The notes beneath the pieces are model-generated. The model was not told the origin of the DNA. It saw only the letters and a list, made by a program, of their open reading frames with translations, and did not search any database. A stretch of 64,000 bases of DNA from Macrostomum lignano (lineage: Eukaryota), in the NCBI GenBank assembly GCA_002269645.1, contig NIVC01003016.1:61201-125200 (forward strand). The letters run 5' to 3'. The position numbers were made by a program, and so were the translations under genes. This document shows positions 1 to 64,000 of this stretch, piece by piece (position 1 is the first letter of the stretch; every line of letters starts with the position of its first letter).

Positions 1-905
1 GAATGGGGATTCCCTTACAGGATAGAATGGGGATTCCCTTACAGGTAGAATGGGGATTCCCTTACAGGTAGAATAGGGATTCCCTTACAGGTAGAATGGC
101 GAATCCCTTACAGGGTAGAATGGGGATTCCCTTACAGGTAGAATGGGGATTCCCTTACAGGGTAGAATGGGGATTCCCTTACAGGTAGAATGGGATTCCC
201 TTACAGGTAGAATGGGGATTCCCTTACAGGTAGAATGGCGATCACTTTATAGATAGAATGGGGATTCCCTTACAGGTAGAATGGCGAATCCCTTACAGGT
301 AGAATAAGGATTCCCTTACAATTAGAATGGGGATTCCCTCACAGGTAGAATGGCGAATCCCTTACAGGTAGAATAGGGATTCCCTTACAGGTAGAATGAG
401 GATTCCCTTACAGGTAGAATGGCGAATCCCTTACAGGGTAGAATGGGGATTCCCTTACAGGTAGAATGGAGATTCCCTTACAGGTAGAATGGGGATTCCC
501 TTACAGGGTAGAATGGGGATTCCCTTACAGGTAGAATGGGGATTCCCTTACAGGTAGAATGGCGATTACTTTATAGATAGAATGGGGATTCCCTCACAGG
601 TAGAATGGCGAATCCCTTACAGGTAGAATAGGGATTCCTTACAGGTAGAATGGGGATTCCCTTACAGGTAGAATGGCGAATCCCTTACAGGGTAGAATGG
701 GGATTCCCTTACAGGTAGAATGGGGATTCCCTTACAGGTAGAATGGGGATTCCCTTACAGGTAGAATGGGGATTCCCTTACAGGGTAGAATGGCGAATCC
801 CTACAGGTAGAATGAGGATTCCCTTACAGGTAGAATGGCGAATCCCTTACAGGGTAGAATAAGGATTCCCTTACAGGTAGAATGGGGATTCCCTTACAGT
901 AGAAT
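1..905. repeat. Minisatellite, ~23-bp unit GGTAGAATGGGGATTCCCTTACA
   Basis: About 39 near-identical tandem units read directly, with variants GGCGAATCCC and an extra G; runs off the window start. Confidence 0.97.
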
Positions 906-1603
906 GGGGATTCCTTTTGATGAATGGCGATTCCCATAACCGATTCCCGATAGATAGATACTTGGAAACTAATATAAGCAATTCTCAATGTAAGCCACAA
1001 GCACAGAGAGTTAAGCTCAAGACAAATAAATAAATTATTCCAAATCCTGCACAGCGAATGGATCAGCCAGTCGGACAGTCCGCACCAGGGTAATTATTAT
1101 TTGGCAAAGGATGGCCAGCCCTTATGCAATACTAAGCCAAACAAGCATTATAAACTAACAATTATAACTTGTCACTCGAGGCAGCCACGAAACCAAATTA
1201 GTGTTTAAGTGTAAGAACACATATACTAGTATACTGTAGAATAAACTAGATGTCACTCGCAAAAATTCGCTTATCTACTTCTTTGTCAGTAGTAAAATTA
1301 GCGTTTTAGCCTTAGCAATAGTCAAATTTAAAATCTATAAAAATTTTGAAACTGCAACAATCGACTCTGGCTTTTTACAAGCAAACCCCATTGAATGCCT
1401 CCGCCTCAGACGGTCTCCAACTCGAAGTTACTTAAAAAGAAAAAAATTTAAGACCGAAGATTGCAGGAAAACTTGTAAACCCCAAATCCAGTGCGTGGGC
1501 AAAGCGACAAAGAGAGAAAGGGGTGGCGCTCTAGCCGACAGATAAAACAGTTGGGATTTCCTCTTGCCCGCTTGACATTTAACCTCTGTTTTTCTGCTCT
1601 CTC

Positions 1604-1812
1604 ATTGGCTAAGCTAGATTGGGCCTGCCCTAGACTGAGTTTCGTCCGTCTGACTTTGACTTCTCTCCTTACTGCTCTCTTATTGGCTAAGCTAGATTGG
1701 GCCTGCCCTAGACTGAGTTTCGTCCGTCTGACTTTGACTTCTCTCCTTACTGCTCTCTCATTGGCTGAGCTAGATTAGGCCTGCCCTATACTGAGTTTCG
1801 TCCGTCTGACTT
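1604..1812. repeat. ~75-bp tandem duplication (about 2.7 units) within a dispersed repeat
   Basis: ATTGGCTAAGCTAGATTGGGCCTGCCCTAGACTGAGTTTCGTCCGTCTGACTT is repeated; a related degenerate sequence (ACCTCTGTT...TTATTGGCTAAGCTAGATT) lies at ~41440-41490. Confidence 0.85.
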
Positions 1813-2546
1813 CGTCTGTCTAATCGAGTTAAATACTTGTTCATTCTTAACACCAGATGCTCCTAAGGTAAGAGAAAGGAATGGCAATTTTAGCTGCAAC
1901 AATTAAATCTAAGTGATACTGCGCAGACAACTACTGAAAAATGAGTAGACGCTCTGCTTTTTCACAACTTCAATTGCAAGTGACAACTAGTTTTCTGACA
2001 TTCCAGTATCTGGGATAAAAGATAAACATAATTAAATATGAAATGAAAATTTCAACACAAAAACAACGGAATTGAATTAAATGAAAACAACGGATTCGCA
2101 GAGCACGAGTATACTTATTAATGATGGCAGTTTTTGCAGAAGAGCGATTCAGTTAAAAAATCTTTGAAAATCTAATAAGCAATGATTTATACACAGACAT
2201 TTATTATTATAAGCGATTAGCGACTGTAATTAATACAAACATTCTAAATACACTGGCTTAGAACTGAATATATTTATTTATATTTAGCTCGTAACAAATG
2301 AAACAGGGAAAATATTAGTAAAAGTTGTAAATCTTTGCAGATAGAATACTAGGTGAACGCGATGTGCAAAATCCGAATTTTAGGATGGACAGAAGACATC
2401 GTTAGATTGATCTTTTACAATGACGGATCATGATTTTCCGAACTATTTTACAATTTACAGTAGCATTAACGTTTGACGCCAACATCACCAATCCTTTGAG
2501 GGTGCTTTGACTTGCATAATTTTGGTATTCACATAATGTGTTTGAT

Positions 2547-2826
2547 TGGCGACAAGACTGATGATACTATTGGCGCCAAAACTGATGATACTGATGGCGC
2601 CAAAACTGATGTTACTGATGGCGCCAAAACTGATGTTACTGATGGCGCCAAAACTGATGTTACTGATGGCGCCAAAACTGATGTTACTGATGGCGCCAAA
2701 ACTGATGTTACTGATGGCGCCAAAACTGATGTTACTGATGGCGCCAAAACTGATGTTACTGATGGCGCCAAAACTGATGTTACTGATGGCGCCAAAACTG
2801 ATGTTACTGATGGCGCCAAAACTGAG
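2547..2826. repeat. Minisatellite, 24-bp unit GGCGCCAAAACTGATGTTACTGAT
   Basis: About 11 tandem copies; explains the repetitive ORFs at 2512-2833. Confidence 0.97.
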
Positions 2827-2965
2827 TAACTAAACAGTATTAAGCATCAAATACTACCCTCAGAGGATATTTTAAGCCAACAAACGAACGCACAAAACAC
2901 ATTAAAAGGAAGTACAGGAAAAAACAATCATGACAATAAAAAACCAAATGTTACAGAAGACAAAA

Positions 2966-3721
2966 TCAGGTGACTTTAGGACCCGTATAGTCAACGGTGC
3001 CGCAGACGAAGTCCCTGGGTTGGGGAATTTCTAGCAGGTAGACGTGCTTAGACTGTTGCTCGTCATCAGCTGACAGATGCTGCCGATTCTGTTCCTCGCT
3101 GTTAGGCAAGGCCACTTCCCGGTAGTAGCGGCAGACCCGCTGGCCCAAGTCGTGATCGTACGGCGGCGCCAGGATGTCAATAAAAGCCGCTCCGTCGCCC
3201 AGTGCCTGCAGCTCGTGATAGCCGCCCTCAGACGGGGTCAGCAGGAGCGGCTGTGAGGCAGAGGTGAACACGCCGTCAGTAGACAGGGTGACGGCAGTCA
3301 GCTCGGGCAGCTGCCATCGAGGCAACAGACGAGCGGCCAGAGCGGCTTTGGCGGCTGCGGCGGCCGAGGCGGAGGCTGGCGAATAGGCGCGACAGCGCAG
3401 ACTGCCGTGGATGAGGCGGCACAGGCCGAACATGTCCGGATGATCGTGCAGCGGGATCCGGGCGCCGGGGCGCAGAACAAATATGCCCATAGACAGTGCG
3501 GCATTCTCAACTATGTGCAGATAGAGCACAGGCGGCGAGTGAGTGCCACTGGCGTCCGTGACGAGGCGGGTGTCAAAGTCCACATCCTTGGTGCCGACAT
3601 TCGACAGCAGCTGCAGCAGGCGGGCGAGGCCGTCCTTGCTGACGCTTGACGCGCCCTGCTCAGTGACGGACGAAAATAATTGATAGGCAGCATTGGCAAC
3701 AGCTGCTATGCGGGTGGTCAT
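2966..3721 (-). CDS. ADO: 2-aminoethanethiol (cysteamine) dioxygenase, PCO/ADO cupin family, single coding exon, 251 aa
   Basis: Family motifs SMGIFVLRPGARIPLHDHPDMFG (HxH metal site), FIDILAPPYD, CRYY and C-terminal FVCGTVDYTGP. Confidence 0.93.
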   Translation of the reverse strand: MTTRIAAVANAAYQLFSSVTEQGASSVSKDGLARLLQLLSNVGTKDVDFDTRLVTDASGTHSPPVLYLHIVENAALSMGIFVLRPGARIPLHDHPDMFGLCRLIHGSLRCRAYSPASASAAAAAKAALAARLLPRWQLPELTAVTLSTDGVFTSASQPLLLTPSEGGYHELQALGDGAAFIDILAPPYDHDLGQRVCRYYREVALPNSEEQNRQHLSADDEQQSKHVYLLEIPQPRDFVCGTVDYTGPKVT

Positions 3722-5109
3722 GCCTCAATAGGATAAGTGACACTTATTATTAGTGTATTGTGCCAAGCAGCCTTGAGGTTATTTGAGTCGTCACCAGTGC
3801 AGCTAAGAACACTGCCTAGCAGAAGAATGCATGAGATTTACAATTAAGCACTGATTTAGCTATATAGAATTAGCCATAAAAGTTCTAGTAAAGTCAGCAT
3901 GAAAGGGCCAGTCAGCATAAGCTCATAAAGTGGAGCCCCCTAGTAACCTATGTACACAAATAATATGTCATTCTGCTGACAGTGACACCAGGAAGCTAGA
4001 TTTGGCAAAAAACTTAGGTTAAGTCCCTATTCCCTAATTATCTCTATTTTTGTTTGTTAAAAATGGTTTATAATTTTTTAAACCTTTCTTAATATAAAAA
4101 AACTTTTATACCTTATTATATAAAAAGTAGCAATTTTAATAGGAAATTATATAATTTTATTTATTTATTATTTTGATCTTGACTTTAGCAATTGCTTGAC
4201 ATAGCATATATGTCAATAAAATAAAATAAAATAAAAATTAGCATACTATTATATTATTTAATACTAATATAAATTTTTCAAAGCCACTTTTTATTCCAAT
4301 ATAGACTTATTAGACTTCATATATTTAAAACTATGGCCTGTCACAACTCCAAGATAGTCTAGGCCTATCTAAGCCTTTTATGGCTAAAAATAAATAAACC
4401 TAGCTATAAATATGAGGCCTAACTATCTTAATTATAGCCAATGGGGCAGATGATGCAGAAATCAAGGAACTTAAACCTTGGCGTGGCCCAGCCAGTTGGG
4501 AGGCCTAAAAGGGCTAGCTCCTTAGCAAAATCATACTGCAAGTTTTTGAGAAAATGTTTTGTTGTCTTTATATAGTTATTTAAATAATAACTGCATCAAA
4601 TGTCTTACTAAATTGTTCTTGCATTACCAAAGGCCAATCTATGCCAGATGCTATCTATGATAATAGCAATTAAATACAATAGGGGCCTATGGTTAATTAT
4701 TGTCTACTTTCCTAGCTTTATTTAATAACCATCTCTATTGGAATAAATTTAGAAAATTTGTAAACACATCAAAGGTCTAGTAAAAAATAAAAACATGCTA
4801 AGGGGTCACTCTCCAAGGTACATGGGCCATATCAAGGGGTCACCAAGAGTGCACTAGGCCTATGACTTGTGACATTGTAACAATAAAGGACCTTCCTGCA
4901 AAAGACCTTTTTAGCACTCTACATTGCTCTGACATTGCTAACAAAACAATATTGTTATAGTGTTATGCAAAACATGCTTAATAACTTTGTCAACTTTTGA
5001 TATTTTATCTATTTTATGAAATAGATGAATAAAAATAACAACATGCTCATTTTGACATAGATTCCAAGCACTATACCAAATGTTATATTGCAGTGTGCTT
5101 ATACATACA

Positions 5110-5405
5110 CAACAGTTAGCTGAGTCGGCCAATCCTGCCGACCAATTTGGTGGCCAACCAAGGAAGTTGCAAAAATTCCCACCCAAAAAAACCAAAGTAG
5201 TAGTACTAAGTAGCTGATGAGGCATTTTGACTTAATAAGACAATCATAGTTACTCCTGCCATTTACCCAAAGTTGCGTTAATTTTGCATTAGGGTCTTTT
5301 TTCATGTAAGTGGCATTTATGGCCAAAAACTATGTCACATTTTTGTTAAAACTAAGTTGCATGGCTGACCAAATTTTGGAGGTTGCGCATGTATGAGTGT
5401 GCTGC
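5110..5405. mobile_element. Dispersed repeat, CpG-decayed copy (family shared with 37409-37685)
   Basis: Colinear with 37409-37685 over ~290 bp (e.g. CCAACCAAGGAAGT..AAAGTAGTAGTACTAAGTAGCTGA..TTACCCAAAGTTGCGTTAATTTTG). Confidence 0.85.
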
Positions 5406-5609
5406 ACCAAATGCTAGGCCCCTTATCTCACTGAAAATGTGCTTGTGCTATATTGCAAGGTCATTTTGAAAATGTACCAGATAGTCTAACTATCTACTAT
5501 TTAACAACTTTTTTTAATAGGGATAATTATAAGATTTGGCATTTAGGCTTTATTAAGCTTTAATCTAAGGTAATTGTTATTTGTCTAATGACCTAACAAA
5601 TATGTTTTA

Positions 5610-5899
5610 GGCAATGGCTAGAGTTCCGACACCGGAGCCCGTTTTCTAGCGGCTACGGATCTGGCAATGCCATTATAATATAGATGGAACATTATATTTT
5701 TCTTTCTACAGGTGGCTGATATTGAGATTTTGTTCTAGATTAAAATTTAAGACAATATGATAAAATTCGGGACAAGATGCTTCTAATATTCAGACTTCTT
5801 AAGATATGTTCTTAGCAGTCTTTATATGCTTCTATATGGCACTGCCGGATCCCTAGCTGTTAGAAAACGGGTTCAGGTGCCGGAACTCTAGCCATTGCC
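5610..5899. mobile_element. Mutator-like MITE with ~65-bp TIRs and 9-bp TSD
   Basis: TIR GGCAATGGCTAGAGTTCCG... / ...CGGAACTCTAGCCATTGCC; identical flanking TATGTTTTA at 5601-5609 and 5900-5908. Confidence 0.88.
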
Positions 5900-6025
5900 T
5901 ATGTTTTAACTCTTAGTGACATATATTTGTTTACTAGGCCTAGTTACTAAAAAAATAATAATTGCCTTAATCTATTGCTTTGTTTGGTTTTAAACAAATT
6001 GTCAATAAATAAATAAAGTAAAAAT

Positions 6026-6865
6026 GGCATTCCTTCAGTTTACGATCATTGAAATTAGTGACGATCCCCATTGGAAAGATAGGGAAGATACAAAATTGTT
6101 GTTTATTTCATCAAAATGCAAAAAAAACAGTGTAGACAAGCATTCCAATCCTTTTTATTTATCCATCATAACACTAGCTGCTACATGTTCAAATGAAAAA
6201 AGAAGGTAAAGGGGTTATAGTGATTCATTTCACAGTTCCAAGAATCCAAAGATGATCCTATATATCCACTTTGGTTTACGATCATTTAAATGGAAGAGAT
6301 ACATGTAAATGATTGTGAACCAAAGCTAGCGTATGTGTGTAAGGGGGTTTTGGTGTTTTACAAGCTCTATCTGAAATTGATCACTATCTCATTACATGGC
6401 TAGCTTCGGTTCACGATCATTGACATATATTGCTTACATCTAAATGATCATAAACCGAAGCTGAGGGGGGGGGGTGGCAGTGTGCAGAGAATAATAAAGC
6501 ATCAAGTTACTTGGGAGCGCACGTTAACTCAAGATGACATTTCAATCGCCAACAAGCCACCAAATAAATATATGACTACATATGTCTTCGACACCCCCCT
6601 TAGCTTCGGTTCACGATCATTTACATGTATTGCTTCCGTTTAAATGATCGTAAACTGAAGTGGATATATAGGATCCTTGTCATCGCCATGCCATGAAAGA
6701 AACCATTTGTCGGCTATTCTGTTCAGTTTTTTTAATGTAACGAATAAGCTCAGTTTAACAATTTTTGTTTATTTCAAGCAAGCTATGATCATTTATATGA
6801 AAAATTACATGGGGATTGTGAACCGAAATATGGGTGGAAAAATGATTGTAAACCAAAGGAATGCC
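6026..6865. mobile_element. Foldback-type non-autonomous DNA transposon with long internal inverted arms and 8-bp TSD
   Basis: Termini GGCATTCC.../...GGAATGCC flanked by GTAAAAAT at 6018-6025 and 6866-6873; 6254-6330 is the reverse complement of 6600-6675; internal subrepeat GGTT(T/C)ACGATCATT. Confidence 0.82.
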
Positions 6866-9640
6866 GTAAAAATATAGGCCTTATAGCCAAAGAACCTAAC
6901 CAAAACATAAGAATCTATTTTTTAAGATTCAAGAAAAAAACTTTTTAGATAAAAAAACAAAATGTAAAAGACAAAAGTTTTTAAAATATATTAGGTCTAA
7001 TTAATTCTAATAGCACCAAGCAAGGAGATTATGTGCCAATTCAAAATGTTTTAAAGTGAAAAATCCATATTATAGGCCTAGGCCTAGGCCTAGTGCACTG
7101 CAACTGCTGGTGCTTCAAGTTTGGTAAATAGCTCACCATTTTTTGTTTTCTAAGAACTAGGGTAATCAAATAGTCTCTGACTCTGACTCTATAAAAAGAT
7201 GGCCTTTTCATTTCATCATTTTATCTATTCATTACCATTAACACTTATTTTTATATACTACAGTAAGTAAGCCCTCATCAAGTAGGTCTAAAATTTAGAA
7301 TAGACAAGCGCCCACATGGGCAGCCAGGATTTATTTTCGTGGGAGCGGGAGGCAGGGATGGGAGCGGCAGGCAGGGATATCCTGGATGATAATATCCTGG
7401 ATATGAATCATATAAAAGGCCAAATACTCCTAGGCCTAACTGTTGAATAACTGTGTGAAGATAAAAAACATTTCCCCAAAAACTTGCAGTATAATTTCGA
7501 CGAGGAGCTGGCCCCCCTCAGGCCTCCCAACTGCCTGCGCCACGGCCACGCCAAGGTTTAAGTAAGTTCCTTTCAACGAGTTTCAAGATTTCTGCGTAGG
7601 GCCTAGGGCCTAGTAGAGTCATCATCTGCTGTGCTGCGCGATACGGAAAAATTGAATTAAATTTTTGAAAATAGGAGCAGCTGTAAAAAACAATTATGTT
7701 TATAAAAATTGAACTATTCGGTAGCACAACGTTTGAAAATCAGTAAAAACTCTGTTTTTCGAAATTTTAGATTTTTATTGTGTAGGCCTACTTGCTGTTA
7801 AAATTTAGGGCTTAATCGTTTCTTAATATAAGATTTGACGGCCTGTAACTCCATCCAGACACTTGAACACTTATCACTTGTCAGCATCGGTTTCACTGCA
7901 CTGGGTCGTAATTAAGTATGCTAGCTAGTTACTTACTTAGGCCCTTATATCTAATATAATATAGACCTGATTTTGATTTTAAAACAAACTAAATTAAGTA
8001 GCTACGCCCCTAGTTCTGACCGTCTAGGTGCCATGGGAAGTGGGGTGTCTGCTCTGCATAGCATAGCATCGCCATAGCCATAGGCCTGGCTACGCCTAGG
8101 CCTACCGCCTATTGGCTAATAGTACCTAGGCTAGGCCTATTGGCCTGCTGGCCTACATTTGTACTGTTTATAGCATGGCAATTTATTCTTGTAGGCCTAT
8201 ATAAAACCTTTATCAATTGGCATTGCATAGCATAGGCCTATGGTAATAGGCCTAGGGCTTCAGGCTACAGCTAAGCCTACCTTGAACCCTTTAGTTTTAC
8301 TATTTTATCAGGCCTACTAGGCCTATTTTAGCTCAATTTTGTTGCTAAGTTCAATGGCCCATGGCTGCCACCGCTGCCACCGCTATCTGTTCCCTATCCC
8401 CTCGAACGTCTTCTTCTATTTTGTATATGGATTCCAAAGGGGAAGTCTGAAAATCCCGCTGGTTGTCTATCTAGAGGAGAAAGAGATGGCCGAACATTAA
8501 AAACCAATTCTAATAAGAGAAATCTCCCACTTGGGTGGCACTTGCCATATATATAATAGAAATAAAATAATCCCAACAGGCCAAGAAGAAGTTAGGCCCT
8601 AACCTTAAGAGTTTAGGCAGAATTTTTTAATTTGCTAGCATAGCGGCGGACATTAAAAATATAGGTAGAAAGGTTAAAACTGGGAAAAGTTATTTTCCTA
8701 GATGCTTGTTGTTGAGAGATAAAGTTCGGTTCCTAAAGGTATTCTAGGTTTTGAATAGGCTGACTAATGCAATTTAGAAAGTCAGGATGACAGCGTCTTC
8801 ATTCACTAGTATAGAGTATAGTATAGTATATAGCCTAGGGTTTTTTATTAGCTTATTAGGTCTACTAAGATGCAAAACTATAATTTATAGGCCTATCCAA
8901 GGTCTAATTTGAAGATATAATTAAATAACATAGGCCTAATATCCTTAAATGGCTTAATTGCACAAAAAATAAACTTAGCAATAGCTACAACCTACAACTA
9001 AGGCTAAGGCAAAGCATAAACTATTTGGTTGTTTATCTTTTTATTAAAGCAAGTATAGGTATGATTATAAACAATTACTTTTAGGCCTAATAGTGGATTT
9101 AAGGAGAAAAGGCATATGTTTCCTATTAAGTTAGATTTTTTATTTGGAAAATGTATATTTATTATATAATAAATTATATTCTATTATATATAAAATATGA
9201 TAATATATACCCTTGCTGGCCTTATAATTTATATATTTTTTATACTTGGTTGATATATTAATTAGCAAGAGGCAACAGGGTTGCTAACTAATATTAGCAA
9301 CCCTGTCTTGTCATATATATATAATCTCCCTAATTTACATTAGCCATGCAACTTACTTTTTGACCAAAAATATGATTTACCTATGAAATAAACCTTAAAG
9401 TAGAAATTACTGTAAATTTGGATGAATAGCAAGAGTAACTAACTATTTTATTAAGCCAAAATGTCTTGGCATCTTATTAATACTACATCTATATTTTTAA
9501 GTGGGCATTTTTATGACTTCTCCTTGACCTTGGTCTATCACAATTTATAGTGGCTAGATCAGCCAGGTTGGCCTGCAATTGCGCATGTATAAACCCTATC
9601 ATTGCCACTAGGCTTTTTGTACATTTAGGATATGTTAAAA

Positions 9641-9810
9641 GGCTTGTGGCCTATTGGTTAAAGCATTAGACTCACAACTTGAAAGTTAGAAGGTTTGATT
9701 CCTTAATCCTTATTCTATTAGAACAATTTATATCCTTGAAAAAGACATTAAACTGTGTTGCTTCAGTTTACTTAGCTAGAAACTGAGCACTAGAATTAGT
9801 TAGGATAATT
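9641..9810 (+). mobile_element. tRNA-derived SINE family 1, heavily C>T/G>A mutated copy
   Basis: Aligns with copies at 25612-25838, 27072-27322 and 63112-63345: A box GTGGCCTATTGG, B box GGTTTGATTCC, central TCCTTGA..TTGCTTCAGTT. Confidence 0.7.
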
Positions 9811-10207
9811 GAAGGTATATATAGCAATATTAGTTTAGTCTAAGATTAAATAGCCATATGTAGGCTTTAGATACATAGTGCATATCTGTCCATTAGAGCA
9901 AGTATAATCTATTATCGTTATTGTTTAGGCCCTATTGCTAATGCTAATTTTTTGCTATATATTATTTCTTGTGCAAAAATCAATTTGGTCTTAAAATTAG
10001 GCCTAGGATGCCAGGTTGAAGTCCCCAATTATCTCTTGCTTGTTCTCTCTTATCTCAGGTGCAATTTTTTATTACTTTCTGCCAAATCCAGCTTCTTGGT
10101 GTCACTGTGAGTAGAATAAAGTATCATTTATATACATAGGTTACTTAGACTCTACTTTATGAGCTTAAGTTGACAGGCCCTTTATCAAACCTAATACAAT
10201 AATTTTT

Positions 10208-10556
10208 TTATTAGAAGCAGGGGTTGTATGCACCCTGGTGCACTTTAAGCAACATAGGCACACAACTGGCGAGAGGCATTACTGCCCCTTCTGCCAACTC
10301 CCTTGAGCAAGCATACAAACGCGTAGATACATACGCAGGCACTCACACAGGAGTATACAGCGGCCCAAACTTTATTTTAACGTTAGGAATGTACACTTCA
10401 CTGCACCTTGGGAGGTTGGCTTTCAAGGCCGTTAATTGTGCAAGCAGAGCCAAGCCAAGTTCCAATTCAGCCCCAAATTAATGTGACTGCACTTGGAATC
10501 GAGCCTAGGTCGCTGGCACATCAGAGCCTGCGCTAGACCACTGGGCTACAGCCCCT
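10208..10556 (-). mobile_element. tRNA-derived SINE family 2, copy A (mutated)
   Basis: Colinear with 12576-13209 and 49051-49345; minus-strand head with A box (TAGCCCAGTGG) and B box (GGCTCGATTCC). Confidence 0.8.
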
Positions 10557-11054
10557 TAATAATAATATAATAGTTATTATTATTTCATTTTTTATAATTT
10601 CATGTCACATTAAGTTATTTAGGTAGTCTTTATTTGTATCAATACAGGGAGAACAAAAAATGGAAGCCTGGTTAGCCCTAGTGCTAACTTAATGTAATAT
10701 AGATCAAAGCTATTCACAGATGTTATATATCAATCTATTGTTTAATATAGAGATAATATGAACCACACCACAAAAAATTATCACAAGCAATAAGCTTTTT
10801 ATAATCTTCATTTAATTTGGAGCAATTTTTATGGTTGTTAAAAAGTAAATGTACATACTTTGAGCATTTATTTTTTATTTCCTTTTGCTTTCCAGCCTAC
10901 TTGAATCACCATTGGATATGTAAAATTGGCCCTCATTCTAGGTTGAGCCAATCATTGCTTGTCTTTGTGCATTCCAAACTGAGACTAATCAATCATCTAA
11001 AAAATATTTTGCTGTATTCTATAGATTCGTTTTGAAATTTTCTAAGCAGTTTAA

Positions 11055-14000
11055 ATGACTGAAACCATAGAAGTGATGGCTGATGACCTATTGAACAATG
11101 ACTGCAATGTCACTCGTTCATCATCTAGAAAGGTGACCTTTCCTACTGACGAAAGTATTGTGTCTGGCTACATGGACCCACCAGATCCTTGGGGAAAGGG
11201 TAAGTACAAATTGGTGTATGAAAGAGAGACAGGGTTCTTAGGATTAGTCGTTATTAAAACTGTTAAATAAAAAAATGACGTGTTTAAAAGTTTCGTTGGA
11301 GAACCTTAAAAGGGCAGGTAAAGTGGGACACTGGTTTGGAATGTTTAGTAAAGTGCAACACCTGTTAAGAATATCAGATGAAGTGCGACACTGATTGAGA
11401 AAGCAGGTGAAATGAGACAAGCCGAGAATAATATGTTGACTGATGGAGTTGAGAAGGGTAAAGGAAGTGAGACACCGGTTGAGAAGGGTAAAAGAAGTGA
11501 AACACCCGTTGAGAAGGGTAGAGGAAGTGAAACACCGGTTGAGAAGGGTAGAGGAAGTGAGACACCGGTTGAGAAGGGTAAAGGAAGTGAGACACCGGTT
11601 GAGAAGGGTAGAGGAAGTGAGACCGGTTGAGAAGGGTAGAGGAAGTGAAACACCGGTTGAGAAGGGTAGAGGAAGTGAGACACCGGTTGAGAAGGGTAAA
11701 GGAAGTGAGACACCGGTTGAGAAGGGTAGAGGAAGTGAGACACCGGTTGAGAAGGGTAGAGGAAGTGAGACACCGGTTGAGAAGGGTAGAGGAAGTGAGA
11801 CACCGGTTGAGAAGGGTAGAGGAAGTGAGACACCGGTTGAGAAGGGTAGAGGAAGTGAGACACCGGTTGAGAAGGGTAGAGGAAGTGAGACACTGGTTAA
11901 GAAGGACAGGTAAATGAAGACACCAGCTAAATATTGATTATTCATAATATAACCATGCTGGGCATTGCAGGCTACAATTGCACTACGGAGGAGCTGGTGT
12001 GCGCCTACAAGGCTGCCTGCGACGCCAACGGAGTTCAGCCGCACCGGCACCTGCTTGAGCAGCTGCAGGGCATCGACCTGAGCGTCTGCAACGATCGCTA
12101 CGAGATGCTGAGCTGTCGCAATCTCCGGCTAGACAGCCGGCAGGTCGAAGCCCTGGAAGAGATTTTCAAACGGGTTCAGTTTAAAACGCTGGACTTTGAA
12201 AGCAGCGGCCTCGACGAAGACAGCGCCATCGCCCTGTTCGACATGATCGAGTACTACGAGTCCTGCTGCAAGCTCAACATCGCGCACAACACTAGAATCG
12301 GACTGCGCGGCTGGCAGATGTGCTCGAGAATGTTGAAGAAAACTCCGTGCCTACAGACCATTGATTTGCACGGCATCCCGCTGTCCGAGCAGAGCATCCC
12401 GGCCCTGGTTCGGTCGCTTCGGATTGGCTCCACTTTGGTTACGCTGCATTTGGAGCATTCGAATATTACTGGCCGGAATCTGCTCATACTCGGTTGGTTG
12501 CTGGGTCATTTATTTTATTTGTTTTATGGTATCGCATTCTACAGGTGTGTCCAAATGAGAGATTCGAAGTTCGGCTAGAGCGCACTTCAGGCGACATTGT
12601 CACACAACCGGCGAGAGGTATTACTGCCCATTCCGCCGACTCCCCTTAGCAGGCACACAAGCGCGCGGATACGTACGCAGTCATACGCACAGGCACACAC
12701 ACACAGGAGCGGGGGCATCACAAACCCAAGAAATCACAACTCTGAAAAGCGCTTTCCATCAAAAACCCGAAATATCATAAACCCGAAATATCATAACTCC
12801 GAAAGTTCTAGCAATGTCCAACACTATTTTAGTTTTCGAAGTTATGATATTTCGGGTTTGTGATATTTCGGGTTTATGATATTTCGGGTTTATGATGTTT
12901 CGGGTTTATGATATTTCGGGTTTATGATATTTCGGGTTTGTGATATTTCGGGTTTATGATATTTCGGGTTTATGATATTTCAGGTTTATGATATTTCGGG
13001 TTTCTGATGGCGACCCACACAGAAGTGTACAGCGGCCCTAACTTTATATTATCGTTAGGCATGTACACTTCACTGTGCCTTGGGGGTTGGCTCTCTAGGG
13101 TGTTAATTGCACGAGCAGAGCCAAGCCGAGATGCCAATTTAGCCTCAAATTAATGTGACTGCTCTGGGAATCGAGCCTGGGCCGCTGGCACATCTGAGCG
13201 TTGCCCCAGACCACTGGACAACGGCCCCCCGATGAAAATATTTTTTATTTTAATCAATAGTTTATTTTTAGCATAGAACCAGCCTTTAAATGTTTTCTAC
13301 CAAACAAACGTTTCCCGGCCTTCTATATTTATATCGTCCTTCGTTAATCGTTATGATCCTTATATGATCCCTAGCTTTTCTTAAATTTGTGTACTGAGTT
13401 ACCTCTGAATATATTAATAAATATCTATGCCAACCTATCCTCCTCAGTAACGGCCCTACGCATCAACGAGAGCCTTCGCGAGCTGCTGTTGGCCGACAAC
13501 AAGATGACCAGCAGCGATGGCCAGCACCTGGCCAGCTTGTTGAGAAACACGCCAACTCTGCAGATGCTGGACGTGCGGAACAATGCTCTGCAGGTGCGCT
13601 TGAATGACTTTGATAAGTTTAGAGGCCAAGCTTACAGGCGTAAACAGCTTGCTAATTGGTTCAGCCATGACTGGAACAACCGGGAAGGCAATAAACATTG
13701 GGTGGCGGGGCGGGGGGTTAAAAGCCAATAAATACGCCTCTGTCTTTAAAAATACATTAAAATGCTTCGGTTTAACTTACTACTGAACTGACAGTAGCTT
13801 GCGCGTATAAATTTGCTGCGTGGCCCATCTAGTTATATTCTAGTATCTGTGTTCAAGGCCGAGTTTTGATTTGAGCTGCCCCATTCAGCTTTGTACTAAG
13901 TACTAACCGCAGCCAACTCTGCTTAACTTGCATCGCTATTCTATACTCGTGTTGTCATAGCGACCCTTATAGATTCTATCTGACATTTATTTGACCTTCA

Positions 14001-17000
14001 TTTGGGCGTTTTATTTGACCTTCATTTAACCCCCTCGGGCAGGACACTGGCTGCGCGTACATCTGCGAGGGCCTGTACGAACAGCAGGGCGGCGAGTGCG
14101 GCCTGGCCGCGCTGGTGCTGTGGCACAACCAGATCAGCCACGAGGCCATGCCGGCGGTGTCCGCCGCCCTAGCCGTCAATCGGCATCTGCAAACGTTGAA
14201 CCTCGGGCACAATCTGATTGGCAGCGAGGGCGTCCACCTGCTGCGCGAAGGCCTATTACGTAATCGAACTCTGCTTAGACTCGGCCTCCAATGGTGCCGA
14301 ATCGCTTGCGAAGGCGCTGTAGCCTTGGCCGAATGCCTGGCCGAGAGTCCCCAGCTGCTCAGGCTGGACCTGCGCGACAATCAGATTCGAACTGCCGGTC
14401 TCATGGCGCTTAAATTGGCGCTTAGCGTTAATAAGAGTCTGACCAGGCTCGACCTGGACAAAGACATCAAGAAGGAACCCGTGAGTCTATTGCGCTACCC
14501 TAGAGAGTTGCTAAATTTTGGTAGTAGATTTCAGCTGACCTCATATAACCTCAATAGAGCTTTTTAAACCTTATTTGGCCCTTTTTGTCCCATCAGAATA
14601 GCGTAGGCGTTTGGCATATATTAGGTTAAAATAGACCTCGATGCTAAAAGAAAAGTCTAGGAGCTATATTAATAAAATAATATTCCAGGTACCCTGGCGC
14701 AGTACACACAAGCGTTCCATTACTGTACACAGCACGCACTCATACACACCAGGGGCGTCGCCATCGAGGGGGGGGACATGTCCTCCCCCCAGTAATATGG
14801 GGGGACATGCCAATGCTTTGCCCCTTTTGTGACCTGTTATGAAAATCAATAATGTTGCTTCAGGGCAGCAAAATATAGCGCCTGCGGCACTAAAGTGAGT
14901 GTCTGCGGCGCTAAAATGAGTGTCTGCGGTGCTAAAATGAGTGCCTGCGGCGCTAAAATGAGTGCTTTTTTACCTTAAGCCTAGTTGACCTCACTTAAAC
15001 CCTAATACCATAACGCGAATTCAACGCAGAGCATGAAGGACTACGCCGAGCAGCAAGGCGCCCTATTAGAAGCGATCGGCGCCCTGCTCCAGCGGAATCG
15101 AGCTCAGGCTCGCGACAAAGAGCTGCGCCAGCTGGACGAGCAGCAGCGCCTGATGGAGCGCGAAGAGGAGACCTCCAGCCAAGACTCGCTGCAACGGCCC
15201 CGCTTCGTGCCGCCGCAGCCTTCGCCCATAGCAACTGATGATGGCGACGCTTCAAACGACGATGGGGCGCCGTCTCGACCGGCGGACCTGTCGGTGTCCA
15301 CCGCCGAGGTTTCGGCTCCGTTTGCTTGCGTCACGTCGCCAACAGATCGAGTTCTGGGCGTTGAGGATATCGTTGTTGGATTTAACGCTGCCGCCGGCGC
15401 CAACGCGTCACTGCTGCTGGTGGCGCCTGCGGCAGCCACCAATTCCGACGGAGATGCCGGTGCCTCTGCATTGGTAAGTATCCTGTATTTGGAGTCTCGG
15501 ATTCTTGACGGAGGATGTCTCATTTTCTATTTAAAAGCCCGATACATGTTAGTGGATGTCGGATTCTTGGTGTTGGATGTCGGATTCATGTTGGTAGATG
15601 GATTCATGTTGGTGGATGTCGGATTCATGTTGGTGGATGTCGGATTCATGTTGGTGGATGTAGGATTCATGTTGGTGGATGTCGGATTCATGTTGGTGGG
15701 TGTCGGATTCATGTTGGTGGATGTCGGATTCATGTTGGTGGGTGTCGGATTCATGTTGGTGGATGTCGGATTCATGTTGGTGGGTGTCGGATTCATGTTG
15801 GTGGATGTCTGGTTCATGTTGGTGGATGTAGGATTCATGTTGGTGGATGTCGGATTCATGTTGGTGGGTGTCGGATTCATGTTGGTGGATGTCGGATTCA
15901 TGTTGGTGGGTGTCGAATTCATGTTGGTGGATGTCGGATTCATGTTGGTTGATGTCGAATTTATTTTGGTGGATGTCAGATTCGTGTTGGTGGATGTCGG
16001 ATTCATGTTGGTGGATGTCAGATTCGTGTTGGTGGATGTCGGATTCATGTTGGTGGATGTCGGATTCATGTTGGTGGATGTCGGATTCATGTTGGTTGAT
16101 GTCGAATTTATTTTGGTGGATGTCAGATTCGTGTTGGTGGATGTCGGATTCATGTTGGTGGATGTCGAATTTATTTTGGTGGATGTCGGATTCTCGGTGT
16201 TTGATGTCGGATTCATGTTGGTGGATGTCGGATTCGTGTTGGTGGATGTCGGATTCGTGTTGGTGGATGTCGGATTCGTGTTGGTGGATGTCGGATTCGT
16301 GTTAATGGATGTCGGATTCATGTTGGTGGATGTCGGATTCATGTTGGTGGGTGTCGAATTCATATTATGTGCTGAAAAAATATTAGCAATGGTTCTGGAA
16401 CAACCCTTAGCTACTGAAAATTTCAATTCTCGTTGATTGACTCTATCTTTGTATTTTACCTTTTTTAGGCAACCCCGCAAGACCCGCTTAGCAATGATCA
16501 ATTCGAAATCGGCTCAGTGGGTGATGCTGACCTGTCCAGCTTGAATACTCCTGAGTCTACCGCTCAGCTTCAGGATGAGTCCGCCGCCCAGCCTCATCAG
16601 GATGAGTCGACCGCCCAGCCTCATCAGGATGAGTTTACCGCTCAGCTTCAGGATGAGTCCGCCGCCCAGCCTCATCAGGATGAGTCTACCGCTCAGCTTC
16701 AGGATGAGTCCGCCGCCCAGCCTCATCAAGATGAGTCTATCGCCCAGCCTCATCAGGATGAGTCGACCGCCCAGCCTCATCAGGATGAGTTTACCGCTCA
16801 GCTTCAGGATGAGTCCGCCGCCCAGCCTCATCAGGATGAGTCTACCGCTCAGCTTCAGGATGAGTCCGCCGCCCAGCCTCATCAAGATGAGTCTATCGCC
16901 CAGCCTCATCAGGATGAGTCGACCGCCCAGCCTCATCAGGATGAGTTTACCGCTCAGCTTCAGGATAAGTCTATCGCCCAGCCTCATCAGGATGAGTCAA

Positions 17001-17296
17001 CCGCCCAGCCTCATCAGGATGAGTCTATCGCCCAGCCTCATCAGGATGAGTCTATCGCCCAGCCTCATCAGGATGAGTCTATCGCCCAGCCTCATCAGGA
17101 TGAGTCTATAGCCCAGTCTCATCAGGATGAGTCTATCGCCCAGCCTCATCAGGATGAGTCTATCGCCCAGTCTCATCAGGATGAGTCTATCGCCCAGCCT
17201 CATCAGGATGTGTCTATCGCCCAGCCTCTTCAGGATGCGTCCGCCGCTCAACCTCATCAGGAAGAGTTGATAGACTCAGCGCAAGTCCACTCCTAG
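11055..17296 (+). CDS. PPP1R37: Protein phosphatase 1 regulatory subunit 37 (LRR protein), 6 exons: 11055-11199, 11971-12492, 13448-13593, 14043-14480, 15030-15473, 16469-17296 (~840 aa)
   Basis: RKVTF (RVxF-type PP1 docking motif) in exon 1; LRR repeats typical of the family (LRELLLADNK, LQTLNLGHNLIG, EGAVALAECLAESPQLLRLDLRDNQIRTAGLMAL); all GT-AG junctions keep frame. Confidence 0.92.
11440..11905. repeat. Intronic minisatellite, 30-bp unit CCGGTTGAGAAGGGTAGAGGAAGTGAGACA
   Basis: About 15 copies in PPP1R37 intron 1, with degenerate related units from ~11320. Confidence 0.95.
12576..13209 (-). mobile_element. SINE family 2 copy B, carrying a nested foldback MITE (~12711-13015)
   Basis: SINE body is split at CACACAGGAG / CACACAGAAG (near-duplicated ~10 bp); the insert has inverted arrays of the 16-bp unit AAACCCGAAATATCAT. 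Confidence 0.82.
14749..14965. mobile_element. MITE-like element with CAGGGGCGTCGCC end (family shared with 26080-26387, opposite orientation)
   Basis: Shared segments GGGGGGACATGCCAATGCTTTGTCCC, TTATG(A/G)AAATCAATAA and GCCTGCGGCACTAAA followed by a 21-bp subrepeat. Confidence 0.75.
15545..16362. repeat. Intronic minisatellite, 21-bp unit GTTGGTGGATGTCGGATTCAT
   Basis: About 38 copies in PPP1R37 intron 5 (donor 15474, acceptor 16468). Confidence 0.96.
16540..17270 (+). repeat. Coding 27-bp tandem repeat (QPHQDES[T/I/A]A, ~27 units) in the last PPP1R37 exon
   Basis: In frame from the acceptor TTTTTTAG|GCA at 16469 to the stop at 17296. Confidence 0.85.
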
Positions 17297-17839
17297 GATT
17301 TACAACTCGCACACGCCAGTGCCTTCCATGTTTTTTGAATAACTTTTGTGAAGCGATCAAATTAGTTTTCTGCACAGCCTACTCACGGCAGTAGCTCTGT
17401 ACTTAATGCCCAAATGAACGTACAGTTTGTTTATTTAACACACTTCCCTCTTAACATTTGCGGTGTTTGAGGATTTCCAGATTCCAGTTCACTCGCCCAT
17501 AGACTTTTCACATGCACTACTATGACTGAGTTGATCAGTTTACCTGCTGCAATGCTGCCTACCAAAAGCGATTAATTGACCATGCAAATTATTATCATGC
17601 TTGCAAAACATTTGATCAATGAGCAACGTAAGCCGTGTATCCCATCTCAATGGCAACTTTGCTTTACTTCTGTCTTTCTGCTCCATTGTACGTCACGTTC
17701 TTTGTTTGTTGTACTTCTTAATAGACCAGCTCGGATTATTAGATTAAGTGAGAGCTTTGCAAAATATTTGTTCTGTTTTCGTGTGTATCAAAACAAAATC
17801 AGGATGCTGGTGATCTATAAATTAACTCTTGTGTCTGTG

Positions 17840-18135
17840 ACAAGGGGCCATTGATATCTGTGAAAAGAGGCCATTGACATCCTTAAGAGGAGGCCCTTGA
17901 TTCCTGTGAGAAGAGGCCCTAGATATCTGTGATAAGTGGCCCTTGATATCTGTAGGAAGTGTCCCTTGGTATCTATAAAGCGGCCCTAGATATCTGTGAG
18001 AAGTGGTCCCAGATATCTGTGAAAAGAGGCCCTTGATATCTGTGAGAAGTGGCTCTTGATATCTGTGAGAAGGGGTCCTAGATACTGTGAGAAGTGGCTC
18101 TTAATATCTGTGAGAAGTGGCCCTAGGTATCTGTT
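17840..18135. repeat. Degenerate ~24-bp tandem repeat GATATCTGTGAGAAGTGGCCCTT
   Basis: About 12 diverged copies. Confidence 0.85.
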
Positions 18136-18799
18136 ACAGTTACAGTCTGATAAGAGTTACAATTTTAGTAACTCGCCTATGATTTTATATTGAGACCGAA
18201 AATTTCAATAACAAATATTACCAAATTTGGAAATTATTCTAGAATCCTTTCCGTTTTCTTTTGTCTCAGCACACCAGCCTATTGGCGTGTAATTTTCAAA
18301 CTTCTCTAATCTTTTCTTTTTCAACATCTTGCATAATACATACAGATGAACATTATTGAATGCTAGAAGAATGTCCTGAGTCTGTTTTTTCAATTGCTGT
18401 AGTATAGACAGTGCCCTATTCTATCCAACTCTTCTATAAAATCTATATTGATTATTATATTTATTATTTGATTATTCCTTAATTTTTATTACGATACATG
18501 AAATATAGTTTTGTCTTCTATTTCGTCATATTTTATATTCTGTAAATTGATTCAGTTATTAAACGCATGCTCGATTCTGAACCCTCATGTTGCTGTTGTG
18601 AACTGACTATTGAAAATTTCAGCAATTTAACTGTGCAAAATGATCTAATCTGCTTAGTCTTATCGATCTATGATATATACTGCAGCAATCACTGAAAGCA
18701 TGGGTCCTTTATGAAGGCCGCGTGTCCAGAAAATTGTATCGAATTTTTACTAGCCACAAACACTTGCTTGAATTGGCGTCTTCTGCTTTTGGTCATTTG

Positions 18800-19490
18800 G
18801 GATGCCAAGGCTCAATGTAGGATGCTGAGTTGCCAAGGCTCAATGTGGAATGCTGAGTTGCCAAGGCTCAATGAAGAGTTGCTGAGATGCCAAGGCTCAA
18901 TGGAGAGATGCTGAGACGCCAAGGCTCAATGGAGAGATGCTGAGATGCCAAGGCTCAATGGAGAGATGCTGAGATGCCAAGGCTCAATAGAGATGCTGAG
19001 ACGCCAAGGCTCAATGGAGAGATGCTGAGATGCCAAGGCTCAATAGAGATGCTGAGACGCCAAGGCTCAATGGAGAGTTGCTGAGATGCCAAGGCTCAAT
19101 GGAGAGATGCTGAGATGCCAAGGCTCAATGGAAAGATGCTGAGATGCCAAGGCTCAATGGAGAGATGCTGAGATGCCAAGGCTCAATGGAGAGTTTCTGA
19201 GATGCCAAGGCTCAATGGAAAGATGCTGAGATGCCAAGGCTCAATGGAAAGATGCTGAGATGCCAAGGCTCAATGGAAAGATGCTGAGATGCCAAGGCTC
19301 AATGGAAAGATGCTGAGATGCCAAGGCTCAATGGAGCGATGCTGAGATGCCAAGGCTCAATGGAAAGATGCTGAGATGCCAAGGCTCAATGGAGAGTTTC
19401 TGAGATGCCAAGGCTCAGGTTGTGATGCTGAGATGCCAGTGCTCAGGTTGGGATGCTGAGATGCCAAGGCTCAGGTTGGGATGCTGAGAT
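18800..19490. repeat. Minisatellite, 29-bp unit GGCTCAATGGAGAGATGCTGAGATGCCAA
   Basis: About 23 copies; the related motif GCTGAGATGTCAAGGCT recurs near 35413. Confidence 0.95.
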
Positions 19491-19855
19491 ATATCGTACC
19501 CTTCCATTCCCTCCAGAGAATCTCACAAAGTATTCTAATCTGACATTGCAAGTTAACGAACGCATTGCAGCATTGTGCCCCGATGCCTACTCAGAATTAG
19601 AAAACTTTGTCCTAGATAAGAAAGTTGCTAAATTATTCAAAGAAAGTTCCCAGTTCTAATTGCGGCAAAGCTGATCAAACAGGTTTCCGCGCAAATTGTC
19701 TTGAACTTTTCTCAAGTGTCGCTAACTGTTGCCTTACAAGGTATTTTTTGCCCCGATTTCTTAATTGACTAATTGGTCTGTGTGTGCTCAGGTGATCAAA
19801 TTAAAATCAATTTTAAGTAAAGTTAGGCGTAGTCACTAGCGGAAGCTCCATTGCT

Positions 19856-19863
19856 TATAAATA
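19856..19863 (+). promoter_or_regulatory. Candidate TATA box of CUB-like gene 1
   Basis: TATAAATA about 100 nt upstream of the ATG at 19961. Confidence 0.55.
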
Positions 19864-19960
19864 CCTGCCCACAAGACACGGGAAATCTTGCAACAGCAGT
19901 TGAGCTAATAACAATAAGCTATCAAATATTCTGACAAAATCGACTTCAATCGCTGCAGTG

Positions 19961-20467
19961 ATGAAGCTGTTCATCTGCGTCCTGGTGCTGGCTTGCTTCG
20001 CCGCTTTTGTCTGTAAGTTAAGCAATATGTAGACCTATGATATTTTCACTACAATTGCCCTGTTAACCCGCCAAACTGTTCCAGCGTCCACCTGCCCGAC
20101 CCTCTACAAGACGAGGAGCTACGGCAACACCCGCTTCTTTCTGAACGCCGCCTCCAACGGTGTCTGCGGTGGCCGGTACAGCAACAATCTGAGGTGTCGC
20201 TATGTCCTGGTGAACAGCACTGAGAACAGGCGCGGCGGCTCTGTGAACCTCAACCTGCGCAACTTCCAGACTGAGAGCTGCTGCGACTACCTCACCATCA
20301 ACTACACTAGCACTAGCTACCGGAGCTCTGGCTACCGGCTCAGGGGCTATCAGAGCAACAACCTGCGTTACACGCTAAACACCGCCCCCCGCTCTGAAGT
20401 GTCAATCTACTTGTACACTGACGCCAGCGTGACCAGGCGGGCCTTCTTCTTGACTGGAAGCGCCTGA
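19961..20467 (+). CDS. Small secreted single CUB-like domain protein, paralog 1; exons 19961-20012 and 20085-20467 (144 aa)
   Basis: Signal peptide MKLFICVLVLACFAAFVS, phase-1 GT-AG intron, CUB-like motifs YSNNLRCRYVL, NFQTESCCDYLTI and LYTDASVTRRAFFL. Confidence 0.85.
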
Positions 20468-21299
20468 ACTGTCTCTAAATTTAACTCGGTGTTTGGTGAC
20501 ATTCCCTCTGAAACTAGTAAATCAATATACACTATCAACTGAATTTGGCCGCATTATCAGTTAAAACTTAATATTTGACTTTGATTAATTTATTTCACTG
20601 TGAGAAGCTGTAATCAGCGGTTTGTTTTTATGCTACTGTTAGTAGTTTTAGCTCGGAGAAATGTTTGTCAGTAGATTAGATTAGACTCTTTGCTGGATAC
20701 TGGATTGTATTAGTCTCTTATGATTGTTTATTTGGTACACTCGATCAAAAAAGTGTAACAAAAAACGCTCTTTGGATCGGGAGTTATTTTCACAGTGCTC
20801 AGGATCAACTGCGCCTTGGTCGACTCTGCTTGAAGGGTGGTTTTTGCGTCTGTGTTCATTGAGACCGCAGATACACCGTTAGGTCGGCGAGGTCAAGCCA
20901 AAAATATTCTGACCAAGGAAAGACTCTGGTTTAGTTGTACAAGTGCATGGTAAATAAGATACTGTTGGATCATTTGATTACAAACTTAGAATTGATTAGA
21001 ATCTCATAGATACCTTAGCTCCATGCTACGAGTGTATGTCCATCCATCTTAAAGTTCTACATGTACACTTGTAGCAAAAATACAACCCGGAAATTTCTAT
21101 GTGAAATATAAAAAATTAGTAGCTATAGAAGAAATTTTGTGGGTATGGTGGGGGCCAAGCCTCCGCGTTTTACCATAGAAAAAATTATTGAGAAGAGGTA
21201 AAAGAGAGAAGAAATAAAACACTGCAAGTGGTTAATCGATTCGTTGGCTTAATCTTAGCTTCTCAGTTCCTTCCTGATTTTTTCCCGAGTCGAGGTGAT

Positions 21300-24200
21300 T
21301 TGTGTCGATGGTGCTGGATATCCACTAAACACACTCACTCGTGTCAATGGAGCTGGATATCCACTAAACACACTCACTCGTGTCAATGGAGCTGGATATC
21401 CACTAAACACACTCACTCGTGTCAATGGAGCTGGATATCCACTAAACATAACACACTCACCCGTGTCAATGGAGCTGGATATCCACTAAACACACTCACT
21501 CGTGTCAATGGAGCTGGATATCCACCAAACACACTCACCCGTGTCAATGGAGCTGGATATCCACCAAACACACTCACCCGTGTCAATGGTGCTGGATATC
21601 CACCAAACACACTCACTCCTGTCAATGGAGCTGGATATCCACTAAACACACTCACCCGTGTCAATGGAGCTGGATATCCACCAAACACACTCACTGCACC
21701 CGTGTCAATGGAGCTGGATATCCACCAAACACACACCCGTGTCGATGGAGCTGGATATCCACCAAACACACTCACTGCACCCGTGTCAATGGAGCTGGAT
21801 ATCCACCAAACACACTCACCCGTGTCGATGGAGCTGGATATCCACCAAACACACTCACTGCACCCGTGTCAATGGAGCTGGATATCCACTAAACACACTC
21901 ACCCGTGTCAATGGAGCTGGATATCCACCAAACACACTCACCCGTGTCGATGGAGCTGGATATCCACCAAACACACTCACTGCACCCGTGTCAATGGAGC
22001 TGGATATCCACTAAACACACTCACCCGTGTCGATGGTGCTGGATATCCACCAAACACACTCACCCGTGTCGATGGAGCTGGATATCCACCAAACACACTC
22101 ACTGCACCCGTGTCAATGGAGCTGGATATCCACCAAACACACTCACCCGTGTCGATGGAGCTGGATATCCACCAAACACACTCACTGCACCCGTGTCAAT
22201 GGAGCTGGATATCCACCAAACACACTCACCCGTGTCAATGGAGCTGGATATCCACCAAACACACTCACTCCTGTCAATGGAGCTGGATATCCACCAAACA
22301 CACTCACCCGTGTCAATGGAGCTGGATATCCACCAAACAGACTCACCCGTGTCAATGGAGCTGGATATCCACTAAACACACTCACCCGTGTCGATGGTGC
22401 TGGATATCCACTAAACACACTCACCCGTGTCGATGGAGCTGGATATCCACCAAACACACTCACTGCACCCGTGTCAATGGAGTTGGATATCCACTAAACA
22501 CACTCACCCGTGTCGATGGAGCTGGATATCCACCAAACAGACTCACCCGTGTCAATGGAGCTGGATATCCACTAAACACACTCACCCGTGTCAATGGAGC
22601 TGGATATCCACCAAACACACTCACCCGTGTCAATGGAGCTGGATATCCACTAAACACACTCACCCGTGTCAATGGAGCTGGATATCCACCAAACACACTC
22701 ACTGCCCCTGTGTCAATGGAGCTGGATATCCACCAAACACACTCACCCGTGTCGATGGAGCTGGATATCCACCAAACACACTCACCCGTGTCGATGGAGC
22801 TGGATATCCACTAAACACACTCACCCGTGTCGATGGTGCTGGATATCCACCAAACACACTCACCCGTGTCAATGGAGCTGGATATCCACTAAACACACTC
22901 ACCCGTGTCAATGGAGCTGGATATCCACTAAACACACTCACCCGTGTCAATGGAGCTGGATATCCACCAAACACACTCACTGCACCCGTGTCAATGGAGC
23001 TGGATATCCACCAAACACACTCACCCGTGTCGATGGAGCTGGATATCCACCAAACACACTCACCCGTGTCGATGGAGCTGGATATCCACTAAACACACTC
23101 ACCCGTGTCGATGGTGCTGGATATCCACCAAACACACTCACCCGTGTCAATGGAGCTGGATATCCACCAAACACACTCACCCGTGTCAATGGAGCTGGAT
23201 ATCCACTAAACACACTCACCCGTGTCAATGGAGCTGGATATCCACCAAACACACTCACTGCACCCGTGTCAATGGAGCTGGATATCCACCAAACACACAC
23301 CCGTGTCGATGGAGCTGGATATCCACCAAACACACTCACTGCACCCGTGTCAATGGAGCTGGATATCCACCAAACACACTCACCCGTGTCGATGGAGCTG
23401 GATATCCACCAAACACACTCACTGCACCCGTGTCAATGGAGCTGGATATCCACTAAACACACTCACCCGTGTCAATGGAGCTGGATATCCACCAAACACA
23501 CTCACCCGTGTCGATGGAGCTGGATATCCACCAAACACACTCACTGCACCCGTGTCAATGGAGCTGGATATCCACTAAACACACTCACCCGTGTCGATGG
23601 TGCTGGATATCCACCAAACACACTCACCCGTGTCGATGGAGCTGGATATCCACCAAACACACTCACTGCACCCGTGTCAATGGAGCTGGATATCCACCAA
23701 ACACACTCACCCGTGTCGATGGAGCTGGATATCCACCAAACACACTCACTGCACCCGTGTCAATGGAGCTGGATATCCACCAAACACACTCACCCGTGTC
23801 AATGGAGCTGGATATCCACCAAACACACTCACTCCTGTCAATGGAGCTGGATATCCACCAAACACACTCACCCGTGTCAATGGAGCTGGATATCCACCAA
23901 ACAGACTCACCCGTGTCAATGGAGCTGGATATCCACTAAACACACTCACCCGTGTCGATGGTGCTGGATATCCACTAAACACACTCACCCGTGTCGATGG
24001 AGCTGGATATCCACCAAACACACTCACTGCACCCGTGTCAATGCAGTTGGATATCCACTAAACACACTCACCCGTGTCGATGGAGCTGGATATCCACCAA
24101 ACAGACTCACCCGTGTCAATGGAGCTGGATATCCACTAAACACACTCACCCGTGTCAATGGAGCTGGATATCCACCAAACACACTCACCCGTGTCAATGG

Positions 24201-24686
24201 AGCTGGATATCCACTAAACACACTCACCCGTGTCAATGGAGCTGGATATCCACCAAACACACTCACTGCACCCGTGTCAATGGAGCTGGATATCCACCAA
24301 ACACACTCACCCGTGTCGATGGAGCTGGATATCCACCAAACACACTCACCCGTGTCGATGGAGCTGGATATCCACTAAACACACTCACCCGTGTCGATGG
24401 TGCTGGATATCCACCAAACACACTCACCCGTGTCAATGGAGCTGGATATCCACTAAACACACTCACCCGTGTCAATGGAGCTGGATATCCACTAAACACA
24501 CTCACCCGTGTCAATGGAGCTGGATATCCACCAAACACACTCACTGCACCCGTGTCAATGGAGCTGGATATCCACCAAACACACTCACCCGTGTCGATGG
24601 AGCTGGATATCCACCAAACACACTCACCCGTGTCGATGGAGCTGGATATCCACTAAACACACTCACCCGTGTCGATGGAGCTGGTC
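21300..24686. repeat. Satellite array, 39-bp unit GTGTCAATGGAGCTGGATATCCACCAAACACACTCACCC (44-bp variant with CTGCA), with higher-order periods
   Basis: More than 80 units; near-identical variant patterns recur at +1564 bp (ORF starts 21658/23222, 21905/23469, 22027/23591, 22427/23991, 22944/24508) and at +278 bp. Confidence 0.97.
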
Positions 24687-25261
24687 TGCAGCAAGCTGTC
24701 TTCAAATTTAACTAAAGTTGACTTCTTTACTAAGAAACGGCTTAGGATTTACCAAGAAATCTATCGGCGTTATGAAGAGGAAGAGAATTGCTCTGGAAGT
24801 ATTCGGGAGACAAGTGTCCTATGACTCAGATCAGAACTTTGTTCTATCCATAGATCTTACGATTCCCTAGATAGGCCACGCTTTGCATTGACTGTTGCGT
24901 CCTGATAAAACGGTAAATTGGAAACTGGATGAAAATGTCATTCTGCATCAATGTCACACTGTCAATAGGGAAAGTTTGACCTCACTCTTTTTGTCAGAAA
25001 TGAAATAATCCGATTAGTGACAGCCTTCGCAGGTATCTCAGTGGAACGAAATTTTTCTATCTGAGACATGCAAGCAAATGAATTAAATAAAAAGCTACTC
25101 AAGCTAACTAAGAATGATACATGCACTGCAGAGACTACTGACGAAATTGAGTTTGAGTTCAGTAGTTGATTTTCGCGCTGTCGCGAGTTGCAATTTTTTC
25201 ACATTGGCTTCTGTGGCCACATAAGTGGTTAATGAGAGGCCCCATCTTGTGTATATATGAT

Positions 25262-25600
25262 CTTGCCAAAGTAAGGAAACAGATGCCAAAGTAAGGAAGC
25301 AGATGCCAAAGTAAGGAAGCAGATGCCAAAGTAAGGAAGCAGATGCCAAAGTAAGGAAGCAGATGCCAAAGTAAGGAAGCAGATGCCAAAGTAAGGAAGC
25401 AGATGCCAAAGTAAGGAAGCAGATGCCAAAGTAAGGAAGCAGATGCCAAAGTAAAGAAGCAGATGCCAAAGTAAGGAAGCAGATGCCAAAGTAAGGAAGC
25501 AGATGCCAAAAGTAAGGAAGCAGATGCCAAAGTAAGGAAGCAGATGCCTGAATAAGGAAGCAGATGCCAAAGTAAGGAAGCAGATGCCTGAATATGGAAG
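25262..25600. repeat. Minisatellite, 20-bp unit AGATGCCAAAGTAAGGAAGC
   Basis: About 16 copies. Confidence 0.96.
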
Positions 25601-25611
25601 CAGGTGCCGCA

Positions 25612-25838
25612 CCTATTGCGCCGCGCATCTGAAGGCTGCGTACGGTTGTTCAGTCCAAGGACTGGGGCGTCACCACACACACACTTTCAATTATCCCAGC
25701 TAATGCTGGCACCCATTTTACAGCTGTGTGAACACACAATCTTGCTTAAAGCCGCAATTGTTCCAAGTGGGATCGGGAATCGAATCCCCGACCTTCAAGT
25801 CGTGAGTTAGATGCTCCAGCCAACTAGGTTACAATCCC
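25612..25838 (-). mobile_element. tRNA-derived SINE family 1
   Basis: Minus strand: B box GATTCGATTCC, CAGCTGTAAAATGGGTGCCAGC core, 3' CAGTCCTTGGACTGAACAACCGTACGCAGCCTTCAGATGCG shared with other copies. Confidence 0.8.
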
Positions 25839-26079
25839 CTCCTTGCCCCCCTCTTTGCGGAGAAGCAAGATCACAGAATCGTGTACCATATGCTAGTAGA
25901 CTGCCGAACGAACGGCATGGGCTTGTGATCAGAGTGGAATTCATAGCCGTCCAGCATGAGATCAATTCACATGCATGCATAGCCATGGATTTTATGATGG
26001 GGTGGGACAAAGCCAAGAATTCTACATGTACGTGTACATGACAAAGTTCCTACATATATACATTATTTTCAGAATCGGT

Positions 26080-26387
26080 GTTGTCAGCGCTCATTTTAGA
26101 GCCGCAGGCACTCATTTTTGGCGCCACAGGCACTCATTTTGGCGCCACAGGCACTCATTTTGGCGCCACAGGCACTCATTTTGGCGCCACAGGCACTCAT
26201 TTTGGCGCCACAGGCACTCATTTAGTGCCGCAGGCCCTATGTTTTGTCGCCCATGAAGCAAAATTATTGATTTCCATAACGGGTCACAAGGTGGGGTGGG
26301 GGTGGGACAAAGCATTGGCATGTCCCCCCATAGATTTTACTGGGGGACATGTGCCCCTGCCCCCCCCCCCCAGAGGCGACGCCCCTG
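26080..26387. mobile_element. MITE-like element (family of 14749-14965) with an expanded 21-bp subrepeat
   Basis: Ends GGCGACGCCCCTG (reverse complement of CAGGGGCGTCGCC); GGCGCCACAGGCACTCATTTT x5. Confidence 0.75.
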
Positions 26388-26966
26388 TGCATAGTCACTA
26401 TATAGAATACATACGAATTCAGTGAGACAGAGTGAGTACAAGTTATATACAATCGTGCATTGAGAGCAGCCTGGTTTTTTGGCATATAGCCGCTACCTCA
26501 AAATGAGAGTTCTGAGGCATCGTGTGGATGGAAATTAGTCTTGATTTGCGCAGTTCATGCAGTTTTTAGGTCTATCAAATCAGAATAGAAAATACAGACC
26601 CGAAAACTCAAATGCTGACACTTGAACTGTCCCCAGCAAGCCAACTTGTTGACAGTCCAAATCCGGTATGCTGAATAAAGTGCCTTTGACCGACTTTATT
26701 TGGTACACTGACTAAACAGAGCAGTTAGTTGCCATGGTAATCCAAAATTGTTTTGGGTCAGACATTCCTTTCTAGCAATTAAATACTCCAGTTTACAAGA
26801 ATTGTCACAGCTGCTCAGGCAGAGTAAACGCAGTGAAATTGTTTTCTTTGCAAGAGTTTGCTCAGCTGATCAAAGGGCAATATTTTTTCCAACGAATACA
26901 CTCCTGGAACCACTGGAATCCTGTCGCCTGAATTGATAATCTTGACCTAATACTTTGCCTTCAGCC

Positions 26967-27795
26967 ATGAAGCTACTGACCTGCGCGCTTGTCTTGGCTT
27001 GCTTTGCCGCTTTTGCCTGTAAGTTATTGACTAACAGTTAATTACAGTCTGGTTTGTAGCTTTATTCCATAGGGGTTGAACGTCGAGGGCTCGATTCCCG
27101 ATCCCACTCGAAACAAATTGTGTCCTTGTGCAAGGCACTTAACTCTGCATTGCTTCAGTTCACCTAGCTATAAAATCGGTGCCAGGAACTGAGGGTGTGT
27201 CAAGGACCACTAGGAACACTCAAGTAGTCTAGTAGTCCTTGGGGTGGTGTGTGTGGCGACCCCCTCCCCCAGTCCTTGGACTGAACAGCCGTGCGCACCA
27301 TTCAGATGCTGCTAATTAATTAGTTTGTGGGGCTTTCAAATCCTGAATTTTTTCTACCTGGATTTTTCTAGATTAAATCCGTAACTGCCCTCCTGAAATT
27401 ACAGCGGCCAAGTGTCCAAGACTCCAGAAGACCGCTACTTCGAGCGGCTACCAGTTCTACTTGAATGCCGCATCCAGCGGAGTAGAGGGCGATAACTACG
27501 AAAACGGCCTAAACTGCGACTACGTCCTGTTTAACGAAACTGAGAACGGTAGAGGCGGCGGCAACGTGAGAATCAACATCCGCGACTTCGATACTGAGAG
27601 CTGCTGCGACGTAGTGGACATTGCCTACATGAACCCCAGAACTACGCTCGCTCCTATCGCACTCTCCGAGGAAGACTGGACGACCAGCAGATCACGCTGA
27701 GGTGTGTTCCGTACTCCAAGGTCACTATGAATTTTCGCACCGACAACATCTACGCTAAGAAGGCCTTCATCATGACTGGTAGCACTGGCAATTGA
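26967..27795 (+). CDS. Small secreted CUB-like protein, paralog 2; exons 26967-27018 and 27405-27795; apparent 1-nt frameshift near 27638
   Basis: Signal peptide MKLLTCALVLACFAAFAS, same intron phase as paralog 1, LNAAS and TESCCD shared; the shifted frame continues YRTLRG...FRTDNIYAKKAFIMTGSTGN*, matching the paralog 1 C-terminus. Confidence 0.8.
27072..27322 (+). mobile_element. SINE family 1 copy (5' truncated) in the CUB-like gene 2 intron
   Basis: GGCTCGATTCCCGATCCC, TGTGTCCTTGTGCAAGGCACTTAAC and CAGTCCTTGGACTGAACAGCCG. Confidence 0.8.
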
Positions 27796-27999
27796 GCTGA
27801 CGCCTATACTCAACAGACAATTACTGACATAAATTCCCTGAACTTTACCAATTGGTTATGAGTGAAACAGCACTATTGACAAATAAATAAGCTATAACCA
27901 CTATAGTTTACTTTTGGTTGCAAGTATATAACTCAAACAGCAGATTTTTGTCATTTGAATTTTAACTAGCAATGAAGATGCTATAACTGGTTTAACTGA

Positions 28000-28570
28000 G
28001 ACTCCAGACTCTCACCCCATGGTTAGCGATGGCTCTACCTTTGAGACTCCAGTACCAGACTCTCACTCCATGTCTGCTAGAGACGGATCTACATTTGAGA
28101 CTCCCTGTACCAGACTCTTACACCATGTCTGCTAGAGACGTATCTACCTTTGAGACTCCAGTACCAGACTCTCACCCCATGTCTGCTAGAGACGGATCTA
28201 CATTTGAGACTCCAGTACCAGACTCTCACCCCATGTCTGCTAGAGACGGATCGATCTACCTTTGAGACTCCAGTACCAGACTCTCACCCCATATCTGCTA
28301 GAGATGGCTCTACATTTAAGACTCTTGTACCATAGTCTCACCCCATGGTTAGCGATAGCTCTACCTTTGAGACTCCAGTACCAGACTCTCACCCCATGTC
28401 TGCTAGCGACGGATCTACATTTGAGACTCCCTGTACCAGACTCTCACCCGATGTCTGCTAGCAATGGCTCTACATTTGAGACTCCAGTACCAGACTCTCA
28501 CCCATGGTTAGCGATGGCTCTACCTTTGAGACTCCAGTACCAGACTCTCACCCATGTCTGCTAGCGACGG
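28000..28570. repeat. Degenerate ~52-bp tandem repeat (GAGACTCCAGTACCAGACTCTCACCCCATGTCTGCTAG...)
   Basis: About 10-11 variant copies. Confidence 0.9.
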
Positions 28571-29154
28571 TTGTTTCTCATTTACCTATTCACATCTTAT
28601 TCACATCTCTGAAAAATTAAATAACAATCGAATACAACAGACTTTCTGAAAAATTCACAAGAAATGAAACAATAAAATTGTTGTAGGAATCAAACTCGGA
28701 ATATATTGACAAAATAAGAACACTCGTTAGAAGCCTCGCTAACTAAAAACTATGCAATTATTCTAAATAATCCTGGTCACCCGGAAAAATCAAAAACTTT
28801 ATAATGCATAATAAATTAATCGTAAAATTGGTCAGTAAGTATGAAGTCCAACCTTACTTGAGCTGAACAATGGCAAGTCAGAGAAGATCGGATCATATTC
28901 GACTATACTACTTGCAACACCAGTAGTGAGATACTTTTGCCAGTAAAAAAATAATTATAAGTGATTAGTCAATGTATAAAAAAATAATTATAAGTGATTA
29001 GTCAATGTACTAGATATACTACTTAAATTGGCACACCAGTAAAATATGAGAAAATGATAAATATAAGTAGTTTTTGCGCTTCTTGGGAAATTAATTATGC
29101 GTTTAAGTTTAGACACATGTAAAAGCCTTTTTTCTAATTGTTGTGGAATTTCTC

Positions 29155-30310
29155 TTGCTATTCCCTCTCCTGTTACTCAGTTGCAGTGCCATTCCCTCTC
29201 CTGTTACTCAGTTGCAGTGCCATTCCCTCTCCTGTTACTCAGTTGCAGTGCCATTCCCTCTCCTGTTACTCAGTTGCAGTGCCATTCCCTCTCCTGTTAC
29301 TCAGTTGCAGTGCCATTCCCTCTCCTGTTACTCAGTTGCAGTGCCATTCCCTCTCCTGTTACTCAGTTGCAGTGCCATTCCCTCTCCTGTTACTCAGTTG
29401 CAGTGCCATTCCCTCTCCTGTTACTCAGTTGCAGTGCCATTCCCTCTCCTGTTACTCAGTTGCAGTGCCATTCCCTCTCCTGTTACTCAGTTGCAGTGCC
29501 ATTCCCTCTCCTGTTACTCAGTTGCAGTGCCATTCCCTCTCCTGTTACTCAGTTGCAGTGCCATTCCCTCTCCTGTTACTCAGTTGCAGTGCCATTCCCT
29601 CTCCTGTTACTCAGTTGCAGTGCCATTCCCTCTCCTGTTACTCAGTTGCAGTGCCATTCCCTCTCCTGTTACTCAGTTGCAGTGCCATTCCCTCTCCTGT
29701 TACTCAGTTGCAGTGCCATTCCCTCTCCTGTTACTCAGTTGCAGTGCCATTTCCTCTCCTGTTACTCAGTTGCAGTGCCATTTCCTCTCCTGTTACTCAG
29801 TTGCAGTGCCATTCCCTCTCCTGTTACTCAGTTGCAGTGCCATTCCCTCTTCTGTGAGTGAGACACAATGCCATTCTCTCTTCTGTGAGTGAGACACAAT
29901 GCCATTCTCTCTTCTGTGAGTGAGACGCAATGCCATTCTCTCTTCTGTGAGTGAGACACAATGCCATTCTCTCTTCTGTGAGTGAGACGCAATGCCATTC
30001 TCTCTTCTGTGAATCAGTCACAATACCATTCTCTCTTCTGTGAGTGAGACGCAATGCCATTCTCTCTTCTGTGAGTGAGACACAATGCCATTCTCTCTTC
30101 TGTGAGTGAGACACAATGCCATTCTCTCTTCTGTGAGTGAGACGCAATGCCATTCTCTCTTCTGTGAGTGAGACACAATGCCATTCTCTCTTCTGTGAGT
30201 GAGACACAATGCCATTCTCTCTTCTGTGAGTGAGACACAATGCCATTCTCTCTTCTGTGAGTGAGACACAATGCCATTCCCTCTTCTGTGAATCAGTCAC
30301 AATACCATTC
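29155..30310. repeat. Bipartite 31-bp minisatellite: CCATTCCCTCTCCTGTTACTCAGTTGCAGTG (to ~29845), then CCATTCTCTCTTCTGTGAGTGAGACACAATG
   Basis: About 22 plus about 15 copies with an abrupt switch at ~29848. Confidence 0.96.
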
Positions 30311-30374
30311 CCTGTCCTGTCCCCCAGCCAGCATCCAGTTCCGTTGCCCTACAATGTCTCCAGCATCCAACAGT

Positions 30375-33300
30375 TCAGCCGTCAGGCACCAGGCGGCGCC
30401 AGCAGCAGGCTGCCACCAGTGACCAGGGTGTCATTCCCCGGCGCGGTATCGGGCCCTGACAGCTGAGCAGGCTGGGGCCGTAGGCGGTGCCCGCTGGGAA
30501 CACCCGGCCGGGCCGCCTGCGTCGCCAGGTGCGCCAGGCCGCGGCCTCGTCCGGCACCTCCGGGCCAGCCGGATGGAGATTCGGATCAATATCCGGTGCG
30601 GCCGCTGCCGGGCCGAACCCGCCCAGCCTGCTGTAGTAATAATAGTAATAGTAATAATAGTCGTAGCTGGAGTAATAGCCGGCGCCAGGCGTCTCGTTGT
30701 TTCTCTGCCACCAGATCAGCGGCGCCGTAGGTCGCAGGAGCCCCGGGTCCAGCGATAGCGACAGCGTTGCCCTTGGCAACTGCGGCTGCGGCTGCTGGTG
30801 GTGCTGATGATGGCTCCGCTGGTTGATGTGGCCTCGCTGCCCGTGATAGTGATAGTGATAGTGCTGATGCAGCTCGGGATGCTGGGATGAGACGCTGGCA
30901 CCGCCGCCGCCGCCGCCAGTCAGCAGAGCGGTCGGCGGCACCGTGAAGAACAAAGCGAAGCAGAGCACCACGGCGGCCAGGGTTGTGGTCGAGGTCGCCG
31001 CGGCTGATAGCGACGTTGTCGAAGAAGTTGACGATTCAGTTCGCGAGCTGACACGGCCAAGCGGAGTTTGCGGCTGATGCTGGCGAGTTCGAACCACGGC
31101 GCTGGAGGCTGCAGCAGCTGCAGCGGCGGCCGCTGTGGCGGAGGCGTTGGCGCAGGTCTGCTGCAGCTGGCGGAGCTGGGCGAGCAGGCCGCGGTTGCTG
31201 CTCTCCAGCTGGTCAACTCGGCGACGCAGGCTGTCGTTCTCGGTGGCGTACTGGTCCACTCTGGGTTGTGGGGGAGGGGGTCGGTCTGTTTTATGATTGC
31301 AGTAGCTTAAGCCTGGCGTGTACAACTCAGGTTTATAAAGATGGTCACTTAATCGACTGTTGGCTCATAGAAACGTTTTTAGTAATAGATTTCCTAGTTG
31401 CACATATGGCAACTAAGAATCTGTTGGGTCATTGCTGGTTGGGTCATACGAGCTTAAATAGCGGGGTCTAAGAGATTTTTCTCTGTTAGAGACTGTTAGA
31501 CAGCTCAGTCATAGATATCCAGATACATTATAGACTATAGTCATAGATCGCTGGGTCATAGATACTTGAGTCATAGATAGTTGAGTCATAGTTGAGTCAT
31601 GGATAGTTGAGTAATACTCGTATATTAATAGATAGTCGAGTCATAAATAGTTGAGTAATGAATAGTCGAGTCATAGATAGTTGAGTCAGCTATCCTAAGG
31701 CTCGAAAATGGACGCGTCACAGATTTACGTGCCCTAGATGGCTGGGTGGTGGACACTTAGACCATAAAACTTCGAATTCCGGTAGAGAAATCAATAAACT
31801 CAGTCAGATGGCCCAACTCGTACTCACCGCTGCTCCAGCGACTCCATGTACTCTTTCTTTCGACGCCGGCTCTCCTGCGCGCTCCATTTATTCTTCAGCT
31901 TCCGCCTGATTCGTTTCAAAGCTTTCTCCTCGTGCGCGCTCAGCGGCAGCCCGGTTGGCGGCGGGATGCCCTCGCTGGCGTAGGTGAATCGCTCCTCCGC
32001 GGTGAGCTGCAGGAGGCACTGGCCGGGCCTGTTGGAGCTGAGCTGGGCGCCCAGCTCTGCGAGGTTGGCGAGTTCTGTGAGTCAGACTGTGGGTCAGACT
32101 GTGGGTCAGACTGTGGGTCAGACTTTGGGTCAGATTGTGGGCCGGATTGTTAATCAGATTGTGAATCAGACTGTGGGTCAGACTGTGGGTCAGATTGTGG
32201 ATCAGATTGTTAATCAGACTGTGGGTCAGACTGTGGGCCAAATTGTGGGTCAGATTGTTAATCAGATTGTGAATCAGATTGTCGGTCAGATTGTTAATCA
32301 GATTGTGAATCAGACTGTGGGTCAGATTGTGGGTCAGATTGTGGGTCAGACTGTGGGTCAGACTGTGAATCAGACTGTGGGTCAGACTGTGAATCAGACT
32401 GTGGGTCAGACTGTGGGTCAGACTGTGGGTCAGACTGTGGGTCAGACTGTGGGTCAGATTGTGGGTCAGATTGTGAGTCATACTGTGGGTCAGACTGTGA
32501 ATCAGACTGTGGGTCAGACTGTGAATCAGACTGTGGGTCAGACTGTGGGGCAGATTGTGGGTCAGATTGTGGGGCAGATTGTGGGTCAGATTGTGGGTCA
32601 GACTGTGGGTCAGACTGTGGGTGAGACTGTGGGTGAGACTGTGGGTGAGACTGTGGGTCAGACTGTGGGTCAGACTGTGGGTCAGACTGTGGGTCAGTTT
32701 GTGGATTTGACCCACAGTCTAACCCACAAAAAATCTTTTTAGCTTGGAAAATTTGTGCAAATTTATAAGAATTTTGTGAAACACGTTTGTTTTCAGAAAC
32801 ATTTTTAGTTGCTTTAGCCGCGCGGTGCGAATTGGCAATTCTGGCCAAACGGGAGCACAGAAAATTTCTTCCGCATTTCTACATGCATTTCTATCTTAGC
32901 TATGAGGGGGAGTGCGAGTTAAAATTCCTAGAGTAGGATTTCCGACTCGAGTCTGCGTATTGAATTGCAGTGCGCCAAAGTTTCTGACGAAACTCCCTTT
33001 TACTCCATTACAGGCCTTCTCCTGCGCCCCCTCTCTCTCTCTCTCTCTTTCTGTCTTTTAAGTGGCCTCTTTCTAAGAAAGCGGGATCAAAAACAGCGAA
33101 TAATGCCTCTGCTACCTTGGACACGAGTTGTCCATGGAGACCCTAAAATCATAAAATCATGGAGACCCTCAATAGCGGAGGCCGCAGAAGAGAGAGAGGG
33201 GGAGAGAGCATGAGTCACACTCATTCATTGACGGCTAATCCGGCTTTATTTATTTTACCTTACGAAGCAATACTGCAGTCAAAAGTAAGTCCTCGGCGAA

Positions 33301-33931
33301 ACCACCCCACGCACTCACTGTTCAGTGCACGCGCGCACACTGCTGTATTTTACAGTCGAGCTGACTTACCGGGCTTGAGATTCCAGTTCCGAGAACAGCT
33401 GTTGCCACTGTGAGGAGGAGGGGGCAAGCGGGACACTTCTTCTCTGTCTAGAGGGCTAATCCAGTCGAGTTCCATGCCCTGCTGTTGTTGTTGTTGCTGC
33501 TGCTGCTGAAGCAACAGATGTTGTTGCTGTTGCTGTTGTTGTTGAGCGAGTTGCTCCCGCCCCTGCTCATGCCCATAATCCCCCATAAGCAGCCAAGTTG
33601 TGGGCGAGTTCAGGTTGACGTCCAGCCCGCTGTCCGACCCGTCGTCCGTAGCCGCAACGTCCGGCCCGTTGGAGCAGCTCGGCGATGAGAATGAGGATGC
33701 TGCGGTTGATGAAGAAGCTGTCAGCAGGATTTCGCCTGCCGATAGCTGCTGACCCTGGCTACTGCTGGCTGTAGACGTCGCCGTCTGAGACATCATCTGA
33801 TCGTGCAGAACTGGCGGACTGGGCAGCGAGCCGCAGAGCTCGTCAAGCCAGTCGGTGCCGCAGTTCCCATCCTCGCCGACGAGAAACTCGTCTGGCGACT
33901 GGATATCGCTGTAGAAGTAGTTGACGGCTGC
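30375..33931 (-). CDS. CREB3: CREB3/CrebA-family membrane-tethered bZIP transcription factor; exons 33931-33370, 32074-31828, 31260-30375 (~565 aa); no in-frame ATG at the first acceptor
   Basis: [63 protein letters not shown] followed by a leucine zipper; TM segment [16 protein letters not shown]; candidate S1P site RATL; GT-AG junctions keep frame. The exact CREB3 paralog cannot be assigned. Confidence 0.88.
32078..32720. repeat. Intronic 12-bp minisatellite GTCAGA(C/T)TGTG(G/A)
   Basis: More than 50 copies running up to the acceptor of CREB3-like exon 2. Confidence 0.95.
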
Positions 33932-36349
33932 CTGCGGTGTAGCATGATAAAGTTGAAAAAAACATCGGTGAGCTGGTTAGGGAGATCTTCGACGCTTAAA
34001 ATAGCAAAAATGCAATCAATAATGATGCAAAGAAAGAATTACGAAGACACTAATTTGTCTGTGCTGATGAGTGATGAGTACTTGAATATGCATCTAAATG
34101 CAGTAAAGTTTCCATGGCTATTTTACTTAATCTATAGCTTTAACCTGTTTTATAATCAACAGAATCTGTTTATTTAAGTATTGACTTAGTGTGAAATGAT
34201 GGAGTCACAAATTAGGTGTGAATATGAATTTCAGAAGTAAATTCAAATGATTGTTTTAAATTGCTCAATAAAAATAGTTTTTTTACTATTCATACTTGAC
34301 TCAAACTAAAATATATATTGAAATATAATTACAAAGGCTATAGGTTGTATTTATAATAAGCAGGGCTTTTAAATCGCCAGAATCTTTAAATCAATAATCT
34401 AAATATCAGGCTAAAATAAACTTCTAAAATAATAAAATCATGTACTGTTTTTTAAATAATTTGAATTGACTATATTGCTAAAAAGATTCTGATTATAAAG
34501 AAAAAAGACAGAAAAATTAATTAAATTCAATAATTCACTATAAAATCCTTTACAAAATAGTCTTGTTAATTTATGAACGAATCATAATGAAATCAAACTA
34601 AATACAGGTCGATCAAGCATAGTCCTACTTAAATAAGTTATAAGAAATAAGTCTCTTTTGAATTTTCTCTTTATCTTTAGCTACGTTCAGTATATGAGCT
34701 GGTAGTTTTGAGTAGCTACAAGAATGAAGCATCAAAATTCAAATCGAACACACTCAATTATCGTATTTTCGTTTCACCAAATATAACAAAACATAATGTT
34801 TTGAGGATTATTACATCATATTTTGGAAAAGAAAAAAACAAAAGATGCAAACTTGCGCTATAGCTACATGCGCGATTACTTTTAAAAGACAGTAAATGCT
34901 GTCACGTTTTTATGCAAGTTCCAAGCCGACTCCACGACAAATTTATACAAATGGTGCTAAAATTAAATAACTATAGATGTAAAAAGTAAAAAATCAAAAC
35001 AAGAAGCTCTCGTAGCTTATTCACCAGGCAAAGTCATCGTATCAACAGTTTCCATATACTGTACTGTGTGCAGGTGTGCTATTCATGCTGCTATTAGAAC
35101 ATCGACATGTTTACATGTTCTACGAATCTATACGGATAGTGCAATGTACATGTAAATTCTGAATGCAATTGCAATTTCCACTATAAGAAGTGTCATGTCA
35201 AACATAAAAGAAGCGTCATGTCAAATTACTGTACATACATGTAAGAATTGCGTCATGTAAAATTCAGCAGGATGTTTAAGCTTAGATTTAGGGTTTGGGT
35301 TAAGGAAGGTTGGGGTTCAACTGTATAAAATATTCGTGGACGAATTCTTAAAAAGTCAAGGCTCATATTGGAAGTTGCTTTGATGCAAGGCTCGATCATC
35401 ATGGGGAAATTGCTGAGATGTCAAGGCTAAGATCGATCGCTGGTCAGAAGCTAGATGTACTTGCAGTTTATGAGTTTATTCAAAATTTTTATTCCATTTT
35501 TTGTTTGCCTCCACTGGTACGTATATACAATGAGTCAGCTTTGAACACATACATGTATATAGTCAATGCATAAAAATCGATTAGAAACACAAACTATATA
35601 GTCAGTTTACTAATTTAATTATAAAACAGCACTAAATTCGCATGGAAATTGTAATATAGGTCATTTTAAAGTCTCACTTTTGCAATCGTCTATCAGTTTT
35701 TAGCTTCGTTAATGCGGGTGTTTTAAGAGCGTAGCTATTCACACCAGGGCATGTGTGTATGCATATGCACATTCATTATTAGTTATGAATCCGATTTAGT
35801 GGTTTGGTCTAATAAAATAATTACATGTAGAAACACGAAGACTAAACGCAGACTTGAATGACGAATATTTATTATTAGGAGCGCAAAGTGCAACAGTACC
35901 ACAAATTTTACCGGGTTAATAATGTATTTCTCCATTTTTCTATATTAATGATGTACAGTAATTTTAAAGATACATGCAGCTACAGGCGCCACAAATAGCT
36001 AAAATGAAGCAAGTAGCAGACAATAAAATAGCGCTTAACAATCAATAGGAATGCGAGGCGGCGGCCACATATGTGATCACCTAATTCTAAAATTAACGCC
36101 TAGCATAGCCTACGAGGACACAACAAGCAGTGTGCCGATGTAATACCCTTACCGCGCTATGTACGTGTAGCACTGTAAAATAATGGCCACTGGCCAGCCA
36201 TCATCAATACTCAGCCAGATTGTAGTGTTTTTATTAAAAAGCGAAACAAGCAATACGAAAGGCTCTGTTTAGTATTAATAGCAACGTAATTGATAAATTA
36301 ATAATAAGGTAGTAACTCGAAGTTAACTTAAGCTAATGAGGATCTGGTG

Positions 36350-36840
36350 GGTGGAAGCCAGACTGAGGATCTGGGAAGGTGGCGGCGTAGCAACTGAGAA
36401 TATGGGAATGTGGTGGCCTAGCAACTGAGAATATGGGAATGTGGTGGCCTAGCAACTGAGAATATGGGAATGTGGTGGCCTAGCAACTGAGAATATGGGA
36501 AGGTGGCAGCCTAGCAACTGAGAATATGGGAATGTGGTGGCCTAGCAACTGAGAATATGGGAATGTGGTGGCCTAGCAACTGAGAATATGGGAAGGTGGC
36601 AGCCTAGCAACTGAGAATATGGGAATGTGGTGGCCTAGCAACTGAGAATATGGGAAGGTGGCAGCCTAGCAACTGAGAATATGGGAATGTGGTGGCCTAG
36701 CAACTGAGAATATGGGAAGGTGGCAGCCTAGCAACTGAGGATCTGGGAATGTGGTGGCCTAGCAACTGAGAATATGGGAAGGTGGCAGCCTAGCAACTGA
36801 GGATCTGGGAGGGGGAGCCTAGCAACTGAGGATCTGAGAG
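36350..36840. repeat. Minisatellite, 31-bp unit TAGCAACTGAGAATATGGGAATGTGGTGGCC
   Basis: About 15 copies with alternating variants, just 3' of SPCS1. Confidence 0.95.
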
Positions 36841-36970
36841 GGTGATTAACTGAAGTGACTGTATGCAATTGAGTGCACGAGATCATTATTGAATTTGTTT
36901 CAAACTCGCAAGTTAGCGAATCAACTATTTAACATTAAACTAGGAACATACAGTAATCAACACAATGCAG

Positions 36971-37294
36971 TCACTTGTCCTTCCTAGAAGACTTAGCGCC
37001 AACGCTAACATCATTTTCATCTGTAGAGTTATTAACGCGAACAGGTTGCCATTTCAGCGGATTCCGCCTGTACATCGGCCACGGTGGCAGCGTTAGTAAG
37101 GCAGCAATGGCAAAGCCAATGCCCAGGATGTACACAGTGAGCGAGAACTGCTGGTAGGCGTAGCCGCACGCAAAGCCAATAGTGGCAAAAATGCCCAACA
37201 CCCATTGAAAGGCAGTTTCAGCACAACGCTGACCTTCAAAATCCATGTGCGATGGTGGCAGCCGACTTTTTAATGCATTAATTAGACTGTACAT
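36971..37294 (-). CDS. SPCS1: Signal peptidase complex subunit 1 (SPC12), single coding exon, 107 aa
   Basis: HMDFEGQRCAE, two TM segments, GFACGYAYQQFSLTVY and LTLPPWPMYRRNPLKW are diagnostic of the SPC12 family. Confidence 0.95.
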   Translation of the reverse strand: MYSLINALKSRLPPSHMDFEGQRCAETAFQWVLGIFATIGFACGYAYQQFSLTVYILGIGFAIAALLTLPPWPMYRRNPLKWQPVRVNNSTDENDVSVGAKSSRKDK

Positions 37295-37408
37295 TGTGCG
37301 TGTCTGGACTGAATAATTGAATTAGGGCATGCAAACATGTGGGTTGACTTTTGATATTTTTGGTTATTATTATGATTGATATACACATGACATGACTCAT
37401 ACATGCGC

Positions 37409-37685
37409 AACAGTCGGCCGAGTCCGCCGATCCGGCCGACCGATTTGGCGGCCAACCAAGGAAGTCGCAAAAATGCCCACCCAAAAAATAACAAAGTAGT
37501 AGTACTAAGTAGCTGACGAGGCATTTTGGCTTAATAAGACAGTCATAGTTACTCCTGCCGTTTACCCAAAGTTGCGTTAATTTTGTTTTTTACATGTCGC
37601 ATTTTTGGTCAAAAACTATGTCGCATTTTTGTTAAAACTAAGTCACATGGCCGACCGAATTTCGGAGGTTGCGCATGCATGACAT
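37409..37685. mobile_element. Dispersed repeat, CpG-rich copy (family of 5110-5405)
   Basis: Colinear with 5110-5405 but retains CpGs. Confidence 0.85.
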
Positions 37686-39591
37686 GACTAATTTAATAGG
37701 TTGGTATGCCCAGCAAAAGACTTGTCCTAGAAAGTGTAATTTCTATATGCCTATGAAGTATTCCTATCCTCTGACCCTATTGTAGCCAATGGTCATTATT
37801 GCAAATAGCATCCATTGAAGATTGGCCCCTAGCAATGGTGTGGCATATAGCAGTTGGCACAGCACATGGCAATGGCATAGGGCAGGGGCACAGGGAAAAG
37901 AGTGCACAATTCACCAAATCACTGATCTTTGGGACTTGTGCTAGTACAGTCTAGTGCAGGAAAAGGAGGAGGCATCTAGCATAGTTCAGACTAAGGAATC
38001 TGAACTAGCATTGCACAATCCTAAGTTTGCCAATCCCAGGATTCTTGGGATTAGGATATCCTATACAGCCAGAATTAAAAAATCTTAGGATTCTTAGGAT
38101 TGGGATATTTTGGACTTTGCCAATCTTGGGATTAAAAAAGTTTCTAATTTTTGTTGATGCAATTTTAGTTTACAAAGCCATCTAATCTGATTTTAAAAGG
38201 CTTTCAGTAATAGAATTAGAAATAGAATAGAATTGGCAAAAATACGATCAAAATTGGTCAAGAATTGCAGTCTCTAGAGTGTTATGGACATACAAACCTT
38301 AGAGAGTTAGTATATTTGGATAAAATATACTTTTTGGCAAATAAGAAACTGTTAATAAGATCTGAATTGGTATATAATGTACATGTATAGGCTAGCATAA
38401 TTGACATGCTTATTATATGCCAATATTAGCTCAAGAAAATCATACTTGATTGTGATATAACCTAGAGAATAATAGCTTATAGAACTATGGCCTGAAGTAC
38501 TAATACCACCATTCCACCAGAGTAGAAAAGGATCAAACCTTACCTTCCTAGTTACCCAGTAAGGCACCTATCCTAAATAGAGAATCAGTAGCTTGGGTTA
38601 TGTTCCAATAGCAAGGTCCCATTGTTTTAACCCCAACTATGGCCAATACCAAGGAGTTTTAAAGGTAAGTCTAGGGATTACTTAAAATAGTTCTACCACC
38701 ACTCCTATGCTAAGCATCTAAAGGGTGTCTTAAAAGTTATAAAAATGGTATTTTGTATAGGGGGCTTCTGAAGTCTGATCTAGGCAAATCAAAATTGAAA
38801 ACCCTAGTTTTAGATAAGTTTGAGATAGAAGTTAAGTTTAAATTAACAATGATTTGACTCTTATTTGGCAAGCACTATGATCCAAAACAAAGCGAGATTA
38901 ACTTTTATTGCTTTTGGCTTTGTGTACAAGCTTTAGAATAATAGTTCTGTTAAGTTATATTATTAGTCTATAAGTACTATTGGATATAGATTATAGCACA
39001 TTATTATTACACCTTAATAAATCTCTTTACAAAGTTACAATCTCTTAACAGCTTCAGTTGTATTGTGTATTCCTGCAGCCCTATAGTAGTTTATTCATAT
39101 TCACTAGCTAGATAATTAGATCAAAGTAAGACAGCTGCATGGATTATGGTTTTTACCTATTTTGATTTCTGACAAGTATTGCAAGTTGCAGATACTACTA
39201 TTATTATTTGAGAATAAATGATTGAATAATTGCAAAGTGGGATTGAGATCTTGATAGTCAATCCTAGGTCCCTAGGATTTAGGCCTAATTGAAATACTAG
39301 GATTTAGAATCCTAGGATTTGGGTCTAATCTAACTTATAAGGATAGGATTCTATGATCCCAGGATTGTATTCCCTAGTTCTAACCTTGGCTTGGCTGTAA
39401 TAAAAGCCAAATGAAAGCTTAAGCATGCCTTTATTAGCCAAACATATTAGAAATTGGCAATAGCAAAGAGTTATTAAACTTTGTGAATTGGCCCATTAGC
39501 CTAGGCAATAGAATAGGATAGAATAGGATATATTCTACTGCATTTCTCTAGAACTAAAAAGTCAAATTATTAGACCTATAATGAGTTTTTT

Positions 39592-39789
39592 CCAGTAGCA
39601 CAACCAGAAATTTTTTGAGGGGGGGGGGCGGATTCTGGAAGGTAAAATCCCGGGAGGGGGGGGGCAGAGAGGTGGCTCTGTTTTTGGCGAAAATTCGCTT
39701 GGTCCCCCCTTCGATTTTTTTTGGGTCTCTGCCTAAGGGGGGGGGCGACCGCCCCCCCGGCCCCCCCTGGTTGCGGGTTGCGCCACTGG
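39592..39789. mobile_element. G/C-tract MITE with TIR CCAGT(G/A)GC(G/A)CAACC
   Basis: Left CCAGTAGCACAACC versus right GGTTGCGCCACTGG; T-rich flanks on both sides. Confidence 0.65.
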
Positions 39790-42029
39790 TTTTTTCTAAG
39801 AAAGCCATTCCTTTCAAAAGCGCAATAAGCCATTTCAATCAGAGGGTGAGAAAGGGTTTTGGTTAAACCAGAAATACTAAAAGAATAGGATCTGTCAACT
39901 TTTTTTTAGTTTTGGCATTCGTACTTGCCACCTTAGCTTGGCCAAACTGGTCCAAGACTCCAATTGGCTTGTTTGGAGGCGAAACGGTCCATGGACGAAA
40001 CGCCAAACGGTCTATGGGCGAAACAGTCTGTGGGCGAAATGGTCTAGGGGCGAAATGTATTCTACATGGCCGAAACGGTTTATGGGCAAACCGAGTCAAA
40101 ATGACAGTTCACCCAGTTACCCCTATGGGGCTATAAAGAGTAGAGTCGTGCCGCCACGAAAATAAAAAGTGGTTTCTAGGAAAACTTACAAATTAACTAA
40201 AATTTAAATCACTTTTATCAAAAAATAAAAACTAGCTGTCTTCGTTTTTATGAAACGTATAATAATTTTAAATACTTATCAGATAACTTTTTTTGCAATC
40301 AATAAGTGTTTCTAACAAAAATCTAAGAAAAAATATTTCAAATTCATAAAATTCAAAGTTTCTAAAGTTGGGAGCAGCAGCATCAAGATCAAGATGATTG
40401 TACTTAATGCAGCATATGAGCATGAGCAAGGTCTGCAAGGTCAAGGATGCAGCGTAAATTGATAAAGGAGGTCAGGTCCATTAATCTAATCATAATATAC
40501 TGCATCTCCAATTAGTTACTATTATTAATGAACCTAATTAGCATTTTAGATGTGTCAAATGAAAGCTGAACTTCAAATTATTTCCTATGCCTAATATTAA
40601 ACTCTTACACGTCCTAAAATATTATTAAATCAAAATAAATATTAAAATGCTAAAATTAAGAAATAATGTTTAAAATAGTAGGCAGTGATTATTCCCACAG
40701 TACTGTGCCAATAATGACAATATTATGAATTATCCACATGTGCTATGCCAATAATTCTCTGGCTGGAGTGCTCTGCTTATTTTCATGGCAGCTAAATTAT
40801 AATACAATCTAATGGCTCTGGCCAAAGTCATCACATTGTGGCTTGGCTTTCAGTCACTCTGGCAACAAACAAGACAAACTAGTGACAGACAATCTAGCAA
40901 CAGTCAAAGTGCATGGTAACATATGACAATCTGACAATCTGTTTTGTTTATAGATTTTATGTATGGATTTTGAATTTTGCCACTTGCCAGATTGTCTTTT
41001 TGCTAACTGGATTGACTGGATACCTCATATTGTCAAGTGTTGTATTATGATTTAACATGTAAATTATTATTAGTTTATTTATTTATTAATAATATTAATA
41101 ATATTTATTAATAATAATATATTAAAAATTTTTATAACAGATAACACAACTATAATTGCATTATAATAAGTAAGTAAATGGTTTTACATTAGACCACCTG
41201 CTATAAGTTCATAACTAACTATACCTAGTTCAAAATGATTTAAAGAGCAATTAATTAAGAAATAATATTTTTTTAGAAAACTTGAAAATCCTTTTTATCA
41301 TATAGCAAAAATCTAATATCTTAAGAAAAAACCTAGTGTGTAGCAAATAAAAATAAGATAAAAAGGATGGAACTATCACTATAGCCCTAGCTAGATAAAT
41401 AAATAGTTAGCTTTTCTTTGATCACTTATTTCTAACTTTGACCTCTGTTAACTGCTTATTGTTATCTTATTGGCTAAGCTAGATTTGGCTAGCCTTCTAA
41501 TCAAAGTTTTGCTAGTTTTGTGCATCATTTATATAATTAAGTAAATATTAGTTATAAACCAATTTTAGTTATAAACCATAGGCCTATAAATCCCATATTC
41601 AAAATCAAAAGGCTAAAAAGTATAACTATAAACCCTAAAAAGAGAAAATAAATTTTAATTGCTATATTAAATTTAAGTGATACTAATGACAAAATAAATA
41701 AAAAAGAATATACATTATACTTTTTTCAAAATGTTGGTTGCAAGTAATATAGCTTAGTTATTTTAGTACCTTTGCATGCTTGTTTGTATCCTTAATCAAA
41801 CTTTTACCTAGTGGTATCTTCATATCAATCATTCAAAATAAGCAATAATACTAAGCATCATCATTGATGCTAGGCCATAGTTCAGATTGTGTATTAGTGT
41901 ATACTAGGTCTAGTAGGAGAATAATAAAAAGAATCTTATTTTTATGCTAGGACAAAAAATGCATCTATGCTAAGATGTATGTTGATATATGCTAAAAAAG
42001 GCAAGTACCTTTGTTGTATATTAGGAAAT

Positions 42030-42545
42030 CTTGTCTGTCAGCTGATGGAGTCAGATGTCTGTCAGCTGATGGGGTCAGATGTCTGTCAGCTGATGGGGTC
42101 AGATGTCTGTCAGCTGATGGGGTCAGATGCGTGTCGATGGGGTCAGATGTCTGTATCAGCTGATGGGGTCAGATGTGTGTCAATTGATGGGGTCAGATGT
42201 CTGTCAGCTGATGGGGTCAGATGTCTGTCAGCTGATGGGGTCAGATGTCTGTCAGCTGATGGGGTCAGATGTCTGTCAGCTGATGGGGTCAGATGTGTGT
42301 CAATGAGGTCAGATGTCTGTATCAGCTGATGGGGTCAGATGTGTGTCAATTGATGGGGTCAGATGTCTGTCAGCTGATGGGGTCAGATGTCTGTCAGCTG
42401 ATGGGGTCAGATGTCTGTCAGCTGATGGGGTCAGATGTCTGTCAGCTGATGGGGTCAGATGTGTGTCAATGAGGTCAGATGTCTGTATCAGCTGATGGGG
42501 TCAGATGTGTGTCAATTGATGGGGTCAGATGTCTGTCAGCTGTTG
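42030..42545. repeat. Minisatellite, 24-bp unit GTCTGTCAGCTGATGGGGTCAGAT
   Basis: About 21 copies with a ~170-bp secondary period. Confidence 0.95.
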
Positions 42546-43054
42546 GGTATTAAGGAAAACTTCGTGTAATTAGCAATTTTATGACCTGCCATTCAACGTA
42601 CTCGTACAAGTGAATACTTTGCACTTGTTTTAGTCTTACGCACAGAATTTTTATTGAACTTCAGTAATTTATGTAGTATCGTAAAAATTGTTTGCATTTA
42701 AATTTCGAACTTTGTTAAAGTTTTGTTTTTGTTGTCAGAATTGGCTTTTGCGTCATTTCTCTGCTCTTATCAAGTTGTAGTTTGCGCAATGTATAAGGCC
42801 TGCTGTGCGCATTTAATAGTTGTATTTCGAAGTTATTTTGTGTGGTAAAACAAACTTGCTTTTAAACAAGTTATTTTTTGCTCCATTGTTTTTATTGTTG
42901 ATATTTTCATACAGTTTAGAAAATCATTCATTTGATGTCTGACGCCCCTCAAAGCCTACCAAAAAACTGAGATAAAGATCAACATCTACTAAAATCTAGT
43001 TAGACATAATGCTCTTATACTTAGAATTAAGAAACCCAACACAATACTTACGAC

Positions 43055-43600
43055 TCCACCATCCCCTCAAACCCCACCATCCCCTCAAACCCCACCACCC
43101 CTCAAACCCCACCACCCCTCAAACCCCACCACCCCTCAAACCCCACCACTCCTCAAACCCCACGAACCATGAACTCCCACCACCCCTGAACTCCCACCAA
43201 CCCTCAACTCCCACCACCCTCAACTCCCACCACCCCTCAAACCCCACCACCCCTCAAACCCCACCACTCCTCAAACCCCACGAACCATGAACTCCCACCA
43301 CCCCTGAACTCCCACCAACCCTCAACTCCCACCACCCTCAACTCCCACCACCCCTCAGACCCCACCACCCCTCAAACCCCACCAACCCTGAACTCCCACC
43401 ACCCCTGAACTCCCACCAACCCTCAACTCCCACCACCCCTCAACTCCCACCACCCCTCAAAGCCGACCATCCCAAACTCCAACCTTCAAATGCCACCACC
43501 CCAAACCCCACCACCTCAAAACCCACCATCTCTCAAACTACACCACCCCCAAATCCAATAACCCCGTCAAATTCCACTGCACCTCAAACCCCACCATCCC
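43055..43600. repeat. C-rich ~19-bp degenerate tandem repeat (CTCAAACCCCACCACCCC)
   Basis: Runs directly into the DCAKD acceptor CCCTTCAG. Confidence 0.9.
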
Positions 43601-43605
43601 TTCAG

Positions 43606-45463
43606 TACCTGGTCGGTCTAACCGGCGGCATCGCGTCGGGCAAGTCAACGGTGGCGGACCAGCTGCGCCGAATGGGCGTGCTGGTGATCGACGCCGATTC
43701 GGTGGCCAAGTCGGCGCTGGAGCCGCGCCAGCCAGCCTGGGCCCAGGTTGTGCGAGAATTTGGGCCAGGCGTGCTGCTGCCAGACTCTGACGAGATTGAC
43801 AGGGACCGACTGGGCGCCATCGTGTTTGCCGACGCTGGCAAGCGGGCCAAATTGAATGCAATCGTGCATCCTACTGTTTACAGAGAGATTGCCTACCAGT
43901 TGATTTATCATTTCTTTATGCTGGAGCAATTTGTTGTGCTGGAATTGCCGCTGCTGTTTGAGAAGTCTGGCGCCGGCATGCTGCCCTGGCTGACCGAAGT
44001 TGTCGTTGTTTACTGCCGCCCCGAGCAGCAGCTGGAGAGACTGATGAGGCGGAATCCTCAGTTGACTGAGGAGCAGGTGGGTGCTGTTAATCGCTGAATT
44101 GCGGAAGCTAAAAAAAAGGCAGATTCTCAAACACTGAGGGGGAGCGGAGAGGCAGATTCTCAAACACTGAGGGGGAGCGGAGAGGCAGATTCTCAAACAC
44201 TGAGGGGGAGCGGAGAGGCAGATTCTCAAGCACTGATGGAGAGCGGAGAGGCAGATTCTCAAACACTGAGGGGGAGCGGAGAGGCAGATTCTCAAACACT
44301 GAGGGGGAGCGGAGAGGCAGATTCTAAAGCACTGATGGAGAGCGGAGAGGCAGATTCTCAAGCACTGATGGAGAGCGGAGAGGCAGATTCTCAAGCATTG
44401 ATGGAGAGCGGAGAGGCAGATTCTCAAGCACTGATGGAGAGCGGAGAGGCAGATTCTCAAGCACTGATGGAGAGCGGAGAGGCAGATTCTCAAGCACTGA
44501 TGGAGAGCGGAGAGGCAGATTCTCAAGCACTGATGGAGAGCGGAGAGGCAGATTCTCAAGCACTGATGGAGAGCGGAGAGGCAGATTCTCAAGCACTGAT
44601 GGAGAGCGGAGAGGCAGATTCTCAAGCATTGATGGAGAAGAGAGGCAGATTCTCAAGCATTGATGGAGAAGAGAGGCAGATTCTCAAGCACTGATGGGGA
44701 GAGCGGAGAGGCAGATTCTCAAGCATTGATGGAGAAGAGAGGCAGATTCTCAAGCACTGATGGAGAGCGGAGAGGCAGATTCTCAAGCACTGATGGAGAG
44801 CGGAGAGGCAGATTCTCAAGCACTGATGGGGAGCGGAGAGGCAGATTCTCAAGCACTGATGGAGAGCGGAGAGGCAGATTCTCAAGCACTGATGGAGAGC
44901 GGAGAGGCAGATTCTCAAGCACTGATGGGGAGCGGAGAGGCAGATTCTCAAGCACTGATGGAGAGCGGAGAGGCAGATTCTCAAGCACTGATGGAGAGCG
45001 GAGAGGCAGATTCTCAAGCACTGATGGGGAGCGGAGAGGCAGATTCTCAAGCACTGATGGAGAGCGGAGAGGCAGATTCTCAAGCACTAATGGAGAGCGG
45101 AGAGGCAGATTCTCAAGCACTAATGGAGAACGGAGAGGCAACTAATGTCAATCTCTGCAGGGTTAACAAATAAAAGTGGTAATTATTTCACGCTCACCCC
45201 CCCCCCACTAGGCCAAGCAACGCATCGCAGCCCAGCTGCCATTGGACTCGAAGGTAACCAAGGCTACTGTGGTGATTGACAACCAGCACAGCGAGGCGCA
45301 CAGCAGGGACCAGGCGGTGCGGCTGTACAAAAGACTTCTAGCAAGCCGAGCGCAGTGGATTTCGCGCAGCCTGTTCACCGCAGGAGTGGCAGTACTGGCC
45401 GCTGTGGTCGGCCTGCCGTTCTACCTGTGGTCGGCAAGGCTGTCTAGAAGTGCCGCATTGTAG
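43606..45463 (+). CDS. DCAKD: Dephospho-CoA kinase domain-containing protein; exons 43606-44076 and 45212-45463; initiator Met absent from the genomic exon
   Basis: YLVGLTGGIASGKST P-loop, IDAD, IDRDRLGAIVF, LNAIVHP, LELPLLFE, RIAAQLPL, IDN and a C-terminal hydrophobic tail; the intron is phase 0. Confidence 0.95.
44118..45140. repeat. Intronic minisatellite, 33-bp unit GGCAGATTCTCAAGCACTGATGGAGAGCGGAGA
   Basis: About 31 copies filling the DCAKD intron. Confidence 0.96.
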
Positions 45464-45667
45464 GTTGCTGCTGTATGCTTCCGAGAGATCCTACTGACAT
45501 TCTATCTAGATTTTATTTATTCATTGATTTGCTGTCGCTATGTTAATATACAAATGGTCGCAATTATGTTTTGTTAATCTAAGTTTGGTTGGTTTTAGTT
45601 TTAATTTTGCTGTCTTTCAACTGTTTAGCAGATTTAGTCAGGTTCCGCGTTATTGACAAACTCTTTA

Positions 45668-46470
45668 TTCCCCAGGCATTCCAATCCCTAAGCTTCCCAG
45701 TCCCATCCCCAAGCATTCCAATCCCTAAGCTTCCCAGTCCCATCCCCAGGCATTCCAATCCCTAAGCTTCCCAGTCCCATCCCCAGGCATTCCAATCCCT
45801 AAGCTTCCCAGTCCCATCCCCAAGTATTCCAATCCCTAAGCTTTCCAGTCCCATCCCCAGGCATTCCATTCCCATCCCCAGGCATTCCAGTCCCATCCCC
45901 AGGCATTCCAGTCCCATCCCCAGGCATTCCAGTCCCATCCCCAGGCATTCCAGTCCCATCCCAGGCATTCCAGTCCCATCCCCAGGCATTCCAGTCCCAT
46001 CCCCAGGCATTCCAGTCCCATACCCAGGCATTCCAGTCCCATCCCCAGGCATTCCAATCCCTAAGCTTCCCAGTCCCATCCCCAAGCATTCCAATCCCTA
46101 AGCTTCCCAGTCCCATCCCCAAGCATTCCAATCCCTAAGCTTCCCAGTCTCATCCCCAAGCATTCCAATCCCTAAGCTTCCCAGTCCCATCCCCAAGCAT
46201 TCCAATCCCTAAGCTTCCCAGTCCCATCCCCAAGCATTCCAATCCCTAAGCTTCCCAGTCCCATTCCCAGGCATTCCAATCTCTGAGCTTCCCAGTCCCA
46301 TCCCCAGGCATTCCAATCCCTAAGCTTCCCAGTCCCATTCCCAGGCATTCCAATCTCTGAGCTTCCCAGTCCCATCCCCAGGCATTCCAATCCCTAAGCT
46401 TCCCAGTCCCATCCCCAGGCATTCCAATCCCTAAGCTTCCCAGTCCCATCCCCAGGCATTCCAATCCCTA
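45668..46470. repeat. Minisatellite, 37-bp unit with an internal run of 21-bp subunits
   Basis: CCCAGGCATTCCAATCCCTAAGCTTCCCAGTCCCATC; 21-bp deletion derivative at ~45855-46040. Confidence 0.95.
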
Positions 46471-47060
46471 ATTTTCCCAGTTTATAAAATTAAAATACTA
46501 AAGCACAAATTTAAAGCAAATAATATTCAATCAAGGTCAATTTTGTCATAAGATATTTTAACTGCCGTACCCTTAGTTCGGTATCAGCCGATGTTCTTTA
46601 CTCTCGCAGACTTTAAAATGGTCATATCTGCGCACTAAAACAGATAAGTGAACTATTTATGTTCGTACGTCAGCGAGAGGAAATCAAAGATCTTGTAATG
46701 CAGAATGTACGTAGTCCAACGCGCAACGTCAATACCAATCTATCCCGACAGGGTAGACAAGCATGTACACCATCAGAGCTTCTCTCAGCAACTGTACATT
46801 CAACGTGGGTTCTTAACACTTTGATGTAAGACAGTTATAATAGTTTAAAGTTCTAATGATCAGATGATACACTCTCATACTAACAAGTGACACTTTCAGG
46901 GCTCCGTATCTGAAAAGGAGCATGTACAGTACAAGTTTGCACTTGCACAGGTTTTGTACCACTAAATTCATGATAATGAAGCAGCTAACTTAACTGATTC
47001 GCGCGAAGTTGTGCGCTCTCAGTTAGCAGCTTGCCTCATATTGTATGCGTCAAGTTAGTT

Positions 47061-48977
47061 ATGACCGAGCAGCTAAGTAGAATTATTGAAACAACGTTCG
47101 GACATGGCCTCAGACAGAAACTGCAAAGCAGGTACGACTCGTTGGTGGATCACGCCAAGGTTTATGTGACAGGTGAGGTCAACGTTTAATAAAATTGTAC
47201 CTCTCAGCTAGCCAGCCCAGCTAGCCACCCCAGCTAGCCACCCCCAGCTAGCCACCCCCAGCTAGCCACCCCCAGCTAGCCACCCCAGCTAGCCACCCCC
47301 AGCTAGCCACCCCCAGCTAGCCACCCCCAGCTAGCCACCCCAGCTAGCCACCCCAGCTAGCCACTCCCAGCTAACCACTCCCAGCTAGCCGCCCCCAGCT
47401 AGCCGCCCCAGCTAGCCACCCCCAGCTAGCCACCCCAGCTAGCCACCCCCAGCTAGCCACCCTTAGCTAGCCACTCCCAGCTAGCCACCCCCAGCTAGCC
47501 ACCCCAGCTGGCCACCTCCAGCTAGCCACCCTTAGCTAGCCACCTCCAGCTAGCCACCTCCAGCTAGCCACCTCCAGCTAGCGACCCCCCAGCTAGCTGC
47601 AAAGTACAAATTAATTCATTAAAAGAAATATAAAACAACATCTGCTTTTCAAACTCGAACTCCTCAATCCTCTCATCTCAGGCCATCTTCTTTGGCTGCT
47701 CATAGCTCCCACCGAACTCAATCGGATTTTGTTCACAAATCGCCGAGCCACATTTGTCTCAGCTTTGCGCGATATCGGCTTAGAAAACGGATCAGTTAGC
47801 GAAGTTTGGTCTGCTAATGGTTTCTATCTGGTTGCTATGGACTCGTCTAGCGGTATCGGAACAGTGCGCTGCTGCTTTTGCGGCTGCTTCTGTCAGATAC
47901 AGCCGGGGTTCGATGCCGACTATGAGGCTGTGCTGCGGCTGCATACAGAATCAGCATTGTCCAAGGGTACTCATTGTTCTGTAGTGAGTCTACTGAGTAT
48001 GCAAGTTGCTGATCCAGCTGGAATTGCTGCTCAAGCCAGACGGATAGCTGGCGACATGAGAAAATTGAGATTGGCTTTGGAACTATTGCCCGTGCAGCTG
48101 GCTTCCAGCTATGGCTACTCGGTGAGCTGTGAGCGGCATTTAAACAGAGTCTGACTCAGCTGGCTAATGACCGATGCAGAGTCTGACTCAGCTGGCTAAT
48201 GACCGATGCAGAGAGTCTGACTCAGCTGGTTAATGACCGATGCAGAGAGTCTCACTGAGATGGTTAATGACCGATGCAGAGAGTCTGACTCAGCTGGTTA
48301 ATGACCGATGCAGAGAGTCTGACTCAGCTGGTTAATGACCGAAGCAGAGTCTTACTGAGATGGTTAATGCCCGAAGCAGAGAGTCTCACTGAGATGGTTA
48401 ATGACCGATGCAGAGAGTCTGACTAGCTGACTACGGGTGGCTAGCTACAGCAAAAGTTTGTGTAAAAGTCGCCAATAGGCAGCTGCATAAAATATTCAAA
48501 TTTCAGGCGAATCTTCTTTGTTTAAGCATCGCCCGCCACCTCTACTCCATCAAACTGATTGGCCCAGACAGTGATGGCGCTTTGCCCAGCCTCCGAGCTG
48601 GCGATATCATAGCCTTGGCTCTAAATATGGAACAATTTTACTACTATAGCGATTTCGACATTCTCGGTTTAATAGATTTGGCTCTAGTTGATCAGCCTAC
48701 TATTAGTAGTAATCAGCTGGTTCAACAGTCAGTTGTCTCAGTTACACCAATGGGCTCTGGTGTTGCTACCGCTGCCGCGGCGCCATCCGGCCCAGATGCA
48801 ACTGTCGCCGCCAATGCCGACGATGAAAAATGCTCTCGATGCCGGATGAGAACTCGGAATCGAGTGTCGCTTCCGTGCGCACATTTTGTCTCGTGCGAGC
48901 GCTGCTTAGAGCTGTCAGGGGCCTGTCTCCGCTGTCACGGTGTCGTGTTGGCTAGCCTAGTGGCGTACATTACTTAA
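47061..48977 (+). CDS. IAP-like protein with one divergent BIR-like domain and a C-terminal RING; exons 47061-47172, 47682-48121, 48507-48977 (340 aa)
   Basis: RRATF...ANGFY...VRCCFCG...H...C (BIR-like); CSRC..RNRVSLPCAHFVSCERC...CLRC (IAP-type RING); junction phases 1 and 0 keep frame. Confidence 0.75.
47205..47597. repeat. Intronic 13-14-bp minisatellite CAGCTAGCCACCCC
   Basis: About 28 copies in IAP-like intron 1. Confidence 0.95.
48143..48430. repeat. Intronic ~35-bp tandem repeat AGAGTCTGACTCAGCTGGTTAATGACCGATGCAG
   Basis: About 8 copies in IAP-like intron 2. Confidence 0.92.
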
Positions 48978-49050
48978 CCATTATAATAATACTCACTTTG
49001 CAGTGTGCTGTTGGTGTGAATTTCTGTAGAAGTCTATCCCTGTAACTGTT

Positions 49051-49640
49051 TTATTAGAGGCAGAGGGCTGTGTGCACCCTGGCGCACTTTAAGCGACATT
49101 GTCACACAACCGGCGAGAGGCATTGCTGCCGGCCATTCTGCCGACTCCCCTGAGCAGGCACACAAGCGCGCGGATACGTACGCAGTCATACGCACAGGCG
49201 CACACTCACACAGGAGTGTACAGCGGCCCTAACTATATTATCGTTAGGCATGTACACTTCACTGTGCCTTGGGGGTTGGCTCTCTAGGGTGTTAATTGCA
49301 CTAGCAGAGCCAAGCCGAGATTCCAATTTAGACCTAAATTAATGTGGGGAGGCATCACAACTCCGAAAAGCGCTTTCCATCATAAACCCGAAATATCATA
49401 AACCCGAAATATCATAGCTCCGAAATATCATAAAGCCGAAATATCATAAACCTGAAATATCACAAACCCGAAATATCATAACTCCGAAATTGATAGCAAC
49501 ACACATCATAAACCCGAAAAATCACAAACCCAAAATATCATATCTCCGAAAACAAAAATAGCATTGCCCATCATAAAGCCGAAATATCACAAACCCGAAA
49601 TATCATAGCTCCGAAAGTTCTAGCAATGTCCAACACTATT
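49051..49640 (-). mobile_element. SINE family 2 copy C (49051-49345), interrupted by a foldback MITE of the AAACCCGAAATATCAT family (49346-~49640)
   Basis: The SINE body matches 10208-10556 and 12576-13209; the insert begins GGGGAGGCATCACAACTCCGAAAAGCGC like the element at 12711. Confidence 0.8.
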
Positions 49641-50067
49641 TTGGTACATCAGGTACATCTGGTTTCATGTACCTGAAAAGTAAGGAAAATTTTTCAGTTT
49701 TCACATTTTTTGTCATGTCTTACCGATAGATTTTTTGCTAAATTTTTCTCACATGATAATTTCTAATTGTAATTTTTATCTTAGGATCGTGTGTTTATTT
49801 TAGATATTTTATGGATTTCTAATTCTGCTACTACTTACAATATAACGACCCTATTCTTTTAAATTATAATATAAAAATATAAAAATTATAACAGCTCTAC
49901 AATATCATATTTATAGACATGTACCTACTTCACTGCGATCCAAACCAAAGTTCAAAACTTGTTTTTTTAACTCTATTTCTGCTCATTTCAAAAAGTAATT
50001 TAATCTCCTTTTCATTTCTTTCTCCCTCTGTACATATAAAGAGAAGGATATATCTCTGATATATACA

Positions 50068-50960
50068 TGTTCCTCCACTCCCAGGTGGGTCTGTGTACTC
50101 CCATGTGATGTTCCTCCACTCCCAGGTGGGTCTGTGTACTCCCATGTGATGTTCCTCTACTCCCATGTGATGTTCCTCTACTCCCAGGTGATGTTCCTCC
50201 ACTCCCATGTGATGTTCCTCTACTCCCATGTGATGTTCCTCTACTCCCATGTGATGTTCCTCTACTCCCATGTGATGTTCCTCTACTCCCAGGTGATGTT
50301 CCTCTACTCCCATGTGATGTTCCTCTACTCCCAGGTGATGTTCCTCTACTCCCATGTGATGTTCCTCTACTCCCAGGTGATGTTCCTCTACTCCCATGTG
50401 ATGTTCCTCTACTCCCAGGTGATGTTCCTCTACTCCCATGTGATGTTCCTCTACTCCCATGTGATGTTCCTCCACTCCCATGTGATGTTCCTCTACTCCC
50501 AGGTGATGTTCCTCCACTCCCATGTGATGTTCCTCTACTCCCAGGTGGGTCTGTGTACTCCCAGGTGATGTTCCTCTACTCCCAGATGGGTCTGTACACT
50601 CCCAGGTGGGTCTGTGTACTCCCAGATGGGTTTGTGTACTCCCAAGTGACCTCCACACCCAGGTGGGTCTGTGTACTCCCAGATGGGTCTGTACACTCCT
50701 AGGTGGGTTTGTGTACTCCCAGGTGGGTCTGTGTACTCCCAGATGGGTCTGTATACTCCCAGGTGGGTCTGTGTACTCCCAGATGGGTCTGTGTACTCCC
50801 AGGTGGGTCTGTGTACTCCCAGATGGGTCTGTGTACTCCCAGGCGGGTCTGTGTACTCCCAGGTGGGTTTGTGTACTCCCAAGTGACCTCCACTCTCAGG
50901 TGGGTCTGTGTACTCCCAGATGAGTCTGTGTACTCCCAAGTGGGTCTGTGTACTCCCAGG
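50068..50960. repeat. Compound minisatellite (21-bp TACTCCCATGTGATGTTCCTC and 20-bp TACTCCCAGGTGGGTCTGTG units)
   Basis: Two related unit types in adjacent blocks. Confidence 0.94.
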
Positions 50961-51145
50961 TGGATCTGTTGGGTAGACGGCAGGGGTAACTGAAACTGTA
51001 ATATTAAGGCTAAATGCCTCGTCATCTATTTAGTTTTGCGTCTATGGGTGGGAATTTTTCGACTTTGGCTTGGCCCTTCGTTGCGCGTGTACGAGTGTGT
51101 CTGTAGCAATATTGGAGCATTTCATTTCCTGTAGCAACATTTCAG

Positions 51146-63062
<11,917 letters not shown>

Positions 63063-63111
63063 GTGATTGTGCCTAACTAGATACGAATTAATAATTATTA
63101 TTGATTACACA

Positions 63112-63345
63112 CTGCCCTAATGGCGCATCTGAAGGCTGTGTACGGCTGTTGAGTCCAAGGACTGGGGCGGGGGTCGCCACACACCCTCAATTACCCCCAG
63201 CTAATGCTGGCACCCATTTTACAGCTGGGTGAACTGAAGCAATGCGCCTTGCTCAAGGACACAAATTTTTCCGATAATGTCGATAATCGAACCCCCGACC
63301 TTTCGGTCGTGAGTCCGACGCTCTAACCACTAGGCTAAGATCCCT
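63112..63345 (-). mobile_element. tRNA-derived SINE family 1, well-preserved copy
   Basis: Minus strand TAGCCTAGTGGTTAGAGCGTCGGACTCACGACCGAAAGGTCGGGGGTTCGATT (A and B boxes), then a CORE-like TGTGTCCTTGAGCAAGG..CAGTTCACCCAGCTGTAAAATGGGT segment. Confidence 0.85.
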
Positions 63346-63429
63346 TATGGCAGGTGTCAGGCAAACTTTTTTACCTCAAGGGCCACATAGAGAGCCTGGC
63401 GCATGACTGCTGGCCGGAGGATGGGAAAG

Positions 63430-63925
63430 AAAGGGAAGGGAATAAAGAAGAGATGGGAGGAAAGAGAGGCGAGGGAATAAATAAAAAGAGAGGAGAGGAA
63501 AAGAAAGGAGAGGATAAAGAACAGAGGAGAGCAGAGAATAGAGAGAGAAGAGAAAAGGAGAGGAGAGGAGAGAGGAGGGAAGAGAAAGAGAAAAGAGGAG
63601 AGACGAGAGAAGAGAGGAGAAGAAAGGAGAGAAGAGAGACGGGAGGAGAGGAGAGAAGAGAGGAGAGACGGGAAGAGAGGAGAGAAGAATAAGAGAGGAG
63701 AGGAGAAGAGAAGAGAAGAGAAGAGAAGAGAAGAGAAGAGAGAGAGAGAGAAGAGAGAGGAGAGACGGGAGGAGAGGAGAGAAGAGAGGAGAGAAGAGAG
63801 GAGCGAAGAGAAGAGAAGAAGAGAAGAGAGAAGAGAAGAGAAGAGAGGAGAGGAAGAAGAGAAGAAGAAGAGAAGAGAGGAGAGAAGAGAAGAGAGAAGA
63901 GAGGAGAGAAGAGAAGAGATGAGAC
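63430..63925. repeat. GA-rich low-complexity / (GAGAA)n tract
   Basis: Almost pure purine strand. Confidence 0.95.
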
Positions 63926-64000
63926 TAGACTAGACTAGAGAGCTGAGGAAGAGACACAAACCTCGAGTGGGCCGGATTGCTTTTGTGAAGTTTGAATTTG

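What the first reader, a model, noticed from the sequence alone, without database searches (positions are those of the whole stretch)
3790..11040. Block-restricted, RIP-like C:G>T:A hypermutation between the divergent ADO and PPP1R37 genes
Seen: long stretches have almost no CpG (by eye about 1 in 3791-5120 and about 3 in 8700-10200) and abundant CTAG and TAGGCCTA, the products of CCGG and CGGGCCCG when CG becomes TA. Repeat copies inside the block differ from copies outside mostly by transitions. SINE1 at 9641 versus 63112/27072: TCGG>TTAG, TGTGT>TATAT, TTCACCCAG>TTTACTTAG. SINE2 at 10208 versus 49051: GCGGATACGT>GTAGATACAT, GTGTAC>GTATAC. Element 5110 versus 37409: nearly every CpG changed. 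The equally AT-rich 34.2-36.3 kb region and the PPP1R37 introns keep CpG, so AT content alone or simple gene-body methylation does not explain it. Established: 5mC deamination gives CG>TG/CA; stepwise CpA>TpA is the fungal RIP signature and needs non-CpG targeting. Inference: a localized germline process (dense CpG plus CpA methylation, or a deaminase) acts on 5' intergenic/outron domains. I do not know of this being described in an animal. Insertion age is a confounder.
Basis: partly seen in the sequence, partly recalled or inferred. Interest (0 to 1): 0.85.

Follow-up and report, generated by a model that had tools for sequence, protein, structure and literature searches.

The report
CpG-methylation decay in flatworm intergenic DNA
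The CpG-free, AT-rich blocks between two Macrostomum lignano genes are real, but they look like the ordinary mutational scar of germline CpG methylation on old transposon-rich intergenic DNA, not a fungal-type RIP process, and the striking TAGGCCTA motif comes from recurrent 6-bp insertions/deletions at TA sites (probably transposon excision footprints).

Summary
The window is the last 64 kb of contig NIVC01003016.1 of the flatworm Macrostomum lignano, which keeps DNMT1 and DNMT3.

**Observation: confirmed.**
- 3791-5120 has 1 CpG where 32 are expected. 8700-10200 has 4 where 35 are expected.
- Similar blocks lie at 37.7-39.6 kb and 40.6-42.1 kb.
- Repeat copies inside the blocks differ from outside copies mostly by C:G>T:A transitions.

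**Mechanism.** Comparison with two homeologous contigs shows domain-restricted CpG hypermutability.
- 24-53% of CpG C/G positions differ in 5.1-7.2 kb and 10.3-11.0 kb.
- Only 1-4% differ in ADO, the downstream LRR gene, the upstream flank and a 7.2-8.3 kb island (odds ratio 30, p = 6e-18).
- Polarised recent changes give 10 CpG>TpG/CpA inside the domain and 0 at 331 CpG positions outside, at equal transversion counts (14 each).

This is the footprint of germline CpG methylation combined with AT-biased neutral decay.

**RIP criteria: not met.**
- The composite RIP index is negative.
- A linked 85%-identical copy is unmutated.
- There are no strand-coordinated runs and no 5'-neighbour preference.
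- CpA>TpA is about 2-2.6-fold favoured over CpT and CpC. That excess is modest and not shown to be block-specific.

**TAGGCCTA is not a CG>TA product.** Six of 16 homeolog indels are TA versus TA+GG(G)CC(C)+TA, next to mobile MITEs with GGGCC...GGCCC ends.

The parts
2966..3721 (-). ADO (PCO_ADO family) single-exon CDS. This is the left boundary gene, and its CpGs are not hypermutable.
   Evidence: Exact protein found on three M. lignano contigs with Pfam PF07847. 1 CpG transition at 135 CpG C/G positions against homeolog L002.
3790..5126 (.). CpG-free AT-rich block A: old, decayed intergenic DNA.
   Evidence: 1 CpG against 32 expected. GC 0.31, CpG o/e 0.03, GpC o/e 1.9, TpA o/e 1.05. The homeolog L002 is equally CpG-free.
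5098..5396 (+). MITE copy at the block edge, partly decayed.
   Evidence: 85% identical to 37396-37682. 19 ancestral CpGs reduced to 4. 20 C>T/G>A against 3 reverse transitions.
5121..7173 (.). Zone of younger TE insertions that still carry CpGs, which are decaying fast. It includes a MITE at 5610-5899 with 9-bp TSD TATGTTTTA, and a MITE at 6026-6865 with 8-bp TSD GTAAAAAT.
   Evidence: Against L002, 16 CpG transitions and 25 conserved CpG dinucleotides. 24% of CpG C/G positions differ, against about 5% for other C contexts. ts:tv is 46:4. TIRs and TSDs were read from the sequence.
7174..8340 (.). Island inside the intergenic region whose CpGs are conserved, so it is inferred to be unmethylated. 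It has the highest density of TAGGCCTA.
   Evidence: 2 CpG transitions against 23 conserved CpG dinucleotides. GC 0.42-0.49.
7073..9090 (.). Cluster of TAGGCCTA / TAGGGCCTA / TAGGCCCTA motifs that are indel-polymorphic between homeologs. These are putative transposon excision footprints at TA sites.
   Evidence: Indels TA versus TA+GGCC+TA at 7429, 7783, 8094 and 9082. TA versus (TAGGGCC)x2+TA at 7597. The reverse case, present in L002, at 9174. None among 29 indels in other aligned regions.
8700..10270 (.). CpG-free AT-rich block B. It contains an old MITE copy (9346-9520, minus strand) and a decayed tRNA-derived SINE head (9641-9800).
   Evidence: 4 CpG against 35 expected. MITE copy: 19 C>T/G>A against 2 reverse transitions. 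Sub-threshold Rfam tRNA match at 9640-9711, 24.8 bits. SINE alignment.
10200..10568 (.). SINE2 copy, partly decayed, inside the CpG-hypermutable domain.
   Evidence: 79-83% identical to 49043-49346 and 13013-13241. In 10271-11040, 9 of 17 CpG C/G positions differ from L002.
10531..11028 (.). CpG-free block C, directly upstream of the first coding exon of the LRR gene.
   Evidence: 497-bp CpG-free gap; CpG o/e 0.09.
11055..14564 (+). This is the right boundary gene, and its CpGs are not hypermutable.
   Evidence: LRR_6 E = 1.6e-17 and ribonuclease-inhibitor structures E = 2e-34 for the concatenated open frames. 2 CpG transitions at 188 CpG C/G positions in 11925-13642.
37672..42130 (.). Second set of CpG-free AT-rich blocks (37672-39629 and 40610-42130), in another intergenic region between divergent genes.
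   Evidence: 3 CpG against 58 expected, and 1 against 31. 41126-42033 aligns to homeolog L004, which is also CpG-free. 66 ts and 37 tv; AT alleles 33:33.

Best explanation
The ADO / LRR-gene intergenic region of Macrostomum lignano is a pile of nested SINE and MITE insertions of different ages. It lies in a chromatin domain that is CpG-methylated in the germline.

**How the blocks arise.**
- Methylated CpGs deaminate to TpG/CpA about 7-20 times faster than other cytosines mutate.
- The genome's general GC>AT mutation bias then drives old, unconstrained sequence to about 30% GC.
- The oldest segments therefore end up CpG-free and AT-rich: these are the blocks.
- Young insertions (5.1-7.2 kb, 10.2-10.6 kb) still carry CpGs and are losing them now.
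- CpG>TpA double changes are two independent steps. The second step runs at the ordinary CpA>TpA rate, which is about 2-fold higher than for CpT or CpC. That excess could reflect DNMT3 side activity on CpA or a plain context effect.
- The flanking genes and a 7.2-8.3 kb island are unmethylated and keep their CpGs.

**TAGGCCTA is a separate phenomenon.** It arises by recurrent gain or loss of GG(G)CC(C)TA at TA dinucleotides. This is most likely the excision footprint of TA-inserting MITEs whose termini are GGGCC...GGCCC.

**Shown versus inferred.**
- Shown: the composition, the domain-restricted CpG hypermutability, the substitution spectra, the indels and the mobile MITE.
- Inferred: that the cause is 5mC, that it acts in the germline, and that the indels are footprints.
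For: **Organism and enzymes.**
- The ADO protein is found exactly on three contigs of GCA_002269645.1.
- UniRef and NCBI names give Macrostomum lignano.
- The literature states that M. lignano retains DNMT1 and DNMT3 and has low 5mC.

**CpG hypermutability is domain-restricted (window versus homeolog L002).**
- CpG C/G positions that differ by a transition: 16/66 in 5121-7173, 9/17 in 10271-11040, 2/2 in block B.
- Outside: 2/92 upstream, 1/135 in ADO, 2/188 in the LRR gene, 2/50 in 7174-8340.
- Pooled odds ratio 30, p = 6e-18.
- Further flanks give 10/308.

**Polarised recent changes, at 14 transversions in each set.**
- Inside the domain: 10 CpG>T, from the list after overlapping alignments were deduplicated by hand.
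- Outside the domain: 0 at 331 CpG positions.

**The blocks are old and at equilibrium.**
- 41126-42033 and its homeolog are both CpG-free, with AT alleles 33:33.

**Fate of ancestral CpGs in in-block repeat copies.**
- 22 became TpG or CpA, 5 became TpA and 4 were retained.
- That is, 5 of 27 decayed CpGs (18.5%) reached TpA, which is close to the clean CpA>TpA fraction of 25/101. This fits stepwise, independent events.

**TAGGCCTA.**
- 6 of 16 indels of 3 bp or more are TA versus TA+GG(G)CC(C)+TA. None of 29 indels elsewhere is of this type.
- A 267-bp MITE with TIR GGGCCTTTTCATATT is present at a TA site in L002, absent from the window at 7173, and nested in an L003 insertion.
Against: - No methylation data were available, so 5mC is inferred from mutation patterns only.
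- The published methylome paper (Wasik 2015) could not be read.
- CpG o/e of 0.03-0.1 is lower than in vertebrates. By my rough equilibrium estimate it requires a hypermutability factor of about 10-30.
- In the blocks, CpA/TpG o/e (about 1.0-1.16) is not raised and TpA o/e (1.03-1.18) exceeds the unmethylated AT-rich control (0.91). This hints at an extra CpA>TpA flux that plain CpG methylation does not predict.
- Sample sizes for non-CpG contexts are small (tens of events).
- The homeolog comparisons are unpolarised.
- Divergence varies widely, from 1.5% to 15%, which suggests gene conversion.
- For the footprint idea, the direction of the indels is unknown.
- The two MITE copies do not show a clean TA target-site duplication on both sides.
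- No transposase partner was identified.
Confidence: 0.72

Rival explanations
1. RIP-like or deaminase-driven hypermutation. A germline process converts C to T in CpG and CpA contexts across defined blocks, by analogy with fungal repeat-induced point mutation or with AID/APOBEC editing.
For: - Strongly asymmetric C:G>T:A changes in in-block repeat copies.
- CpA>TpA is favoured 2-2.6-fold over CpT and CpC (32/101 against 24/160, p = 0.002). It makes up 11 of 16 polarised non-CpG C>T changes.
- TpA/ApT is 1.04-1.19 in four of the five blocks and 0.91 in block C.
- TpA o/e is raised in the blocks and CpA/TpG o/e is not raised, relative to the unmethylated AT-rich control.
Against: - Composite RIP index is negative in all blocks, and (CpA+TpG)/(ApC+GpT) is 1.22-1.59.
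- CpG, not CpA, is the top target.
- A linked 85%-identical copy (37396-37682) keeps 19 CpGs.
- Unique sequence is affected as much as repeats.
- C>T and G>A are interspersed without strand-coordinated runs in three of four alignments; the shortest gives P = 0.04, uncorrected.
- There is no 5'-neighbour preference (0.17-0.28 for all four bases).
- In the 41-42 kb block, transitions are similar at CpA, CpT and CpC, and the two homeologs are compositionally at equilibrium.
- A milder CpA preference is also seen outside the domain.
Confidence: 0.08
2. An extension of the main explanation. The domain carries dense CpG methylation plus appreciable non-CpG (CpA) methylation by DNMT3 in germ cells. 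This adds a domain-specific CpA>TpA deamination flux.
For: - The CpA preference among non-CpG C>T in in-block copies.
- The compositional shift from CpA/TpG to TpA relative to the unmethylated AT-rich control.
- Relative to 14 transversions in each set, CpA>T is 11 inside the domain and 6 outside.
- DNMT3 is retained in M. lignano.
- From my own knowledge: animal DNMT3 enzymes prefer CpA among non-CpG sites.
Against: - The inside-versus-outside difference (11:14 against 6:14) is small and was not tested for significance.
- In the unpolarised homeolog comparisons, C/T differences before T are raised as much as those before A.
- Tandem-array variants show no CpA preference, but that test is crude.
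Confidence: 0.25
3. No special process. The blocks are simply the oldest neutral DNA, and CpG loss plus AT-richness follow from age and the genome-wide mutation bias alone.
For: - In-block copies are old: they are shared by the homeologs and show 5-6% transversions.
- The 41-42 kb block is at compositional equilibrium.
- CpG content inside the region tracks insertion age.
Against: - CpGs outside the domain are not hypermutable: 0 of 331 positions in the polarised set, and 1-4% against 24-53% inside in the unpolarised comparison.
- An equally AT-rich 2.1-kb stretch keeps CpG o/e 0.95.
- Age alone therefore cannot remove CpGs selectively.
Confidence: 0.05
4. TAGGCCTA is a functional palindromic binding site, for example for a promoter or insulator factor, maintained by selection in the intergenic region.
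For: - It is a discrete 8-mer palindrome with no conserved flanks.
- It clusters in the inferred unmethylated island between two divergent genes.
Against: - The sites are gained or lost as whole 6-7-bp indels between homeologs. Substitutions also hit them: 24 of 136 motif positions differ, including indels.
- Length variants (TAGGGCCTA, TAGGCCCTA) and tandem copies occur.
- Only 3 copies occur in the other 56.7 kb, which holds several gene starts.
Confidence: 0.1

Closest known systems
Methylation-driven CpG depletion in mosaic animal methylomes (5mC deamination footprints, CpG o/e bimodality)
   Same: - CpG-specific hypermutability confined to a domain.
- CpG>TpG/CpA as the dominant change.
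- Neighbouring unmethylated sequence keeps its CpGs.
- The host retains DNMT1 and DNMT3.
   Different: - The depleted domains here are TE-rich intergenic DNA. The two gene bodies examined are spared, the reverse of the classical invertebrate gene-body pattern.
- Depletion is extreme (o/e 0.03-0.1).
- Methylation itself was not measured.
Fungal repeat-induced point mutation (RIP; RID/DIM-2 dependent)
   Same: - C:G>T:A transitions accumulate in repeated elements and leave AT-rich, TpA-enriched DNA.
- CpA is the favoured non-CpG context.
   Different: - No dependence on duplication.
- A linked duplicate is unmutated.
- CpG is preferred over CpA.
- The RIP composite index is negative.
- No strand-coordinated runs.
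- RIP is described as fungal-specific (PMC2621366, abstract listed).
AID/APOBEC editing of retroelements
   Same: G>A and C>T excess in mobile-element copies.
   Different: - No strand bias within copies.
- No TC, CC or WRC 5' context preference.
- Non-repeat sequence is equally affected.
Excision footprints of TA-inserting cut-and-paste transposons (Tc1/mariner, Stowaway-like MITEs)
   Same: - A palindromic insertion flanked by TA on both sides (TA + a few terminal bases from each inverted repeat + TA).
- Length variants of plus or minus 1 base.
- Clustering near resident elements whose termini (GGGCC...GGCCC) match the inserted bases.
   Different: - The MITE copies seen do not show a clean TA duplication on both sides.
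- No transposase or autonomous partner was identified.
- The direction of the indels is not polarised.
- The density (18 in 5.6 kb) is unusually high.

Membership tests
Fungal-type RIP | Mutation is triggered by sequence duplication, and both (especially linked) copies are hit. | tested here: not met
   The copy at 37396-37682 is 85% identical, lies 32 kb away on the same contig, and retains 19 CpGs. The copy at 5098-5396 retains 4. Non-repeated block sequence is equally CpG-free.
Fungal-type RIP | Dinucleotide indices: TpA/ApT > 0.89, (CpA+TpG)/(ApC+GpT) < 1.03, and composite index > 0. | tested here: not met
   TpA/ApT is 0.91-1.19 (met). The substrate index is 1.22-1.59, and the composite index is -0.03 to -0.68 in all blocks.
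Fungal-type RIP | CpA (Neurospora type) is the dominant target, with strand-coordinated C>T runs. | tested here: not met
   C>T per C site: CpG 0.45, CpA 0.32, CpC 0.18, CpT 0.13. The runs test is not significant in 3 of 4 alignments.
Fungal-type RIP | A RID-type cytosine methyltransferase homologue in the genome. | not tested
   The proteome was not searched; all three protein-search slots were used for other purposes.
AID/APOBEC-type editing | A 5'-neighbour motif (TC, CC or WRC) and strand-asymmetric clusters. | tested here: not met
   Non-CpG C>T by 5' base: A 0.21, C 0.25, G 0.17, T 0.28. C>T and G>A are balanced: 10/10, 9/10 and 6/7.
Germline CpG methylation footprint (5mC deamination) | CpG transitions are elevated over other C transitions within the domain but not outside it. 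| tested here: met
   24-53% against about 5% inside, and 1-4% against 2-5% outside. Odds ratio 30, p = 6e-18. Polarised: 10 against 0.
Germline CpG methylation footprint (5mC deamination) | The organism has maintenance and de novo DNA methyltransferases. | tested here: met
   Literature only: DNMT1 and DNMT3 are conserved in M. lignano and 5mC is low (PMC11292947, PMC9246332, PMC10658182).
Germline CpG methylation footprint (5mC deamination) | The surviving CpGs of the domain are actually methylated in germ cells. | not testable with these tools
   No bisulfite or nanopore data are accessible here.
TA-target cut-and-paste transposon footprints | Empty-site versus footprint alleles: TA versus TA + terminal bases of both inverted repeats + TA. 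| tested here: met
   Window versus L002 at 7429, 7597 (two tandem units), 7783, 8094, 9082 and 9174. None in 29 control indels.
TA-target cut-and-paste transposon footprints | A mobile element with matching termini and a TA target-site duplication. | tested here: inconclusive
   A 267-bp MITE with TIR GGGCCTTTTCATATT is polymorphic at a TA site. Its flanks read TA|GGGCC...GGCCC|ATA. The second copy has TA on one side only.

The most novel reading that the evidence does not exclude
In a flatworm that kept DNMT1 and DNMT3, germline methylation is directed at TE-rich intergenic domains rather than gene bodies. It includes a non-CpG (CpA) component strong enough to leave its own mutational footprint (CpA>TpA). 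Methylated domains would then be driven to a CpG-free, TpA-rich end state. This would be an animal analogue, in outcome but not in mechanism, of RIP-type genome defence.
Probability: 0.2. Interest if true: 0.6.

Novelty: new member of a known kind. Interest (0 to 1): 0.35.

Why it matters
[quoted passage not shown] This locus gives a sequence-only prediction: M. lignano methylates TE-rich intergenic domains, spares the two gene bodies examined here, and contains sharply bounded unmethylated islands. That would also explain why global 5mC is reported as low, because the methylated domains have already lost nearly all their CpGs.

The prediction can be tested directly with existing bisulfite data or with nanopore reads.

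The homeolog-comparison method used here measures CpG-specific divergence between the subgenomes of a hidden polyploid. It could map historical germline methylation genome-wide without any wet-lab work.

The TAGGCCTA indels point to a very active TA-targeting MITE family with local hopping. That is useful for transposon biology and for transgenesis tools in this model organism.

The finding does not reveal a new mutational mechanism in animals.

Tried and rejected
**Searches and look-ups that gave nothing.**
1. I tried to fetch more M. lignano DNA in order to build family consensus sequences.
   - The exact look-ups of the 397-aa retroelement ORF and of UniRef protein P0001 found nothing on record.
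   - The homology search with the retroelement ORF at E <= 1e-40 returned nothing.
   - The search with the 48-aa first exon of the LRR gene returned no candidates.
2. Polarising window/L003 differences with L002 as outgroup gave only 8 events inside the region. That is too few.
3. Wasik et al. 2015 (PMC4603488), the only M. lignano bisulfite study cited, is not held.
4. A literature search for TAGGCCTA returned only unrelated primer or operator sequences.

**Tests with weak or negative results.**

5. Variants in tandem arrays were used as an unmethylated control spectrum. The test is crude: several arrays lose register and counts saturate. It showed no CpA preference, and I gave it little weight.
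6. Conservation of TAGGCCTA between homeologs, as a test for selection, showed no conservation.
7. The window stretch 7190-7432 looked like a third copy of the GGGCC MITE, but only its termini resemble that element. It is at most a related element.
8. ARAGORN found no tRNA genes. Rfam gives only a sub-threshold tRNA match for the SINE head.

**Explanations considered and rejected.**
- APOBEC-type editing.
- Pure age.
- A CGGGCCCG origin for TAGGCCTA.

Full report
**Origin of the window.**
- The ADO open reading frame (2966-3721, minus strand, Pfam PCO_ADO) is encoded identically on three contigs of assembly GCA_002269645.1.
- UniRef and NCBI names for the neighbouring dephospho-CoA-kinase gene identify the organism as Macrostomum lignano.
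- L001 equals the window. From the coordinates, the window is NIVC01003016.1:61201-125200.
- L003 (NIVC01000356.1) is 99-99.8% identical around ADO. L002 (NIVC01000282.1) differs by 1.5-4% in substitutions.
- L004, from the same contig as L003, is homologous to window 41-54 kb at 85-93% identity.
- These homeologous copies of a hidden polyploid genome provided most of the evidence.
- The literature held here says that M. lignano, unlike planarians and parasitic flatworms, keeps DNMT1 and DNMT3, has low 5mC, and that its genomic methylation pattern is undescribed.

- 3791-5120 has 1 CpG against 32 expected. 8700-10200 has 4 against 35.
- The equally AT-rich 34200-36300 has 52 against 55.
- More blocks exist outside the finding: 37672-39629 (3 against 58) and 40610-42130 (1 against 31). 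These lie in another intergenic region between divergent genes.
- In the blocks, CpG o/e is 0.03-0.11, GpC 1.4-2.0, TpA 1.03-1.18 and CpA/TpG 0.96-1.16.
- Repeat copies inside the blocks differ from outside copies mainly by C:G>T:A. The counts of C>T/G>A against reverse transitions are 20:3, 19:2 and 13:2.

**What drives it: CpG hypermutability confined to the domain.**
- Between the window and L002, the fraction of CpG C/G positions that differ by a transition is:
  - 16/66 in 5121-7173, 9/17 in 10271-11040 and 2/2 in block B;
  - 2/92 upstream of ADO, 1/135 in ADO, 2/188 in the LRR gene and 2/50 in 7174-8340.
- Pooled, the odds ratio is 30 and p = 6e-18. Extra flanking sequence gives 10/308.
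- In dinucleotide terms, 16 CpGs differ and 25 are conserved in 5121-7173. In 10271-11040, 10 differ and 4 are conserved. In 7174-8340, only 2 transitions occur against 23 conserved CpGs.
- Polarised recent changes:
  - Inside the domain, TE copies were compared between window and L002 with an out-of-block copy as outgroup. After removing duplicates by hand from overlapping alignments, the counts are 10 CpG>T, 11 CpA>T, 4 CpT>T, 1 CpC>T, 3 T>C and 14 transversions.
  - Outside the domain (window or L001 versus L003, with L002 as outgroup), the counts are 0 CpG>T at 331 positions, 6 CpA>T, 4 CpT>T, 2 CpC>T, 11 T>C and 14 transversions.
- Selective, ongoing, domain-restricted loss of CpG is the classical footprint of germline cytosine methylation. 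Methylation itself is inferred, not measured.

**The blocks are the old end state.**
- 41126-42033 and its L004 homeolog are both CpG-free. They differ by 66 transitions and 37 transversions, and the AT allele is split 33:33. The sequence is therefore at compositional equilibrium.
- Transitions per C site are 31% before A, 25% before T and 17% before C.
- Within the ADO-LRR intergenic region, CpG content tracks insertion age. The young MITEs (5610-5899 with a 9-bp duplication, 6026-6865 with an 8-bp duplication, read) still have CpGs. The old SINE head (9641-9800, sub-threshold tRNA match) and the MITE copy at 9346-9520 have none.
It operates inside a domain where CpGs decay fast.

**Is there a RIP-like, non-CpG component?**
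- Taking out-of-block copies as ancestral, C>T per C site in in-block copies is CpG 33/73, CpA 32/101, CpT 10/80 and CpC 14/80. G/C transversions are 5.1%, A/T transitions 3.6% and A/T transversions 6.2%.
- CpA against CpT plus CpC gives an odds ratio of 2.6, p = 0.002.
- Counting only CpA sites that became TpA (setting aside the 4 that became TpG, possible parallel CpG decay, and 3 that became TT) leaves 25/101.
- Of 36 ancestral CpGs, 22 became TpG or CpA, 5 became TpA and 4 survive. So 18.5% of the 27 decayed CpGs reached TpA, against 25% for clean CpA>TpA. This fits two independent steps.
A roughly 2-fold CpA preference exists.
- Every defining property of RIP nevertheless fails:
  - the composite index is negative in all blocks;
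  - CpG is hit more than CpA;
  - a linked 85%-identical copy is untouched;
  - non-repeated sequence is equally affected;
  - there are no strand-coordinated runs in three of four alignments.
- APOBEC-type 5' context is absent.
- A milder CpA preference also appears outside the domain (6/413 against 6/653).
- In the unpolarised comparisons, differences before T are raised as much as those before A.
- Block specificity of the CpA effect therefore remains unproven.
- The compositional shift from CpA/TpG to TpA, relative to the unmethylated control, keeps open a modest DNMT3-type CpA methylation component. I put this at about 0.25.

**TAGGCCTA is a different story.**
- It is a discrete 8-mer palindrome with no conserved flanks. 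There are 18 copies in 4360-9998, against 0.29 (Markov-1) or 2.7 (Markov-3) expected.
- The precursor class YRGGCCYR occurs at 0.21 per kb in the rest of the window and at 2.8 per kb here. Conversion of CG or CA to TA therefore cannot produce it.
- Six of the 16 window/L002 indels of 3 bp or more in this region are exact TA versus TA+GGCC+TA, TA+GGGCC+TA (twice in tandem) or TA+GGCCC+TA events. None of 29 indels in other aligned regions is of this kind.
- L002 carries, at a TA site 27 bp from a related element in the window, a 267-bp MITE with inverted repeats GGGCCTTTTCATATT. The window lacks it. A 91%-identical copy is nested in an L003-specific insertion.
- A palindrome made of TA, two or three terminal bases from each inverted repeat, and TA is what excision of a TA-inserting cut-and-paste element leaves. 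This rests on my knowledge of Tc1/mariner footprints.
- I therefore read the motifs as excision footprints from local hopping, with moderate confidence (about 0.55).
- Caveats: the direction of the indels, the target-site duplication and the transposase are unresolved.
- The footprints cluster in the 7.2-8.3 kb island whose CpGs are conserved. This would fit preferential transposon access to open, unmethylated chromatin, but that is speculation.

**Verdict.**
- Observation: confirmed.
- Interpretation: partly supported. A localized germline process exists, but it behaves like ordinary CpG methylation decay on TE-rich intergenic DNA, with at most a modest CpA component.
- The RIP analogy and the TAGGCCTA derivation are not supported.
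- Novelty: a new member of a known kind. These are methylation footprints in a free-living flatworm whose methylome pattern is undescribed, apparently aimed at intergenic TE domains rather than gene bodies.
- Interest: moderate to low (0.35).

Noticed in passing
window 7429, 7597, 7783, 8094, 9082, 9174: The homeologs differ by exact TA versus TA+GG(G)CC(C)+TA indels. These make up 6 of the 16 indels of 3 bp or more in this region. They look like transposon excision footprints and account for the TAGGCCTA enrichment.
   Followed up: yes
window 7174-8340: An island in the middle of the CpG-hypermutable intergenic domain whose 23 CpGs are conserved between homeologs. It is inferred to be unmethylated and may be a promoter or regulatory region. 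It coincides with the densest TAGGCCTA cluster.
   Followed up: partly
L002:6293-6559 (minus strand; inserted at window position 7173) and L003:4838-5095: A 267-bp MITE with inverted repeats GGGCCTTTTCATATT. It is present in one homeolog, absent from the window, and nested in an L003-specific insertion. The family is therefore recently mobile.
   Followed up: partly
window 3902-4011 and 10076-10183: A 108-bp inverted repeat (82% identical, starting AAAGGGCC) brackets almost the whole intergenic region. It could be the two ends of one large old DNA transposon, or two solo MITE ends.
   Followed up: no
window 5610-5899 and 6026-6865: Two MITEs with GGC... termini. The first has 66-bp inverted repeats and a 9-bp duplication TATGTTTTA. 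The second has inverted repeats GGCATTCCTT... and an 8-bp duplication GTAAAAAT. Most of the decaying CpGs lie in them.
   Followed up: partly
L003 insertions at window positions 5597 (578 bp) and 7640 (1450 bp): TE insertions are polymorphic between near-identical copies. The 578-bp element has a 7-bp duplication ACCTAAC. The 1450-bp element has long subterminal GCGGAATAACGT-type repeats and a 10-bp duplication CTGCGCGATA, which is Mutator-like.
   Followed up: no
window 1-13700 versus 41000-54500, compared with contig NIVC01000356.1 (L003, L004): The same partner contig is 99-99.8% identical around ADO but only 85-93% identical at 41-54 kb. L002 is 96-98.5% identical at ADO but 83-87% identical just upstream. 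Homeolog divergence is a mosaic, which suggests gene conversion or recent segmental exchange.
   Followed up: no
window 52600-58800, minus strand: A degraded GC-rich retroelement. It has a 397-aa N-terminal ORF, reverse-transcriptase fragments (YIDD motif) and a weak C-terminal GIY-YIG match (E = 6e-4), which is Penelope-like. No homologue was found at E <= 1e-40.
   Followed up: partly
whole window (for example 1-914, 15541-17268, 21302-24684, 29156-30320, 44117-45140): Minisatellite arrays with 12-39-bp units are very abundant (69 TRF rows). Some of them produce long spurious ORFs and long CpG-free gaps that are unrelated to the AT-rich blocks.
   Followed up: no
window 37396-37682: A CpG-rich MITE copy (19 CpGs in 287 bp) sits directly against the CpG-free block that starts at 37672. 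It is either a very recent insertion or lies just outside the methylated domain.
   Followed up: no

Follow-up and report, generated by a model that had tools for sequence, protein, structure and literature searches.

The Start Codon of a DCAKD Gene in Macrostomum lignano Is Very Probably Supplied by a Trans-Spliced Leader

Introduction

A gene for DCAKD (dephospho-CoA kinase domain-containing protein) in Macrostomum lignano raises the question of where a start codon comes from when a conserved coding sequence opens directly at a splice acceptor and its first genome-encoded codon is that of residue 2. M. lignano is a free-living flatworm whose genome is very repeat-rich and partly duplicated. 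In trans-splicing, the 5' segment of the pre-mRNA, the outron, is thrown away, and a first-pass annotation of this DNA proposed that the gene depends on such an event for its initiator codon.

Regarding the leader itself, the one described spliced leader of M. lignano has 35 nt, CGGTCTCTTACTGCGAAGACTCAATTTATTGCATG, and ends in ...TTGCATG (PMC8629364), in agreement with the statement of the first-pass annotation that flatworm leaders end in AUG. About 30% of M. lignano genes are trans-spliced, conserved genes being over-represented among them, and 69.9% of the trans-spliced genes are conserved with human (PMC8629364). In the genome paper on M. cliftonense and M. hystrix, the final ATG of the spliced leader is called a translation start codon (PMC10468722). 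The use of the leader's 3'-terminal AUG as initiator methionine, which the earlier annotation had noted for Schistosoma, is established in Schistosoma mansoni according to the papers citing the original study (Cheng et al., 2006, in PMC9851317 and PMC12582326); one of these gives the share of trans-spliced transcripts with the leader AUG in frame as 28%, and the number of cDNAs dependent on it as above 40 (Cheng et al., 2006, in PMC9851317).

Materials and Methods

The stretch analyzed, referred to as the window, comprises the terminal 64 kb of M. lignano contig NIVC01003016.1 (Mlig_3_7 assembly, GCA_002269645.1), a window position being the record position minus 61,200. The GenBank annotation was read for the 20,252-base locus around P0121, the DCAKD coding sequence annotated on this contig; the locus corresponds to window positions 35212-55463, with 100% identity.

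Results

Structure of the DCAKD Locus

The DCAKD gene of the window has two coding exons on the plus strand (Table 1). With Met added, the protein matches the CoaE family (PF01121) at 178.7 bits, the Pfam gathering cut-off being 27 (E = 1.2e-52, profile positions 1-177 of 180), exon 2 corresponds in alignment to the C-terminal portion of the animal DCAKD sequences, and the spliced window protein has 99% identity to M. lignano DCAKD entries, which likewise start YLVGLTGG. The gene is one of three M. lignano DCAKD copies, with a predicted CoaE fold and a C-terminal hydrophobic tail. Exon 1, which shares 97.9% identity with its counterpart in the paralogue, ends at a GTGGGT donor (44077).

Table 1. 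Features of the DCAKD gene and its upstream region, in window coordinates.
Feature	Position	Strand	Remarks
AT-rich unique spacer between two minisatellite arrays	42548..43055	+	without GTRAG donor; aligns to the paralogue at ~84% identity, heavily gapped
17-bp C-rich tandem array, consensus CCACCACCCCTCAAACC, 32.6 copies, non-coding	43056..43601	+	TRF; reaches the acceptor
3' splice acceptor CTTCAG, proposed spliced-leader trans-splice acceptor	43600..43605	+	in phase 0; codon 2 follows
DCAKD coding exon 1, residues 2-158 (YLVGLTGGIASGKST...TEEQ)	43606..44076	+	contains P-loop GGIASGKS
cis intron, 1135 nt, acceptor ...cactag	44077..45211	+	same position in the annotated 240-residue paralogue
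DCAKD coding exon 2 (AKQRIAAQ...SRSAAL and stop TAG)	45212..45463	+	C-terminal hydrophobic tail

About 25 minisatellite arrays are present in the window, and a 33-bp minisatellite (44117-45140, 31 copies) nearly fills the DCAKD cis intron. The repeat DNA that had been pointed out upstream of the gene is the 17-bp C-rich array, running up to the acceptor; it is presumed to be both outron and pyrimidine-rich tract, while the AT-rich spacer before it would be part of the outron or a promoter-proximal region. Ten large open reading frames of the window were also scanned with Pfam, most being minisatellite read-through that matched no family, and a look-up of the 397-residue frame at 56351-57544 gave no recorded match.

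Absence of the Initiator Codon

Positions 43598-43605 read CCCTTCAG and are followed from 43606 by TAC CTG GTC GGT CTA ACC GGC GGC, an open frame that translates as YLVGLTGG IASGKST, so that the acceptor stands in phase 0 before residue 2, as first described. The seven animal DCAKD homologues aligned begin MFLVGLTGG, MFIVGLTGG or MYLVGLTGG, which is the M-F/Y-L-V-G-L-T-G-G start given for homologues in the first-pass annotation, and in the M. lignano copies only alignment column 1, the Met, has no residue. The same boundary is seen with the Pfam CoaE profile, position 1 of which falls on the Y encoded at 43606, and the P-loop GLTGGIASGKST is invariant in the homologue alignment. Upstream of 43606 no in-frame ATG occurs across 105 open codons, repeat-derived and proline-rich, before a stop is reached; the first in-frame ATG of the genomic sequence is at 43672 (Met-23), beyond the P-loop. 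The window DNA thus encodes DCAKD residues 2-241 and exactly the initiator Met is absent, as had been claimed.

Conservation Among the Three Copies

Three DCAKD copies are present in the assembly: that of the window, one on NIVC01000356.1 (locus L001) and a third paralogue on NIVC01000282.1 (locus L006). The junction, CCTTCAG followed by TACCTGGTC (CCTTCAG/TACCTGG, the slash marking the splice boundary), is invariant in all three, while the DNA upstream of it differs among the copies by indels of 1, 6 and 15-16 nt, and consequently no upstream reading frame is conserved. Between the window and the NIVC01000356.1 copy the coding sequence has 97.6% identity and 17 differences (12 synonymous, 5 non-synonymous; the first at codon 52), as against ~84% identity with many gaps over 1 kb upstream. 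The first 60 coding bases set apart only the NIVC01000282.1 copy, which has GGT for GGC at the eighth genome-encoded codon. Taken together, the coding identity, the 12:5 ratio and the divergent flank show purifying selection on the DCAKD coding sequence, with conservation beginning at the acceptor.

These comparisons bear on the possibility that the window copy is silent or decaying, its 5' end having been lost to minisatellite expansion, and that the missing ATG is a mark of gene death. Such a history would suit a gene flanked and filled by minisatellites, for which GenBank annotates exon 2 only, in a species of hidden polyploidy where redundant copies are numerous (PMC10468722; PMC8629364). 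The open reading frame is, however, intact across both exons, the coding sequence is much better kept than the flank, and the ATG is missing at the same junction in all three copies, among them the one whose annotated model is full-length. Its absence is therefore ancestral rather than a lesion of the window copy. A dying copy is for these reasons a very unlikely explanation. As the ATG is absent from all three copies, its loss is older than the duplication that produced them, and the missing codon appears to be neither an artefact nor the sign of a dead copy.

Properties of the Acceptor

Regarding the splice site, [T/C]TNCAG is the top motif at the 21,754 mapped trans-splice acceptors of M. 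lignano (PMC8629364), and CTTCAG at 43600-43605 fits it; since the motif was found at only 9551 of those 21,754 sites (PMC8629364), the match is supportive and not diagnostic. Position 43600 is the sole occurrence of [T/C]TNCAG within 43001-43800, the density of the motif in the window being 0.0027 per base, and no AG other than that at 43604 is met from 43541 up to 43643, the latter already lying inside exon 1. The position of the acceptor before YLVGLTGG is not a chance placement.

Reconstruction of the Leader-Initiated mRNA

Joining the published leader to exons 1 and 2 gives a 241-residue protein, MYLVGLTGG...SAAL, with no internal stop. The leader has no other ATG than its final one, which is the first ATG of the joined mRNA. 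A pre-mRNA would thus start somewhere upstream and run through the minisatellite as outron, and the spliceosome would join the 35-nt leader (...UUGCAUG) to the CTTCAG/UAC acceptor at 43606, placing the leader's 3'-terminal AUG in frame directly before Tyr-2. The predicted leader-exon junction is ...TTTATTGCATG/TACCTGGTCGG, and reads across it would show CAATTTATTGCATG joined to TACCTGGTCGGTCTAACCGG. Because the leader AUG would be both first in the mRNA and in frame, scanning ribosomes would begin there and produce MYLVGLTGG..., with the predicted N-terminal peptide MYLVGLTGGIASGK, whose Met, standing before Tyr, is expected to stay in place and may be acetylated; that this AUG would initiate DCAKD translation is suggested by analogy with S. 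mansoni. A search of the window for an SL RNA gene, allowing up to 3 mismatches, gave no match, nor were any Rfam families matched in the window.

Another possibility, with trans-splicing or in its absence, is that ribosomes begin at a codon present in the genome itself: Met-23, or a non-AUG codon close to the 5' end. The in-frame ATG at 43672 is available for this, and the context of the leader AUG (UGCAUGU) is weak, so that some leaky scanning is conceivable. Initiation at Met-23 would, however, delete the invariant P-loop and leave an inactive protein, and residues 2-22 are 100% conserved among the copies, which argues for their translation. A start on a genome-encoded codon is accordingly regarded as extremely improbable. 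The acceptor motif, the in-frame leader and the lack of a genomic ATG instead favor the dependence on trans-splicing originally proposed, and the DCAKD start codon is very probably supplied by the AUG of a trans-spliced leader.

Search for an Upstream cis Exon

Another source of the codon would be an ordinary, unannotated first exon, spliced in cis to 43606, contributing either a terminal ATG or an ATG plus a short N-terminal extension. The nearest annotated gene upstream is SPC12 (signal peptidase complex subunit 1), on the minus strand at 36971-37294, 6.3 kb from the acceptor, and a first exon of DCAKD would need to be placed within this interval. No ATG/GTRAG was found in the 13 kb upstream of the acceptor. 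In the 6.3 kb between SPC12 and the acceptor there are five consensus GT[G/A]AG donors, none with an ATG in frame ending at the donor, the nearest (41170) being preceded by TAA. The search for an ATG/GT exon recommended in the first-pass annotation was successful in one respect, as seven such sites lie 2.4-5.8 kb upstream (37789, 37835, 38745, 39146, 40039, 40913 and 41178), and unsuccessful in the other, as none of the seven has the GT[G/A]AG donor consensus.

The absence of the consensus has to be read against its frequency in this species, in which 122,399 of 187,627 donors match GT[G/A]AG and ~35% do not (PMC8629364). Furthermore, the site at 41178 (ATG/GTTTTA) is kept in the paralogue within a block that is 93% identical, and the annotation of the window copy is plainly incomplete. 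Two independent annotations (ML2/UniProt and Mlig_3_7/GenBank) nevertheless start at the Y and give no upstream exon, and the homologues have no N-terminal extension that such an exon could encode. On this evidence a cis-spliced first exon is poorly supported and considered very unlikely.

DCAKD was also considered as a downstream gene of an operon, and this was rejected because the upstream neighbor SPC12 is divergent; after subtracting repeats, no same-strand gene lies within 1 kb upstream. The 10 kb upstream of the paralogue likewise contain no gene call. With no gene on the same strand ahead of it, DCAKD is not obliged by operon processing to be trans-spliced.

Annotation and Transcript-Derived Records

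In the Mlig_3_7 annotation pipeline the leader was trimmed from the RNA-seq reads, the trimmed reads were mapped, transcripts were cut at the peaks that these reads formed and open reading frames were predicted by TransDecoder (PMC5730564). For the paralogue, GenBank gives a model flagged 5' partial (PAA84875.1, BOX15_Mlig005497g2), the first residue of which is exactly the Y. In this paralogue the frame stays open into the adjoining upstream DNA, where an ATG lies 57 codons away, and since this longer reading frame was left unused, the transcript model begins at the acceptor. Such a start has the appearance of a trans-spliced 5' end and is suggestive of one. Older ML2-based UniProt entries likewise start at Tyr.

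Two observations on the window contig qualify this. The GenBank DCAKD coding sequence of the contig (P0121, 83 residues) is exactly exon 2 alone and starts without ATG at an evidently cis acceptor (45212), so that models beginning at an AG boundary are suggestive and not proof, and the lack of a GenBank coding sequence annotation for exon 1 of the window copy was counted against initiation at the leader. Exact look-ups among 15 billion proteins found neither the window protein, P0001 and P0122 with Met prefixed nor the window protein unprefixed, and the 90% cluster of the DCAKD protein holds genome-annotation entries only. The term "Mlig005497" does not occur in the supplements of PMC5816591 and PMC5730564. 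The "g2" suffix of the paralogue's name was considered as a possible indication of operon order and dropped, as Mlig gene names are cluster-based and do not indicate order.

Discussion

Thus, comparison of the DCAKD copies, the published leader and the upstream DNA points to the spliced leader, which would be joined at 43606, as the very probable source of the missing codon. Initiation at a leader AUG has been known in flatworms since the work on Schistosoma in 2006, and DCAKD is a clean, homology-anchored but ordinary Macrostomum example, which on that account opens no new question. If confirmed, a conserved metabolic-type gene of a free-living, genetically tractable flatworm, for which transgenesis is established (PMC5730564), could not be translated into a functional protein without trans-splicing. 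The missing ATG in all three copies shows how the loss of a gene's own start can make trans-splicing indispensable.

Regarding the wider reach of such dependence, 4 of 14 coding sequences annotated in ~120 kb of M. lignano DNA start without ATG directly after an AG (3 of ~8 distinct genes when paralogues are merged), and many 5'-partial Mlig_3_7 models could consequently be complete, leader-AUG-initiated proteins. It is possible, without reaching the point of being probable, that leader dependence is fixed in the three DCAKD copies, predates the genome duplication and is one case of a widespread class. If this class is real, trans-splicing would be obligatory for translating a sizeable share of the conserved genes in an early-branching flatworm lineage. 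In practical terms, M. lignano models flagged "5' partial" may be complete and would need the leader Met to be added, and transgenes made from leader-AUG genes would need an artificial ATG.

Comparison With Known Systems

The closest known counterparts are the leader-AUG mRNAs of S. mansoni, as represented by Cheng et al. (2006, J Biol Chem 281:733) in the accounts available (PMC9851317; PMC12582326; PMC5832876). In both, the leader ends in AUG, the first codon supplied by the genome comes directly after a phase-0 acceptor, the gene lacks its own start codon and, by homology, the leader Met restores the conserved N-terminus. At the level of sequence, from which it is known here, M. lignano DCAKD has every feature of the S. 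mansoni class, although M. lignano is a free-living macrostomorph and not a parasitic trematode, and both the leader sequence and the gene are different.

Within M. lignano, DCAKD resembles the trans-spliced genes reported from the same organism and assembly (Wudarski et al., 2017, PMC5730564; Ustyantsev and Berezikov, 2021, PMC8629364) in that its acceptor fits [T/C]TNCAG and in being a conserved housekeeping-type gene, a class reported as enriched among them, and the repeats filling its upstream region are like those reported for intergenic and outron DNA; these two studies do not analyze the leader AUG as a start codon. Unlike downstream genes of M. lignano operons, DCAKD has its nearest annotated upstream gene on the other strand.

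With vertebrate, insect and mollusc DCAKD proteins, that of M. lignano shares 41-46% identity over the full length, as well as the P-loop and the C-terminal hydrophobic tail, whereas the other animal DCAKD genes listed encode their own initiator Met and the M. lignano gene does not. Receipt of the start codon from the leader and not from the gene is also a property of the slORFs of nematodes, ascidians and euglenozoa (slORFfinder; PMC9851317), which are mostly alternative or overlapping reading frames and often begin with a non-AUG codon, whereas in DCAKD the leader AUG would start a canonical conserved protein.

Coding Sequence Starts in the GenBank Annotation

For the DCAKD copy in the window, the GenBank CDS consists of exon 2 only (P0121, 45212-45463, an 83-residue, 5'-partial product), while exon 1 (43606-44076) is without annotation. 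The start of this CDS coincides with the cis acceptor of exon 2 (cactag before GCC) and has a TAG in frame directly 5' of it. The exon-2-only model reflects either breakage of the gene model by the 33-bp minisatellite of the intron or an internal trans-splice site at the exon 2 acceptor; such a site would likewise be in phase 0, so that a short C-terminal fragment could be made from the AUG of the spliced leader.

Starts lacking an ATG and immediately preceded by AG were found in four of the 14 sampled annotated M. lignano CDSs, a count that takes in the two DCAKD models together with an Amidohydro_1 gene and a bZIP gene (see table). Each of the latter two may be another ORF whose translation begins at the AUG of the leader, or else its model may be incomplete.

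In-Frame ATGs and Minisatellite Arrays

Of the three DCAKD copies, two have an in-frame ATG within the C-rich 17-bp array that precedes exon 1, 57 codons upstream in the paralogue on NIVC01000356.1 (L001, about 9830) and 45 codons upstream in that on NIVC01000282.1 (L006), and translation from it would append a proline- and histidine-rich extension to DCAKD. The array of the window copy has no in-frame ATG, and indels cause the reading frame of the upstream array to differ among copies; the two ATGs therefore look accidental, and they could be a trap for gene predictors.

Introns and intergenic DNA of the window are filled by some 25 different minisatellite arrays, whose repeat units measure 12-54 bp and which reach up to 3.4 kb in length. 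Many of them give rise to long spurious ORFs on both strands, including ORFs of 528 and 570 codons in the 39-bp array. Array sites are the same in the paralogues whereas copy number is very different; in L001 the 24-bp array exceeds 2 kb, against 0.5 kb in the window. An ORF at 29097-29861 (+), which overlaps the 31-bp minisatellite, matches Pfam YL1_C over a short stretch of 15 residues, which is probably either a small real exon adjoining the repeat or a chance match.

Locations of annotated genes, CDS starts and example minisatellite arrays (window positions unless a contig is named)
Feature	Location	Strand	Details
PCO_ADO cysteamine dioxygenase-like gene	2966-3721	-	annotated; 251 residues, single exon
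840-residue gene, start only	11055 to beyond 13721	+	annotated
SPC12 (signal peptidase complex subunit 1)	36971-37294	-	annotated; 107 residues, single exon
RING-finger gene PAA53840.1 (BOX15_Mlig019982g1)	47061-48977	+	340 residues; downstream neighbour of DCAKD
Amidohydro_1 gene	L004 16949, NIVC01000282.1		annotated CDS start without ATG, directly after AG: ttttaag, then GCAATGAAC
bZIP gene	L006 13060, NIVC01000282.1		annotated CDS start without ATG, directly after AG: ccgcag, then GCAGCCGTC
Minisatellite array	1-914		
Minisatellite array, 39-bp	21302-24684		
Minisatellite array, 31-bp	29156-30320		
Minisatellite array	44117-45140		

Gene Neighborhood of DCAKD

The entire SPC12-DCAKD-RING-ADO neighborhood is present in three copies in the assembly (NIVC01003016.1, NIVC01000356.1 and NIVC01000282.1), and the PCO_ADO protein is identical on three contigs. 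The RING-finger gene has its own ATG, and its introns were reconstructed here at 47173-47681, which contains a 14-bp minisatellite, and 48122-48506. It is separated from the DCAKD stop by 1.6 kb, including 0.8 kb of a 37-bp array, and by the published repeat-adjusted 1-kb rule the two genes could belong to one transcription unit.
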